A stretch of DNA of 64,000 bases, from assembly GCA_052426225.1 (NCBI GenBank), contig JBNJNM010000006.1:62001-126000 (forward strand). Direction: 5' to 3'. Each line of letters starts with the position of its first letter. The stretch's first letter is position 1. This DNA comes from Zancudomyces culisetae HAW-14-8. Its lineage: Eukaryota > Fungi > Kickxellomycota. The notes under the pieces were generated by a model. That model ran no database searches and was not told the DNA's origin. It saw only the letters and a program-made list of their open reading frames with translations. Shown here piece after piece: positions 1 through 64,000 of this stretch. The position numbers were made by a program, and so were the translations under genes.

Positions 1-2424
1 TGATATTTATTTAATAATCTTTTTCAATAATAAGAAAAAGTTATTGGTTATGGTTGTTGCAAGTTACAAAAAGAGAGAGAATATGTTGACCTGGCGAGCT
101 ATTATACATCGCTCTAGTTGATAGAAATTGTGTGAGATTGTGTAGAAGGTTCAACAGCTGCCAAAAATTACTTTTAACAGCTTATCAAAATACAAAAATA
201 ATGTATTGACATCCTCACCTGAGTACCATGTGTCCAACGTCCTCACTATCTGAATAATCTATGGGTTTAAAATACACTTTCCATAGACCCAAGTAAAATG
301 ATAATGCGGGAGGAGAGGATGTGTGGTTACAAAATTTCAGAGGCAACTTGGCTTAACACAACCGCAGTTATTCGTGCATTGAATACCAGTGGCTTACAAC
401 CAAATGGTACCAAACCATTATGCGCAATTTTCTTGCATTAATCTTTGAACTTGTGTATGGTACAAATACTCCAAAAAGAACTTTTGCAAGGCCAGGGATG
501 CGCAACTACCAACACAGCACATCTTTGTTCCAATATCTTTGTTAGTGATGATCTCTACCTAATGCTTTGTATTTTAGACTTTAAAAGCAAAGTTGCAGAA
601 ACGGCCCACGTTTTTGGTCACGCCACCCTTTATTACCCCCTCTAATTACGTTGCAATTTTTATTGGCAAAATCTCAAAAACTTCGATTCTGGTAGTTCAA
701 CCCATAAAACCTTCACGTTGCCTTGCTACTAGCCAGATGCAATGTCTTTTTTTTTACTCCAAGCTCACCAGGATAGTTGTGCAGATGCTACACAGTAGTT
801 GGGAGGAATACACGGCCGGTACAGCCTATATAATTTCCACTTTCCAGTATAAGCTTGAGGTTCGGCATATTTTATTCATAGCATCGGCTTTATTCTCTAG
901 TGCTTTTTTTTGATTTTTTTTTTGATGACCAAACAACTATGACTTTCGAAAGAGGGCCCAACCAATCCAACCAGGCTGATGGCACATAGTTGAAAAAATT
1001 GTCCACTTTAAATTTATAGGTTCAAGTTCAACCAGTGGTGTATTTTTTTTTGTAACCTTACCAAATCAATATTCGAGTTTGTTTATGTTTTAAATTAGAA
1101 ATACCATTTGCTATTCTCGAATGATACAAAATATTGCGATTTTCGAGTCGAGTTGATTTGAAAATGTATAAAAAGATTTCTTGGTATCTAGAGCAGGTAA
1201 AAACAGCAGCTTAGAAAAAGCGAACATAGAAAAACCCGAAAAAAGCGCATTACAAATAATTGCAACTTTGGTGCATCATTTGAAAATAAAAACAACAAAA
1301 AAAAACAGAGCTGCGTCAATCATCTTTCAGCTTTGAGCCCTACTAATAAAACACAATGATTCTTAATGGATAAATTATGCATATTTAGAAATTCAATGAT
1401 TGACAGCAAATGGACTATAGGTGTGAAAATAAAATAGCAGGATAATTAGAGCAGTAGGAAAAAAGGTGGTTTTTACGTTTTTTTTTTCTATTTTGCATGT
1501 ATTCCTTTTGTTATCATAGCATTAACCATTTTCCAATTCGTTAAATTTTGATTAAAGCATACAAATTGTTGAGATTCTGAATAGGCCGGCTGTATTTTTG
1601 TTTTTTTTTTCATTTGGAATGGGGCAATTGATGGAAGCGAAAGCAAAGCCAAAGGAAAGTGGAAAATAAGCAATGCAAGCAAGCCATGCACAAGTAAAAA
1701 AAGGTCTAAAAAAATAAAAATAAACAATAGTAGGGAAAAACTTCGCAAGCCATTTTTATTTGTTTGGTGCCATTTTGATATTTTTCCCAATGTTGTTGTA
1801 TTTCAATTTGAATGTTCTATTTTGTACCAAATACTCCCAAGAAATAATTAATAATACCAAAGTTGGTTTTAGTTAATATAATAAGAAGGAAAAAAATTTT
1901 TTTATTTTTTTTACTATGGTTATCTATAATCTCTACTTTTAAGTCTAGACTGTTAATTACCAATTGTACTTTAAAAAAAAGTATTAGAATTACTTAAGTA
2001 TCAAACACTTCTTTCACTTTTTCAATAGCTGAACAAAAGTGTGATTATACAAGCGCTTCAAAGATTTAGGTTCTAAGTGTAAATGAATTTAGTTTGCATT
2101 TAAATTTAGACTTGCTTAACTAGAGAGTTTAGGGGTGTAATAACCAAGGCGAGATTTGAAAGTTTGTACAGCGGAATAGTCACTTTTGGGAGGGTATTTC
2201 ACTTGATAGGAAAACGCAAAGAATTCTGAGACATATTTATTTTAAGGGTAGCTTCAGGAGTGCGAAGGACAAACAATTCTGCTAAAAGTAGAATAGTCAC
2301 AAAAGTGTTAATAAGAAAAGTATAAAGTAGATAGCTACGCATATTAATAAAGAGTATTTTGGATGCAGTACCGAGCAATAAAACAAGACAGACATATATT
2401 AATAACAGAAAAGCAATAAACAAA

Positions 2425-4059
2425 ATGATACAGACAAGTAGCTTGGAACAGGAAATTAAAACCAACATTGAGGGGGGTGAGGGACTCTACCACCGGATCC
2501 ACAAGGGAGAAACAATAAAACAAAAAGCTGAATTTGTTGGCGAAAATAAGACAAAGAACAAATATGTGTTTAAAGATAAGCGGGGACGGGATGTAGAATA
2601 TACAGAAAAGAACAATGCCATAGAGGAGGTGCCATATGGTGTTTTGGTAACTACATACATAAGTTACTTGATATTGATAATGTTTGCGCATATTAGGGAC
2701 CGGTTTGGAAAGATATTTTACCCTGAGGAGTATACAAGCTTGAAGGAAGTTGACGGATATGCACCATTGATTACAGATTTTGAAAGTTTGTGGAACCGAC
2801 GATTATACACGAGGATTTCAGATGCGTTTAATAGACCAATTACAGGAGTAGCAGGAGGAAGTGTGGCGTTATTGGAGCGTGAATCCAAAGATTATAACCG
2901 GACATTTAGGTTAACAGGTGGCAAGAAAACAGTATTGAACTTGGCTTCGTATAACTATTTGGGATTTGCACAAAGCGAGGGATACTGTGCAGATACGGTT
3001 GAGGACAGCCTCAGAACTAATGGTATCGGGATGAGCATGCCACGAAATCAAGGGGGACAGACCAAGAAGCAGATAGAGGTAGAAAAAATGGTTGCGCGGT
3101 ATCTTGGAGTGGACGATGCGGTTGTAGTATCGATGGGATACGCGACAAATTCAACAGTGATCCCGCTGTTGACATCAAAAGGAACATTGATAATTTCCGA
3201 TGAGCTGAACCATTCTTCACTAGTTTCAGGGGCTAGGATGTCAGGAGCAACGATAGCAGTGTTTAAGCACGGCGATACAAAGGATCTAGAGGCAGTTCTG
3301 CGTCGAAGAATCAGTCAGGGGCAACCAAGAACACACAGACCATGGCGCAACATTCTTGTAGTGGTGGAAGGATTGTATTCGATGGAAGGCGAGTTTTGTG
3401 ATTTAGTAGAGATAGTGAGGCTAAAGAAACAGTACAAATTCAATATCTATTTGGATGAGGCGCATTCTATTGGTGCAATTGGAAAAACTGGTCGGGGTGT
3501 ATGTGAGTACTTTGGTGTTGATTTTAAGGACGTGGACATTCTGATGGGTACATTTACCAAGAGCTTTGGTGCTGTGGGTGGATACATAGCCGGTAGAAAG
3601 GATATTATAGAGCATATGCGGCTTAGCTGTTACTCTAACATGTATACTGAGTGTATGCCATACCCAGTATTGGCGCAAGTCGAGTCATCGCTTCAGCTGA
3701 TGATGGACGAGGTGCCTGATTGGGTAGGTGACGGACCTGCCCGTATCCGGCAACTTGCGGAGAACTCTGAGTACTTTTTCCACAGGTTGATAGAGCTAGG
3801 CTTTTTGGTACTGGGTTCGCCTGGAAGCCCTGTGGTTCCATTGCTACTGTTCAATCCTGGAAAGATTCCCGCATTCTCACGTATGATTTTGGAGCGAAAT
3901 ATAGCTGTTGTGGTTGTTAGTTATCCAGCAACACCTATTATTGCTGCTAGAGTCCGTTTCTGTATTTCGGCTTCTCACTCTCGAGAGGATTTGGACTATG
4001 CGCTGGAACAGATCGACGAGGTCGGGGATCTGTTGAATTTAAAGCTCGCCAAAAAATGA
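2425..4059 (+). CDS. LCB2: Serine palmitoyltransferase catalytic subunit 2 (PLP-dependent alpha-oxoamine synthase)
   Basis: Intronless ORF; first ATG at 2425 (ORF track starts at an upstream TTG). Motifs NLASYNYLGF, SDELNHSS, EGLYSMEG, LDEAHSIG and the PLP-lysine motif GTFTKSFG, which is LCB2-type. Confidence 0.95.
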   Translation: MIQTSSLEQEIKTNIEGGEGLYHRIHKGETIKQKAEFVGENKTKNKYVFKDKRGRDVEYTEKNNAIEEVPYGVLVTTYISYLILIMFAHIRDRFGKIFYPEEYTSLKEVDGYAPLITDFESLWNRRLYTRISDAFNRPITGVAGGSVALLERESKDYNRTFRLTGGKKTVLNLASYNYLGFAQSEGYCADTVEDSLRTNGIGMSMPRNQGGQTKKQIEVEKMVARYLGVDDAVVVSMGYATNSTVIPLLTSKGTLIISDELNHSSLVSGARMSGATIAVFKHGDTKDLEAVLRRRISQGQPRTHRPWRNILVVVEGLYSMEGEFCDLVEIVRLKKQYKFNIYLDEAHSIGAIGKTGRGVCEYFGVDFKDVDILMGTFTKSFGAVGGYIAGRKDIIEHMRLSCYSNMYTECMPYPVLAQVESSLQLMMDEVPDWVGDGPARIRQLAENSEYFFHRLIELGFLVLGSPGSPVVPLLLFNPGKIPAFSRMILERNIAVVVVSYPATPIIAARVRFCISASHSREDLDYALEQIDEVGDLLNLKLAKK

Positions 4060-4142
4060 GACTTTATTAATTCATTTTGTTTTGATTAAACGATTTTGTT
4101 AAATTTTCATGATATAAAAAAAAATAATAAAATAAAAAGACC

Positions 4143-5474
4143 CTAGTTTGTATTCTCAACAATGTATGGAATGAAGTCGCGTCCACCCATAAATGGGATC
4201 AATGGCTCTGGAATATTAATACCATCAGGTGTCTGGTGTGTTTCAAGCAGGCAGCACAGTGCTCGTTCTGTCGCACATAGTGTGCTATTCAGGCAATGTA
4301 CATACTTCTTTTCACGATCTCCCATCTTTTTGGTGCCGCAACGGATATCCAGTCGTCTGGATTGATAATCTGTACAATTTGAGCATGACACCAATTCCTT
4401 GTAGGCTCCTTGGGCTGGGAACCAGGCTTCCAAATCAAACTTCTTTGCTGCTGCATCATTCAGCGCCCCTGAAACAATTGCAACTACTTGGTATGAAATG
4501 CCCAATGATTGGAAAAACTCCTCAGATGTACTAATCATCGAATCAAACATCTCCCACGACTTTTCGGGCTCAGTTAGCACAAACTGCTCAATCTTTTCAA
4601 ATTGATGTACTCGGAACAACCCCATCGCGTCCTTTCCATGTGCTCCCGCCTCCTTGCGGAAACATGTCGAATATCCTGCATATTTCAACGGAAGCTGCTT
4701 GCTTGGGTTTTCAAACCATTCGCCCATATGATATGCCGAGATTGGCTGCTCTGAAGTTGCAATCAGGTACTTATCTTCTGTCCCGCTGCCTACCACTTTG
4801 TACAACTCTTCGTCATACTGTGACAACTGTGCACATTTTGACATGATATCCTTGTTCATAAGGAATGGTGTTTGCAGCTTCTTGTATCCCTTTGATGACA
4901 AAAACGCCAATCCATAGTTTATCAGTGCCAGGTTTAGATCTACTCCTACATCTGTTAGGAAATATCCCCGATGCCCTGAAATCTTGGCTCCTCTTACTGG
5001 ATCAAAGCCCCCAAGTTTGGTCAGCACCTCATGATGGTTCAGGAAATCTGTTCTCTTTACTGGCTCCACATCATTTACCCAGTGTGTTCTAACCACCTGG
5101 TTATCATCTTCTGTCAACGAAATTGGAACTGAATCGTGCACAACGTTACCAATTGATCCGAGTTTTCCACGTACTTCGGCAAATTGCTCCTTTTCCTGCA
5201 CTTCTAGCTCTCCCTTTTCCTTAGCTAGCTGTGCCTTTTGTGCCAACAGTTCCTTAGCATCTTGTTTGGCCTTCATTAATTTGCCAATTTCCTTTTGCAA
5301 CCCATTCATTTGCTTGTTTTTTTCATCCAGCAGAAATCTTGTTGCTGTCCATTCTTTGTACTGATTAACAATTACATCTACTATCTCTGGATCTGCTCCA
5401 CGCCGTTTCTGTGATTCCTTGATGAGATCTGGGTTTCCTCCCTTCTCTTTTATAAACAGATTGATGTCCAACAT
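4143..5474 (-). CDS. SES1: Cytoplasmic seryl-tRNA synthetase
   Basis: MLDINLF N-terminus, coiled-coil arm, LIATSEQP, motif 2 FRKEAGAHG..FRVHQFEKIEQF, ELVSCSNCTDYQSR, motif 3 NSTLCATER. Convergent with LCB2, 83-bp gap. Confidence 0.96.
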   Translation of the reverse strand: MLDINLFIKEKGGNPDLIKESQKRRGADPEIVDVIVNQYKEWTATRFLLDEKNKQMNGLQKEIGKLMKAKQDAKELLAQKAQLAKEKGELEVQEKEQFAEVRGKLGSIGNVVHDSVPISLTEDDNQVVRTHWVNDVEPVKRTDFLNHHEVLTKLGGFDPVRGAKISGHRGYFLTDVGVDLNLALINYGLAFLSSKGYKKLQTPFLMNKDIMSKCAQLSQYDEELYKVVGSGTEDKYLIATSEQPISAYHMGEWFENPSKQLPLKYAGYSTCFRKEAGAHGKDAMGLFRVHQFEKIEQFVLTEPEKSWEMFDSMISTSEEFFQSLGISYQVVAIVSGALNDAAAKKFDLEAWFPAQGAYKELVSCSNCTDYQSRRLDIRCGTKKMGDREKKYVHCLNSTLCATERALCCLLETHQTPDGINIPEPLIPFMGGRDFIPYIVENTN

Positions 5475-7005
5475 TTTACGTATGCTCGAATTGTACCGTA
5501 TCGAATTTTTGATGTTTTTATTTTTGTTGTTTATATCCGAAAATAAAGCAGTATTTAAAAATAAAAACTTTTCAAAACATCAATAAATCATTATAAATCT
5601 TACTATGTTTATTTTTTTTTTCTATTTCTGATATCTAATGTTTTTATTACAGCAAACCCCTTGTAAATACCCTCCCTTCCCTCCCGATTTTTTTTTCAAG
5701 ATGCCTCCACTTTTTTTTCTTTTTTTTTTTTTTTCATTCTTTTGTTCATCAGAAAAAATGTCAATTCAGAGCTCCATTTTTTTATCACCCAACTGCTTTC
5801 CCCACCATAAAGTATATTTAAGTACATATTTTTGAAATAATGTAACTTTTCGAATCAGTAAATGAAATATTTTCTTTTTACATAATTTAGCACTAAACCA
5901 GTTTTATTAAAACACAATATTATATCAAACCTTAAAAATTACTTATTCCGAAACTCTTTAGTATATGTGTGTATATCCCATTCGCGCAATTAATGTTTCA
6001 AAACTTTGCCATCCCAAGAAGACAAAACGTAACCTTTTAATACTATTTCTGTCTCTCACTCTTCCCCCCCCCCTCCCCCCCACCACACTGTCTTACACCT
6101 TAGTGCACTTATTCCTGTGCGCCTCCTCTGTTTATTCTCGTTTGATTTTGCTGATCCTAAAAACTCTTAATATTAATCCATCAAGGCTAGAATGGCTTGT
6201 TATCATACCCTTCTTACACAACCTTTTTTATGACCAGTCCTCATTTTCGCGCGTTAGTGACAGATGCATGATACCTTATACAGCAATGTAGATATATTTA
6301 TGACATTGCACATTCCACACAAATCTAGTAATTTTGCGTTTCTACTCTTCTTACCGTTATAGTTATGCTAAACACCTCTAAATCTCGCAGCATTTATACG
6401 TTTTGTTGTTTTCTTCACCATAATTAATACACGTTAAGACTGAAAATACCAAGTAAAAGAGTTTAATGTTGAATAAACCCCATGGTAAGCTCGAACACTA
6501 TCTTGAGATTAATTCTTGATTATGATTTTTTTTTAACTCTGCAGATCCGACATTTAACCACATATATACGCTTAGAATACACCAGTGGACACACTCTGTT
6601 GGGGAAGGAGAGATGATGTGATCAGAGTGTATTTTTCTAGACAAAATAAGACACCCAAGACTACCACGTTGAATATTACACTTATATATCACTACATCAT
6701 CTTATAAATTTGCGTTGTAAGAGTGGTATATATCTGTGTTTATTTGATTTATAGAAATACACTATTACATTACCAGCTCTACCCATCTCACTTATCCGGC
6801 ATTTTTTCTATCATTTTTATTTTGTAATTGCTGCCATGATATAACCAATTGGTGCCAAAAAAAAAACCAACCAATTATTGTCAAAAACCCAACAACATCA
6901 AACTCAAACAGACATTTCAGCAGTTAATACCTTTAATTAGAAAAATATATCATCAATTTTGGTAAAGGATTATAACTTTAACCCCCCCAATAAATAGAAT
7001 GAAAT

Positions 7006-8814
7006 ATGTCTAATTTTGTTATCGCATGCGTTGGAAAGCCCTCAGCGGGGAAATCGAGTTTTTTAAACGCAGGTATTTAACTCTTTTTTTTCTTGCCTTC
7101 TTCTATATAGCCATTACTTCATTTGTTTTATTTTATTTTATTTTCAATTCACGCCAACTCCAAAGTGTAAATTTATCATCCGTCAACATTACCACCATAT
7201 CTTTTTATGTTTTTGTTTTGTTTTTTTTGTCTCTTTGCCACTTTACTCATTCATACAGCAAAATCAAAACAAATCAAAAATCCATGAATAGTAACCGATG
7301 CAACCGCAAAAGTGGGAAATTATCCTTTTACGACAATCGAGCCTAATCAGGGTGTAGCTTATCATGTGGTCGAATGCCCCTGTAAAAAATATAACAAATC
7401 CTCTGTGTGTCGTCCAAGATATGGCTGGTGTAATAATGGTGAACGGTTCGTACCTATCCGACTGTTAGATGTTGCTGGTTTGGTTCCGGGGGCCTCAGAG
7501 GGTCTTGGATTGGGTAATAAATTTCTGGACGACTTGCGTCAAGCTGATGCGCTAATACATGTTGTTGATAGTAGCGGAACTACCGATGCTAATGGAAAAG
7601 AAACAAAAGGGTACGATCCAATTAACGATATTGAGTGGCTGAGAGCAGAGATTCATGCATGGATCCTGAACAATCTTAAAAAGCGATGGGATGTTATTGT
7701 AAAAAGACATGTGGCAACGAGTAAGAAATAAAATTCTCTAACTATAGAACTTTGCTTTATTCCTTAACACTTTAGTCCTACTAAATACCAGAGGCTTAAA
7801 AAAAGAAAGAAAAAAGAAGCAAATTAAATTAAATTAAATTTGCACTATACTACAAATCAAACTGTTTGCAAGAACAACTCGAAAATAAAAAAGAATAAAA
7901 TAAAATCCATAGAAAGCACAGCAGTAGCTACATTTCAGGCACAATTGAGTGGATACGGGGCGGGGCGTGAGGTGATAGTAAGAACGCTGAGCGATCCGGC
8001 GCTTGCTCACCCATTAAGGGAATGGACCATGGATGATTTGAGCACATTTGTGTATTCATTTATTGATGAAAGATTTCCAACAGTAGTGGCACTCAATAAA
8101 ATCGACAACCCAGAGGCTGATAAGAATATTGCCAAAATTCTCAAGAAATATTGCATGGACCAAGAAGCAATGTATGTCTCTACCAATGGCGACTCCTCGA
8201 ACATCAAGGGACAAAAGCAAAAGCTCAAAGATGGAATAGCGCCCGACCGGGTAGTATTGACCAGTGCACTATCCGAATGCTTTTTAAAAACAATGGCCAG
8301 GCTCAAATACATCAAATACACCACAGGAAGTGATGATTTCATCAGCTTGAGCGATGATCCTTCGCTAGAAAATGAACTCAAGCCTCTCAGTAGTACCGAC
8401 GAAGCCGAGCTCGAGCGTATCCGCGACATGGTTTTGTATCGTTACGACGGGACTGGTACTAGACAAGTCATCACTTGCGCTATCCAATCTCTAAAAATGA
8501 TTCCCGTATTTCCCGTCAAAAACATTAACAATTTTGGCGCCAGCTCTTCCAATAACTTGGAGAATGTAGATTCTGCTCACTCTTCTTCTGACGGTGCCTT
8601 CAGAGATTGTTTATTGATAAAAGCCGGAACATCTGTACGCCAGCTTGCTGCACGCCTACATGACGAGCTTGATCGAAACTATGCTGGAGCCGAGACCATT
8701 GGCAACATCCAACTAGCCGAAGACGAGCCAATTGTTCCTGGGAGGAACAACGTCATTTGTTTTAAAACAAAGCCCTCCTACTCGTTGTCTTCGAATAAAA
8801 AACAGCCCAAATAG
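7006..8814 (+). CDS. Obg-family GTPase, Ygr210/archaeal YchF-like type; exons 7006-7072, 7292-7720, 7913-8814
   Basis: Manual splicing (GT-AG introns 7073-7291 and 7721-7912) keeps frame and gives P-loop GKPSAGKS, G2 YPFTTIEPN, Cys-rich insert [12 protein letters not shown]3 [10 protein letters not shown]4 NKID and a C-terminal TGS-like region. Confidence 0.9.
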
Positions 8815-8925
8815 TTCAATAAATAAACGACCAAATAGATCATTCACAGTCTTTTATTCATTACTCACTTTTCACTATTCCCTTCCATCCATCTTGGTTT
8901 TTCTTTCTTGCTCAACCTCACTAGC

Positions 8926-9966
8926 TCACCACTTCATTAGTTGATCCTCAATTTCTAGCATCTCGGCCTCACCTATTTCACCTTCACTTTCACTTTCACT
9001 TTCGCTTTCTCCATTAGTGGTTGGGCATTTATTTTCATGTATTTTTGTTGAGTTCTCCATCTTCTCTTTTTCTTCCTGTTCAATAGCCACATTCAACTCC
9101 ACCAAATGACCAACTATTTCTCTCAGTTCTTTCAATTTACTCGCTTTGGCCTCCCAGATTTGCTGCTCGGTCTCCATTTGCTCTTTTATTGTTAATTTAC
9201 TTTCCCGTTCCTGTTGTTCCCACTCATCCTTATCGATAGCTTTTCCAAGTTCTATCGCCTCCTCGATAGTCGTGAATTCTTTTTCCCTTTCCTTCCCGTT
9301 TTCACTTTGAATATCTTCACCTTTACTTTCTTTTTCAATTTCTTGTTGCAATCTTTGCAGTTTCTGATCGAGTTCAATCTCTTCCAAACTTGGTAAATGT
9401 CCCAAAATATCTGTATCTTGTTCGTTACTTTCATCTCCATTTTTCACTTCGCGATCCTTGTCGATTTTACTGGGCTCCGTAATATTTGAATCAAAGAATC
9501 TAGATGGCAAAGCATTGTCGTCGTTTATTCCCTGCTCAGTACCATTTTCTCCCATTTCTTCAAGCTCATCAGCATAGTTTTTTTTGACATGCATATCACT
9601 AACAGGATGACTTTGATCGTGCATGTCCTTGTTTGCATGTTTTGGTTTTTTAGCTCTTTCTCCACCATGAGCAATGTGCTCTTTTTTTCGCTTTTTGTCT
9701 AAATTCTTTGCATCTTGATCCCCCTCTCCTTGTCCCCTCTTACTGTTTTCATTTCTTAAATTATTTACACTAACTATATTTGCTGCATCTCTTTGTTTAC
9801 CATTACCCTGCTCGTTCCCACCAATTATTCGAGATTGATCATTTCTTGATTTCAATTTAGCATCAGCAGGCCCATACTTTTGTTTAATGTTTTTCCCTTC
9901 AATAGCTTTGCTGCCCCTTTGTAGCCTTGCTTTGTGAAGCAGGTGTCGCACATTGTTAGGATCCAT
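8926..9966 (-). CDS. Charged coiled-coil protein, possibly ZNF830/CCDC16-like spliceosome-associated factor
   Basis: 346-aa ORF. N-terminal VRHLLHKAR helix, LPSRFFD (cf. LPEGFFD of ZNF830), acidic coiled coil and terminal W; no zinc finger visible. The ORF is credible but the family call is tentative. Confidence 0.45.
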   Translation of the reverse strand: MDPNNVRHLLHKARLQRGSKAIEGKNIKQKYGPADAKLKSRNDQSRIIGGNEQGNGKQRDAANIVSVNNLRNENSKRGQGEGDQDAKNLDKKRKKEHIAHGGERAKKPKHANKDMHDQSHPVSDMHVKKNYADELEEMGENGTEQGINDDNALPSRFFDSNITEPSKIDKDREVKNGDESNEQDTDILGHLPSLEEIELDQKLQRLQQEIEKESKGEDIQSENGKEREKEFTTIEEAIELGKAIDKDEWEQQERESKLTIKEQMETEQQIWEAKASKLKELREIVGHLVELNVAIEQEEKEKMENSTKIHENKCPTTNGESESESESEGEIGEAEMLEIEDQLMKW

Positions 9967-10787
9967 CTATTATTTCTTTTTTCAAAGCAATCCGTTTTTG
10001 TATTTTTAGATTGTAAACACACAGATTTTCGAGCATTGAAAATAATTTTTTCGTTTTAATCTCATTACATGATTTCCACTTTGGTTTTTGCTGTCCAAGA
10101 CTCAATTTTTTTTTCCACCAAATCAATTAAAATATCACCTAGATAAGTATACCAAGACATACAAGACAATGCTGATCTGCTCTACAGGTAATATATTGTA
10201 GTATAAACTGCTTTACTTTTTTTTCTTCTACTGATAGCTTTTTTAGGCATTTTTTTTTGTAAAGGAAAAATGTTCAATATACGTACATAAATCGCAAGAA
10301 AAATAAAAGATGTACTAAAATCGCCCACACAGTTAGGCTCTCAAGTGAAACCACTGCTAATAAACATAAAAAACTAAAAACATCATGATGATACAAGTTG
10401 TTACATCCACTCTCATATTTCATTAGTAACTCTTCGCTAATTAAAAGTATTAGAATGAAAGCTAGAAATCGTTTATGTCCATGGTATTTCTATTTTAGGT
10501 ACTGTTTACTATCACATGCGACGCAATTGCGATAAAACCAATGGTACAAGTTACCTCAATCTAGATACATCAAGAGCTCTATCATCCTTCACCTTGCCCT
10601 CGAATTCACATCATTGCTATTAATACCAATACCAACAATCACAAGTGAGATGAATCGAACATTCACATTTGAATCATATTCGAGTTGCATTTGGTATGTA
10701 CATACCCTTTTCTTCCAAAACGGAAATTTTTTACCAATATATACATATTTATTTCTGGATATGTTTATTAAATCTATGCCAAGTATT

Positions 10788-10879
10788 ACTACAGAAAATA
10801 TAATTCTAAAAAATATCTATTTAACCAATTTCCCTTTGATCCTCTAGGGGCTCCATGCCCACCGAGAATTGGTTCAAGA
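10788..10879 (-). mobile_element. Short decayed 3' end of the same non-LTR (LINE-like) element seen at 15.1-15.7 kb
   Basis: Aligns by eye with 15112-15201 (..aaaatatcta..taaccaatt.ccct..cctctaggg.ctccat.cccaccg.g..ttggttcaag). Minus strand reads LNQFSVGMEPLE versus LNQRPVGMESLE. Confidence 0.7.
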
Positions 10880-12599
10880 AATTGTTAATATAGTGCAAAG
10901 TACTAGACCTTGAGCGCTTGGCTTGCTCTCCCTCCTTTGGTGATTCTGTTTTCCCGAAAAATATATCCTGGGTAATCCTTATTTGATTTGTTGTTCATTC
11001 GTCATAGTTATGGATATTGCGAAATAAGAGTCATATGCTGTTTTATTTTTTTGTCTTAATAACCATGTGGTGTTGAAGTGTACATATGGGATTAGGAGTT
11101 TAACATTTATAAATATATCTCTTTGTATATTTGGTCCATCTGGCATTATAACTCAGAAACGAATAGCCGCTGCGAAAAGAGTGTTGAATGATAATACATT
11201 ATAGTTAGTTTTTAATACTAAACAAATCGGTATTTTTATTGAACTAGTATAAGGTAATAGAATGGCCTAAATCCAACTCCAAAAGTATGGTTTACAATCT
11301 AAAAATAAGACAATAAATAGATTGAAGAACTATATCCTTCTATACTTCTAAGTTAAGAAGTTTAAGAACAAGCATCATCAACCATCTGTACATCACTGAA
11401 GAAAGAAAATCGAGTATCTAAAATTAGATCTTGAAAAATCAATGCCATCATCAGAGTATTATTTCTTTTGAAACTATGGATTTCTTAAAGAACATTTCGG
11501 CAAATTGATACTTCAGTGTTTTTAACTGCAGTATGTAATCCACTGCACTACAACGCACAAAAAAAAGGCTCTTCTTTTTAAATTTCTAACCAATTAATGT
11601 AACTGTACCTATAATTTATGGTTTTTGTAAATACACATGCAATAAATATAACCCACACCATAAACAGATTAAGCTATTTAAATTCATATTTAAAGAAAAA
11701 ATCAATTAATGACTCGGTTTGTAACATATATATTATGCATTTTTTGAATCGCTAGTTTATTAAACCTTCCAAAAGCATCATAGAATTCTTTTAAAAAGCA
11801 AGATAAACTAATTTGGGTCTACAATATCCGAGTAATTCCTATATCTGTTGCTTGTTGATCCTATTTTAATCAAATTGTTAAAGAGGGAGACCAACAAACT
11901 AGACAAGTATCTACAGAAAATCGTATTAGCTAATAATAACAGTTATTATATATTACATTTCTATTTTTAGTACTATTATTAAAACCTGAGTGTTTTGAAT
12001 TCAAGCCCCTACACCACTCTTTTATACTAATGAGAATCGTTAAAAAACTACTTGATAGAAAAACTAACCCAATAACATGCAGCTCTTACATATTTCAAGT
12101 TTTGAAAATATGCTTGTTTATTACCAATCTACATGATTATGATTTTATAAATAGAAGAAAAAAATTCAATAAAATTATTGCTAGAAATGATACTTGGGTG
12201 TTCCGTAGCTGAGCGGGTATTTGAAGAAATTAAAAAGCTGAAGAAACTAATGGTAAAAACATAATAGAAACTAACAAAATTTTTTTGTTCAATAGTGTAA
12301 TTTTTTTCTAACACTATGAATATTATCTCCTTTTTAAACAAGAACTCATATATATACTGGTACGTGAAAAAGCTCCTATTCTACAAGTACACTTATCAAA
12401 TTTAGTTCATATATTTCATCTCATCCCAACACATTCCAGTAAAAAACATCTATCATATCACATCATATCATATCACATCATATTACTACACATCTCTACA
12501 CAACATATTATATTACATTAAAAAGCTAATCGACCAAAGGAAAAAGCGTGAGTAGTACAATTTCATATACAAATATAAAGCAAAAACTACAAGATAACA

Positions 12600-14915
12600 A
12601 TGAGGGTACTAAGTTTGTTACTTGCGTTCGTGGCTTCTGAAGTCATAAATGAAAATGCCTTGTGGAGCCAAATACTTCCACTACCTGGCAGACTGACCAA
12701 ACGAGACCTACCAAGCAGGATCATAGGCGGTTCAGCCGCAAACCCTGACGACTACAAATATATCGCACATATTATACGTGCAAGCGATGGTAGTCACGTT
12801 TGTACAGCAGAGCTGATAACATCCAACGTGATACTTACGACTGCCCATTGTATGAACGCTGTAAGCACCGATAAAAAAAACTGGGATGATATTCAAGTTT
12901 CACTGGGAAGCATACAAGCACTACCAAACAATGACAACACAGTCTACAACATAAAGAGTGTAGAGATACATCCAGAGTACGAAAATATTCCACCATACGC
13001 TAATGACATTGCCTTGATCTTTCTTGATCGATGTGTAAGTACCGATGTAGCTACCCCTGTGGAAATAGATACGGACCCTATTGATAAAAATAAGACATAC
13101 ATAGCAGCCGGCTTTGGATATACTTCTTCCAGTAGCAATACTTCGTCTGCATTAAATACCTTGAATGTAATCCAGGGTAGGCAAGACTATTGTAATAGAT
13201 TTCTAGCAAGTGAAAATGTACAGGGAAAGGTGTTTTGTGCTGGCGTCACGAAAGGAAAAACTGTATGTTCAGGAGACTCAGGAAGCCCGTTGACAGGGAC
13301 TGATCACTTAAAACTAAACGGTATTGCGAGTACATTGGTATCACTCACGGGTAAAGCTTGTGAGACAAAAGATACAATAGCGGTCTATATGCTTACAGCT
13401 TATTACTGGGACAACTTCATTTCAAAATATGTAGACTGTACAGGTCCAAACTGTAAAGTCAGTGAGTGCGAGAACGCGGAAGAAAGTGAGGAAGATACGA
13501 GTACTGAGTCGCATACAGATCTTGAATCATTGAGAACAGATGTAGCTACATCGTCAACTTTAGCAACTTCTTTAAGTTCTACCACCACGGCTACTACACC
13601 TATCACAACCACGTCCACACTTTCAGAAAACTCTAATAAAACTAAATCAGATGACCCAATACTTACAATGACTTTGATATTTGATTCGGATGATAAAGCA
13701 GATGTACAAAAGACCACTGACATACACAATGCCTCTAGTGTTTCTACACCAGATATAACTAGTATAGAGGATTCTCTCTCCTCCAACACATCTGTTCAGG
13801 AAGAAAATACTTTTACTGATTTTACTGAAGCCCCAGGATGCACCAAATCAATAGACTCTGTCGCATTTGGTAGCGCCGCAGGACAAACCACAGAAGATGT
13901 CTTTAATTGGGATAAAGCCATCAATTTGTCCTGTTCATCACAGCAATACGAGATTTTATTTAATATCGTTGATACAACATCGGATATATATTTTTCAATA
14001 AGTACAACAAAATCATCATCAACCCAAGGGGAATTTATTCAAGGAATTATCGGATTTAACAGTGGAAAGTGGTTGATTAGCTCAAGCAAAAACTCAGTTG
14101 CTGTTGATGTTAACCTTATCCCAGAAATATCTGAGAGTGTTGTGGTACGTGCTGACAGTTCTGGTATTAGCTTATGGATGTCTACAGGTGATATACCACT
14201 AATAAAATTATCTTCAAATAATTATGACAGTGCTGCACTTTCCAACTCACCCACACTATGGTTTGCATTTGGTGCTCAATACGACTCGGCAGGCGTCTCA
14301 AATATCACTTATACATGTATGAACACTGCAAGTTGTGAATTTTCGGCAACTTTCCAGGAGTCTGAATCCACATATTATTCATCACTAAACTACATAAACA
14401 CTCCACCGACAGCAGAACCTTGCGAATCCTTATCTGTAGGTCCAAACACATTGTTGTCTGCAGTAGATAAAAAAAAGGACTACGATTTTAGTAGAGCACT
14501 AACTATTCCATGCAACCAAACAGACTTTGAGTTTTCTGCAAATGTAATAGCCGAAAGCGACTTGTATGTCACACTTATGGATGCAAGTGGGTTTAGAGGA
14601 CCACTGGGTAACATTGAACTTCAATTTGGATTATCTTCAGACACAAATGCAATCAAGAGAGGAAAATATGCACAAGTTAAAAGATCAGATGTTCCGGCCT
14701 TAGTTTCTTCTAAAAACATCAAGATTGTCTTCAAAGACTATAAATTACAGATGTTAATAGACAACAACAACACAGTAACTCGTGACATGAAAAAATTTAT
14801 GGATGACACGGGCTTTGAGATTAAGAGCATGGCATTTGCGCCATTAACGGGAGTTGCGGCCCTTTATGCTCCTACATTTAGTTGTCCTGGTGCATCTACC
14901 TGCTCCAACCAGTAA
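12600..14915 (+). CDS. Secreted S1 (chymotrypsin-fold) serine protease with Ser/Thr linker and two C-terminal Cys-bounded domains of unknown family
   Basis: Signal-peptide-like N-terminus, KR then R|IIGG activation site, triad motifs TTAHC / DIALI / GDSGSP. Paralogous to 15977-21973 along its whole architecture. Confidence 0.9.
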   Translation: MRVLSLLLAFVASEVINENALWSQILPLPGRLTKRDLPSRIIGGSAANPDDYKYIAHIIRASDGSHVCTAELITSNVILTTAHCMNAVSTDKKNWDDIQVSLGSIQALPNNDNTVYNIKSVEIHPEYENIPPYANDIALIFLDRCVSTDVATPVEIDTDPIDKNKTYIAAGFGYTSSSSNTSSALNTLNVIQGRQDYCNRFLASENVQGKVFCAGVTKGKTVCSGDSGSPLTGTDHLKLNGIASTLVSLTGKACETKDTIAVYMLTAYYWDNFISKYVDCTGPNCKVSECENAEESEEDTSTESHTDLESLRTDVATSSTLATSLSSTTTATTPITTTSTLSENSNKTKSDDPILTMTLIFDSDDKADVQKTTDIHNASSVSTPDITSIEDSLSSNTSVQEENTFTDFTEAPGCTKSIDSVAFGSAAGQTTEDVFNWDKAINLSCSSQQYEILFNIVDTTSDIYFSISTTKSSSTQGEFIQGIIGFNSGKWLISSSKNSVAVDVNLIPEISESVVVRADSSGISLWMSTGDIPLIKLSSNNYDSAALSNSPTLWFAFGAQYDSAGVSNITYTCMNTASCEFSATFQESESTYYSSLNYINTPPTAEPCESLSVGPNTLLSAVDKKKDYDFSRALTIPCNQTDFEFSANVIAESDLYVTLMDASGFRGPLGNIELQFGLSSDTNAIKRGKYAQVKRSDVPALVSSKNIKIVFKDYKLQMLIDNNNTVTRDMKKFMDDTGFEIKSMAFAPLTGVAALYAPTFSCPGASTCSNQ

Positions 14916-15111
14916 GTTTTTTTTATTATTGAAAATGCTTTTGTAATTGAATATCACTAAAGTTTCAATTAAATCAAATGGTAGAGGTACCAAAGTACGT
15001 GGCATCGCAAAATAGTAAAATATTTTTGAATTTAATCGTTTTCCTTTTGATGCTGAATTTAGCAAATGGTTTATGTTTTTACTTGATGAATTTAAATAAA
15101 TATCCCATAAA

Positions 15112-15690
15112 ACTACAAAAAATAATCCTATAAAATATCTACCTAACCAATTCCCCTCCCGTCCCTCTAGGGACTCCATACCCACCGGGCGTTGGTTCAA
15201 GGAGGCTGTTTCTGATCTAAGTCGGTCTAAGATTTGCATCCTCGTTCGACATATTCTGTTCAGAAATTGTGCCGTTACCAGCTCAACCAAAGATGGTGCT
15301 TCGGTTTCTCTCTTCTTAACGGAGAGAGTAACCATTCTTTTTGACTCCCCTCCAAGGAGTCGCCCTACAAAAAAATTCCGCCACCCTTCACTACTACCTC
15401 TCTCCTCACTTCCGACAGTTGACATATCTGGGATACGTTCCAGAGTTTTATACCTAACTCCAGTCCAGTATCTACAGTCCAGTAACATGTGTTCAATGGT
15501 TTCTGCGCTGTTTTTTTTAACAAAATGGGCACCTAGTCTTGAACTTTTCATATATTATCTTCAACTTTGCCAGCCTCTCTGCTGTTCAGAACCTACCTGT
15601 TCTTATCCTCCCCATCTCTATAAGTGCCTGCTTATGCTCGGGATATGTAAGTTGCAAGTAGATCCAGTTAATAATCCCTTCATGATTTTG
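15112..15690 (-). mobile_element. 5'-truncated, pseudogenised non-LTR retrotransposon (C-terminal zinc-knuckle region of the RT ORF)
   Basis: Minus strand reads ..GRIRTGRF*TAERLAK..KTRCPFC*K(frameshift in A-run)SAETIEHMLLDC.., the CX2C..HX4C knuckle typical of LINE ORF2 ends, with two stops and a frameshift. Confidence 0.8.
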
Positions 15691-15976
15691 GACTTGTTAC
15701 TTTGCGTATTTTTTTTATCCTTTCTCTTTTTTGCTCGAAATTTTTATTTAATAATTAAAACTAAAAAATAAAGATCTCGAATGAGTACCTAACCGATGCC
15801 TATCGATTATCTAGGAAATCCATACCCACTAGATAATTTTCAGAAAAACAATAACTCAAGCATGACCGGAAAGATGTTGAGCAATAAAAAAAAGCTACAT
15901 AATTACCGAGTATTGGCAAATATATTGTATAAGTTACGAAAAAACATGAAAAAAAGTTAATTTAAAGCTGATGCAG

Positions 15977-18900
15977 CTAGTGGGCCTCATCAGAATCTAG
16001 AACTGGAGTAATAGACAGACTCTCTTGCTGCTCACAGTTAGAAATGCTTTCACATGAAAAAGTAGGGTTGAAGACTCCGGCGGTGCCCTTAAATGGTGCC
16101 ATAGCTAGGGAAGTCATGCTAAAGTTGGAAATCTTGTATGATGCCTTAAGCGAGTTGTTGACAAAGACTTGAAGTTGAGAATCTTTGTAAACAATCTTGA
16201 TATCTTGCAAGTTTGCTCTTGTGAAAAGGTTGCTTCGTTTAACCAAAGCGTATTTACCCTTCTTGATGGAACTGATACCAGATGACAAACCAAATTGAGC
16301 TTCAACTACACCGTTAGGACTGTAGAACCCGCTGTCGTCCATGAGTGCAACAAAGAAGTCTGAGCTAGCAGAGATACTAGCAGTGAACTCAAAGTCGCTT
16401 GTATCACATGGAATTGTAAGAGCGTGCGTGAAGTCGTAGTCTTTGTTCTTTTTAGTAGATGATATAACAATGTTAGGACCAACAGAGGTTGAATCACAAG
16501 TAGATGAGCTTGAGCTAGTAGATGTAGTTGAGCTGGTTGATGTTGAGCTAGTTGAAGTGCTTGTTGGTGAGGTGCTGGTTGTTGGGGATGTTGAGCTGGT
16601 TGTTGGGGATGTTGAGCTGGTTGTTGGGGATGTTGAGGTTGATGTTGAGCTGGTTGTTGATGTTGTTGGTGAGGTGCTAGTTGTTGGTGAAGTTGAGGTT
16701 GATGTTGAGCTGGTTGATGTTGAGCTAGTTGTTGGTGAAGTTGAGGTGCTTGTTGGTGAGGTGCTGGTTGTTGGGGATGTTGAGCTGGTTGTTGGTGAAG
16801 TTGAGGTTGATGTTGAGCTGGTTGATGTTGTTGAGCTGGTTGATGTTGAGCTAGTTGAAGTGCTTGTTGGTGAGGTGCTGGTTGTTGGGGATGTTGAGGT
16901 TGGGGATGTTGAGCTGGTTGTTGAGCTGGTTGAAGTGCTTGTTGGTGAGGTGCTAGTTGTTGGGGATGTTGAGCTGGTTGTTGGTGAGGTGCTAGTTGTT
17001 GGGGATGTTGAGGTTGATGTCGAGCTGGTTGATGTTGTTGAGCTGGTTGATGTTGAGCTAGTTGAAGTGCTTGTTGGTGAGGTGCTAGTTGTTGGGGATG
17101 TTGAGCTGGTTGTTGGGGATGTTGAGGTTGATGTTGTTGAGCTGGTTGTTGGTGAGGTGCTTGATGTTGAAGTTAGAGTTGAGGTGCTTGTTGATGTTGA
17201 GGTTGATGTTGAGGTTACGGTTGAGGTGCTTGTTGAGCTGGTTGAAGTGCTTGTTGGTGAGGTGCTTGTTGAGGATGTTGTTGGTGAAGTTGTTGGAGAT
17301 GTTGAGCTGGTTGTTGGATTTGGACAGTTGGTGTCATTACAGTTGTACTCTGCATTTTCAATTGATGTTGAATCCTTCTCAGCACCAAATGCAAGCCATG
17401 CACTTGGTGAGTTTTTGAATGTATTAACATCGTAATCACTTGGAGAAAGTGTCAAAATTGGTGTGCTGCCTCCTACCAATCCAATGCTAATTCCTGAACT
17501 GTTAATTCGAATATATACTTTTTCAGAATTTGCTGCTCCTGACATAACAGTTTGATCCTTGGAATAAACTGAAGATCCAATATACCATACTCCAGTGTTT
17601 ACACCAATTACACCTTCAATAACCTCGCTGTCAGTAAACAGTGATTTCTCAGTACTAATCGCAAAGTAGATATCTGAAGTTTGATCAATGTCGAATGTAA
17701 CAAGATAGTCTTGTGCTGGACAAGTAACGTCAATAGCACTGTCCCAGCTGTAATTGATAACTGAACTATCACCAGATCCCTGAGAAATTGGAATAATACT
17801 GATAGATTCAGAACAGTTAACACTCTCAGAACTAGTCGATGAGGTTGAGGTGCTAGTTGTTGGGGATGTTGTTGGTGAGGTTGAGCTGGTTGAAGTGCTT
17901 GTTGGTGAAGTTGTTGGTGAGGTGCTAGTTGTTGGTGATGTTGTTGATGAGGTTGAGCTAGTTGAAGTGCTTGTTGGTGAGGTGCTAGTTGTTGGGGATG
18001 TTGATGTTGAGCTGGTTGTTGGTGAGGTTGAGCTAGTTGAGGTGCTTGTTGGGGATGTTGAGGTTGATGTTAGGGATGTTGAGCTGGTTGTTGATGTTGT
18101 TGAGCTAGTTGTTGGGGATGTTGAGCTGGTTGTTGGTGAAGTTGTTGGTGAGGTGCTAGTTGTTGGGGATGTTGTTGGTGATGTAGTTGAGGATGTTGAG
18201 CTGGTTGAGGTGCTTGTTGGTGAGGTGCTGGTTGTTGGTGATGTTGAGCTGGTTGTTGGGGATGTTGAGCTAGTTGTTGGTGATGTTGTTGATGAGGTTG
18301 AGCTGGTTGAAGTGCTTGTTGGTGAGGTGCTAGTTGTTGGGGATGTTGAGCTGGTTGTTGGGGATGTTGAGGTTGATGTTGTTGAGCTGGTTGTTGGTGA
18401 GGTGCTTGATGTTGAAGTTAGAGTTGAGGTGCTTGTTGATGTTGAGGTTGATGTTGAGGTTACGGTTGAGGTGCTTGTTGAGCTGGTTGAAGTGCTTGTT
18501 GGTGAGGTGCTTGTTGAGGATGTTGTTGGGGGTGTTGAGGTGCTTGTTGGTGAAGTTGTTGGAGATGTTGAGCTGGTTGTTGGATTTGGACAGTTGGTGT
18601 CATTACAGTTGTACTCTGCATTTTCAATTGATGTTGAATCCTTCTCAGCACCAAATGCAAGCCATGCACTTGGTGAGTTTTTGAATGTATTAACATCGTA
18701 ATCACTTGGAGAAAGTGTCAAAATTGGTGTGCTGCCTCCTACCAATCCAATGCTAATTCCTGAACTGTTAATTCGAATATATACTTTTTCAGAATTTGCT
18801 GCTCCTGACATAACAGTTTGATCCTTGGAATAAACTGAAGATCCAATATACCATACTCCAGTGTTTACACCAATTACACCTTCAATAACCTCGCTGTCAG

Positions 18901-21900
18901 TAAACAGTGATTTCTCAGTACTAATCGCAAAGTAGATATCTGAAGTTTGACCAATGTCGAATGTAACAAGATAGTCTTGTGCTGGACAAGTAACGTCAAT
19001 AGCACTGTCCCAGCTGTAATTGATAACTGAACTATCACCAGATCCCTGAGAAATTGGAATAATACTGATAGATTCAGAACAGTTAACACTCTCAGAACTA
19101 GTCGATGAGGTTGAGGTTGAGGTGCTAGTTGTTGGGGATGTAGTTGGTGATGTTGTTGGTGAGGTTGAGCTGGTGCTTGATGAAGTTGAGCTGGTTGAAG
19201 TGCTTGTTGGTGAAGTTGTTGGTGAGGTGCTAGTTGTTGGGGATGTTGATGTTGAGCTGGTTGTTGGTGAGGTTGAGCTAGTTGAGGTGCTTGTTGGTGA
19301 TGTTGTTGGTGAGGTGCTAGTTGTTGGGGATGTAGTTGGGGATGTAGTTGGTGATGTAGTTGGTGATGTTGTTGGTGATGTTGAGCTGGTTGTTGGTGAG
19401 GTTGAGCTGGTTGTTGGTGAGGTTGAGCTGGTGCTTGATGAAGTTGAGCTGGTTGAAGTGCTTGTTGGTGAAGTTGTTGGTGAGGTGCTAGTTGTTGGGG
19501 ATGTTGATGTTGAGCTGGTTGTTGGTGAGGTTGAGCTAGTTGAGGTGCTTGTTGGTGAGGTGCTAGTTGTTGGGGATGTTGTTGGTGATGTAGTTGAGGA
19601 TGTTGAGCTGGTTGAGCTGGTTGTTGGTGAGGTTGAGCTGGTTGAGGTGCTTGTTGGTGAGGTTGTTGGTGATGTTGTTGGGGATGTTGAGCTGGTTGAG
19701 GTGCTTGTTGGTGAGGTTGTTGGTGATGTTGTTGGGGATGTTGAGCTGGTTGAGGTGCTTGTTGGTGAAGTTGAGCTGGTTGATGTTGTTGGGGATGTTG
19801 AGCTGGTTGAAGTGCTTGTTGGTGAAGTTGTTGGTGAGGTGCTAGTTGTTGGTGAGGTGCTAGTTGTTGGTGATGTAGTTGGGGATGTTGAGCTTGTTGG
19901 TGATGTAGTTGAGGATGTTGAGCTGGTTGTTGGGGATGTTGTTGGTGAGGTGCTGGTTGTTGGGGATGTTGATGTTGAGCTGGTTGTTGGTGAAGTTGTT
20001 GGTGAGGTGCTAGTTGTTGGGGATGTTGTTGGTGATGTAGTTGGTGGTGTTGAGCTGGTTGATGTTGTTGGTGATGTTGTTGGTGATGTTGATGTTGAGC
20101 TGGTGCTTGATGAGGTTGAGCTGGTTGATGTAATTGGACACTTTTCTGAATCGTTACATGTGTATTGAATATTTTCTATGATGGCTGAATCATTCTCGGC
20201 TCCAAATGCAAACCACACATCATTTACATTTGCAAATGCTTGAGCGTTATAGTTTGCTATCGGAAGTTCCAATATTACATCACCACTGCTTTTCAATCCA
20301 ATCTGTATCCCTGCACTATTAACCTTCACGTATGCTGTCTGTGTTCCTGCTGGAGCCTTGGCAACTGATTTGTCTACAGTGTAAAGTGATGTTCCAATAT
20401 ACCAATAGCCAGTGTTAACACCTATAGCACCTTGGATTACTGTATCATTATCAACCAATGTTTTTGTAGTAGAAATAGTAAAATATATGTCCGATGTCTG
20501 ATCGATATCAAATGTTACTTGATAGTCTTGCTTTGGACAAACAACATCGATAGCACTATCCCAGTCATAATTTACAATTGCGCTACTTCCTGAGCCTTGG
20601 TCAATTACGAGTTCGCTTATTGAAAGAGAACAGCTTGGTTCTACGGAAGATGAAGTGCTGGATGTTGTGGTTGATGTGGTTGTGGTTGATGTTGAGCTGG
20701 TTGTTGGGGATGTTGTTGGTGATGTAGTTGGGGATGTTGAGCTGGTTGGTGATGTTGAGCTAGTTGTTGGTGAGGTGCTAGTTGTTGGGGATGTTGATGT
20801 TGAGCTGGTTGTTGGTGAGGTTGATGTTGAGCTGGTTGTTGGTGATGTAGTTGGGGATGTTGAGCTGGTTGTTGGTGATGTTGATGATGTACTTGAGGAT
20901 GTTGAGCTAGTTGTTGATGAGGTGCTAGTTGTTGGTGATGTTGTTGGTGATGTTGAGCTGGTTGTTGGTGATGTTGAGCTGGTTGGTGATGTTGAGCTGG
21001 TTGTTGATGATGTTGATGATGTACTTGAGGATGTTGAGCTAGTTGTTGATGAAGTACTTGATGAGGTGCTTGGTGTAAAATCACACTCACTATCATCACA
21101 ATTTGGACCTGAACATCCATCTACATGTTGTGAGATAAATTCGTCCCAGTAATAGGACATCATCATATAAATAGCAACGGTGTTTGCAGAGTCACAAACC
21201 TTTCCGTTGACTGAAACGATTGAACTTACAATACCCACAAGTTTTTTGTAATCAAGCCCAGTCATTGGACCTCCCGAGTCACCCAAACATACGGATTTTC
21301 CTGTTGTAATGCCAGCACAGAATATTTTTCCATCAGCGTTATCGCTTCCAAGCATTCTGTCGCAATAGTCTTGTCTTCCTTGAATGACTTGAAGTTCATT
21401 TAGGACCGAGAGAGTACTATTTTCGTTTGAGGTATATCCAAATCCACTTACTGTATATGTTCCGGTTCTGTCGATGGGTGTTGTGTCGATTTCGATAGGT
21501 TCAGCCACATCAGGGCTTACACACTCGTCAAGGAACAACAGAGCAAGATCGTCCCTATATGGATCTTCATTGACATATTTGGGGTGGATTATAACATTCT
21601 TTACTGAGTAAATGTTGTCATTGTATGGAATAGGTTGAACACTTCCCACCCCGATTTGGATATTGTCCCACTGAATCTCGTCAACTGTGTTTGATTCGTA
21701 AAGACAATGCGCTGCAGTAAGAACCACGTTTGGTCTTATCAATTGACCTGTGCATCTATAGGAACTATCTTCAACGCTTTTGAAATACGCAATGTATTTG
21801 TAATTCTCGAGGTCGGCGTTCTCGCCACCTATGATTCTATCGCCAATGGATCTCTTTGAAAGCCTATTTGGAGTTTGGCTAAACAACCCAGCCTCAGGAG

Positions 21901-21973
21901 CACTAGTTGCACTACTTGGGCATAAGTTTGAAAGAACCAGGCCTAATATCGAAAGTCCTGATCTCGTTTTCAT
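15977..21973 (-). CDS. Giant (~2000 aa) secreted S1 serine protease with four mucin-like Ser/Thr/Pro tracts, three ~170-aa repeated domains and one C-terminal domain
   Basis: First ATG at 21973. Signal peptide, KRSIGDR|IIGG, triad TAAHC / DLALL / GDSGGP. Uninterrupted ORF through ~3.5 kb of repeats; no transmembrane or GPI-type hydrophobic tail. Confidence 0.9.
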   Translation of the reverse strand: MKTRSGLSILGLVLSNLCPSSATSAPEAGLFSQTPNRLSKRSIGDRIIGGENADLENYKYIAYFKSVEDSSYRCTGQLIRPNVVLTAAHCLYESNTVDEIQWDNIQIGVGSVQPIPYNDNIYSVKNVIIHPKYVNEDPYRDDLALLFLDECVSPDVAEPIEIDTTPIDRTGTYTVSGFGYTSNENSTLSVLNELQVIQGRQDYCDRMLGSDNADGKIFCAGITTGKSVCLGDSGGPMTGLDYKKLVGIVSSIVSVNGKVCDSANTVAIYMMMSYYWDEFISQHVDGCSGPNCDDSECDFTPSTSSSTSSTTSSTSSSTSSTSSTTSSTSPTSSTSPTTSSTSPTTSPTTSTSSTTSSTSSSTSSTSPTTSSTSPTTSPTTSSTSTSPTTSSTSTSPTTSTSPTTSSTSPTSSTSPTTSPTTSPTTSSTSTTTTSTTTSSTSSSVEPSCSLSISELVIDQGSGSSAIVNYDWDSAIDVVCPKQDYQVTFDIDQTSDIYFTISTTKTLVDNDTVIQGAIGVNTGYWYIGTSLYTVDKSVAKAPAGTQTAYVKVNSAGIQIGLKSSGDVILELPIANYNAQAFANVNDVWFAFGAENDSAIIENIQYTCNDSEKCPITSTSSTSSSTSSTSTSPTTSPTTSTSSTPPTTSPTTSPTTSTSPTTSPTTSSTSTSPTTSTSPTTSPTTSSTSSTTSPTSSTSPTTSPTTSTSPTTSTSPTTSPTSTSTSSTSPTTSTSSTSPTSTSTSSTSPTTSPTTSPTSTSTSSTSPTTSPTTSPTSTSTSSTSPTTSSTSSTSSTTSPTTSPTTSTSPTSTSTSSTSPTTSSTSTSPTTSTSPTTSPTSTSTSSTSSSTSSTSPTTSSTSPTTSSTSPTTSPTTSPTTSPTTSPTTSTSPTTSPTSTSTSSTSPTTSSTSTSPTTSTSPTTSPTSTSTSSTSSSTSSTSPTTSPTTSPTTSTSTSTSSTSSESVNCSESISIIPISQGSGDSSVINYSWDSAIDVTCPAQDYLVTFDIGQTSDIYFAISTEKSLFTDSEVIEGVIGVNTGVWYIGSSVYSKDQTVMSGAANSEKVYIRINSSGISIGLVGGSTPILTLSPSDYDVNTFKNSPSAWLAFGAEKDSTSIENAEYNCNDTNCPNPTTSSTSPTTSPTSTSTPPTTSSTSTSPTSTSTSSTSTSTVTSTSTSTSTSTSTLTSTSSTSPTTSSTTSTSTSPTTSSTSPTTSTSPTSTSTSSTSSTTSPTTSSTSPTTSSTSPTTSTSPTSTSTSSTSSTTSPTTSPTTSTSPTTSPTTSSTSPTTSSTTSTTSSTSLTSTSTSPTSTSTSSTSPTTSSTSTSPTTSTSPTSTSTSSTSSTTSPTTSTSPTTSPTSTSTSSTSPTTSPTTSTSTSSTSSESVNCSESISIIPISQGSGDSSVINYSWDSAIDVTCPAQDYLVTFDIDQTSDIYFAISTEKSLFTDSEVIEGVIGVNTGVWYIGSSVYSKDQTVMSGAANSEKVYIRINSSGISIGLVGGSTPILTLSPSDYDVNTFKNSPSAWLAFGAEKDSTSIENAEYNCNDTNCPNPTTSSTSPTTSPTTSSTSTSPTSTSTSSTSTSTVTSTSTSTSTSTSTLTSTSSTSPTTSSTTSTSTSPTTSSTSPTTSTSPTSTSTSSTSTSSTTSTSSTSTSTSPTTSTSPTTSSTSPTTSTSPTSTSTSSTTSSTSPTSTSPTTSTSPTSTSTSSTSTSSTTSTSSTSTSTSPTTSSTSPTTSTSPTSTSTSPTTSSTSTSSTSTSTSPTTSTSPTTSTTSSTSTSTSPTTSSTSPTTSSTSPTTSTSPTSTSTSSTSTSSTTSTSSSSSTCDSTSVGPNIVISSTKKNKDYDFTHALTIPCDTSDFEFTASISASSDFFVALMDDSGFYSPNGVVEAQFGLSSGISSIKKGKYALVKRSNLFTRANLQDIKIVYKDSQLQVFVNNSLKASYKISNFSMTSLAMAPFKGTAGVFNPTFSCESISNCEQQESLSITPVLDSDEAH
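16500..21075 (-). repeat. Coding minisatellite tracts encoding (T/S)TSPT-type mucin repeats: about 16500-17310, 17830-18580, 19100-20130, 20645-21075
   Basis: Shuffled 12-21 nt units such as gttgagctggttgttggggat and gaggtgctagttgttggt on the plus strand. Confidence 0.95.
17065..19110. repeat. Near-identical intragenic direct duplication, about 17065-17850 versus 18310-19110
   Basis: Offset 1266 bp over the globular domain and 1245 bp past a 21-bp indel. The only amino-acid difference I see in the domain is FDIGQ versus FDIDQ. Confidence 0.92.
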
Positions 21974-23019
21974 ATTCAATTCTCTAAAGTGTTTTTTTTT
22001 TTTACTTTTCTTCTATAATTCACTTTTGATAACTGAATTTAATGTTATTATTTGAAAAGATGATTCTATAAAAAGTATGTGAATGCTAGTTTAAAGTTGT
22101 TGATATATTAAAACAACTCTTTAAATGGTTTGAGCTTTAATGATGTTTTTTTTTTTCCGTTGTGTTTTAGATTCCACCTTTTATATAGAATTTTTTGGTT
22201 TTTGATTTTGCTTTCAAACCTTTCTCCTCCTCTCCTTTTTTTTTCTACTCCTTTCCTTTCCTCCTCTCTCTATTCTTTCATCCTCTCTCTAACCTTGAAC
22301 ATTACAAAAAAAAATTAAAAATTAAAACTATTATTAGAATCAACTAATAAGTATTCTAATGCTAGAAGCAAGTTTAGGTAATTTACAGCAGATAAAAACA
22401 TACTTTGGCCAATAGCTAGTATTACTATGTATTTTTAGAAACTTTTTTGTATTTTAGTTTTCACAAACAAATATCCATCAAATTAGTAATTAATCGAAAT
22501 GTATAAACTTTTTTTTTGAGGATTTAGATTTGCAATGCTTTATTAATAAATCCCGAGGTTGTGGAAATGATAACAGGTGATATTGATAGTCAAACTAGTC
22601 GGATACCGCTCTATGCCATTATATTGACTACAGCTATTGACTTGGTTCTCCCGTATTTATTTGGACTTTAATGTTCCATTGACATTTCAATTCCTCATTT
22701 ATTTAATAAATCGTGTAATATATCTATAGTATTTATTACTATCATTATAACCAACTAAATACCCGTTTTATACATTTCCTACTATATGGAAACATCAATT
22801 AATATGCTACTCCGTATGTAGCCATTGCCTTTAATTCCCTTTTTCGCCTTTTTACCAAATTTTTGCCAATTTTACATCACTTATAACCCTTTTAACTTTA
22901 AAAATATAATATATAATGGTACTAAGAGGCTGGTAATAGCTGTACTTTAGCAGTAATAGCTACCAAAATTCCCTAGTCTCAAAATTAAATTCTATTCAAT
23001 TTCAACGACTTTTTTTGTA

Positions 23020-24430
23020 CTCCTTATCCTCATCCTTGTCCTCATCCTTGTCCTCATCCTTACACTCATACTGATTCTCATACTCATACTCATACTTATC
23101 CTCAACCATTCCTTTTCTTTTTATTTTTATTTTTCCGAACTCAATTCAACTCAATCAAATCAAATCCAATCCAACACAATCCAATAGTATCTACAACCAA
23201 GGTTATACACTTTTGGTTGAGCAAATTAACGATCGATATTACTATATACTTTAATGAAAAAAAATTTTTTTATTCGTTTTTTTTTCTTTCTAGTCTTTAC
23301 AAATTTGATAATACCTTTAAAATCTCATAACACACAATTTACTTTTATTTCATCTCTCTTCCGTTCCAATCTCTAATCCCAAAGAAAAAAGAAAAAAAAA
23401 TTTTTAGATTTTAAAAAAGTTCTCAACATTTTATTTGCTGAATAACGATAATGTTTCTCATCATTAATCTTTTCATCCACCCAACCAACCCAACCAACCC
23501 AGCCACTCTCTCCCCCCCCCCCCCGCTCTCTTTCGCACCCTTACTTCCTTCCTCCTCCCCTTGTCTCTTTAACCATTTATTTTTTTATCTATACATCTCC
23601 CACCCACATCTCCCCCGCTTTCTCTGATTTGCTATTCCAACAATCAAATCATGTACATTTCTTTACACAGATATACTATAATTAGATTTCTATATCCCAA
23701 ACCCAAACTCAAATCCAAACTCAAACTCAAACTCAAATCCAAACCTATGACCCAAACTCAAACTGATAATATTTTTCTCTTCACTACCAAAATTTAAAAA
23801 CAGAAAAAAGATGATGTAATTATAAAACACTGATTGGTATTTTTATTTCTTGCTTATTTAATTTTAGTCTATTTTATTGTTGGGGGGAGGTGGGTGGGTC
23901 AAAACATGCGCAGAACAGATAATACTACATATATATACATATGTATTTGAATTTAAAATTTAAAATCTAAACTCAAACCAAACCCAAACCCAAACCCAAA
24001 CCCAAACTCAAACTTAAACTTAAATCTAAACCTAGATTATAAAACGAATATGAAACGGGGTCTGGAAAAAGAAATGATTGTACTGGGTAATGCAATAAAC
24101 CGATGAAATATGGGATTTATGCGTACTGGGGGTATGGGTATGGGTGCAGGTGACGTAGGTGACGTAGGTGAAATTGACAATGATAATGATTTTGATATTG
24201 ATATTGATAATGATGTTGATGTTGATATTGATGATTATAATGATATTGGCAATGATAATGATAATGATAATGATCATTTTTAATAAACTAATATTTCCAA
24301 ATACAATAATACACTTACATCTAATAAAACATACATGTTAATATATTGACCTTCCTGTATAAAAATTACCCGGTTTAAATTCCAAGTTTTATTTTACCCG
24401 AACCTAAACCTAAACCTAAATCTAAACTTT
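23020..24430. repeat. Cluster of imperfect hexamer/pentamer microsatellites (ctcatc/ctcata, caatc, aaactc/aaaccc/aaatct, gataat/gatatt)
   Basis: Visible at about 23020-23100, 23140-23185, 23700-23760, 23955-24030, 24175-24275 and 24400-24425. Confidence 0.8.
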
Positions 24431-24663
24431 ATTACAATATATATGTATATGTATATCTATATGTATATGTATAAAATCAAAGAAAATTTAAAAAAACCAA
24501 TTCTCATCACTCACACACACATTTGCTATCTCTATTTTTTTTTTACCCTTTTTTTTTCTTTACATTACAAGATTTATACTATTAACTTTTATATATTTAT
24601 TTATATATTTATTTATTTTTTAATAAGATAGAATAGAATAAAATAAAATAAAATAAAATAAAA

Positions 24664-27600
24664 TTATTGATAATACTCATCATCATTTTCAAAATAATAA
24701 TGTTCAGTTTGACACTCTACTAACGCTCTCAATCTAATCAGTCGTAAATTAAAAGGTATCAATGTCTCAATAATCGTCACCTTGCGCGCAGTCAAATATA
24801 ACACCTGGTCATTCATATCATTGGTATCCAAAAAGATATTGTCCGATTTTTCAGACTCGGCCGCTCGCCGCGCAATCTCGGGCATCACGGGACTCAGAAT
24901 CGGATTCTCATAGTCAGACACGGAATATATCGACAGCAGCTTCTTGATCTGCGCAGGGTTAAGTAAATCACACGCCTCAAAGATCACATCGATGTCTTGT
25001 TTGGTCGACTTGGGTAGCTGCAGCAACTTGACTAGCTGTAATAAGCGGTCGAGATTCTTGGTGTTGTCGGAAACCGAATGCGCCTTGCACCACTCTTCAA
25101 TGCGGGTCAGATTGTACTGGATCTGCATTCCTCGTTTCCAGGAACAAAAGTTGCGGCGCATAACAATGTTGTTAAAGGCAGTGATCCCGATGGTACACAG
25201 TAGTTCGGAAAAGATCTGTTGCATTATGGCAATGTCTACATAGTAAAACTCCATAATCCGCCAGACATTGTTGAAGAAATTGAGGATATTCTCGATTTTT
25301 ATGGACGAATCCTTGTTGACAGAACCCATAATACGGTTGAAAAAGGACGAATCAGAAGTGGTAAAGCCGGGAAGAGCTTCATTTTCAACCACGGCAGGAA
25401 CGATCAGCTTGATAAAACGACGCTGCAGGTTCTTCACCCAGCCAAAATAGATATCACTCAACAGAGACTCGAGAAACTGCACACTTTCGTTCATTGCATT
25501 CTCGGACTTGGCATAGTCGGGAGAATTGGAAATTCGCTCAGTCATTGAAGTCTTTACAATGGAAAGCAGTTCAAAGACATTAGACAGCCAAAACGCAGCC
25601 AGAAAATCAGACTCGAAATTCATTGTCTTTTTCTGGATCAGAGCTATACAAGCCATCAACAATTTTTCAATCCGACTAGAAAGATTGAATTGGAACATTT
25701 TGATGACACACAGACCAATCAGATGGGAAGGGAACAAGATTTCGGCAGGAGAATACTCGGTGTCAAGCGAGGGAAGTGGGATGTTGAGATTGCCAATCAA
25801 TTCAGTAAGAACTTCAGAAATCAAGCCATCATCACTTTCCAACATATTGTAGGCTTCTTCTTCAGTTCGCAGGACAAATTCTCCATCCATAAAATCAGGT
25901 TCGGAGTATTGAAGAGAACCGTTGAGGGCAGGATTAGAGCTTGTATTTAGATTTGGGTTTGCATTTGCATTTGGATTTGTATAAAGTTGAGAGTCGTATT
26001 GAGTTGGAGAAGAATCAGAACCAACAATATTGGTGGAATCATCAGGACCTTTTATTCTTCGACTATCTTCACGAGTCATTCCAGCTATAGTGGTAGAACT
26101 ATCGGGATTGATAATATGAGGTACTTGGGTATCAAGATCTCTGGACAAACGTTCATATCCAGAATTCATATGAGAATCCCATTTCCAGGAATCGTTTCCA
26201 CTCGGTTTTCGAACAGGAGGCTGCATAAGAATTGCAGGATTATGAGAAGCATCCAAGGGTTTTCCAAGACCGGTATAGCGTTCTTTATAGTACTCAAGTT
26301 GGGCATCAGCCTCCTTGAGTCTAGCAGTAAGTTCATCAATCTTTTCAGTCAAGGAAGCTCTTTCGGCATCAGAAGACGATACAAGATTGTCGAGTTGGAG
26401 TTGAAGGTCAGAAGTGGATTGCTTGGAGGCAGAAAGTAGTTCATTCAAAGTAGCCATTTCATCGGTCAGCTGAGAATTGGCCTTGGAAAGCAAAGCAAGA
26501 TCCTTTTTGACAGCCTTAAGATCCAGGTCGTATTTATTGGAGGCATCAGCAAGGGTTTGGTCGGAATCCTTTTTAAATTCATCAAATTTAACAACAGACT
26601 CGTCAAATTTAAGTCTCCATTTAGATACGTCAGCTTCAAGATCCAAACACTTTTTAGAAAGTTTCGAGTTTTCGATTTCCTGGGCTTGGAGCTGACGAGT
26701 ACAATCAACCAGACGAGACTCTAGCTTGAAGGACACCGACTTGAAATGTTCTACGGATTTGGCTTCGGATTTCAACAGCCGTAAAGTTCGCTTGGAATTG
26801 CGCATTCGGTATATCGACTGTAACCGCACAATCGCCGAGAGCTCCTTTTTCCACAACTTTCGGCCTAAGTAGCCTCTTGCAATTCTCTGGATCTGAGCAG
26901 CAGCAATGTTTTGTCGAAGATTAAGCACCCTCACACGACTCAAATACCCCTTCACCAACGAAACTATCTTGACCATCGCCTCATACCTCTCATTCATTAC
27001 CTTCCGCGCCATGTATCTTCTGGCCAACGACTGAATCATCCACACCGCATTCTCCTTCTGCAACTTCTCCAGCCGCTTTCTGGCTACATAACTACGCAAT
27101 GAATTCATTATAATCTTGGCCGACCGCAATTGCTCAAGATACCGCGTCCGTGCCACATACCGCTTGTAGTTTCGCTGGATTACTAGCGCTGCATTGTTGA
27201 TCTTTTCCGCCCGCAACCTCTCCAAATGCGCCAAAACACTCGCTCGGAAAAACACCTTGGTCAGCCCAACCTGGTACTTGCTCGCGTCCACAATCATGTT
27301 CTCCGCTATATACCTCACCGCCGAATCCAAACTATCCTGATTCTTCACCTCTGGTGCCAAAATACTGTATCGCTTTAGGAAATCCACCTTGGGCATTCTC
27401 GATGGATACCCCGCACAACTTATCCGAATCGTCTCCAACACTCCACACGCCCGAAGCTGTGAAAGTATCATTTGCGAATCCATCTTCCACGCCTCCTTCG
27501 CCTCATTAGGCTTTATACATCGAATATAATGCGTCTCTGTAGATGTAATCGTTGACATCAACTGCAAAAGCGACTGTCTAAAAGCAGATCCCAGTGTCAT

Positions 27601-29736
27601 ATTCTTTTGTACTCCCATCTCCATCTTGCTACTATTACTACCACTGATATTACCACCACCACCACTACCACCACTACCACTATTATTATTATTATTATTA
27701 CCTTGTCCTCCACTTTCCGAAACAGACACCAATGCCAAATTAATATTCAACCGCGATGGCTTTGCTATCCTACTCTTTGCCTCCAATTGCTCTCTCTTCA
27801 GTCGAATCACCTCTTGTAAAAATGGCGATGTTGTCTTTACCAAAAGCTCTTGAATCTCCTCAGATACCGCATCTCGGTTCTTCTCCAAAAACCCATCTAT
27901 CGTATACGTCACATCACACGCATAATGCCTAACTGTAAATTCTGGACTCTGGAATCTCGGTCTCATAAAATAGTCGCTTGGCTTTGTACGCTTTACCACA
28001 CCCATCGCCCCTGTTCCGTTCCCCTCTTGATGTTCGTTTTTCCTACCTCCCATATTCGTCTCTGAAAATTGTACATACATTCTCTCAAGCGCCTTTTTAT
28101 CCGTTCCTTGCTTAAGCCGTGACTCCTCATCTATAATCGATAACAATCCCATCCTCCCCTCAATAAGCTCAATACAATGCTGGTTGTCATTAAACTCTAT
28201 AAACGTCCAATTCGCCAACTCCTCCCGTTGGTATTCATCTTGCTCCAACTTGAATACATGCTTGTTGAAATGCTGCTGTAACTTTTCGTTGGCATAGTTA
28301 ATACAAAATTGCTCAAACGAATTCATCTTGAAATGCTCAAATCCATATATATCCAACACCCCTATAAAATTGCTTGTACTATCGCTATTGTCCTGAATTG
28401 CCCGATTAATCTCCCCAACTATCCACTCAAACAACCGCAAATATATATACTTGGTTATCGAATCTCTAACCACCATCGCACTCGCCGCATCCAGATTCGT
28501 TATAATCTTCTCCGTCTTTGCTTTAATCAGCTTCTTGGTCATCCATTTCGCTAGCTGCCCCTTATCCAGTCCCAACAACTCCGCCATCTTGTTGAATGCT
28601 TCATCCTGCTCATTTATCCGTGCTCCTCCCCTCCCCACCTCCGTTATCTTCACATCCCCTATATACAATAATCCCGCTAGTACTCGGAATATGCTTTTTC
28701 GTTTTTCTTCATCCATCCCCAAAAGCCCCAACGCTTGACACGTTGTTTCAAATTCATTCGCATCATCTACCCCTGGTATCGCTCCACTATTCTCCCCTCC
28801 CTGACTAGTGTAATACATATCCTGCCATCTCTTATTCAGTCCAATCTCCTCCTTTTCTTCCTGTCTCAACCCTCCCAACAACTGGTAAAATATGTGATAA
28901 TTTCTCTCCTCTTTCGGCTGATATACCAACCTAGATCGCTCCAACAAATACGTCCTAATAAACGCCCCAACTATCTTGTGCTTTGATGAAAATTGTATTT
29001 CCAGGTACTTTCCAAACCTTGATGAATTGTCATTTCTTGTTGTTCTTGCATTTCCAAACGACTCCAATATCGGATTTGTTGCCAATATCATCTGCTCCGT
29101 CTTACTCATCTCCTTACCTGACCCATTAACATCCCCTCCATCGTCGTGCGCTGTAGCAAAATACCTCATAATATACTTTGCACTCACTGTTTTCCCCGCT
29201 CCTGATTCTCCTGATACTATTATTGTCTGGTTTTTTTCCTCCCTCACCATCCCTTGGTACGCATTTTCTGCTATCGCAAATAAATGTGGCTCCAACTCTC
29301 CTTTCGTCCGTCCTGCATACGCCCGCAGTATATCGTTCGAATATAGCTGAACTCGCGCAAATGGATTTATTGCCACCAAAATTATCCCTGAATATGTATA
29401 TATATTCTGCATCTTATACCGTGTCTTCAGATTGTGCAGCACTGCTGGCTCGTGCAGATGTGACAGATTCGTCAAATCATCAACGCCCTCAAGCACTGGT
29501 GGATTACATGGTGGTGGTAATTCCTTTTTTCTATCCGTGAACACCTCTCTAAACGTAGCTGAAAATATCTGCTCCTTTTCACCTGGTCCCACCAACTGCA
29601 ATTCTATTTGCTGCTCCTTCGAATCTATATTACTAGACGCTATAGTTGCCTGAACCCATACTTCCTTGTCATCTTGTACATATACCTTTGCTCCCCGTTT
29701 GTACGCACTGAGTATTTCTGTTATTTCCACTGTCAT
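24664..29736 (-). CDS. MYO2: Class V myosin heavy chain
   Basis: First ATG at 29736. P-loop GESGAGKT, NDNSSRFGK, DIYGFE, multiple IQ motifs, coiled coil and a C-terminal DIL cargo domain (NFCSWKRGMQIQYN). Intronless. Confidence 0.95.
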   Translation of the reverse strand: MTVEITEILSAYKRGAKVYVQDDKEVWVQATIASSNIDSKEQQIELQLVGPGEKEQIFSATFREVFTDRKKELPPPCNPPVLEGVDDLTNLSHLHEPAVLHNLKTRYKMQNIYTYSGIILVAINPFARVQLYSNDILRAYAGRTKGELEPHLFAIAENAYQGMVREEKNQTIIVSGESGAGKTVSAKYIMRYFATAHDDGGDVNGSGKEMSKTEQMILATNPILESFGNARTTRNDNSSRFGKYLEIQFSSKHKIVGAFIRTYLLERSRLVYQPKEERNYHIFYQLLGGLRQEEKEEIGLNKRWQDMYYTSQGGENSGAIPGVDDANEFETTCQALGLLGMDEEKRKSIFRVLAGLLYIGDVKITEVGRGGARINEQDEAFNKMAELLGLDKGQLAKWMTKKLIKAKTEKIITNLDAASAMVVRDSITKYIYLRLFEWIVGEINRAIQDNSDSTSNFIGVLDIYGFEHFKMNSFEQFCINYANEKLQQHFNKHVFKLEQDEYQREELANWTFIEFNDNQHCIELIEGRMGLLSIIDEESRLKQGTDKKALERMYVQFSETNMGGRKNEHQEGNGTGAMGVVKRTKPSDYFMRPRFQSPEFTVRHYACDVTYTIDGFLEKNRDAVSEEIQELLVKTTSPFLQEVIRLKREQLEAKSRIAKPSRLNINLALVSVSESGGQGNNNNNNSGSGGSGGGGNISGSNSSKMEMGVQKNMTLGSAFRQSLLQLMSTITSTETHYIRCIKPNEAKEAWKMDSQMILSQLRACGVLETIRISCAGYPSRMPKVDFLKRYSILAPEVKNQDSLDSAVRYIAENMIVDASKYQVGLTKVFFRASVLAHLERLRAEKINNAALVIQRNYKRYVARTRYLEQLRSAKIIMNSLRSYVARKRLEKLQKENAVWMIQSLARRYMARKVMNERYEAMVKIVSLVKGYLSRVRVLNLRQNIAAAQIQRIARGYLGRKLWKKELSAIVRLQSIYRMRNSKRTLRLLKSEAKSVEHFKSVSFKLESRLVDCTRQLQAQEIENSKLSKKCLDLEADVSKWRLKFDESVVKFDEFKKDSDQTLADASNKYDLDLKAVKKDLALLSKANSQLTDEMATLNELLSASKQSTSDLQLQLDNLVSSSDAERASLTEKIDELTARLKEADAQLEYYKERYTGLGKPLDASHNPAILMQPPVRKPSGNDSWKWDSHMNSGYERLSRDLDTQVPHIINPDSSTTIAGMTREDSRRIKGPDDSTNIVGSDSSPTQYDSQLYTNPNANANPNLNTSSNPALNGSLQYSEPDFMDGEFVLRTEEEAYNMLESDDGLISEVLTELIGNLNIPLPSLDTEYSPAEILFPSHLIGLCVIKMFQFNLSSRIEKLLMACIALIQKKTMNFESDFLAAFWLSNVFELLSIVKTSMTERISNSPDYAKSENAMNESVQFLESLLSDIYFGWVKNLQRRFIKLIVPAVVENEALPGFTTSDSSFFNRIMGSVNKDSSIKIENILNFFNNVWRIMEFYYVDIAIMQQIFSELLCTIGITAFNNIVMRRNFCSWKRGMQIQYNLTRIEEWCKAHSVSDNTKNLDRLLQLVKLLQLPKSTKQDIDVIFEACDLLNPAQIKKLLSIYSVSDYENPILSPVMPEIARRAAESEKSDNIFLDTNDMNDQVLYLTARKVTIIETLIPFNLRLIRLRALVECQTEHYYFENDDEYYQ

Positions 29737-32700
29737 GCTTATTTTATGTATCAACTGTGTTTCTTTTTGTAAAGACTTGTAATGTCTCTATATTTCACCC
29801 TTCCTAACGTTTTTTTTCCCCACCTTTATCTCTATACCTCTCTTTTCTTTTCTTTTTTCTTTTTCCTTTTTCCTTTTCTTTCAAGTTGTGTTTTTGGATA
29901 AAGATTTACCAAGACAAAATTCTCATCTCTGCCAATGTCCTTTATTTTTCTTTTATCCGACAAGGTTTTTATTTATTTATTCCAATGACTCTTTGAAACT
30001 TTTCAAAATTAGTACCAGTATAACCCAACTCCCCAGTCACTTATTTGTGCGTTTGTTACCGTTTATTGTTAGTTTTATTTTATCTTTTGTTTTGTTGTTC
30101 CAATAGATACCAATTAAAATCGGCAACTGTTACTCTTTTACTATAATAAAAAAAGGCTTCTCTCTTTTCTCCTTCCCCTCCTTAATACTTTTAATATCTT
30201 TATGAATAAAAGAAAATATAAAGTATGTGTAAATGTTAATATAGCATTGAATTCAAGGTTTATTTTTTATTTCCAACTTTTTTTTACTTAATTTTCTCAC
30301 TCTCAAATTCAGCCTCTACTCATGAAGTTTTTTTTTTGGTATTTGTGCAAGTGTAAATAATAATAATAATAAACAGAGTTTTATAATCGAACTCTTGTTT
30401 AATCGGTTTTACGAGATAGTGGGGATGAGTGGTGTGATGAGGGGAGGAGGAGGAGGAAGAGGAGGAGGAAGTCAAAGATGAAGAAGAGGAGGAGCAGGAT
30501 TTGCGCTCGTAATTTTACTATTTTGAAATTACAATAAAAACATAAGTATAAATTACTAATTTTTTTACATTTCAGCAAATGTGCCTGAAAAAGAAACAGG
30601 GATTTGCTTAATGTTCATAAAATCTTGTCGCCAATTATCCAGAAATTAGAGTAAATCTAGCTAAATTCTCGCCTTTATTTTGGTGTCTGTCTTGCAATTT
30701 TATTTTTATTTTTATTTTTATTTTTATTTTTATTTTTATTTTTACTTTTTTACTTTTGCGTTTACTTTTACTTTTGCTCTTATCTAAACACTTCAAGTTT
30801 ACCCAGCTAATCGTATCTAATTATTTTTTTTTACTATTACCCGTCAAATACTTAAACAATCAGCACTATTCAAAATAATCCAAAAACCGAGATTACCAAG
30901 GAATGTTTAAGAGTGACTGTGAAAAATGAAACGGATTAATATCACTTTGACCAAAACAAAAATATTAACTGGTAAAAACATTACTAACAAGGTCATCTTT
31001 TAGTTTTTTTGTAACCATAACCATCTCAAAAACTAAGCTAACGGAAAAAATAATAATATAATAGCAATAATAGCATTAATAGCATTAATAGCCCTTTGTA
31101 ATGTTTTTGTACTTTTTTTTTTGAAACCGTGTATCGGTATTCATAGTCCAGTCTTGAAAATGTTCAAAAAAAAAAACTATCTACACCAATGGAATCAAAA
31201 GAACCCTGTTAATGTTCATTATCTACAATTATTCCTATTTAGCAGCTATTTCGCAAGCATTAATTAGAACAATTGTTCTATATCTTGAACACTAACAAAA
31301 TAATTAAATAGTCCCCGGTTTTAAAATAGTTCTAAATACTCCTTTCCCAAATATTAACGTATAAAAAAAATTTTTTTTTTAGTTTTTTTTTTCCATTTTC
31401 AATTAACATTTCCAATCTCAATCTCAATTTCAATTTCAATTTCCTTAATAAAGCCCGACAGATAAAAATTAATATGAGTTTGGGAAATGAAAATATGAGA
31501 TTTGAACAACATTAAAATAAAACAAAATAAAATAAAATAAAGCTTTCAAGAATGGAATGTATGTGTGTACTGTAAGAATTTAAGGTTTTCTGGAAAAAAT
31601 TATACGTACACATTTCTAAAAGTATATTCTGAAATATTAACGGGAAAAAAATAATATACCAGTATTAGTAACGGTAAAAACTGCTAAATGTAAATTTTAC
31701 CCATTAACATGCTACTTGCAACATTTGTTGTAATTATGTATTAATGAACAAAAAAAAATCAAATCAAATACATTAAACTAAGCAAACAAAATCTTGTTTC
31801 TCCTTAACATACCTCACCTCCCCCTCCCCCTCCCCCTTCTTCCCTTTTTCTGTTTTTTTTTTCTTTTTCTCCCTTAACTCTTAATCCTTGCTTCTCACCC
31901 CCCTTACCCTCCCCATTCCTCTTCCTTCCTTTAAAACAAAAAAAGAGAAACTGAATCTCAAATCTGCTTAAAACAGAGAAATCAAAGCACATTAATTGGA
32001 ATAACCAACCTCACTTTTTAGATAAACCTCTAAACAAAATAATAATAATAATAATAATAGCGTGTGTTTTTTTTAGAGCTGGGTTCAATCTCTTTTCAAG
32101 TATACCCACAGGATAATTTATGCCTTGGAATTGGTCAATATGCATATACAACAGAAACAAATAAAAACATATATATTATATAAATAATACAAAAAAAAAA
32201 GATGTATTACAATTACAAAACTTGTGTATATTCTGATTCGGTTATGGTTACCCGGTTTAGTATTATGCATTCTAATCTTGTAATTGCCAACTAGTAAAAC
32301 AACTAGAAAACAATAATCGTTACAATTATCTATTTACATTTTATTCATTATTAGATTTTGTATTACCGGAAAAATGTATACAAATTATATTAAAAAAAGA
32401 ATAAAGAATGGGTATAAAGTGCAAATGTAAAATAAGTGTAAATGTAAATGTAAAGCTCCGATGTATGGATAAAAGTAAATAGAGTGGTGGTGGAAAGGAG
32501 TAAAGTGAGGGATCAAAATGATAAAGTAGAGTAATATAATGATATGTTGATTGAGTTTGTTGTAAAACTCAATGTTTTAACCAGACATTGATCAATATTA
32601 CACAAATCAGATACGAAAAAATAAAGTCAAGTACAACTGTTGATTAAGTAAGAAAAGGGGTGGTTGAGAATAAGTGAGAGAGAGTGTGTGTGTGTGTGTG

Positions 32701-33051
32701 TGTTAGGAAAAAACGAGTGGGAAAGAAAAAGGGATAGGGAAAGGGATAGGGAAAGGGAAAAGGAAAGGGAAACAGTGAATTAATTCGAGATGGATGTTAA
32801 TGATGCAAGATGTGAACCAAGCCATCCACATCACATGAGCTTGTAACCAAGTAATATGTACTCTGAGCTAATATATTTTGAATATTTGTAACATTAAAAA
32901 GATCTTTTAAAATAAGGGAAGAAGGGGAGGTAGAGGGGTAGAGGGAAGAATGTGAATTAAAAAATAAGAAATAGAAACAAAGCTATAAACCTCTTTAATA
33001 TTAGTTTAAAAAGCAGATCACATATTGGTTATATGTTTTCTTTTTCTTTTA

Positions 33052-33083
<32 letters not shown>

Positions 33084-34491
33084 TAAAGCTCGTTGATAAT
33101 AATATTCTATAATATAATAATGAGATGATGGTAGTATTAATGGGATCAAAGAAACCGCCCTAATTACAAAATGAAAACTAGATTAAATACATATCTTTGG
33201 ATAAAGAATAAGTGTTGTGAATATAAAAGACGATCTCTATTGATGGTTTCTAATAGTTTTACTAATAAAACAAAAATTAAAAAAATGGTTAACCGGGGGG
33301 GTATCCTTTAGACTAGTGGATATAAAATGATATGAAAAATAAAGCAAAATACTATAACAATGGTATATATATTTATTTCAGTCCTATCTATATATATATT
33401 GGCGCAAAAACAAGCTTGTTATATTAATAAAATTGGTAAAAAATATTCGTATAAAAGAGTTGCGAATATGGCATATTGCAAATAAAGCAAATAAAAAAAA
33501 GGACAATGGAAAAATAACTAGACAAAAGCATGAATTCTGAAAAGATGATTAGAAATGGAGAGGGGAGGGGAGGGTAGGGTAGGGGAGGGGTTTATGAGGG
33601 AGGAGGGAGTGAAATGGGTAGAGAATTTCCATTACCAAAATTACTTCAAGAGAGAAACTATTATAAACCATAAAAATACGTCAAACTAAAAAGTTCAAAA
33701 AGCGATAAATTATTATTTTGAAAGTACGAGTGGTGAGGTGGGAGTGGTGAGGTGGGAGTGGTGGGGTGGGGGGGGAATTGAATAGGCGAAAAATCTAAAT
33801 GCGTCTACATTTACGTTTACGTTTACATTTACGTGAAAATAAAATTATGGGTTAAATAAAATAATTTTAGACGGGGTTTATTTTTAGAAACATGTGTAAT
33901 TACCGATTTCTATTGAGTGAATAAATAAACCCAAATCCATCACCCAATCCCAAATTCATTGCTCAAATATATTTTATTTCACAAAGTATTTTATACTCGA
34001 CTATTTAATTCCCGATCCATAAGTTGTGGTTAGCACGGCAATTTAAAGAGTTGAAGTTTTAAAAATATAACAAGTAAAATAAAACGTTTAGAAATGCTTT
34101 GGAAGAAAAAAACTGGATTAAAATGGTTCTATATTTTTTTTAATATTGCTTTATTAGCTTTATGATAATAATCCCATTAATGTTTGAATGGTAAAGTGTA
34201 TGTATTTATGTATTTATATATTTATGTATAGTATAGTATAGTATGTTGTATAGTATAATTTTATTGAAAAAATAAACGCTAAATCATCATTACAAGCACT
34301 GAACTCTTCATCTTTTTCTTGTGTATACCTTTTGTTCTATACTGCTAATCTTATATAATATTATAAAAGGATTGGAAAAAAAGAAAAGAAAAGAAAAGAA
34401 AAGAAAAGAATCTACAAAAGGTCGAGAAGGGAAAAGCAAAAAAGTAAAACATCAAGAATTTAATACTAGGAAAAAAATATATACAAGGTAA

Positions 34492-35808
34492 ATGGGTAAA
34501 ATAGACCAGATAGTTCAGGGAATAGTACTGGGATGTACAACAACAGTCGACTTTATAAAAACAGACTTGCTTGCAAAGACTACTACCAACCACCACCAAG
34601 GCCAAGACCAAGACCAAGACCAAGACGACCACAAAACTGATAAAGGAAAACAAGAAAATGGTGATAATGGTATAAGGAGTAAGAGGGTGGCGGAGTTACT
34701 CCGAATGATATACATTTCAGTAATGGCACACTCGGTCGGGTACCTACTGCTGAATGCAGTACCATACGTTGCGTTACACATCCTGTATGCAATAACGCTG
34801 TCTGCACTAACAGGTACCACTCCGAGACGTGACCACGCCATTGCACTATCGACAATAGCGGGGATGTTCCACGAAACAGTCAATATGTATGCACCGTTGG
34901 CAATTGCGGAACTTGTGACACGAATTGGGCATACGTGTTATGAAAGTATATTCTATGCGCGGTTGGGTAGGCTGGATCCCCGGTATTGCTGGGAACTACA
35001 GCATAACCGCAGCGAGATCCCTATAGAAGATGAGGAGGACGCAGGCGAAGAGGAAACGAGTGATGTGGGATATTACATGGTGGTTTCGAGAGAGATTGAG
35101 TATACGGTAAAAACGAGCGTCCAGCGGTTTATGCTTATGTTTTTTATTTCAACTATGGTTGGAATCTTTCCAACAGCAATAGTCGGAGAAAACACAGGCT
35201 TTGTAGTCACAGGAATACTAATTATTCCAATAGTTATGGTAATATTGTTCCGTCGGTACATTGAACTGGTGCTGCTTGTGGTGATTCCGGTGGTTGCTGT
35301 AGGGCTAGGGATTGTGGTTCTTACGGGTGCCCCGCCATCGCCAGCAGCACATGCGGGATCGTCATCGGCAGCATCACCACTGACATCGCCATTTTCACTG
35401 TCTGAAGCACCACCACTTGTATTTTCATCACTAGAAAATTCAGCAACTACACAAAGCTTGAGCAAGTCAATGTTCTCACTCGGGTACGAAACCAAAAACA
35501 ATAACATCGAACTGGTCCGCACAATACTGGTACATCTGTTTGTGTACGCATGCAGTATTCGCGAGATCAGTCTCAACTACCTGCGACCATACCTCCGCAA
35601 GACAATCCTGGCACGGTACGAGCAGGCTACGATGATTAGCCAGAACATGTATGTGTTGATAGGATTTGGTTCAGTGTTTTATGTCGCAAACGCAGTGCTC
35701 CCAATGTATTTGAGTGTGATTTTGTACACTATTGGATTTGCGGGAATTTCAGACTTTGTTATCAAGTACATTAAACCTCTAGAAGTCGAAAAAACTAGAA
35801 AAAAATAA
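34492..35808 (+). CDS. Multi-pass membrane protein, UsgS/EI24-like
   Basis: Several hydrophobic helices. C-terminal YLRPYL..VLIGFGSVFY..P..SVILY..KYIKP resembles, from memory, the fungal UsgS/EI24 consensus LLEPYF..VLFGFG.GFY..P..GVLIY..TKITDP. Confidence 0.55.
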   Translation: MGKIDQIVQGIVLGCTTTVDFIKTDLLAKTTTNHHQGQDQDQDQDDHKTDKGKQENGDNGIRSKRVAELLRMIYISVMAHSVGYLLLNAVPYVALHILYAITLSALTGTTPRRDHAIALSTIAGMFHETVNMYAPLAIAELVTRIGHTCYESIFYARLGRLDPRYCWELQHNRSEIPIEDEEDAGEEETSDVGYYMVVSREIEYTVKTSVQRFMLMFFISTMVGIFPTAIVGENTGFVVTGILIIPIVMVILFRRYIELVLLVVIPVVAVGLGIVVLTGAPPSPAAHAGSSSAASPLTSPFSLSEAPPLVFSSLENSATTQSLSKSMFSLGYETKNNNIELVRTILVHLFVYACSIREISLNYLRPYLRKTILARYEQATMISQNMYVLIGFGSVFYVANAVLPMYLSVILYTIGFAGISDFVIKYIKPLEVEKTRKK

Positions 35809-35953
35809 AATCAAGTTGAGAGGAGAGGAGGATATATAATTATATAAATATTATAATATTTTATTGTTTAATTAACTTGATTATAGAAAAGAAACTGAAA
35901 AATAAAGTGTAAAATGTAAAATGTAAAAACCAAAATTTAGAATTTAAAAAGAA

Positions 35954-38900
35954 TCAAGTACGAGAAGAAACAATATCAAGAATCTTTGATTTTGCAGCTT
36001 CAATTGCATCCTTTGAACCCAAAATAATAACAAAATCGGCATCCTTAGGTACATCAATAGCAGCACCAGTATCTTCACGGATGGCCTGGATGACAGAGCC
36101 ACCACGACCAATAATAAAGCGGTGGTGTTTGCGGTCAACAGGAATGGCAGTGGCAAAGGCATGGGTGGTGCAGTAGGAAGTCAAAAAGGCCTTGATGTAA
36201 CTGACCGCACCAGCGATAGCAGATTTGTCGGAACCACGGACGACCCACTCGGCAGTAGGCAGGTGGACAGGTGATTCAGGATCGACAATCAAGTGTGGCG
36301 AGAGATCAACAAGCTCATTTGGAGTAGAACGAAGAGCAATAAGTTGGGCTTCGTATGCACGAGAAGGCTTGTCGACACGGGGAGAATCAACAGAGACACC
36401 AGCAAACTTGGCGGCAACATCGTCCCACAAGCGAGTATGGTCACGAGCAGCAACCAAGCGGCGGTGCAGGGCCAAGGGTACTTCAACAACAGACTCTTGG
36501 CGCACCAGAGCAAGAAGAGCAGCAGAGGCAGCGGCACAGGCATCAGGCAGTCCGGAGATTTGGACAGTCGACGACGTGGAAGATTTGGGGAAATTGATTT
36601 GGACGTTGTGGGCAGTCTGCAAGGTACGCAGGTTTGAGCCTCGCTTGCCAATGAGCTGAGAATGCTGTGATGGTGGAATCTCAACCGAGACAGTCACAAT
36701 GCTGTCAAGCTCAGCAGCCCGGCGAGTCAGCTCAGCTACTACCTTGTCGACTACTTGTTGGTCTCCCACAACACGCACAGCTGTTGATTCGTTTCTTGGG
36801 AAAAAGATCTTGCACGACCCACGGCCTGCACTGAGTTCGGGATTTCCGCCGCATGCCGCAACTATCTCGCGCGACACAGATCCGGATGGACCTATCAGCG
36901 CACGATGGTGTTTGCGTGCAATGTCGACTGTCACCTCGGCGGTCGATTCGTGATCTGCAACAACTGCACTGATAAGTTTGATAGCTTCTTGAACATTTGC
37001 TGCTGATCCGCGCACTTGGATTTCGACATTCTCACTTGCTGTTCCTGCTCCTGTTGCTGAATGGCTGTTGGGGATCTCAATGCGTGTAGACGTCTGGTCT
37101 CGGATTTCGTTGATTTGCGCTCCTCCACGTCCCACTACATACCGCAAGTGCTTGGCTGCAACTGTAACTGTTTCACTATAATTGCTTTCTGATACGTATG
37201 CTGCCAAATCAAGTAGTTCTTGGCACACTGCTGCTACTCCTTTACTTCCTCCTCGTACCAAAATCTCGTTTGGCTGCAATTTTGCTCTCTCCGACTCTCT
37301 ATTTATTGTTCCTTTTTCCTCTTCCTTTTCTTTCTCACCATCAACTTGTTCGTTTGCTCCACCTTCAATTCCTGCTTCGGTTTCAGTTTCGGCTTCGGTT
37401 TCTGGGAATCGTATATTGACGTGGTACTTGGTCTCCAATCGTCTCACATACTTCCCTTTAGGTCCAATGAGAGAGCCGTGATGTTGGCTATCCACCACAA
37501 TGACTCGTACTGTTTGATCAGCCAAATCTTCAATAATCGCCTCCAACTCTGCCTTGGCTGCTGCTGCTCCTTGTTTAGTTCCCTTAATAGTCAATGTTGA
37601 CCCTTCCTTCTTGTCACCAACTGTTACTTGAACATCATGTGTCTGACTTATCTTGTTCAAGCCACTACCACCCTTACCAATTACCCGCGACAATAACCGT
37701 TCTGGCACCTGTACTACCTCTTCAAACGCATACATCACCTCTCGATGTTTCAATTCCTCCACTCGCTTCTTTATTGCGCTTACTACCTTTTCCACTATCT
37801 TTTTGGGTCCCTTGACTGACATTTGATCTGCTGTAACCCCTCCTCGTGTACTATTATTATTGTTATTATTATCTTCACTGCTACTACCAAAATCAATAAA
37901 TACTCGGTTCTCCTCACTATCTGCTCCACTTTGCTCCAAAACTTCCTTAAGTGCTACCCCCTTGGCTCCTATCAATACACTATGATACTTGGATGGAATC
38001 GAAACCACATCATTTGCATATTCCGATGCCTCTTGTACATGCTTCATCAACTCTGCTTTACATCCCTTCAATACTGCTCTAATCTTCTTCTCCTTCTCCT
38101 TACTATCACTGATCTTCTCAACCTCCGGATTATGTCCCTCATACGCCAATATAACCTCGCTGGATCGTGCTGGTTTCAGATTACCCAGGTTCTCTGGCTC
38201 TACTGGTGTCAATATCATCACACTACTCTTCTCCCGCATTCGTGCCGCATTCGCTCCCTTGCGTCCTACCAAATGTCCCTGCAGATGTGGCTCCACCTCC
38301 ATTGTCTCGAAATACGCCGGTGTGAATCCTCTAACCAGTTCAACCAACTCAGCCCGCGCTTCTGCTACTGATGATGCCGACTTACCCACCAGTTCCAGCA
38401 CCAAGTCGTCTTGACATGTAGGCTTAATCGATCCGCGTGGCTTGTTAACATACACACTAACCCCGTGGTCCTTCTCCAATCGTTTCAAGACCAGCTTCAC
38501 CTGAATAAATCGCAGAATTTGCCATCCCAACTCTATGTTTGGCTTGGCTCCCTGGGTAGTCGACAAATCCACCGTATCAATACTCACCGAATTGGCCTTC
38601 TCCATCACCATTGCCATTCCTTCTGCTAGTCGGTTCTGTGTACCTCTAACTGTAACCACCACCGACTCGCTCTTGCTGCTTGGAACCTCTACTCCACACC
38701 CTGTCTTCTCCAATATCTCCTGAATCGTTGCTCCCTTTGCACCCACCACAAATCGATGTTGTCGCTTTGGAAGTGTGATTTGCATTGTCATCAACGTTCT
38801 AGACAATTGCATTGACTGCGCCTCTATACGTGCCAATATCTGCCCAACTGCCTCTCGCTCTCCTGTAACTACTATTGTGTTTGCATCTGCTCTGCTCACT

Positions 38901-39901
38901 CCCTCCTCCTTGCTATCCTCTACACTCACCATCGGAACTCTTATACGCACATCCTTGAACTCCTTCATCCACTCGTTTATTTGCTGGTTATTTGGCCCCG
39001 CTATAAACAAATAATGCTCTCTAGGCACTGTCGAGATTCGCACTCCTCGCTTTGAAGTTCGCTTCTGAACAATCTCTTCAATTGCGGCCTTGGCCATCCC
39101 CACTCCTTGAACATCTCCAACTATCGTCACATCCACTACCTCTACCAAATCGTCATCTTCAAAATCTCCTCCACTACGTGCTGCCTCCTTCTCCTCCTCT
39201 GTACGTGATGGCAACGTAATCTTTGTACCTGTCTGTGTCTGAATAGCCATCAGTGTCTGTCCCTTTGTGCCCACTATAAATCTGCGGACCACGCTTGGAA
39301 TCTGCACCACCAACGTTATCTGTGGCGAAAGCTGTGAACATATCTCCCGCTTAGCTTTGCTCACACCCTCTGCCTCTCCCATAATCAAAAACGTCATTGT
39401 GTTCAGCTGTGCGGCCTTTGACACCTCAATTGTTGTCCGTGTTGCCGCCATAATCTGCTTCACCACCTCTGCAACTGTCAGCTTTTGCTGATTGCCACTA
39501 CTCCCCTTGGCTCCCTTAGCTCGTGGTGCAATCTGTCCCAACGGCATGTCTATCACCTCTGTCACTTGATTTCCCCGTCTCTGTGCTCCTCCTGCTGCTG
39601 ACTTGGATGCTGCTGCTGCCAACCCTGTGCTTTTACCCCATGTTGTTGGTGCAATTGTCTTTTCTGCCTTTGGCTTTCCAAGTTCGGGGAACTCCTCCTT
39701 TGACGAGAAATCCACCTTTCTTCTTCTCTGACTTGCTTGCTCTCTCTTAATTCTCTCCTCCTCTCCCTCTTGCTCTTCCTCTCCAAACTCAGTTTTTTCG
39801 CCACTTTCAACCATAACCACCTCGTTGTGTCCATTCATCACCTCATTTTGTGCTTCCTGTTCGACATTTGTTGTGTTGTTTATTTCGGTAATCTGTTCCA
39901 T
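35954..39901 (-). CDS. SCP160: Vigilin / Scp160 multi-KH-domain RNA-binding protein
   Basis: N-terminal EEFPELG motif and more than 10 KH repeats with IG/VG-GxxG loops (e.g. HRFVVGAKGATI, HRFIIGRGGSVI). Confidence 0.93.
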   Translation of the reverse strand: MEQITEINNTTNVEQEAQNEVMNGHNEVVMVESGEKTEFGEEEQEGEEERIKREQASQRRRKVDFSSKEEFPELGKPKAEKTIAPTTWGKSTGLAAAASKSAAGGAQRRGNQVTEVIDMPLGQIAPRAKGAKGSSGNQQKLTVAEVVKQIMAATRTTIEVSKAAQLNTMTFLIMGEAEGVSKAKREICSQLSPQITLVVQIPSVVRRFIVGTKGQTLMAIQTQTGTKITLPSRTEEEKEAARSGGDFEDDDLVEVVDVTIVGDVQGVGMAKAAIEEIVQKRTSKRGVRISTVPREHYLFIAGPNNQQINEWMKEFKDVRIRVPMVSVEDSKEEGVSRADANTIVVTGEREAVGQILARIEAQSMQLSRTLMTMQITLPKRQHRFVVGAKGATIQEILEKTGCGVEVPSSKSESVVVTVRGTQNRLAEGMAMVMEKANSVSIDTVDLSTTQGAKPNIELGWQILRFIQVKLVLKRLEKDHGVSVYVNKPRGSIKPTCQDDLVLELVGKSASSVAEARAELVELVRGFTPAYFETMEVEPHLQGHLVGRKGANAARMREKSSVMILTPVEPENLGNLKPARSSEVILAYEGHNPEVEKISDSKEKEKKIRAVLKGCKAELMKHVQEASEYANDVVSIPSKYHSVLIGAKGVALKEVLEQSGADSEENRVFIDFGSSSEDNNNNNNSTRGGVTADQMSVKGPKKIVEKVVSAIKKRVEELKHREVMYAFEEVVQVPERLLSRVIGKGGSGLNKISQTHDVQVTVGDKKEGSTLTIKGTKQGAAAAKAELEAIIEDLADQTVRVIVVDSQHHGSLIGPKGKYVRRLETKYHVNIRFPETEAETETEAGIEGGANEQVDGEKEKEEEKGTINRESERAKLQPNEILVRGGSKGVAAVCQELLDLAAYVSESNYSETVTVAAKHLRYVVGRGGAQINEIRDQTSTRIEIPNSHSATGAGTASENVEIQVRGSAANVQEAIKLISAVVADHESTAEVTVDIARKHHRALIGPSGSVSREIVAACGGNPELSAGRGSCKIFFPRNESTAVRVVGDQQVVDKVVAELTRRAAELDSIVTVSVEIPPSQHSQLIGKRGSNLRTLQTAHNVQINFPKSSTSSTVQISGLPDACAAASAALLALVRQESVVEVPLALHRRLVAARDHTRLWDDVAAKFAGVSVDSPRVDKPSRAYEAQLIALRSTPNELVDLSPHLIVDPESPVHLPTAEWVVRGSDKSAIAGAVSYIKAFLTSYCTTHAFATAIPVDRKHHRFIIGRGGSVIQAIREDTGAAIDVPKDADFVIILGSKDAIEAAKSKILDIVSSRT

Positions 39902-41519
39902 TTTCCAATCCTACGTATTTCATTTACACAATATATAAATCACTATTTTCTTCTCTTTTCTTCCTCCGTCTCTCTATACTTTTTACTCTAAACACGTGAA
40001 AATCTTGTAAAATAAAAAGAACACCCCGTCCAAACTAGTTACCTTGTTAACTTATTTTAACTGCCAGTATATCATTAAATATATACAATTTCTAGTAGAT
40101 GAATCCAATTCCAGTATCCGTTAAAGTGTAAACCAAAATCTGTAGAATATTCCGTTTTTTTTTCAATCCCACTTTATTTTTCTTGCAAAATAGATTTTGT
40201 ACCCTTTATTTATTTATTTATTTATTTATTTCTTTATATCATTTCCAAGTTCCAAATCTTTCATTACGCTTCTGGATCAGCTTCCCCTTTTTTTGTTTTT
40301 TTCAAATTCACCTCTCCAAAAATATCCACCTCCCACTGTATGGATTGGTAGTCTATTTAATTCCCGCCTTATTTCCCATTCAATTTTACCCACTTTTCTC
40401 TCTTTTTTTCACCCATTCATGTACCTCCAAATCGTCTATTCAAAATCTTTGGGTTTTTGGATTAAAAAAATGATAATAATAAGTTATGCATTCATCTCTA
40501 GGTATTTTTTTGTGAAAATTTTCAAATATTCAGTGCGTTTTTTACACTACTTTTTCGTTTATTGGCCAGATATTCAGACCTAATCATACATTTGCTATGT
40601 TTGCAGAGGTTCCTCTTTTCCAAATTTTTTTTGTTTTAGCCTATAATCCTCCTCCCCTTCCCTTCCCATCCCTCACTCATCCATTTATCCATCCATTTAT
40701 CCATCCAATTTTCCTATCCAATAACAACACAAAATGTCATTATCATTTTAGTTTTCTCATATTTCCAAATCATCCCCTCCCTTCACTACTTTGCCCTTTT
40801 TTATTGCTTTTTTCATTTATGTTCAAAATGATGGATTTTTGTTTACTCTCAAATACACTTGCATTTTGTTCATTATTGTCTACATTATCAAATTATTCTA
40901 TTAGATTCCACCTTACATCACAATAAAACTATATTTAACAGAAATAAAACGTACCTTCTTCATTCTCTCTAGCTTTCCAAGCCATCATTTTTTCTACTTA
41001 TTTATTCTACCCTTCCTGTATACGTTTACTCACTTGTTACCATTTTTCTTTTAGTATCTTTGCTCTTGTTCTTGTTCTTGTTGGTGTTCATGTACATGTA
41101 CAGTTGAATACATTGCGCCCCCTTTCTTTATTGTCTTGCTATCATCACTTGACGGTTATCCCTTCTTTTAAAAGAACTTTAATCTAGACTTTTTTAGCTG
41201 TACTTTTTTTTTTTTTCTTACTGCTCTTGGTATCAGTCCATTACCATTTATTGGAAGACCAAAAAGTAATTTTTGCTTCATCATTGATCTAACTATTATT
41301 ATTTTTCTAAGCATTCCAAGTATAAGCTTTTTATTCTTTTAATCCCCCCCCTTTTTTTTTACCCATTGACTAACATTTGGAACAGGAATTTCGCCACCAT
41401 AAAAACATACTAATACAATAACACCACATAATCATTTGTAAGTAAATACTGGTCAATTCACTACAAAGCCTTTTTCCCAATGCATTGTTCATTTTTCTCT
41501 CCATCAAACCTAAAGTTCA

Positions 41520-41610
41520 CTATCACTATCGCTATCGTTATCGCCATCGCCATCACTATCACTATCACTATCACTATCACTACCACTACCACTACCACTA
41601 CCACTACCAC
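41520..41610. repeat. Hexamer microsatellite (cactat/cgctat/cactac)n
   Basis: About 15 imperfect units visible directly. Confidence 0.85.
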
Positions 41611-44338
41611 TTTTAGTTTAAATGTATAAAATAAGGTTCAAAAAGAAAAAACGACTTTTTGCACATTCGTACATGCTATAAAATGTTGATTATTCAATGT
41701 TCAAACCACTCGATAGCAATATACATGTGGTACTATATTAATTAATTCGATATATATAAAACCAACACTCCTTGTAACGAACTCTTTCCATTTACTTTTC
41801 TTTTTCTTTAAAAGATATTAATCATGTTGGTGTAAAAGCGTATAATTATTATGACAAAGCAAAAAGAGACTCAATGTTATTTAAAATACAGTTCTAAATA
41901 AACCATTACATGATAACTGTATTACAAAAGTCAAACTGTATAATCAATGGTACATGGGCGAGTATACATATATATTCGTTTCGGTGAGTCAATTTATGAC
42001 TATCCAGGACATTTTCCATCCCAACAAGCCTCATTTATTCTAGTTTCTATTTTAGTATGTGGTATATCCAACTTTACCAAGACGGCTAACGACAACTGCA
42101 TTTTTTTTCTAAAAAAAAAGCTCATGTACTTGTAACTTAAATGTGTATCTTGTTGACTCGATGAAACTACACTTCTTTTTTCTTTAATTAACAATCGGTT
42201 GGGTATTTCTCCTTGCAAGCCTTAAATGTTGTTATAACTACATTTTATTTATTCACTTTCCACTTCAATGCTTATTATTTCCAAAAGTGTCATTATTGAA
42301 CGAAGAATGAGTACATCACACTACGAAATGCCAATCAATTCATCAATGTTTTACTTGGGTTTTTTACTCGATATAAATGCAATTATTTATTCTATATATA
42401 CTTTTTCAGTTTTAAATTAGTTCCAAAGGACTTTAATTATTTTTTTTGAATTGTAAAATAACTTGCGTTTTTAATTAGCTCGAAGATTCAAAAAAAAAAC
42501 ATTGATTGATCACTTACCTATACTCAATCTGTATAAAATGAATTACATTTGGAAAAAAAAACACAGCTAATGAATTGCGCCTTTTTTTCTATTAAACTTG
42601 ATATATCTTCAACTTACGAATACAAATACCAATTGGTTCAATTACAAAACAGCCAATGTAAATAGTTAAAGCAGATGCTCCAAAAGTATATTTAGATCAC
42701 AGCGGTAAAGTAAGCTGATAATACAAACACTTGGTAACGGAAATAAAAACCCCCATCAGAAAGTGTGGATAGTTCATTCTATTCGATGCCATTTGGCATA
42801 AACTTGACAAAGACCACTGTTTCATAGCAGCACCAAATTTTATTTTTAACTTTAAAGCTAAACGTGATATAAAAGTCTTGGAGGGTAGTGGTGGATAAAT
42901 AAGAAAATTGCATATATTTTGTCCTGAACTTGGGATACCACCTCAGCATTCTTTCCAAAAAAAAATTTTCCTATTCATACCTTGTGATATAATAAGTAGG
43001 TACAAAAAATAAAAACAACAAACCCAAAAAAGCCGAAATCATATTTAAAACAGCTTCAAACTGAAGTAAGAGTAGAAAAGGAGATAGAAAAAGGAGAACA
43101 GAAACGAAAGGGGGAAATGAAGGGGAAGCGAAAGAGGGGGAGGGCGGCTTTGCTTTCTGCAAATAAAGTGAGCTACTTAATATACGCCATATTGGTTAAA
43201 TTGGCACAAAAAAGCTACCGATCTCCTATAAAAAATGATATACATCATCAATTCCCTTTCTATTTACAGCATTTATCTACATTGATGCCCTTTTTCACCG
43301 ATTTGTATTGTATTGCAATAATTTAATTAATGGAAATCACACTATTCAACAAATGGCGAGTGCTGAATTGTAATTGCGATATAAATTTATACTGGTAGGT
43401 TGACAGTTTGCAAAAATTAAATACAATGGAATGGGTTGGTGAAAAATAGTCAAGGGGGGGAGTAGAGTAGAGAAAAAAAAAGAAAATAAGCTTTACTAGT
43501 GGAAAATTGCAAGTAAAAAGTCACCAATAAAAAGCATGACATGTAATGCATTACAAAATATGAAATATGTACAATCAAATCAGAAAATAAAGTCACCAAA
43601 AAAAACAAGATTAATACAAGTTAACGTAAATCATTCAGGCAGTTTACTCTCCTAAACCGTCCAAGAAAAAAAAAACATTATTTCTGCTTCATCTGATTTT
43701 TTTTGTACATTGGGTATTATTAATCTATAAATTAAAAGTTAAACCTGCATTTTATAGATAAACTGTGAAAGTAGTGAATTTGGGATAAAGTGCGGTTAAT
43801 TACACAAGTTTTTTTTCATTTTTAAAGCTTTGGGTCAGCCTTTTAATTCTATATTTAAACATAATTAATATCACTTGCAAGGGTTTAACAGTTTGAGCAG
43901 ATACGTTATAAAACACAGCTGTTACAGTAGTTGGTATTTCCTCCAACAATGTATACATACTCTGTGAATGTGTACACAACCCTAAATGTGACTCAGCTCT
44001 GAAAAGTATGTAGAATTTATAGAACAACGAGAAAACAACGAGCCAACTTCTTTTCTATTGTGTTTGATACCAAGAAAATATTAAATCGAAAAGTAAATAT
44101 ACACAAAGTAAGTGTAACTCGGAGGAATCTAGAAATGTCAGCACTTTACTAGAGAATAAAAAGCGAATCGAATTGAATTTAAAGCATATACATATTCGCT
44201 ATTAACAATAAAGGCGGTATTTAATCAAAAACACATACAAAAAAGGTTCAGCTTTTGATCAAAAGTCTACATATAAAGCAACAACAACAACAACAACAAA
44301 AAACTATAAAAATCATTGATACGCTTAGATAAAATACA

Positions 44339-45754
44339 ATGCACGAGTACGAAATAGAGGTCTCAGACGACGAGATCTTGACAAATACACAAAAATATAT
44401 TATCCTAGGATTCAACGTCGCTGCACTACTTGCAAGCATTCTAGTCGTGCTGATTCTTATATTTTATGGCCGGAAAATATATAAAATGCTAAGTATCCCC
44501 TGGTCCAATGTACCAATAGACGATGTCGAGAACGTAAACGTTGTAGGCAATCATGTTGTGGTTGGAACAAGGCGGTTTAGATGGAAAAGCTGGATCTCCT
44601 ATCTGTTTTTTATAAAATGCGGTGATAAATATCATATCCCAACATCATCTCTTTCACTAATGTTCGCCTCGGCACTTTCGGACTCGCTCAACACGTCTAT
44701 CCGCATCTTTTTTCTTTTTAGGTCAGATTTGTGTACAGAATACAAAGTATATTCCTACTATAGTCTATGCACTGTACTGCTTTGGATTTTAAGGGCTACA
44801 ATGCTTATTTCGGCCTCCACAAGGTTTTTATCTTGTCTCCACTTACAACTGATAATAGTCAACGAAAATCTGAAACCCTACAGGGTTATCAAAAAATGCT
44901 ACTTTGTGTGTATAATATTTTCAATAGCAATTTCGTCCGGGGTGTTTATTCAAAGATTAATTAATACTTTATATATAGACGAGGCAAAGGAGTACTTTGG
45001 GAGTGGGTTTTTACTGGGTGGTCTGGATTTCGATGAGTTAAAAGTATATAACCTTTATTTGCTCAAAGTCATAGTTATAAGGTTCTGCGTCGTCGAGCTC
45101 TTGTTTTACCACCTGTGGATCTGGATAATGGTAGGATACGGGTTAGTAGCAACAATGCTCATACAAATAAAACTGTATAAACAAAGCGTTAAGTGGAAAA
45201 ACATCAGAAAAGAGCAAACCTTAGTGTTACTCAGTGCGATCACACGTCCCTCATTTTGGGATAACTTTTTCAAACTATCAGAACGTGCATTACGCCACTC
45301 AGTAGTTATACTAGTAAGTCATGTGTTTGAGCTAACGTGGTTTGTAATGGTGCTTCAAAGAGCACTTTCAGCTGTTCAAAGCAGCTCCCCCAGCGAACTT
45401 GCCTTCTACCATGAGTTTTCAATCTATCCTTGGGTATATAAATTTTTGAATGGTACAACAACCAATGCCTCTAATTCGCTACAGATTCTACATTTATGTG
45501 TGCAACTTGCGCTTTGTATTCCCAACTTTCAGCTACTCTTTGTATTGCTCTTTGAAAAGTCTTCAAAGTTTGGGTTTACAACATTTGCCAGTAGAATTTT
45601 ATCTTCAAAACCTCAAAATCCCACCAAGACTGTTTCGGTGTTGATTAGCAATTCCCCAAAATACCCTGAATCCGCTTATCAAACATCTGATCAAAGTTGG
45701 ACCTCTAGTTCTCGCTCCCGTTCTGGTGGTTTTGATCCCTCAAGCATACTATAA
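44339..45754 (+). CDS. Orphan seven-transmembrane (GPCR-like) protein
   Basis: 471-aa intronless ORF with about 7 hydrophobic segments, Cys at the start of TM3 (SLCTVLLW), basic third inner loop and Ser-rich C-tail. Topology resembles Git3/cAMP-receptor-like fungal GPCRs. Confidence 0.55.
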   Translation: MHEYEIEVSDDEILTNTQKYIILGFNVAALLASILVVLILIFYGRKIYKMLSIPWSNVPIDDVENVNVVGNHVVVGTRRFRWKSWISYLFFIKCGDKYHIPTSSLSLMFASALSDSLNTSIRIFFLFRSDLCTEYKVYSYYSLCTVLLWILRATMLISASTRFLSCLHLQLIIVNENLKPYRVIKKCYFVCIIFSIAISSGVFIQRLINTLYIDEAKEYFGSGFLLGGLDFDELKVYNLYLLKVIVIRFCVVELLFYHLWIWIMVGYGLVATMLIQIKLYKQSVKWKNIRKEQTLVLLSAITRPSFWDNFFKLSERALRHSVVILVSHVFELTWFVMVLQRALSAVQSSSPSELAFYHEFSIYPWVYKFLNGTTTNASNSLQILHLCVQLALCIPNFQLLFVLLFEKSSKFGFTTFASRILSSKPQNPTKTVSVLISNSPKYPESAYQTSDQSWTSSSRSRSGGFDPSSIL

Positions 45755-46390
45755 CTTTGCTCATCTTGCACCCCAGATAATTTATATATCTCTTTAGCTG
45801 TTGCACATCTCCTCTTGCTGTCTGTGTCATCACTATTATGTCTGGTATACACTTACCAAGAGGCAATTGTCGATAGACTCAAATCTGGATACAAGTACGG
45901 GCACGGGCACGGGCGTGAACATGGGTATACAAAGTAATTTAACTTTTCTTGTATTTTTTTCAATATGATAGCAACTCCCATCCCGGACCAACCGCAGTAA
46001 ACAGCCTGTCATATTGTTTTAACTCTATAGATTTTTATTTATTTTTCAAACTCTTTTATAGCTTATACATCTTGCATCATTTGCACTTAGAAATCCTTCG
46101 TTTATTTACGCTTTCTTTTATTCTATCCAATTATGATATAAATTTTGTAATTCTGCTTCATAAACCTTGTTCATTTCATAACGCTTGTGAGGAGAACGAG
46201 GGGAATACTATCACAAAAGGGGAAAAGCAAATACGACACTATGGCTTGAAGATCATATAGCATATGAAGTATCTTATGCGAATGCTTATTCAGTATACAA
46301 GAGTGTTACACCTGTTAATATATCGCACTACATGGAAAATGGCTTGTACCATCAGGCATTGTCAAATCAAAATCAAAACATCTACAAAGG

Positions 46391-48928
46391 CTAGAATTGT
46401 GAATCAAAAAATGATATTGCTCGATCAGGTCCAATCTCAAGATATTCACCTTTCTTGAGAAAGCGAATGCCAGATTCTGTAGAAGTTGAAAATGGGCCTC
46501 CTTGTCTACTTGTTTCACGAGCTAACTCTCTTCCGCATTCCCATGCATATGTTTGTGGACTACATATAGAACAATAAACACAATGTTGAACACACATAAT
46601 TTATCGCTAATGGTAAAATCGTGGATGGATACCTTACTCATTATCTGGAACAGTAATATTTATAGAGAGTTCGGTCGGAAGAATAGGCCTCAGTTCCCTA
46701 CGAAGCCTTTCTTTTAATCCTTTCAATTTCGAGGATCCACCGACCAAAATAATATTTTGTGCCAGCTCATTTTTATAGTCTATAGTTATTACCACATGGA
46801 CAACGTATCATAATTATTGCAATGTTGATTACTTACTATCTACTATTTGCTACATCAAATTAAACTAAAATATAAAGTTTTAAAAGTTTAAACGAAAAGA
46901 TGAAATACCTTTTGGACATGCCAATATCGATTCCACTATTGCCTCGTGGATACCGCCTTGTTCCAAGCCTAATCAGAATATATAAAAATTTAACCGCACT
47001 CAGTACATACATTTTACAGATGAATTCTTTTAAATACAAAATGGAGCTACTACTTTTTTTTTGTAAGAAATGTGCTAGTTCATGTATTTACATTATCAAA
47101 TATAACCACCAAAAAGTAGAACTAAAGGTCTTACAAATATCCGAGGGGTGAAATAAGCATTCAGGAATAACGAACCGTTCGCTTTTTAGAGATAAGATCT
47201 ATATAAGATAAAAAAAAAGTGATCAATATAAATATCGCTCCAAATTTATATATATCTAACCAAAAAAAAAAAAACAATATGTATTGTGTGTGATCAAGTG
47301 GTGGTATACACACCAAGAAATATTTTTACCTGTTCTTGATCTATATTTTGTGTATTATTGCTTGGATCCTATTTTATATTTGAAAGAAAAATGATTATTA
47401 ATGGTTGATACTATGGAAGGAGAAGAGAGAAGAGAGAGTGGGGGGGGGGGGGAGGAGGAGAAAAAAAAGCTCCAGCAATGATATTATCGTTTATAACCAA
47501 TATTCATTGTGGCAATTGTAGAAAACAGTCTCAATTCGTTAAAAATATCTTACATATATAAATCCCTTCTTAATAGCTGTGAAATCTGGCAAAACGTATT
47601 TTAAATCCAGTTCGGTGCTAAACTTCGTCTTGATCATGTCAGCTTCATAATCCGTTGATACAAAACAGCAATCCTCTTTAATTTCATTGATCACTATGCC
47701 TTCGTCCATCATATCAAAGTGTCGAAAGGATATGACCTCTTTTAAATAGTTTGTTAGGTGCAATCCTCCAATGTCAATCCTGTTTTGCAAAAAGTATGTA
47801 TTATAATTTACCTTGTTAGTTAACCACCAATGTATGCAATCTTTATCATTTTTCTTCCATCTCATTCAAAAGTATTATATGGTAGCTATCTGGAAAAAGC
47901 GATTTTATGGGTCCATCGGTCACCTCATCCCCCAGAAGGACAACTAACGCAAAAAAAAGCAAGAAATTAAGTATTGGTACTGACCTTCTAATCCCATCTT
48001 TAATACATTTGCCCTTATAAAATGGTACGATATGTGTGAAAGTAAATCCGATATCCACAATCAATACACATCCTAATGCATCATATCCACTATATCCATG
48101 ATCACTGTCCATTTTTACCAACCTAGAGTTCGCAATGATATCTGGACCTTTATACATTTATTACACACAATTCAGCGAGATGTATTACAAGATGTGTCTT
48201 TTAAACGACTGGAGGTAGAAATGTGCCATAAATATTATGTTCTATAGAACTCATATTATAAACTTTTAGTACCTGTTGCACGTAACAAACTTTCAAACCC
48301 ATACTCTTCAAATATTATTTCATCATAGTTTTTCTGTATTTGCGGAATATTCAGTACGGGTTCAGTAAGAAGTAGATTTGTACTTGTAGGTTCGCACTAT
48401 AAATCCATATTTTTAATGGTATTGTTTTTATCACTGGATAGGATTAAGTTTTAAATTGATATTACAAGGTATAGCTATATTTTTCTCTCTTCCCCCATAA
48501 AAGTGATGTAAAAGTTGAATATCCTTACCCCTGTAACACTAGAATCAAACAATCTGTCCCAAACCGCAAGCTGAACGTCCCAGTTCACCAAATAGCCTCT
48601 TTCAAATGGCGAACGATAATACAACCCAGAAACATCAGTGACTCCGTTAATCAAATCCGCAACAAATACCATATTTGTCTTTTTTGTCTTCATTACAAAG
48701 TTTGGAATGATCCTAAGAATTAATTTCCATTTCACAACATTGATTATACACAGCTCTAAATATTTACACTTTTATCCCTATAAAATATGTCCACATCATC
48801 CACGTACAAAAAAATACGAATATGGAGTGACCTATAAAGTAGATATCTTTTTACCTGCAGTTTGAATCATCCGAGTAGCCCGCCTTGATCGATTGGGATC
48901 CATTGTCAATTACTAATGTCTTATTCAT
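46391..48928 (-). CDS. ARP6: Actin-related protein 6; exons 48928-48855, 48712-48529, 48396-48273, 48147-47985, 47779-47554, 47368-47330, 47198-47135, 46968-46909, 46779-46638, 46559-46391
   Basis: Manual splicing over nine GT-AG introns keeps frame: LVIDNGS..IKAG, PFERGYLVNWDVQ, LLLTEP, IIFEEYGF, VDIGFTFTHIVPF, RIDIGG..LTNYLKEVISFRH, ERFVIPECLFHPSDI, NIILVGG, TYAWECG. Confidence 0.92.
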
Positions 48929-49433
48929 CAAAAAGTTTTTTTACCCCCTCCTCTGGTAATTTCACACCAGAATCAAGGATTTGTTGTTGGTGTTAATCGA
49001 ATTTATTTTATCGCTTGTATGGCTAACTAAGACCTGCTTTTTCTGCTCAAGCTTAAATGTGGTGGGGGCGTTTTTATTTTTATTTTATATTTCTTTTAAT
49101 ATGACTTGTAGAGATTAGGTTCAGAGCTAAGGAAACGGAGAAAAATGGGAAACTAGTACATTTATTGGGTATGAATTTCAAGATCATATAATTTGCTACC
49201 CAACCAATTATAAAGAAATCCGTTGATTCTGAAAGGAGTTTAAGATTGTTTAAATATGCTTATGTTTATTATACCATAATTCAAAAAAATAAAAAGGAAG
49301 GGTCTACTAAATACGAAATATTATAAGGTTTGCAAATAAGTCGCATTAAAATTACAAAAGGGACAAGGATGGAAAAAAGAAAGGCGACTGCAGATTCGGA
49401 TGTAGAGGTGACGAGAATAAATAATAATTAGGA

Positions 49434-51519
49434 TCACTCATTGGAAGCATCTTGCTCTTCGGCCTCAGCCTCAGCCTCAGCTTCAACCTCAATATCGGAT
49501 TCGCCAGCGGATGATTTTCTTCCGTTGATAGTTTTATCATCGTCTATCCAATTCATCATTATATATTTTGTGCATTTATTAGCACCAGGTAATTCCTAAA
49601 TACCAAGGTTGTAAGCAGTGTTATAAAAACCTCTTTAAAGATGCTGAAAATAAAAAATGACAAGCAAAAAAAATTATGATTAAAAAAACAACATACCTGA
49701 ATAGCCTTGGTAACACTTAGATTGCTGAGCCCATACATGTAGGGCCCACTAGTGTGGATTTTGACCGATATTCCTAGCTCTTGAACCTTCTCCAAAACTA
49801 TTTTCCAAACTGCACTAGCCGAACCTGCTGAATATTTAATACTCTCATTGTCGTCCGCAACCACTTCAAACTATTCATTTATGTTTGGTATTCTTGTTTT
49901 TAAAAATATACTCAACAATGGTACACAAATTTGTAGTAAATAACAATATTTTTATATTACAATTGGACCGGCGGCATCGTATAATATCGAGGATGTATAG
50001 ATAGTTTTAGAGGTTGGGTTTGCAATACTTGGATACTCACGAGATGATTTAAAACCAACTGGAAAGATATACCGTGCTGTATGGAACCCTTCCTCATCAT
50101 ATATAACTTTTCCTATTAATTTTTATCCTTTCGTGTTAGGTCGTGCTAAATTTTGTGTTATATATCGCTATACTACAACACAAATTATGACATAGTTAGT
50201 GTGATAAATCAAGTATGTTACCTAGCTCATGTATTGTGACCAAGTCCGCCCCTTGTTGGATGATGGCTGGAAGCACTACCTTGCCATTTTTGTCAACTGG
50301 AAGGGTCTATATTTGGGAAGCATAATTTCAAGCTATTTAAATTCGATTCCAAGGTCGTAAAGGTAGCACAATTTTTTATTACCTCAACACTCTTTGGTTG
50401 TTGTCTTGTTTCTTTGCTTTGCTATTTCCATAAAATCTTGTATATAGAAACGAGTATCACAATATTTGTCCCTAACACGAACTAAAATGCCAGCAACTAG
50501 AATTCATAAATATAAATTGTTTACCACTCTTCTTCTTTTTTTAATCGAGCCCGCATGTATGCCGTCTCCCTCCTATATCAATGTAAATTAAGTGTAATAG
50601 GTATTAATGGTTGGTTAGTGTGTAGTCGCTAAGCGTTCAAATAATGTCAAATTCGTAAAAAAAGCAAAAGCGGCGTTTCGTTTATGGACTTACCATTTTC
50701 TCACGAGAGTGAAAATTTATATCTCGTTTATTTTCTGATCCCTCCAGTGAAGCCGACAAAATTCCGTTATTTGAATCGAATTCTTTCTTTTTTAGATTTC
50801 TAGCACCGTTACCTGTGTACTCCTCCAAGTCACTAGAATCATCACTAATGTTTTAGGGTTGCAATTTTTATATTTTAACAGGTGCCAGTTACTTTAATTT
50901 AAAATCAAGAAGAATTTTAATTGGACTTTTCTTTTCATATTTGAATATTTACCTTGGATACTTTCCCTTTATGTCCCTTGTTAATTCGACAAAGAGATTC
51001 AACAGATGACTAGTTTTAAAAGAATAGTATTGATTATACATTTCCAAGATTATTTAACCAAGGGATCGCCTTGATCCCCTTGAAATTAGAAATTTAAAAG
51101 GATGTAGAATGAAGAGGATAATGTTACCCTCAAATTTACTTTTACTTTCAATTTAATTAATACAAGTATACTATTTAAATGTTTACTCTTTTTCTCCCTG
51201 AATCCTTGCAGCTTCTATCTTTGTCTTCTCTATCGTTTTTATTAACCTGTTTTTTGCCTATTAGTATTATGTAAATATGAAAATCCATCTGATATTTTGC
51301 TAAAGCACGCTTTTTAAATCTTACGTTTGAAAAGTACTATATTATAATTATGTTTTATCTTTCTAATACAAAAGAGAAAATACACAAAAAAAATAACGGT
51401 AGAAATGATATGGGTTTTTTGTTTTAAAGTAAGGCGTTGTTTACCTCTTTTGCCGAGTCGATCTTATCGAGAATGACAAATTCCTCGGTTTCATATTCAC
51501 CTCGTTCCGTGGCCTTCAT
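49434..51519 (-). CDS. TBRG1-like FYRN/FYRC domain chromatin protein; exons 51519-51445, 51257-51187, 51009-50953, 50844-50694, 50572-50525, 50421-50383, 50306-50222, 50112-49961, 49870-49697, 49595-49434
   Basis: Manual splicing keeps frame: N-terminal coiled coil, KKRRR NLS-like motif, FYRN (IHELGKV..FHTARYIFPVGFKSSR), FYRC (SAVWKIVL..SGPYMYGL..IQELPGANKC). The 5' exons are less certain than the 3' exons. Confidence 0.82.
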
Positions 51520-53237
51520 TATTTTTCTTTCAGCTTTCTTTTTAGTGTATTCAAGAGTATTTGATAATTGTTTTTTCAATATAGAAAAAATATGATGTCA
51601 AAGTATATGAACCATGTAAAAATATAGAAAGATTATATAAGTATTTAAAAATATATGCCAAAGAGTTGGGTGTTATACTTTTTTTTTTCTAAAAAAAATA
51701 CTAGTGCGAAATATTATTTGTAAAAGGTTCTTAATATTCAAATTTATCAATCTTTCAGTAAATAAATCCAGCAATGATGACTCGCGTCTCAAGCCCAAAC
51801 TAGTATTTCTGTGCAAATATTTTTATCTCTGTAATTTCAATAATTTTGTGATATACATGTAGCTTGGTTAAGTCTAGAAAGTACAATAATTTCCTGAAAA
51901 TTGTTTTATGATATACTTGTTACAACCCAACAAGTTTTCACATGACGGTATCTGAATATATGCAAATAAAAGAAAACTTAGATGCTTTCTTAATATAGTA
52001 TATATATATCAGTTCAGTGTATGATGTTGGAGTAAACCATGTAAGAACTGTAGTTAAAATTTATATGTTATAAAGTTATTGTGAGAATAATTGTTGAGGT
52101 AACAAATCCAGAATAGGTGCTAATTAACTGACACGAGTGATAATAGCGTGATTGTTACATAGATGGTTGAGTATACCAATAAAATGAATGATTTTACTGT
52201 GGTTGTATACCACTAAAAGGGTATTGTGGAGAGAGGAGGGGGGGTGTGTATTTAGTTTTCATTTCCAAATAAACCTTGTTGCTTCTTTCTATTCGTTCAA
52301 TTAAATACAATTTTGTTCAGTCGTCTTTTAGGATTAGATATTAAAAACTATGATATAAGAATTCCATAAAGAACTCAACAAATATACTAACGATATCAAA
52401 AAAAAAACGATTACTACTTTTGCAAGTATTATAAAGGTGGTTTCTGCTGAGTTGTGTGTATCAATAGTGGTTTGATATGGCTGAACAGCTTATTGATTCA
52501 GTAAATAAAACGATAACTACTCTAGTAAGTTATAGATCAGGATATAAAAGGTTTTACTTTCGGTTGTGGACCACTTATGCGTAAAAATAGGTAAAGGATG
52601 CTATGGTTATGACAGTAATATGCTAAGCTTTTATGTAATTTTCGTAAGACCTGAGATACTAAATTAGCTTATTAGGTAGAATTAAAGCGAATCTAGGGAA
52701 ATGGGCAATAATGTTGCAAAAAGTAAATAAACATGTTCACAAAGGTATTTGTACATTTTTGCCAATTTTCTTGTTCGAAAAGCATTGGCTATGAATTCTA
52801 AATTGCCATTTATTTGCAATAGAGTGAGCGGAATAAGAATTAAAAAAAGAAAAACTAAAAGCAAAATCTGGATAATTTTAGCACTTTGTAGCAATAATTA
52901 TATGGCTTTCTCTACGACGCCTTGAAACCTTTTACTAGTTAGCACAAGCAACATCAGTAATTTCCAAAACCAAGATTAACCACAAAAGGAAAAGCATAAT
53001 TGAGTATACCCGCATTTTCATTTAACCAAGTAAGGAAATTTAGTTTTACAATTTTTAAAGTGAGATTCATACTATAAACAAATAAATAAATAATAGTTTA
53101 ACTGTAATCTCTCACAATTTTACAAAATCAATTATCGTTATTAATACTTATGATGAAGATTTCATATTTATTGACTCTACCTTTCCGTTATAAATTGTGG
53201 ATCGACTCTAAAACCATATAGATTCGAACATTGAGAA

Positions 53238-54078
53238 ATGCCTCCAAATTATACAGATTTAGAAGCAAACCTAAACGTGGGTGGTGAACCCAATCGCACT
53301 AACGATGCAGCCACACAAAATCAAAATATGTTTGACAAATCAAGGTAAAACTTGGCAAAGTCTTGTGTAAAAGATGCAGTATACTTTTTATTATCTTTAT
53401 AAAAAAGAAAAAAGACAATAACAATCAATGCCAACTGTAACACAAATGAATAGCCATCCCCTAGCTCTGTTGTTCTATCTACTTTTCAAGGTTATATCTA
53501 TAGGCCTTTATTTGTTTGGAACACTCTTCACTGACAGATTCGTGTTGTTATTTTTACTGTGTATTTTCTCGCTGTCATGTGATTTTTGGACTGTAAAAAA
53601 CATCTCAGGGAGGTACCTTGTAGGCTTAAGATGGTGGAATGAAGTCGACGATGAAGGAAACAATATTTGGCTTTTTGAAAGCCACGATGTAAGTGAGCGA
53701 AACACTAATAGTTTATTGTCTAGAATCGGTGGATTTATCAGGTTTGCTGTTATTAACTTTATTTCTGTCATTTCCCATTTATAGCCGAATCGAAATAATA
53801 CTAGTGATTCCAAGATATTTTGGTTCCTATTGTATGCAACCCCGGTGACTTGGGCATTATTTGCGCTTGTGGCGATAATTGGATTAAAATTTCAGTGGCT
53901 TTTAATAGTGGCGGTAGCTTTGATACTTTCCTCCGTCAACTTTATGGGATACACTCGTTGTGACAGAGATGCAAGACAGAAATGGACAGGAACGTCTTCC
54001 ACATACCAACCAAGTCAATTTTTGGGTGGCTTAATGACTAAATACGTATCCGGAAACCTGTTTGGCCGGTTCTTCTGA
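53238..54078 (+). CDS. TVP23: Golgi membrane protein Tvp23; exons 53238-53344, 53454-53688, 53785-54078
   Basis: SHPLALLF, DFWTVKNISGRYLVGLRWWN, WLFES, DSKIFW, NFMGYTRCD; two frame-preserving GT-AG introns. Confidence 0.93.
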
Positions 54079-54238
54079 AATAGAAAGGACATTAGATATT
54101 TGCTTTTACTACTCAAAAACATGAATTCGGAGGAAAAGACATAATGCTCTTTTTATTTTAGCGGTATTTTATATATTCTAATAATAATGTACTTGTCTTG
54201 ATACGTGTTAAAAACGCAAAACTCTATTATGACTAACA

Positions 54239-54922
54239 TCACCAAGTCTTTTTGGGACCCATTATTGTTTTTGCGCTTTTCCAGCCAAAATGAGTAAGAA
54301 CTTCGTTTGCAAAAACCTCGCCAAGACCTATCATAGCTCCACTAACAAAAGGAAGCACCATTGTAGTTATGGTTGTTACTAGTATCATCTGATGATTTGA
54401 TCTGAAAAACGCACCTAATCCCACAAAAATACGTCTTATGGATGATTGATTTTTATCCTTGTTATGGCTGTGGGTTCGCAATAAAATTCCAATTGTTTGT
54501 GTTTCATTAATCAAATTTCGGTAAAGACTAGTTTGAGGAAATGGGGAGAGCTCTGACCCAGATTGAACGTCTAGCTTGTCAACAGGCTCATTCGTATTTT
54601 GCTTACCATGAAGGGTGAGTTCGAATTTCGAGACTCTTTTTGCTTTCTCAGCAAGAAAATCTGGCGATTCAGCAATTTCCTCTTGTAAATCCAAAGAAAT
54701 ACCCGTGTTATCCTCGCCCAATTCATCATCCGATTCGGGTTGAGATGAATTTTCTACTACGTTCTTACCGCTAGATATAATAACTTCCTCTTCTCTGCTA
54801 GATATAATTGCAGATTCAGTGCTGCTAGTTAATGCATGCCAAGAATCATTAATACTTGAGGATAATTCTGTATCCTGACTCTGAGCATCCTTTCCTTTAG
54901 TGACATCTTCTTTTAGCGACAT
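54239..54922 (-). CDS. MIM1: Mitochondrial import protein Mim1/Tom13-like with long acidic N-terminus
   Basis: C-terminal LPFVSGAMIGLGEVFANE..FGW matches the Mim1 signature LPF.NG.M.GFGE.FAHE. Confidence 0.75.
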   Translation of the reverse strand: MSLKEDVTKGKDAQSQDTELSSSINDSWHALTSSTESAIISSREEEVIISSGKNVVENSSQPESDDELGEDNTGISLDLQEEIAESPDFLAEKAKRVSKFELTLHGKQNTNEPVDKLDVQSGSELSPFPQTSLYRNLINETQTIGILLRTHSHNKDKNQSSIRRIFVGLGAFFRSNHQMILVTTITTMVLPFVSGAMIGLGEVFANEVLTHFGWKSAKTIMGPKKTW

Positions 54923-55377
54923 TTTGATTGTAGCAAGTTGACAATAAAAAAAGCGAAGAATAGTGGTTGGTATGTTATATCAGATTATTTTCTAACAAAG
55001 GGATAACAAATGGGTAGTACAAAACATATAAATAAATCGCAAATCTGAAAACAACCAAGAAAAAATATATTTCACAAAACTAGTAAATATTTCAAATAAA
55101 CCAATTCACTATCTCAGCCAATCAATTGCAACTAACATTGCCATGACCTGACTATGTTTCTAGTGATGAAGACTGATACTTGGTAATTGTATTGATTTCC
55201 AATTGGTGTTTGACAGGCACTCCATAATCTTTTCTTGAACTACCATTACCTTCTCTAACTGATATATACAAGAAAACTCAAAATCCAAGACAAAGGCATC
55301 AATGATTGATGTCTAATAATAATAGAATACATCAAATAGAGAGTATAACAAAAGTAAATAAGTTAAAAAATAATAGT

Positions 55378-55390
55378 AAAAAAAACAAAA
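55378..55390 (-). terminator. RNA polymerase III terminator (T4-G-T8) of the tRNA-Arg gene
   Basis: T-runs begin 4 nt after the discriminator base on the minus strand. Confidence 0.75.
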
Positions 55391-55393
55391 TTG

Positions 55394-55466
55394 CGATCAC
55401 GGTGGGACTCGAACCCACAATCTTCAGATCCGAAGTCTGACGCCTTATCCATTAGGCCACGCGACC
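55394..55466 (-). tRNA. tRNA-Arg(UCG), 73 nt, intronless
   Basis: GGTCGCGTGGCCTAATGGATAAGGCGTCAGACTTCGGATCTGAAGATTGTGGGTTCGAGTCCCACCGTGATCG: full cloverleaf, A box TGGCCTAATGG, B box GGTTCGAGTCC, anticodon loop CTTCGGA. Confidence 0.97.
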
Positions 55467-55474
55467 ATATTTTT

Positions 55475-55789
55475 TGTCAGATACTAACGTTTTTATGCTA
55501 GTATCTCTTATATTTAATACTACTATGCTAAATATAAAACTATGTTATTCTATTTTTAAATATTACTATGTTTTATTTCAGACCTAAGTTGTATATCTTT
55601 TTTCCTAAATTAACTATTTATTGTGTAACATTTATAAAAAACTAACTAAAAAACTCTTATATAAGATACTACTAAAAAATTATATTTAAAAACGAAAATG
55701 TTATTAGAAAAAATCACTAGGATAAAAAAAACTAATGCATTTCGGATTCGTAACCAGTTACGAATCAATTGTCAATTTGCTATATGACA
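55475..55789 (-). repeat. 3' LTR of element 1
   Basis: TGTCAGATA...TATATGACA; direct repeat of 60333-60647. Confidence 0.96.
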
Positions 55790-55790
55790 G

Positions 55791-55802
55791 CTCCCCCCTT
55801 TT
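55791..55802 (-). other. Polypurine tract of element 1 (AAAAGGGGGGAG)
   Basis: 1 nt from the 3' LTR, overlapping the pol stop codon. Confidence 0.9.
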
Positions 55803-58800
55803 AAGCGCGGATGCCCTCATTCCGCCGGGACTGCTTAAATCGCTTCAACTTAGTCTTCAGTGTCGTTGTTACATCCGGAATCATATAGTTGCTGGTGTGG
55901 TACTTCTTAAGCATATCTCCATGAGCTAATTCTCTGTTACCTTCTTGATCACTTATAACATACGCACCCTTGCTTAAAGCTCTTTCAACCGTGTAGGGGC
56001 CTTCCCAATAATGTTCGAGTTTTGACCTCTCCATGTCTACCAACTTAAGAACCTTCTCACCTACCTCAAACCTATGGTACGTGACACCCTTGTTATACCT
56101 TGTTGCCTGTGAACTTTTGGCTTCGATAGAACTCTTATGAGCCAGATTTCTCAACACAGGTAAGTCGTCATTTATCTGTTTCACCCTGCTTAAAATCAAT
56201 TCCTCTACGTTTTCAATTTCTCCATTGTACTTCCATGTAGTGGGTAGTGAAAGCTCAACGCCATACAGCATCTCCGCCGGACTGTATCCAATCGATTTAT
56301 TTCTCAAAGTTCGTATTACCAGTAGAGTTTTCCATAGGTAGGCATCCCACTTCTGTTTATCATTCCGACATTGCTTAATCAATACATTCATGAGAGTTTG
56401 GTTCAGTCGTTCCGTCTGACCATTACTCTGAGGCCTGTACGAGGTCGTGGGAGTGTGGTGTATACCCAACCACTCGTACACTTGAGTCGCACATTCAGAT
56501 AGGAAGCTGGACCCACGGTCACTAATCAGTTGTTGAGGTACTCCAAATGGTGCTATGACCTCATTTATAAGGAAATTTATTACGGTGTTACTTTGTATAT
56601 TGGGTACAGCTAATGCAATAGGCCATTTCGTGAACAGGTCTATAGCCGTCAAGATGAACCTGTTTCCACTAGCGGAAATCGGTGCTATTGGCCCGATTGC
56701 GTCAATTCCGACTATCTGGAAAGGTTTCGTCGTAACTATTGGAACCAGTGGATGCCTTTTACTTTTACTACCCTTGTATAATTGGCATACCGGGCAACAC
56801 TTTACGATTTCCTTGACCTCTCTATATATATTCCTACTGGTATACCTCTGTGATACACGCAACCAGGTGTTTTCTATGCCTTCGTGCCCTTCGTTGTGTA
56901 TTGACTCAACTACTTGGCGGATATTTCCTCGATGCAAAACCTCTTTCAAACATCCTTTTACTTCTTTCATTAGTTTACCCTTATCGATTTTATATAGTTT
57001 AGATCTTCTCTTTAGCCTTTCTTTGTACTCCACATCTATATTGTCTGGTAACTTCTTTTCCGTAAGGTACTGTTTTATATCTTCGTATTCTAAAATTTCC
57101 ATGGCAAACACGTCGAGCTCTACATCATCCTGTTCATTCTCATTCTCAGTAACTAGTCGAGACAGAGCATCGGCTGGGTTGATAATTCCGGGTAAATGCT
57201 CTATGGTATAATCAAAACTACGTAGGACCATAGCCCAGCGTGCAACACGACCTGTTATATCTGGGCTATTGAACAATTGGATTAACGACTTGTGGTCGGT
57301 TCTGATTCTGAACTTTCTACCCCATACGTAGAATTTGAACTTTTTAACTGACCAAACCACGGCCAAGCCTTCCAAATGGCTTATGGAGTAGTTTTTTTCT
57401 GCTGGAGTGGTGGTTCGGCTTGCATACTCTATTATTTTCTCACCTTCGCTGGTAATCTGAGATAACACACCTCCTATTCCTATTGCTGATGCGTCCGTGG
57501 TGATCACAAACTCGACGGTCCAGTCTGGATGACCTAATACCGGTGCAGAAGACATCAATACCTTCAATTGTCTAAGCGCATCTTCCTGTTCGTCACCCCA
57601 TTCCCATTTTACAGACTTCTTCAGTAGTTGCGTTAAGGGACTGGTGACCCGAGAATAGTTAGGAATATATTTCCTGTAATATCCAGTCATCCCTAATGCC
57701 GATTGCAATTCCTTAACGCACGTCGGAGCCTTTATATTGTTTATAGCTTCCACTTTCTTTGGGCTGGTTCCTATCCCCTTGGCGGATATTGTGTGCCCTA
57801 GATATTCGAGTTCTGTAAATCCTATAACGCATTTATCCCGGTGGAGCTGTATTTGATTCTTTTCTAATAATGCTAAAACCTTATCCAAATCTTCCGCATG
57901 CTTATTGATTTCTTTCGAGAAGACGATAATATCGTCCACAAAAACTACGGCACACTTCCATAACAGAGGTTGTAGTACTTTTTCCATTGCGCGTTGGAAC
58001 GTCGCCGGACTATTCGTTAGTCCAAACGGCATGACGTTATATTCAAAAGCGCCACTCCCTGGGATGGCAAAGGCTGTTTTTGCTTTGTCGGCGCTATGCA
58101 TACGGATCTGCCAAAATCCGCTCATGGCGTCAAGGCAGCTAAACACAACCGCGCCAGACAAAGCCATGAACAGATCTGCGATAACAGGGAGCGGATAACT
58201 ATCCTTTCTTGTCACCTCATTGAGCCTCCGGTAGTCGGCGCAGACGCGTATCTTTCCGTTTTTCTTATGGACTATCACCACTGGAGCGCACCATTCAGAA
58301 GTTGTCGGTGAAATAATTCCCTGTTTTTCCATTTCCTTTAATTCATGCAATACCTGCTCTTGCTGCCTATGCGGTATCCGGTAAGGCCTGAGCTTGATAG
58401 GTGTCTCATCTTTTACCTGGATACGATGTTCTATCACGCTAGTTTGAGTGAGCTCGGAAAGGTCGCTAACAAAGATGTTGTTATACTTATGGATTACACT
58501 TTCAAGCTCCACCTCCAGGCACGATCCTCTTCCTACTGGTCCTTGCTTTAAGATAGCGTACAGTTCAGCTTTTTCATCTTCCATGTTCAAATCTGCGGAT
58601 GTTTCTAGCCTTGTAACTACTTCCACGTTTTCGATTGGTATCCTTAGTTCAGGTACTTTAAGATTCAACGAAGCCTTATGTTGTAGTAACCAATCGGTTC
58701 CTAGGATAAGAGTATCGTCATTTCTGGACATAACGATCAGATTTACTGGTAATATGAAGCTTGCAATCATTAACGGCACCTGCGACAACCTTCCTAGGGT

Positions 58801-60237
58801 GTTATGCCTCTTCCCATCCGCCGTCACTAATGTTAGCCCACTTTTACTATCCATGTCCAATCCCCAACCCTCCATTAGGTTGTAAGTAACAACGGAGCAA
58901 GCCGCCCCTGTATCCACCACTGCCCACAATTTTTGTCCGAATACTTGCACCATTATTCTGCAATTAGATGTTTTTCTTTCTTGAACTTGTATTTCGTTTA
59001 GTTCCATAACCTTGTCCTTTTTGAGGAAGCTCTTCAACTCTTCTGAGTATATTGGGGCATTCTCAATTAACTGTAAAGCATCAATTTTTGGGTAGACCTT
59101 GCGCAACTCTTCGATAATGGAGAAGGTCTTGTTGGTGCCTTTCAACAGCTGGTAGTTTTTACCTCTTGAAATGTTTGATTCTAGCCTATTCTCATCTCCC
59201 AGCGATTCATCCCCAACTTCCGCTGTCGGATGGGCCACACCACTGGTCTCTTCCGGTGTAGAGTGGACTCCCCTAGTGCGTGCGGTCCTGTACTTAGTAG
59301 GGCGTTGTTCTGTTGCTCCACTGGCTATGTCACTGTGCTTTCTTTTATCAATTGCATACACCTGTGCATCGTCTTCCACTGCACTATGGTTCTCAATTAC
59401 CTCAATATAATTTATGTTCTTTTGAATGTCTACCTTGCTACCATCGCTTGAACCGCTTTCTTTTATCTTCGGACACTCATACTTACGATGGCCTATTTCA
59501 TTACACGAATAACATTTTACCACAAAGGGCTGTACTCTTCTATTACTTGTAGCCGCTTCCTTAAGTTTTTGATCAACTACTTGCTCTACTTTTGTGATCA
59601 GACTCACACTCATTTCCTCGAATCTTTTCATCATGTCACTGTACGCTACTGAGTTTTTTGCAATTTCCTTAACACTTTTCCCTTTTGATGCAGCGTTCGT
59701 GGTATAATCCTTCGCTTGAACTTTAGAATCCTTGTGATCCCCTTTCTTTGGATTTACCACTGAGCCATCCTCAACCTTTGTGATTAATTCAATTACCTTA
59801 TCCCACTCAGTTATGCTGTTTTCTTCAACTTTCTCTTTAAATTCTACTCTAAGTGTACTAACTAAAAAATCGAATCTGTTCCCAATATCTTTGATGTTAG
59901 CTTTATTTAGTAAATGATTCAACTCCACTTCAAGTTCTTCTATACTATCAAATTCAGACTGTTTAATCGATCGCAACCGATTCCAAATTTTTTCCTTTGA
60001 ATCTGTAGTACCATATTTTTCTTTGAATCTTTTGCTTAATTCCTCCCAGCTGGTAAATTTTACTTTGTTCTTCTTGAACCATATCTTTTCCTTGTTCCCT
60101 AAAAATAACTTCACAAGGTCAATAAGGTCATCTTCCGGCCAACTATTCAACTTTGCGACCAGTTTGAAGTCCTCAATCCACTCTGCTGGATCTATCCCTT
60201 TTCCAGATTCAAATTGCTTTGGTGATGTTATAACCAT
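55801..60237 (-). CDS. Single-ORF Gag-Pol polyprotein (capsid, CCHC knuckle, protease, RT, RNase H, integrase with GPY/F motif, no chromodomain)
   Basis: CYSCNEIGHRKYEC; VDTGAACS; DYRRLN, MPFGLTNSPATFQ, FVDD; TDAS..GIGGVL; HHCC finger, SDRGSSF, PQSNGQTER; WEGPY. Order PR-RT-RH-IN is Ty3/gypsy. Confidence 0.96.
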   Translation of the reverse strand: MVITSPKQFESGKGIDPAEWIEDFKLVAKLNSWPEDDLIDLVKLFLGNKEKIWFKKNKVKFTSWEELSKRFKEKYGTTDSKEKIWNRLRSIKQSEFDSIEELEVELNHLLNKANIKDIGNRFDFLVSTLRVEFKEKVEENSITEWDKVIELITKVEDGSVVNPKKGDHKDSKVQAKDYTTNAASKGKSVKEIAKNSVAYSDMMKRFEEMSVSLITKVEQVVDQKLKEAATSNRRVQPFVVKCYSCNEIGHRKYECPKIKESGSSDGSKVDIQKNINYIEVIENHSAVEDDAQVYAIDKRKHSDIASGATEQRPTKYRTARTRGVHSTPEETSGVAHPTAEVGDESLGDENRLESNISRGKNYQLLKGTNKTFSIIEELRKVYPKIDALQLIENAPIYSEELKSFLKKDKVMELNEIQVQERKTSNCRIMVQVFGQKLWAVVDTGAACSVVTYNLMEGWGLDMDSKSGLTLVTADGKRHNTLGRLSQVPLMIASFILPVNLIVMSRNDDTLILGTDWLLQHKASLNLKVPELRIPIENVEVVTRLETSADLNMEDEKAELYAILKQGPVGRGSCLEVELESVIHKYNNIFVSDLSELTQTSVIEHRIQVKDETPIKLRPYRIPHRQQEQVLHELKEMEKQGIISPTTSEWCAPVVIVHKKNGKIRVCADYRRLNEVTRKDSYPLPVIADLFMALSGAVVFSCLDAMSGFWQIRMHSADKAKTAFAIPGSGAFEYNVMPFGLTNSPATFQRAMEKVLQPLLWKCAVVFVDDIIVFSKEINKHAEDLDKVLALLEKNQIQLHRDKCVIGFTELEYLGHTISAKGIGTSPKKVEAINNIKAPTCVKELQSALGMTGYYRKYIPNYSRVTSPLTQLLKKSVKWEWGDEQEDALRQLKVLMSSAPVLGHPDWTVEFVITTDASAIGIGGVLSQITSEGEKIIEYASRTTTPAEKNYSISHLEGLAVVWSVKKFKFYVWGRKFRIRTDHKSLIQLFNSPDITGRVARWAMVLRSFDYTIEHLPGIINPADALSRLVTENENEQDDVELDVFAMEILEYEDIKQYLTEKKLPDNIDVEYKERLKRRSKLYKIDKGKLMKEVKGCLKEVLHRGNIRQVVESIHNEGHEGIENTWLRVSQRYTSRNIYREVKEIVKCCPVCQLYKGSKSKRHPLVPIVTTKPFQIVGIDAIGPIAPISASGNRFILTAIDLFTKWPIALAVPNIQSNTVINFLINEVIAPFGVPQQLISDRGSSFLSECATQVYEWLGIHHTPTTSYRPQSNGQTERLNQTLMNVLIKQCRNDKQKWDAYLWKTLLVIRTLRNKSIGYSPAEMLYGVELSLPTTWKYNGEIENVEELILSRVKQINDDLPVLRNLAHKSSIEAKSSQATRYNKGVTYHRFEVGEKVLKLVDMERSKLEHYWEGPYTVERALSKGAYVISDQEGNRELAHGDMLKKYHTSNYMIPDVTTTLKTKLKRFKQSRRNEGIRA

Positions 60238-60313
60238 TTTCTTTATCTCTCTATAATAGAATTATTATTTCCTAGTCGAATCCTTAAATGAAAATAATCT
60301 GAAGGACTTATAG

Positions 60314-60331
60314 GTCCCACCGTGATCGCCA
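60314..60331 (-). other. Primer-binding site TGGCGATCACGGTGGGAC, complementary to tRNA-Arg(UCG)
   Basis: 1 nt inside the 5' LTR; 18/18 complement to the last 15 nt of the 55394-55466 tRNA plus CCA. Confidence 0.96.
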
Positions 60332-60332
60332 C

Positions 60333-60647
60333 TGTCAGATACTAACGTTTTTATGCTAGTATCTCTTATATTTAATACTACTATGCTAAATATAAAACTA
60401 TGTTATTCTATTTTTAAATATTACTATGTTTTATTTCAGACCTAAGTTGTATATCTTTTTTCCTAAATTAACTATTTATTGTGTAACATTTATAAAAAAC
60501 TAACTAAAAAACTCTTATATAAGATACTACTAAAAAATTATATTTAAAAACGAAAATGTTATTAGAAAAAATCACTAGGATAAAAAAAACTAATGCATTT
60601 CGGATTCGTAACCAGTTACGAATCAATTGTCAATTTGCTATATGACA
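60333..60647 (-). repeat. 5' LTR of element 1
   Basis: Direct repeat of 55475-55789. Confidence 0.96.
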
Positions 60648-60770
60648 TTTTGTTATATTTTATTTCTAAAATATATGTATTTACTATAATTGTTCTATAA
60701 TATTTCTTTAAGTTATTGTTATTAACTATAACAAGGTAATTATATTTTTTAACTGATTATTTCTTTATTT

Positions 60771-63700
60771 TGTCAAATATTTCCCTTTTTTATACTTTTT
60801 TTCTTTCTAAGTAAAAATTAATTTAAACTAAGATACTGAAACTAAACTTCTTTAATACTAAAACAATAAATTACTATTAAAAATTATATGACTAAACAAA
60901 CGTTTGTATTGCGACACTATGAGTCATCAGAAAAAACTAGATGACGTTATTTTCATCGATAGTGAAAAAAACTGATCCTCATTAGTTATCGCAAACTAAT
61001 AATTTGTTCGTTTGCATGATGACTAATTAATTAGTCATCATGCTCTCCTGCCCACTATATGACAGTACCCCCTCCCCTAAGCAAAGATGCCCTCATCGCG
61101 TGCTCTTTGTCGGAACCTTTTTAGCTTGGACTTTAATGTGGTAGTCACCTCCGGAATCATATGGCTACTCATGTGGTACTGTTTGAGTATGTCTCCGTGT
61201 ACTAGGTCCCGATTACCGTACTTGTCACTGATGATGTACGTGCCCTTATCTAGCTTATTCTGAATTGTATAGGGTCCCTCCCAGACTCTTTCTAACTTGG
61301 CCCTTTCGTACTCAATCAGCTTCAAGACTAAATCTCCTACTTTAAAGCTGTATTCCACAACCTTCCGATTATAGATATTTTCATCATACCTTTTGGCTCT
61401 CGCTGAGTTCTGGTTTCCTAGTTGCCGAAGGATTGGCAATTCGCCCTTTATGCTTTTAATCCTGTTCTGCACTTGCTCTTCCTCATTGTCAATTTCCCCA
61501 TTATAATTCCAAGTTGAAGGCAGTTCTAGCTGTACCCCATACAACATTTCAGCCGGGCTGAATCCCGTAGATTTGTTCTTCATGGTGCGAAGTACTAGTA
61601 AGGTCTTCCACATGTGTCTATGCCAGTTGACTTTGTCGTTTCGGCATTGCTTCTGTAAAATGTTAATCAAAGTGCGATTCAACCTCTCTACCTGTCCGTT
61701 ACTCTGGGGACGGTAGGGTGTTGTTGGTGCGTGTCGGGTTCCTAGCCACTCGTAAACCTCTGTTGTTACTTCGCTGACAAATCCTGCGCCTCTGTCAGTG
61801 ATAATTCTTTGCGGAATCCCAAACTCCTTAACAATGTGTGATATAATAAAGTCTACCACGGTATCACTCTGTATATTTGTCACTGGTACAGCTATAGGCC
61901 ATTTTGTGCAATAATCAATCGCTGTCAAAATAAACCTATTCCCGGATTCCGACCCCGGACTTATTGGTCCTATAGCATCAATACCGACAATCTCGAATGG
62001 TTTCTGAACCTTGATGGGTACCAAAGGATGCTTCTTAGTTCTTCCGTCTTTATACAGCTGACAGGTATGGCAGCTTTGAACTATCTCGTATACATCTTTG
62101 TAAAGTTCTGTTCCGCAATATCTGGCACTGACCCGCTTCCAGGTATTCTCTATACCTTCATGAGACTCTTCGTGAATTTTATTGATTATTTCCTTATAAT
62201 TTCGCTCGTGAAGCACCTCTTTCAGAATCTTTTTAACTCTCTTAAATAGCTTTCCTTCTATTAATCTGTACTGCCTGGATTTATTCCTCAAGCGTTTTCG
62301 AAAATTCTCGTCACTATTCCTAGGATAGGATAGGTCCGCCAAGTACTGTCTTACCGCCTCATGTTCTAGGTATCCCATTGCACACACGTCCAATTCTTCC
62401 GGTTTGTCCTCTGTGCTTTCCGTAACCAATCTTGACAGTCCGTCAGCAGGATTAAATTTTCCCGGTAAGTGTTCTATTTCAAAATCATAGTTCCTTAGCA
62501 CCATCGCCCATCTGGCGATTCTCCCGGAGATATCAGGCCCATGGAATATCTGTATCAGGGACTTGTGATCTGTACGAATACGGAATTTCCTGCCCCAAAC
62601 GTAATACTTGTACTTCTTCACCGCCCATACTACAGCCAGCGCTTCTAGATGGCTTATACTGTAATTCTTCTCTGCCTTATTGGTTGTCCTACTTGCAAAC
62701 TCGATCACTCTTTCCGAACCTTTTTCACCTTGCGAAAGTACGGCTCCAATCCCTAGCATAGATGCATCCGTAGTGATGACAAATTCCTGTTCCCAATCCG
62801 GATGGCCCAGTACTGGTGCAGTCGTTAGTAATGTCTTTAGCTGTGTTACTGCCCCGGCTTGCTCTTCGGTCCACCTCCACTTTTCGTCTTTCTTGAGTAA
62901 CCTGGTTAGTGGGTTTGCTATCCGTGCATAGTTTGGAATGTACTTTCTATAGTACCCCGTCAATCCTAGGAGAGATTGTACTTCCTTTATATTTGTTGGT
63001 TCTTTGACTGTCTGTATCGCTGATATTTTCTTCGGACTCGTGCCAATACCTTTATCTGAGACCACGTGCCCCAAGTAATCTATTTCTTTTTGACCTATGG
63101 CACATTTGTTACGGTGTAGCTGGATCTTGTTCTTCCTCAACAAGTTAAATACCAGTTCCAGATCCTTTGCGTGTTCGTCCACTTCTTTTGAAAACACTAT
63201 GATGTCGTCTATAAAGACGACGGCCTTTTTCCACAACACCGGTTTTAATATCTGCTCCATAGTCCTTTGGAACGTTGCTGGACTATTCGTTAGCCCAAAG
63301 GGCATAACGTTGTATCTAAAGCTACCACTCCCTGGAAGGGCAAAACTCGTCTTGTCCTTATCTGTTTCCCGCATTTTGATTTGCCAGAATCCACTTAGCG
63401 CGTCTAGGGAGCTAAAAATCACTGCCCCTGACAACGCCATAAATAGATCCTGGATAACGGGTAAAGGATACGAATCCTTTTTTGTAACTTTGTTGAGCTG
63501 TCGGTAATCTGCGCAAACTCGCAACTTACCATCCTTCTTGTGAACGATTACGACAGGCGAGCACCATTCGGCGTTGCTTGGTTCAATGATTCCTTTCTCT
63601 AACATTTCCTTTAACTGCTCTTCTACTTTCTCTTGTAACCTAAAGGGAATCCGATATGGCCGCTGACGAATGGGTTTGTCTACTTCTAGCTCAATCCTAT

Positions 63701-64000
63701 GTTCGGCTACGTCGGTCTGCTTCAAATCTGAAATATCCTCGACAAAAATGTCATCATATTCAGCTAGTACCTTCCTAGTATTCTCGTCTATGTAATCTTC
63801 CTTGCACTCGGGTCCTTCTTTCAAAATTAAATAGATTTCTGATTCTATTTCCTGAACTTCGTTGGATGTTACCAGTCTTGAAATTACTTCCGCATTCTCA
63901 ATGGGGAACCTTATTTCCGGTACGCGCAGGTTTATGGAAGCCCGGTGTTGTACCAACCAATCAGTACCTAGGATCAACGTACCTTCGTTTTTTGACATAA
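60771..64000 (-). mobile_element. Second, related Ty3/gypsy element (element 2): 3' LTR about 60771-61064, PPT 61068-61078, pol running off the window end
   Basis: TGTCAAATA...TATATGACA termini matching the style of element 1, PPT AGGGGAGGGGG and intact pol. The outer LTR boundary cannot be confirmed because the 5' LTR is outside the window. Confidence 0.9.
61077..64000 (-). CDS. Pol region of element 2 (protease C-terminus, RT, RNase H, integrase); 5'-partial
   Basis: LILGTDWL, DYRQLN, MPFGLTNSPATFQ, FIDD, TDAS, TDRGAGF, PQSNGQVER, WEGPY; colinear with element 1 and without stops. Confidence 0.95.
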   Translation of the reverse strand, partial: MSKNEGTLILGTDWLVQHRASINLRVPEIRFPIENAEVISRLVTSNEVQEIESEIYLILKEGPECKEDYIDENTRKVLAEYDDIFVEDISDLKQTDVAEHRIELEVDKPIRQRPYRIPFRLQEKVEEQLKEMLEKGIIEPSNAEWCSPVVIVHKKDGKLRVCADYRQLNKVTKKDSYPLPVIQDLFMALSGAVIFSSLDALSGFWQIKMRETDKDKTSFALPGSGSFRYNVMPFGLTNSPATFQRTMEQILKPVLWKKAVVFIDDIIVFSKEVDEHAKDLELVFNLLRKNKIQLHRNKCAIGQKEIDYLGHVVSDKGIGTSPKKISAIQTVKEPTNIKEVQSLLGLTGYYRKYIPNYARIANPLTRLLKKDEKWRWTEEQAGAVTQLKTLLTTAPVLGHPDWEQEFVITTDASMLGIGAVLSQGEKGSERVIEFASRTTNKAEKNYSISHLEALAVVWAVKKYKYYVWGRKFRIRTDHKSLIQIFHGPDISGRIARWAMVLRNYDFEIEHLPGKFNPADGLSRLVTESTEDKPEELDVCAMGYLEHEAVRQYLADLSYPRNSDENFRKRLRNKSRQYRLIEGKLFKRVKKILKEVLHERNYKEIINKIHEESHEGIENTWKRVSARYCGTELYKDVYEIVQSCHTCQLYKDGRTKKHPLVPIKVQKPFEIVGIDAIGPISPGSESGNRFILTAIDYCTKWPIAVPVTNIQSDTVVDFIISHIVKEFGIPQRIITDRGAGFVSEVTTEVYEWLGTRHAPTTPYRPQSNGQVERLNRTLINILQKQCRNDKVNWHRHMWKTLLVLRTMKNKSTGFSPAEMLYGVQLELPSTWNYNGEIDNEEEQVQNRIKSIKGELPILRQLGNQNSARAKRYDENIYNRKVVEYSFKVGDLVLKLIEYERAKLERVWEGPYTIQNKLDKGTYIISDKYGNRDLVHGDILKQYHMSSHMIPEVTTTLKSKLKRFRQRARDEGIFA

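Follow-up and report, generated by a model that had tools for sequence, protein, structure and literature searches.

A tRNA-Arg(UCG)-primed Ty3/gypsy retrotransposon of Zancudomyces culisetae that probably inserts just upstream of any tRNA gene

Element X of the fungus Zancudomyces culisetae is very probably a Ty3/gypsy retrotransposon that is primed by tRNA-Arg(UCG), targets any tRNA gene and forms stacks there, its position beside a gene for its own primer being coincidental. It was studied in a window of 64,000 nt, this being the whole stretch of DNA that was analysed (positions 62,001-126,000 of the forward strand of contig JBNJNM010000006.1, C6 below, in assembly GCA_052426225.1 of strain HAW-14-8). 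Coordinates given without a contig are those of the window, and all of the features described are on its minus strand. Z. culisetae is a mosquito-gut fungus of zygomycete grade.

All of the hallmarks of an LTR retrotransposon are present in X, these being TG...CA LTR ends, a primer binding site (PBS), a polypurine tract and a target-site duplication (TSD). The 3' LTR (55475..55789) and the 5' LTR (60333..60647) are 315 nt each, with the form TGTCA...TGACA, and are 100% identical (0 mismatches, 0 gaps). Between them is a single intact gag-pol ORF of 1478 aa (55801..60237), in which Pfam identifies Retrotrans_gag, zf-CCHC, aspartyl protease (PR, residues 429-517), RVT_1 (RT, 656-817), RNase H (880-1008), Integrase_H2C2 and rve domains (integrase, IN, 1105-1269). 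The order PR-RT-RNaseH-IN is that of Ty3/gypsy (Metaviridae) pol. The integrase is made up of a zinc-binding domain, a catalytic core and an SH3-like C-terminal domain, followed by a tail. The polypurine tract AAAAGGGGGGAG (55791..55802) overlaps the stop codon and adjoins the 3' LTR, and is unchanged across all of the full-length X copies. The PBS (60314..60331) is separated from the 5' LTR by one G, and is an 18/18 complement of positions 59-73 of tRNA-Arg(UCG) plus CCA. The TSD is AAAA at both ends of the element, the first A of the upstream copy (60648..60651) doubling as the last base of an older upstream LTR. TSDs of 4 bp are found at 9 X insertions, with ACAT, CATA, AATA, AAGA, CGAC, AAAT and AAAC among the other copies. 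The family is young, the two LTRs being identical in three copies and one base apart in a fourth. Judged from its sequence, the X copy in the window looks like an intact, recently active and replication-competent Ty3/gypsy LTR retrotransposon.

The gene next to it, for tRNA-Arg(UCG), has its mature part at 55394..55466 (ARAGORN, 55393-55466), with an intact cloverleaf and an Rfam tRNA score of 68.2 bits, and is followed by T-runs of the kind that terminate Pol III. ARAGORN finds this tRNA-Arg(tcg) as the sole tRNA in the whole window. It is identical to the primer tRNA of X. The 3' LTR is separated from base 1 of the tRNA by the 8-nt spacer AAAAATAT (55467..55474), the first four bases of which are the downstream TSD copy AAAA (55471-55474). 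Further Arg(UCG) genes are an identical copy at C23:356220 and a copy matching at 72/73 positions at C21:1526558. The possibility that the gene is a retro-copied primer carried by X was considered and rejected, given that it is full length, in sense orientation and has no encoded CCA (the genomic C at 55393 happens to correspond to the first base of CCA). The Pol III terminator, the unique host flanks and the presence of an identical gene elsewhere also count against that reading. A PBS that matches some tRNA is expected; the part that is open to chance is the identity of the neighbouring gene with the primer.

A census of X LTRs across the whole assembly found 26 LTR copies, representing 14 independent insertions. 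Three of the 14 directly adjoin a tRNA gene, all on the tRNA strand, at 8 nt (Arg-UCG), 6 nt (Ser-GCU) and 7 nt (Gly-CCC) upstream. A further five reach a co-oriented tRNA gene via a stack, defined as a case in which X is separated from the tRNA by nothing but co-oriented LTR elements, with the tRNA 5' end 6-9 nt from the nearest LTR end; the genes concerned are an Arg-UCG-like pseudogene, Gly-UCC, Ile-AAU, Val-AAC and Ala-UGC. Eight of the 14 insertions are in this way traced to a tRNA gene, and all eight are co-oriented with it, across seven isoacceptors. The other six comprise three in co-oriented stacks that extend beyond the DNA read and three without an assigned anchor; none of these six has a tRNA or other Rfam Pol III gene within 10 kb downstream, and an Rfam scan of 117 kb of downstream DNA for 5S, U6, SRP and RNase P genes gave nothing beyond the tRNAs already known. 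The same rule of position upstream of tRNA genes is obeyed by eight families. General targeting of Pol III start sites by X, as in Ty3 and Tj1, is well supported by these results. The original prediction had described an intact young Ty3/gypsy element with identical LTRs and an intact gag-pol, a PBS complementary at 18/18 positions to the tRNA-Arg(UCG) 3' end plus CCA, and a 3' LTR ending 8 nt before that gene on the same strand (55475 against 55466), all of which is confirmed; it had also proposed a tRNA-gene-targeting family, and this agrees with the eight traced insertions and with the fixed position a few bases upstream in the three direct cases, at 6-8 nt.

The window itself contains part of a stack. 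Upstream of X is an older, co-oriented, full-length Ty3/gypsy element, V, with its 3' LTR at 60651..61064 and the RT, RNase H and IN part of its pol at 61077..63998, in an ORF that continues past the window end. The partner LTR is beyond the window, at C6:127501-127927, and LTRs of family V occur at least 20 times in the genome. The V LTRs are 96% identical and those of X 100%. X has inserted between V and the tRNA-Arg gene, so that the order is V, X, tRNA and X is the youngest. Elsewhere, the elements that lie between X and the tRNA gene in stacks are younger LTR elements joined end-to-end: X copies with 5 to 11 LTR differences sit upstream of proximal elements whose LTRs are 99-100% identical. 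The genome around the window stack is compact and gene-dense.

These observations suggest the following mechanism. The X integrase would place the cDNA 6-9 nt upstream of the mature tRNA 5' end, in the orientation of the tRNA and with a 4-bp TSD, a spot that probably coincides with, or lies close to, the start of Pol III transcription. The target would be any tRNA gene, most likely recognised via the bound Pol III initiation machinery, and the integrase may contact TFIIIB/TFIIIC or Pol III, with its conserved C-terminal tail possibly acting in this contact. Every new insertion, of X or of several related families, would take the same spot and displace the older copies outward, giving stacks in which the tRNA gene is adjoined by the youngest element.

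Two explanations that dispense with tRNA-gene targeting need to be considered. X could insert broadly, with no integration specificity, the copies adjacent to tRNA genes being those that survive selection in a safe haven, and the compact, gene-dense surroundings, in which insertions elsewhere would often be harmful, fit such a view. However, retention by selection cannot explain the 6-9 nt window or the co-orientation of all eight traced insertions, nor why very young X copies, with identical LTRs, are already at the exact spot, and the occurrence of the same rule in eight families also counts against it; this explanation is very unlikely. Alternatively, the elements could target the ends of resident LTRs, giving end-to-end nesting in which the tRNA genes are incidental, as might be concluded from the presence of another LTR starting 2-7 nt after X in 11 of the 14 copies. 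Against this, the X copies at Ser-GCU and Gly-CCC directly abut the tRNA and are not flanked by any recognised LTR, and each traced stack terminates in a tRNA gene, again spaced by 6-9 nt, and has its youngest member closest to that gene. Repeated hits at one tRNA-defined site explain both the ends of the stacks and their age order, which targeting of LTR ends fails to do, and we regard the latter as very unlikely.

A different question is whether X, while targeting tRNA genes generally, favours those for tRNA-Arg(UCG), for example by the primer tRNA or nascent pre-tRNA tethering the preintegration complex at the locus. Arg(UCG)-type genes anchor two of the 14 insertions (C6:117394 and a degenerate copy at C21:1497939), and only four such genes exist among about 150-300 tRNA genes, giving a binomial tail of 0.05-0.015, which is nominal and not robust. 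The total was bracketed from counts of a B-box pattern against a reversed-pattern control (156 vs 26 and 367 vs 165), since only 63 candidates were scored in the Rfam tRNA search of the genome. The null of equal probability moreover overstates significance, because individual tDNAs differ more than 10-fold in how often Ty3 uses them, owing to their local flanks, and the test of an Arg(UCG) excess is post hoc. The other six traced anchors are six different isoacceptors, and no X is found at the two remaining Arg(UCG) genes, where LTRs from different families are positioned at 6-7 nt. The PBS of X also occurs in about seven more full-length elements (family Z and others), none of which has an Arg(UCG) gene downstream of it on its contig or strand, and pooling of the same-PBS elements gives 2/21 (P 0.03-0.11). 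Three proximal elements with another PBS (TGGCGCTCCCAGCTAGGC) adjoin non-matching Arg, Gly and Ala genes. At best there is a weak bias of X toward Arg(UCG)-type genes, which is not robust; a true preference is unlikely, and coincidence is the most likely reason for the own-primer anchor in the window. The preference for its own primer gene that had been suggested for X is not supported, the anchors being Arg-UCG (2), Ser-GCU, Gly-CCC, Gly-UCC, Ile-AAU, Val-AAC and Ala-UGC. The route suggested for it, insertion by homology between cDNA and PBS or by primer capture, fails on geometry: PBS homology predicts antisense insertion at the tRNA 3' end, of which no case was seen, whereas X lies in sense 8 nt upstream of the 5' end and has a duplicated target site.

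The identity of the primer can be read from one of the other X copies. In the copy on C13, the PBS is followed by 13 extra tRNA-Arg bases (positions 58-46), which replace the 9-nt leader stretch of X. These bases can only derive from copying of the tRNA itself, and this read-through, preserved within the genome, is rare proof of the identity of an element's primer. Its end point is ambiguous (tRNA positions 46 to 38), because the X leader contains an 8-nt box, CTTCAGAT, complementary to tRNA positions 38-45. The box was considered as a second primer contact, and this was rejected; family Z shares the PBS of X and lacks the box, which is taken to be chance or a relic.

The X integrase continues for only about 35 aa beyond the SH3-like domain, and a chromodomain is not detectable there, the only Pfam match at E<=10 being Integrase_p58_C. 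The canonical chromodomain that marks chromoviruses is likewise absent from the seven other stack-forming families; two nearby gypsy elements that do have a chromodomain are in the opposite orientation and show 28% identity. The last ~35 aa of X instead form a conserved tail, MIP(D/E)VT..LK.KLKRFK, which is common to all eight stack-forming families and is conserved at the protein level, with codon-position differences of 0.62 (third) vs 0.32 and 0.20 (first and second). A profile of the X tail gave no match to the Ty3 structure 7q5b. A word-based search for relatives of the tail found two Z. culisetae proteins only, and an exhaustive profile search found 435 proteins, many of them with the tail. 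The contigs that encode these relatives are from one fragmented assembly (GCA_001969505.1) or are too short to reveal a neighbouring tRNA, and a scan of the metagenome loci gave weak SH3 matches only. The missing chromodomain is consistent with a contact that differs from that of Ty3, and is no proof of it. A tentative proposal, which we consider possible rather than probable, is that the tail (MIPEV..LRS.LRRFR-like, the ~25-35 aa that follow the SH3-like domain) stands in for the chromodomain of Ty3 and chromoviruses and is a short, self-contained module by which the intasome docks on the Pol III initiation complex.

Among known systems, Ty3 of Saccharomyces cerevisiae is primed by initiator tRNA-Met and has a bipartite PBS. 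Its Gag-Pol, in the intasome-TFIIIB complex 7q5b, is the closest solved protein to X (E 2.8e-103, from RT to IN), and Ty3 integrates at Pol III transcription start sites, leaving the gene undisrupted, as X probably does. In Ty3, the SH3 domain is followed by a vestigial chromodomain (IN 446-511) that contacts Brf1 and the target DNA, whereas in X the SH3-like domain is followed by a different, conserved tail of ~35 aa and no chromodomain is detectable. Ty3 also has a 5-bp TSD, against 4 bp in X, and a +1 frameshift between gag and pol, where X has the single 1478-aa ORF.

Tj1 of Schizosaccharomyces japonicus (Guo, Singh and Levin 2015, PMC4600332) is similarly a Ty3/gypsy element of ~5 kb, and is found 5-11 bp upstream of the mature tRNA 5' end, invariably with the same orientation as its target, compared to 6-9 nt and co-oriented for X. 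It differs in that it is proposed to be self-primed, whereas X has an 18-nt tRNA-Arg(UCG) PBS, in its TSD of 5 bp rather than 4 bp, and in having a stop codon between gag and pol rather than one continuous ORF. DGLT-A of dictyostelids (Spaller et al. 2016, PMC5006619) resembles X in its single gag-pol ORF, the lack of a chromodomain, a TGG-type PBS right after the left LTR and a position upstream of tRNA genes. However, it lies 13-33 bp upstream in either orientation, whereas X has a tighter window and one orientation, and no matching primer tRNA was found for it, whereas that of X is identified. From their descriptions, Tyl6, Ylt1 and Tyl3 of Yarrowia lipolytica are also comparable, being Ty3/gypsy elements located ~5 bp upstream of tRNA transcription start sites.

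The targeting of tRNA genes is the textbook case of a retrotransposon safe harbour in a compact genome, and is known from budding yeasts, fission yeasts and social amoebae. X extends it, with single-base precision and strict orientation, to a zygomycete-grade gut fungus, and with equipment that differs from that of Ty3 in its 4-bp TSD, single ORF and tRNA-Arg primer, in lacking a chromodomain and in having a short conserved integrase tail. The coupling of primer supply to the landing site is an attractive idea that is not supported here. X is a further, independent-looking case in which to ask what component of the Pol III machinery is being recognised. If the proposal for the tail is true, then the tail would mark a clade of gypsy elements that target tRNA genes and occur both in early-diverging fungi and in metagenomic organisms that are not yet placed, and this clade would have reached the behaviour of Ty3 and Tj1 through a different protein contact.

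The only tRNA gene in the window, called by ARAGORN, is that for tRNA-Arg(UCG) on the minus strand (55394-55466), the call also taking in base 55393, a genomic C coinciding with the first C of CCA. Directly upstream on the same strand is element X, a 5,173-bp LTR element (55475-60647, minus) whose 3' LTR ends 8 nt (AAAAATAT) before base 1 of the tRNA, and which is bordered by AAAA at both ends. Its LTRs, of 315 nt each (TGTCA...TGACA), are identical. One G separates the 5' LTR from an 18-nt primer binding site (PBS; 60314-60331, minus) that is the exact reverse complement of tRNA-Arg(UCG) positions 59-73 plus CCA, and the polypurine tract AAAAGGGGGGAG adjoins the 3' LTR. A single ORF of 1478 aa (55801-60237, minus) encodes gag, a CCHC knuckle, protease, RT, RNase H and integrase in Ty3/gypsy order. 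The best solved relative of the protein is Ty3 Gag-Pol from the intasome-TFIIIB structure (E 2.8e-103), and a Zancudomyces culisetae database protein is 99% identical to its C-terminal part. The original prediction of a young element just upstream of the gene for its own primer was correct in every statement, covering the tRNA call, LTRs, PBS, ORF and 8-nt gap.

Instead of host DNA, the 429 nt preceding X (60648-61076) consist of the 3' LTR of V, a full-length co-oriented gypsy element; X is therefore flanked by this older element on one side and by the tRNA gene on the other. The pol ORF of V (61077-63998, minus) extends beyond the window end; at least 20 genomic copies of the V LTR exist, and the partner of this one, 96% identical to it, is at C6:127501-127927, on the same contig. 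The tRNA gene is followed downstream by a host gene that encodes a TOM13-like protein. Elsewhere in the window, the minus strand has a 2000-aa ORF (15977-21979) in a stretch of very strong GC skew, reaching 0.62, that also has several overlapping ORFs on the plus strand; the gene is probably repetitive or of low complexity.

The assembly (27.1 Mb, 25 contigs) contains 26 full copies of the X LTR. After LTR pairs were joined and two identical-flank duplications removed (a 21.9-kb repeat on contig C21 and a 2,379-bp tandem array on contig C12), these represent 14 independent insertions. The array (C12:1892002-1899451) is a tandem repeat whose unit includes a single X solo LTR; four such LTRs, flanked by identical sequence, recur at intervals of 2,379 bp. 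Seven of the 14 insertions are full-length, with LTR pairs differing at 0, 0, 0, 1, 5, 5 and 11 positions (mismatches plus gap columns), and the family has therefore been active very recently. Clean 4-bp target-site duplications flank nine insertions: AAAA (twice), ACAT, CATA, AATA, AAGA, CGAC, AAAT and AAAC.

Three insertions have a same-strand tRNA gene directly downstream: Arg-UCG at 8 nt, Ser-GCU at 6 nt and Gly-CCC at 7 nt. Five more lie in stacks, that is, co-oriented LTR elements arranged end to end upstream of an anchor tRNA gene; solely co-oriented solo LTRs or full-length elements intervene, and a co-oriented tRNA gene follows 6-9 nt past the last LTR. The anchors are Gly-UCC (6.2 kb from the X copy), Ile-AAU (2.4 kb), Val-AAC (1.8 kb), Ala-UGC (8.1 kb) and, with one intact element of another family, W, between (5.4 kb), a degenerate tRNA-Arg(UCG) copy of 68/73 identity, altered in the anticodon loop and at G18. 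A further three continue into co-oriented full-length elements extending beyond the 10 kb of downstream DNA examined, and at the remaining three another LTR begins after 2-5 nt, with no anchor in 10 kb downstream. An Rfam search of the downstream DNA examined found no Pol III gene besides the known tRNAs.

Wherever stack ages can be read, the element nearest the tRNA gene is the youngest. In the window, X, whose LTRs are 100% alike, has V, at 96%, on its upstream side. X copies whose LTRs differ at 5 and 11 positions have downstream of them, closer to the tRNA gene, elements with LTR identities of 99-100%. An order of this kind is expected if insertion recurs at one tRNA-defined point; neither insertion targeted to LTR ends nor random insertion with survival near tRNA genes predicts it. 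This order, together with the three direct and five stack-traced insertions out of 14 that reach co-oriented tRNA genes, supports the predicted targeting of tRNA genes by X. At least eight families obey the stack rule, at 41-67% protein identity to X.

Two gypsy elements with a canonical chromodomain stand beside stacks in the opposite orientation (reverse strand ~6842-9814 of the joined stretches L029 and L046; L037). They are about 28% identical to X, and are probably a second lineage with another targeting rule. At C21:1465461-1498011, a block consisting of a reverse-oriented LTR of family Z, X and W is present in two copies 21.9 kb apart, with a Z element in reverse orientation between them. 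The W copies there are 95.7% alike, one having a 3' LTR only 78% like its own 5' LTR; the doubled block and diverged LTRs point to recombination between elements of the stack.

It had also been proposed that X favours genes for its own primer, possibly through cDNA/PBS homology. Of the four Arg(UCG)-type genes in the genome, one is degenerate and the others are intact or almost intact; X is in the stack of two of the four. If all tRNA genes were used equally, the probability of at least two of 14 insertions at such genes is 0.05 to 0.015, for an assumed total of 150-300 tRNA genes that B-box counts only bracket. The genome has 156 matches to the pattern GGTTCGANTCC, compared with 26 to its reversed control, and 367 to the looser GGTTCRANYCC, compared with 165; many Rfam-found tRNA genes match neither. 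Many of the tRNA genes are paired head to tail, leaving a single start site per pair. In this genome tRNA genes often seem to be dicistronic: the head-to-tail pairs Ser(GCU)-Val(CAC) at C12:984241-984399 (L010 1336-1494) and Ala(UGC)-Lys(CUU) at C6:301209-301355 (L036 1711-1857) each have 2 nt between their members, and many B-box matches are spaced ~75 nt on one strand.

The Arg(UCG) excess is suggestive at most. The hypothesis was formed after one of the two cases was known, and equal use is too narrow a null, given that Ty3 uses some tRNA genes over ten times as often as others owing to their flanks. Moreover, the remaining two Arg(UCG) genes lack X and have LTRs from different families 6-7 nt away, and about seven more full-length elements with the same PBS (family Z and others) have no Arg(UCG) gene downstream; pooling gives 2/21, with P 0.03-0.11. 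Three proximal young elements of different families, sharing the PBS TGGCGCTCCCAGCTAGGC (L045 400-420; L032 1261-1285; L036 reverse strand 2441-2465), stand beside the Arg pseudogene, Gly-UCC and Ala-UGC, all three of which fail to match that PBS. A preference for the own primer gene is not supported, and a real bias of this kind is improbable. The homology mechanism is contradicted by its geometry: because the PBS is antisense to the tRNA, homology would give the opposite orientation at the tRNA 3' end, whereas X has the orientation of the tRNA gene and stops 8 nt short of the 5' end, and its target is duplicated.

That tRNA-Arg(UCG) is the primer actually used is shown by a rearranged X copy on contig C13 (C13:278700-284700, L047). 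Both its LTRs (reverse strand 90-525 and 5450-5845) carry an extension made up of the PBS, a 31-nt stretch of leader and the final 39 nt of the LTR; reverse transcription therefore began at a second, downstream PBS. Past the functional PBS, where X normally has 9 nt (CTATAAGTC), this copy has 13 nt of tRNA-Arg, positions 58 to 46, before the sequence returns to X at an 8-nt stretch common to both; it is these 13 extra bases that identify the primer. The normal PBS stops exactly before A58, and m1A58, a putative modification in this tRNA, is the usual stop for primer copying. To judge from this sequence, plus-strand synthesis evidently ran beyond position 58 of the primer, and aberrant reverse transcription left a product that became fixed in the genome as this copy. 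It also carries, within pol, a 413-nt MITE-like insert rich in short inverted repeats (reverse strand 4131-4544).

In Ty3 integrase, the SH3 domain touches TBP, and a vestigial chromodomain (IN 446-511) touches Brf1 and target DNA and sets position. The X integrase differs at its C-terminus: only about 35 residues follow its SH3-like domain, leaving no room for a Ty3-type chromodomain, and a Pfam scan of this tail gave no match even at E 10. The motif MIP(E/D)V(T/S)..L(K/R).KL(K/R)RF(K/R) is common to X and all seven other stack-forming families, and the tail is conserved at the protein level, with pairwise nucleotide differences of 0.62 at the third codon position, compared with 0.32 at the first and 0.20 at the second. 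An SH3-plus-tail profile did not match Ty3. Against a large protein library it matched 435 proteins, many with the same terminal motif; the long ones come from one fragmented assembly (GCA_001969505.1), and the others from metagenomic contigs too short to read a neighbourhood. The tail is a candidate targeting module, which would be comparable in kind to the short targeting domain that Ty1 integrase has.

A literature search found no paper on retrotransposon targeting in Harpellales. In insertion behaviour X is most like Tj1, which inserts 5-11 bp upstream of the mature tRNA 5' end and always co-oriented (PMC4600332), and it also resembles Ty3 and the Yarrowia elements. Compared with Ty3 and Tj1, X has a 4-bp target-site duplication, a single ORF, a PBS of the conventional kind, 18 nt long and matching a minor arginine tRNA, and no chromodomain. 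As had been proposed, its targeting may have arisen independently. DGLT-A likewise has no chromodomain, but X has a tighter insertion window and a fixed orientation (PMC5006619). X belongs to an already known kind of tRNA-gene-targeting element; two of its features deserve to be retained, the fossil of primer read-through and the conserved tail of the integrase.
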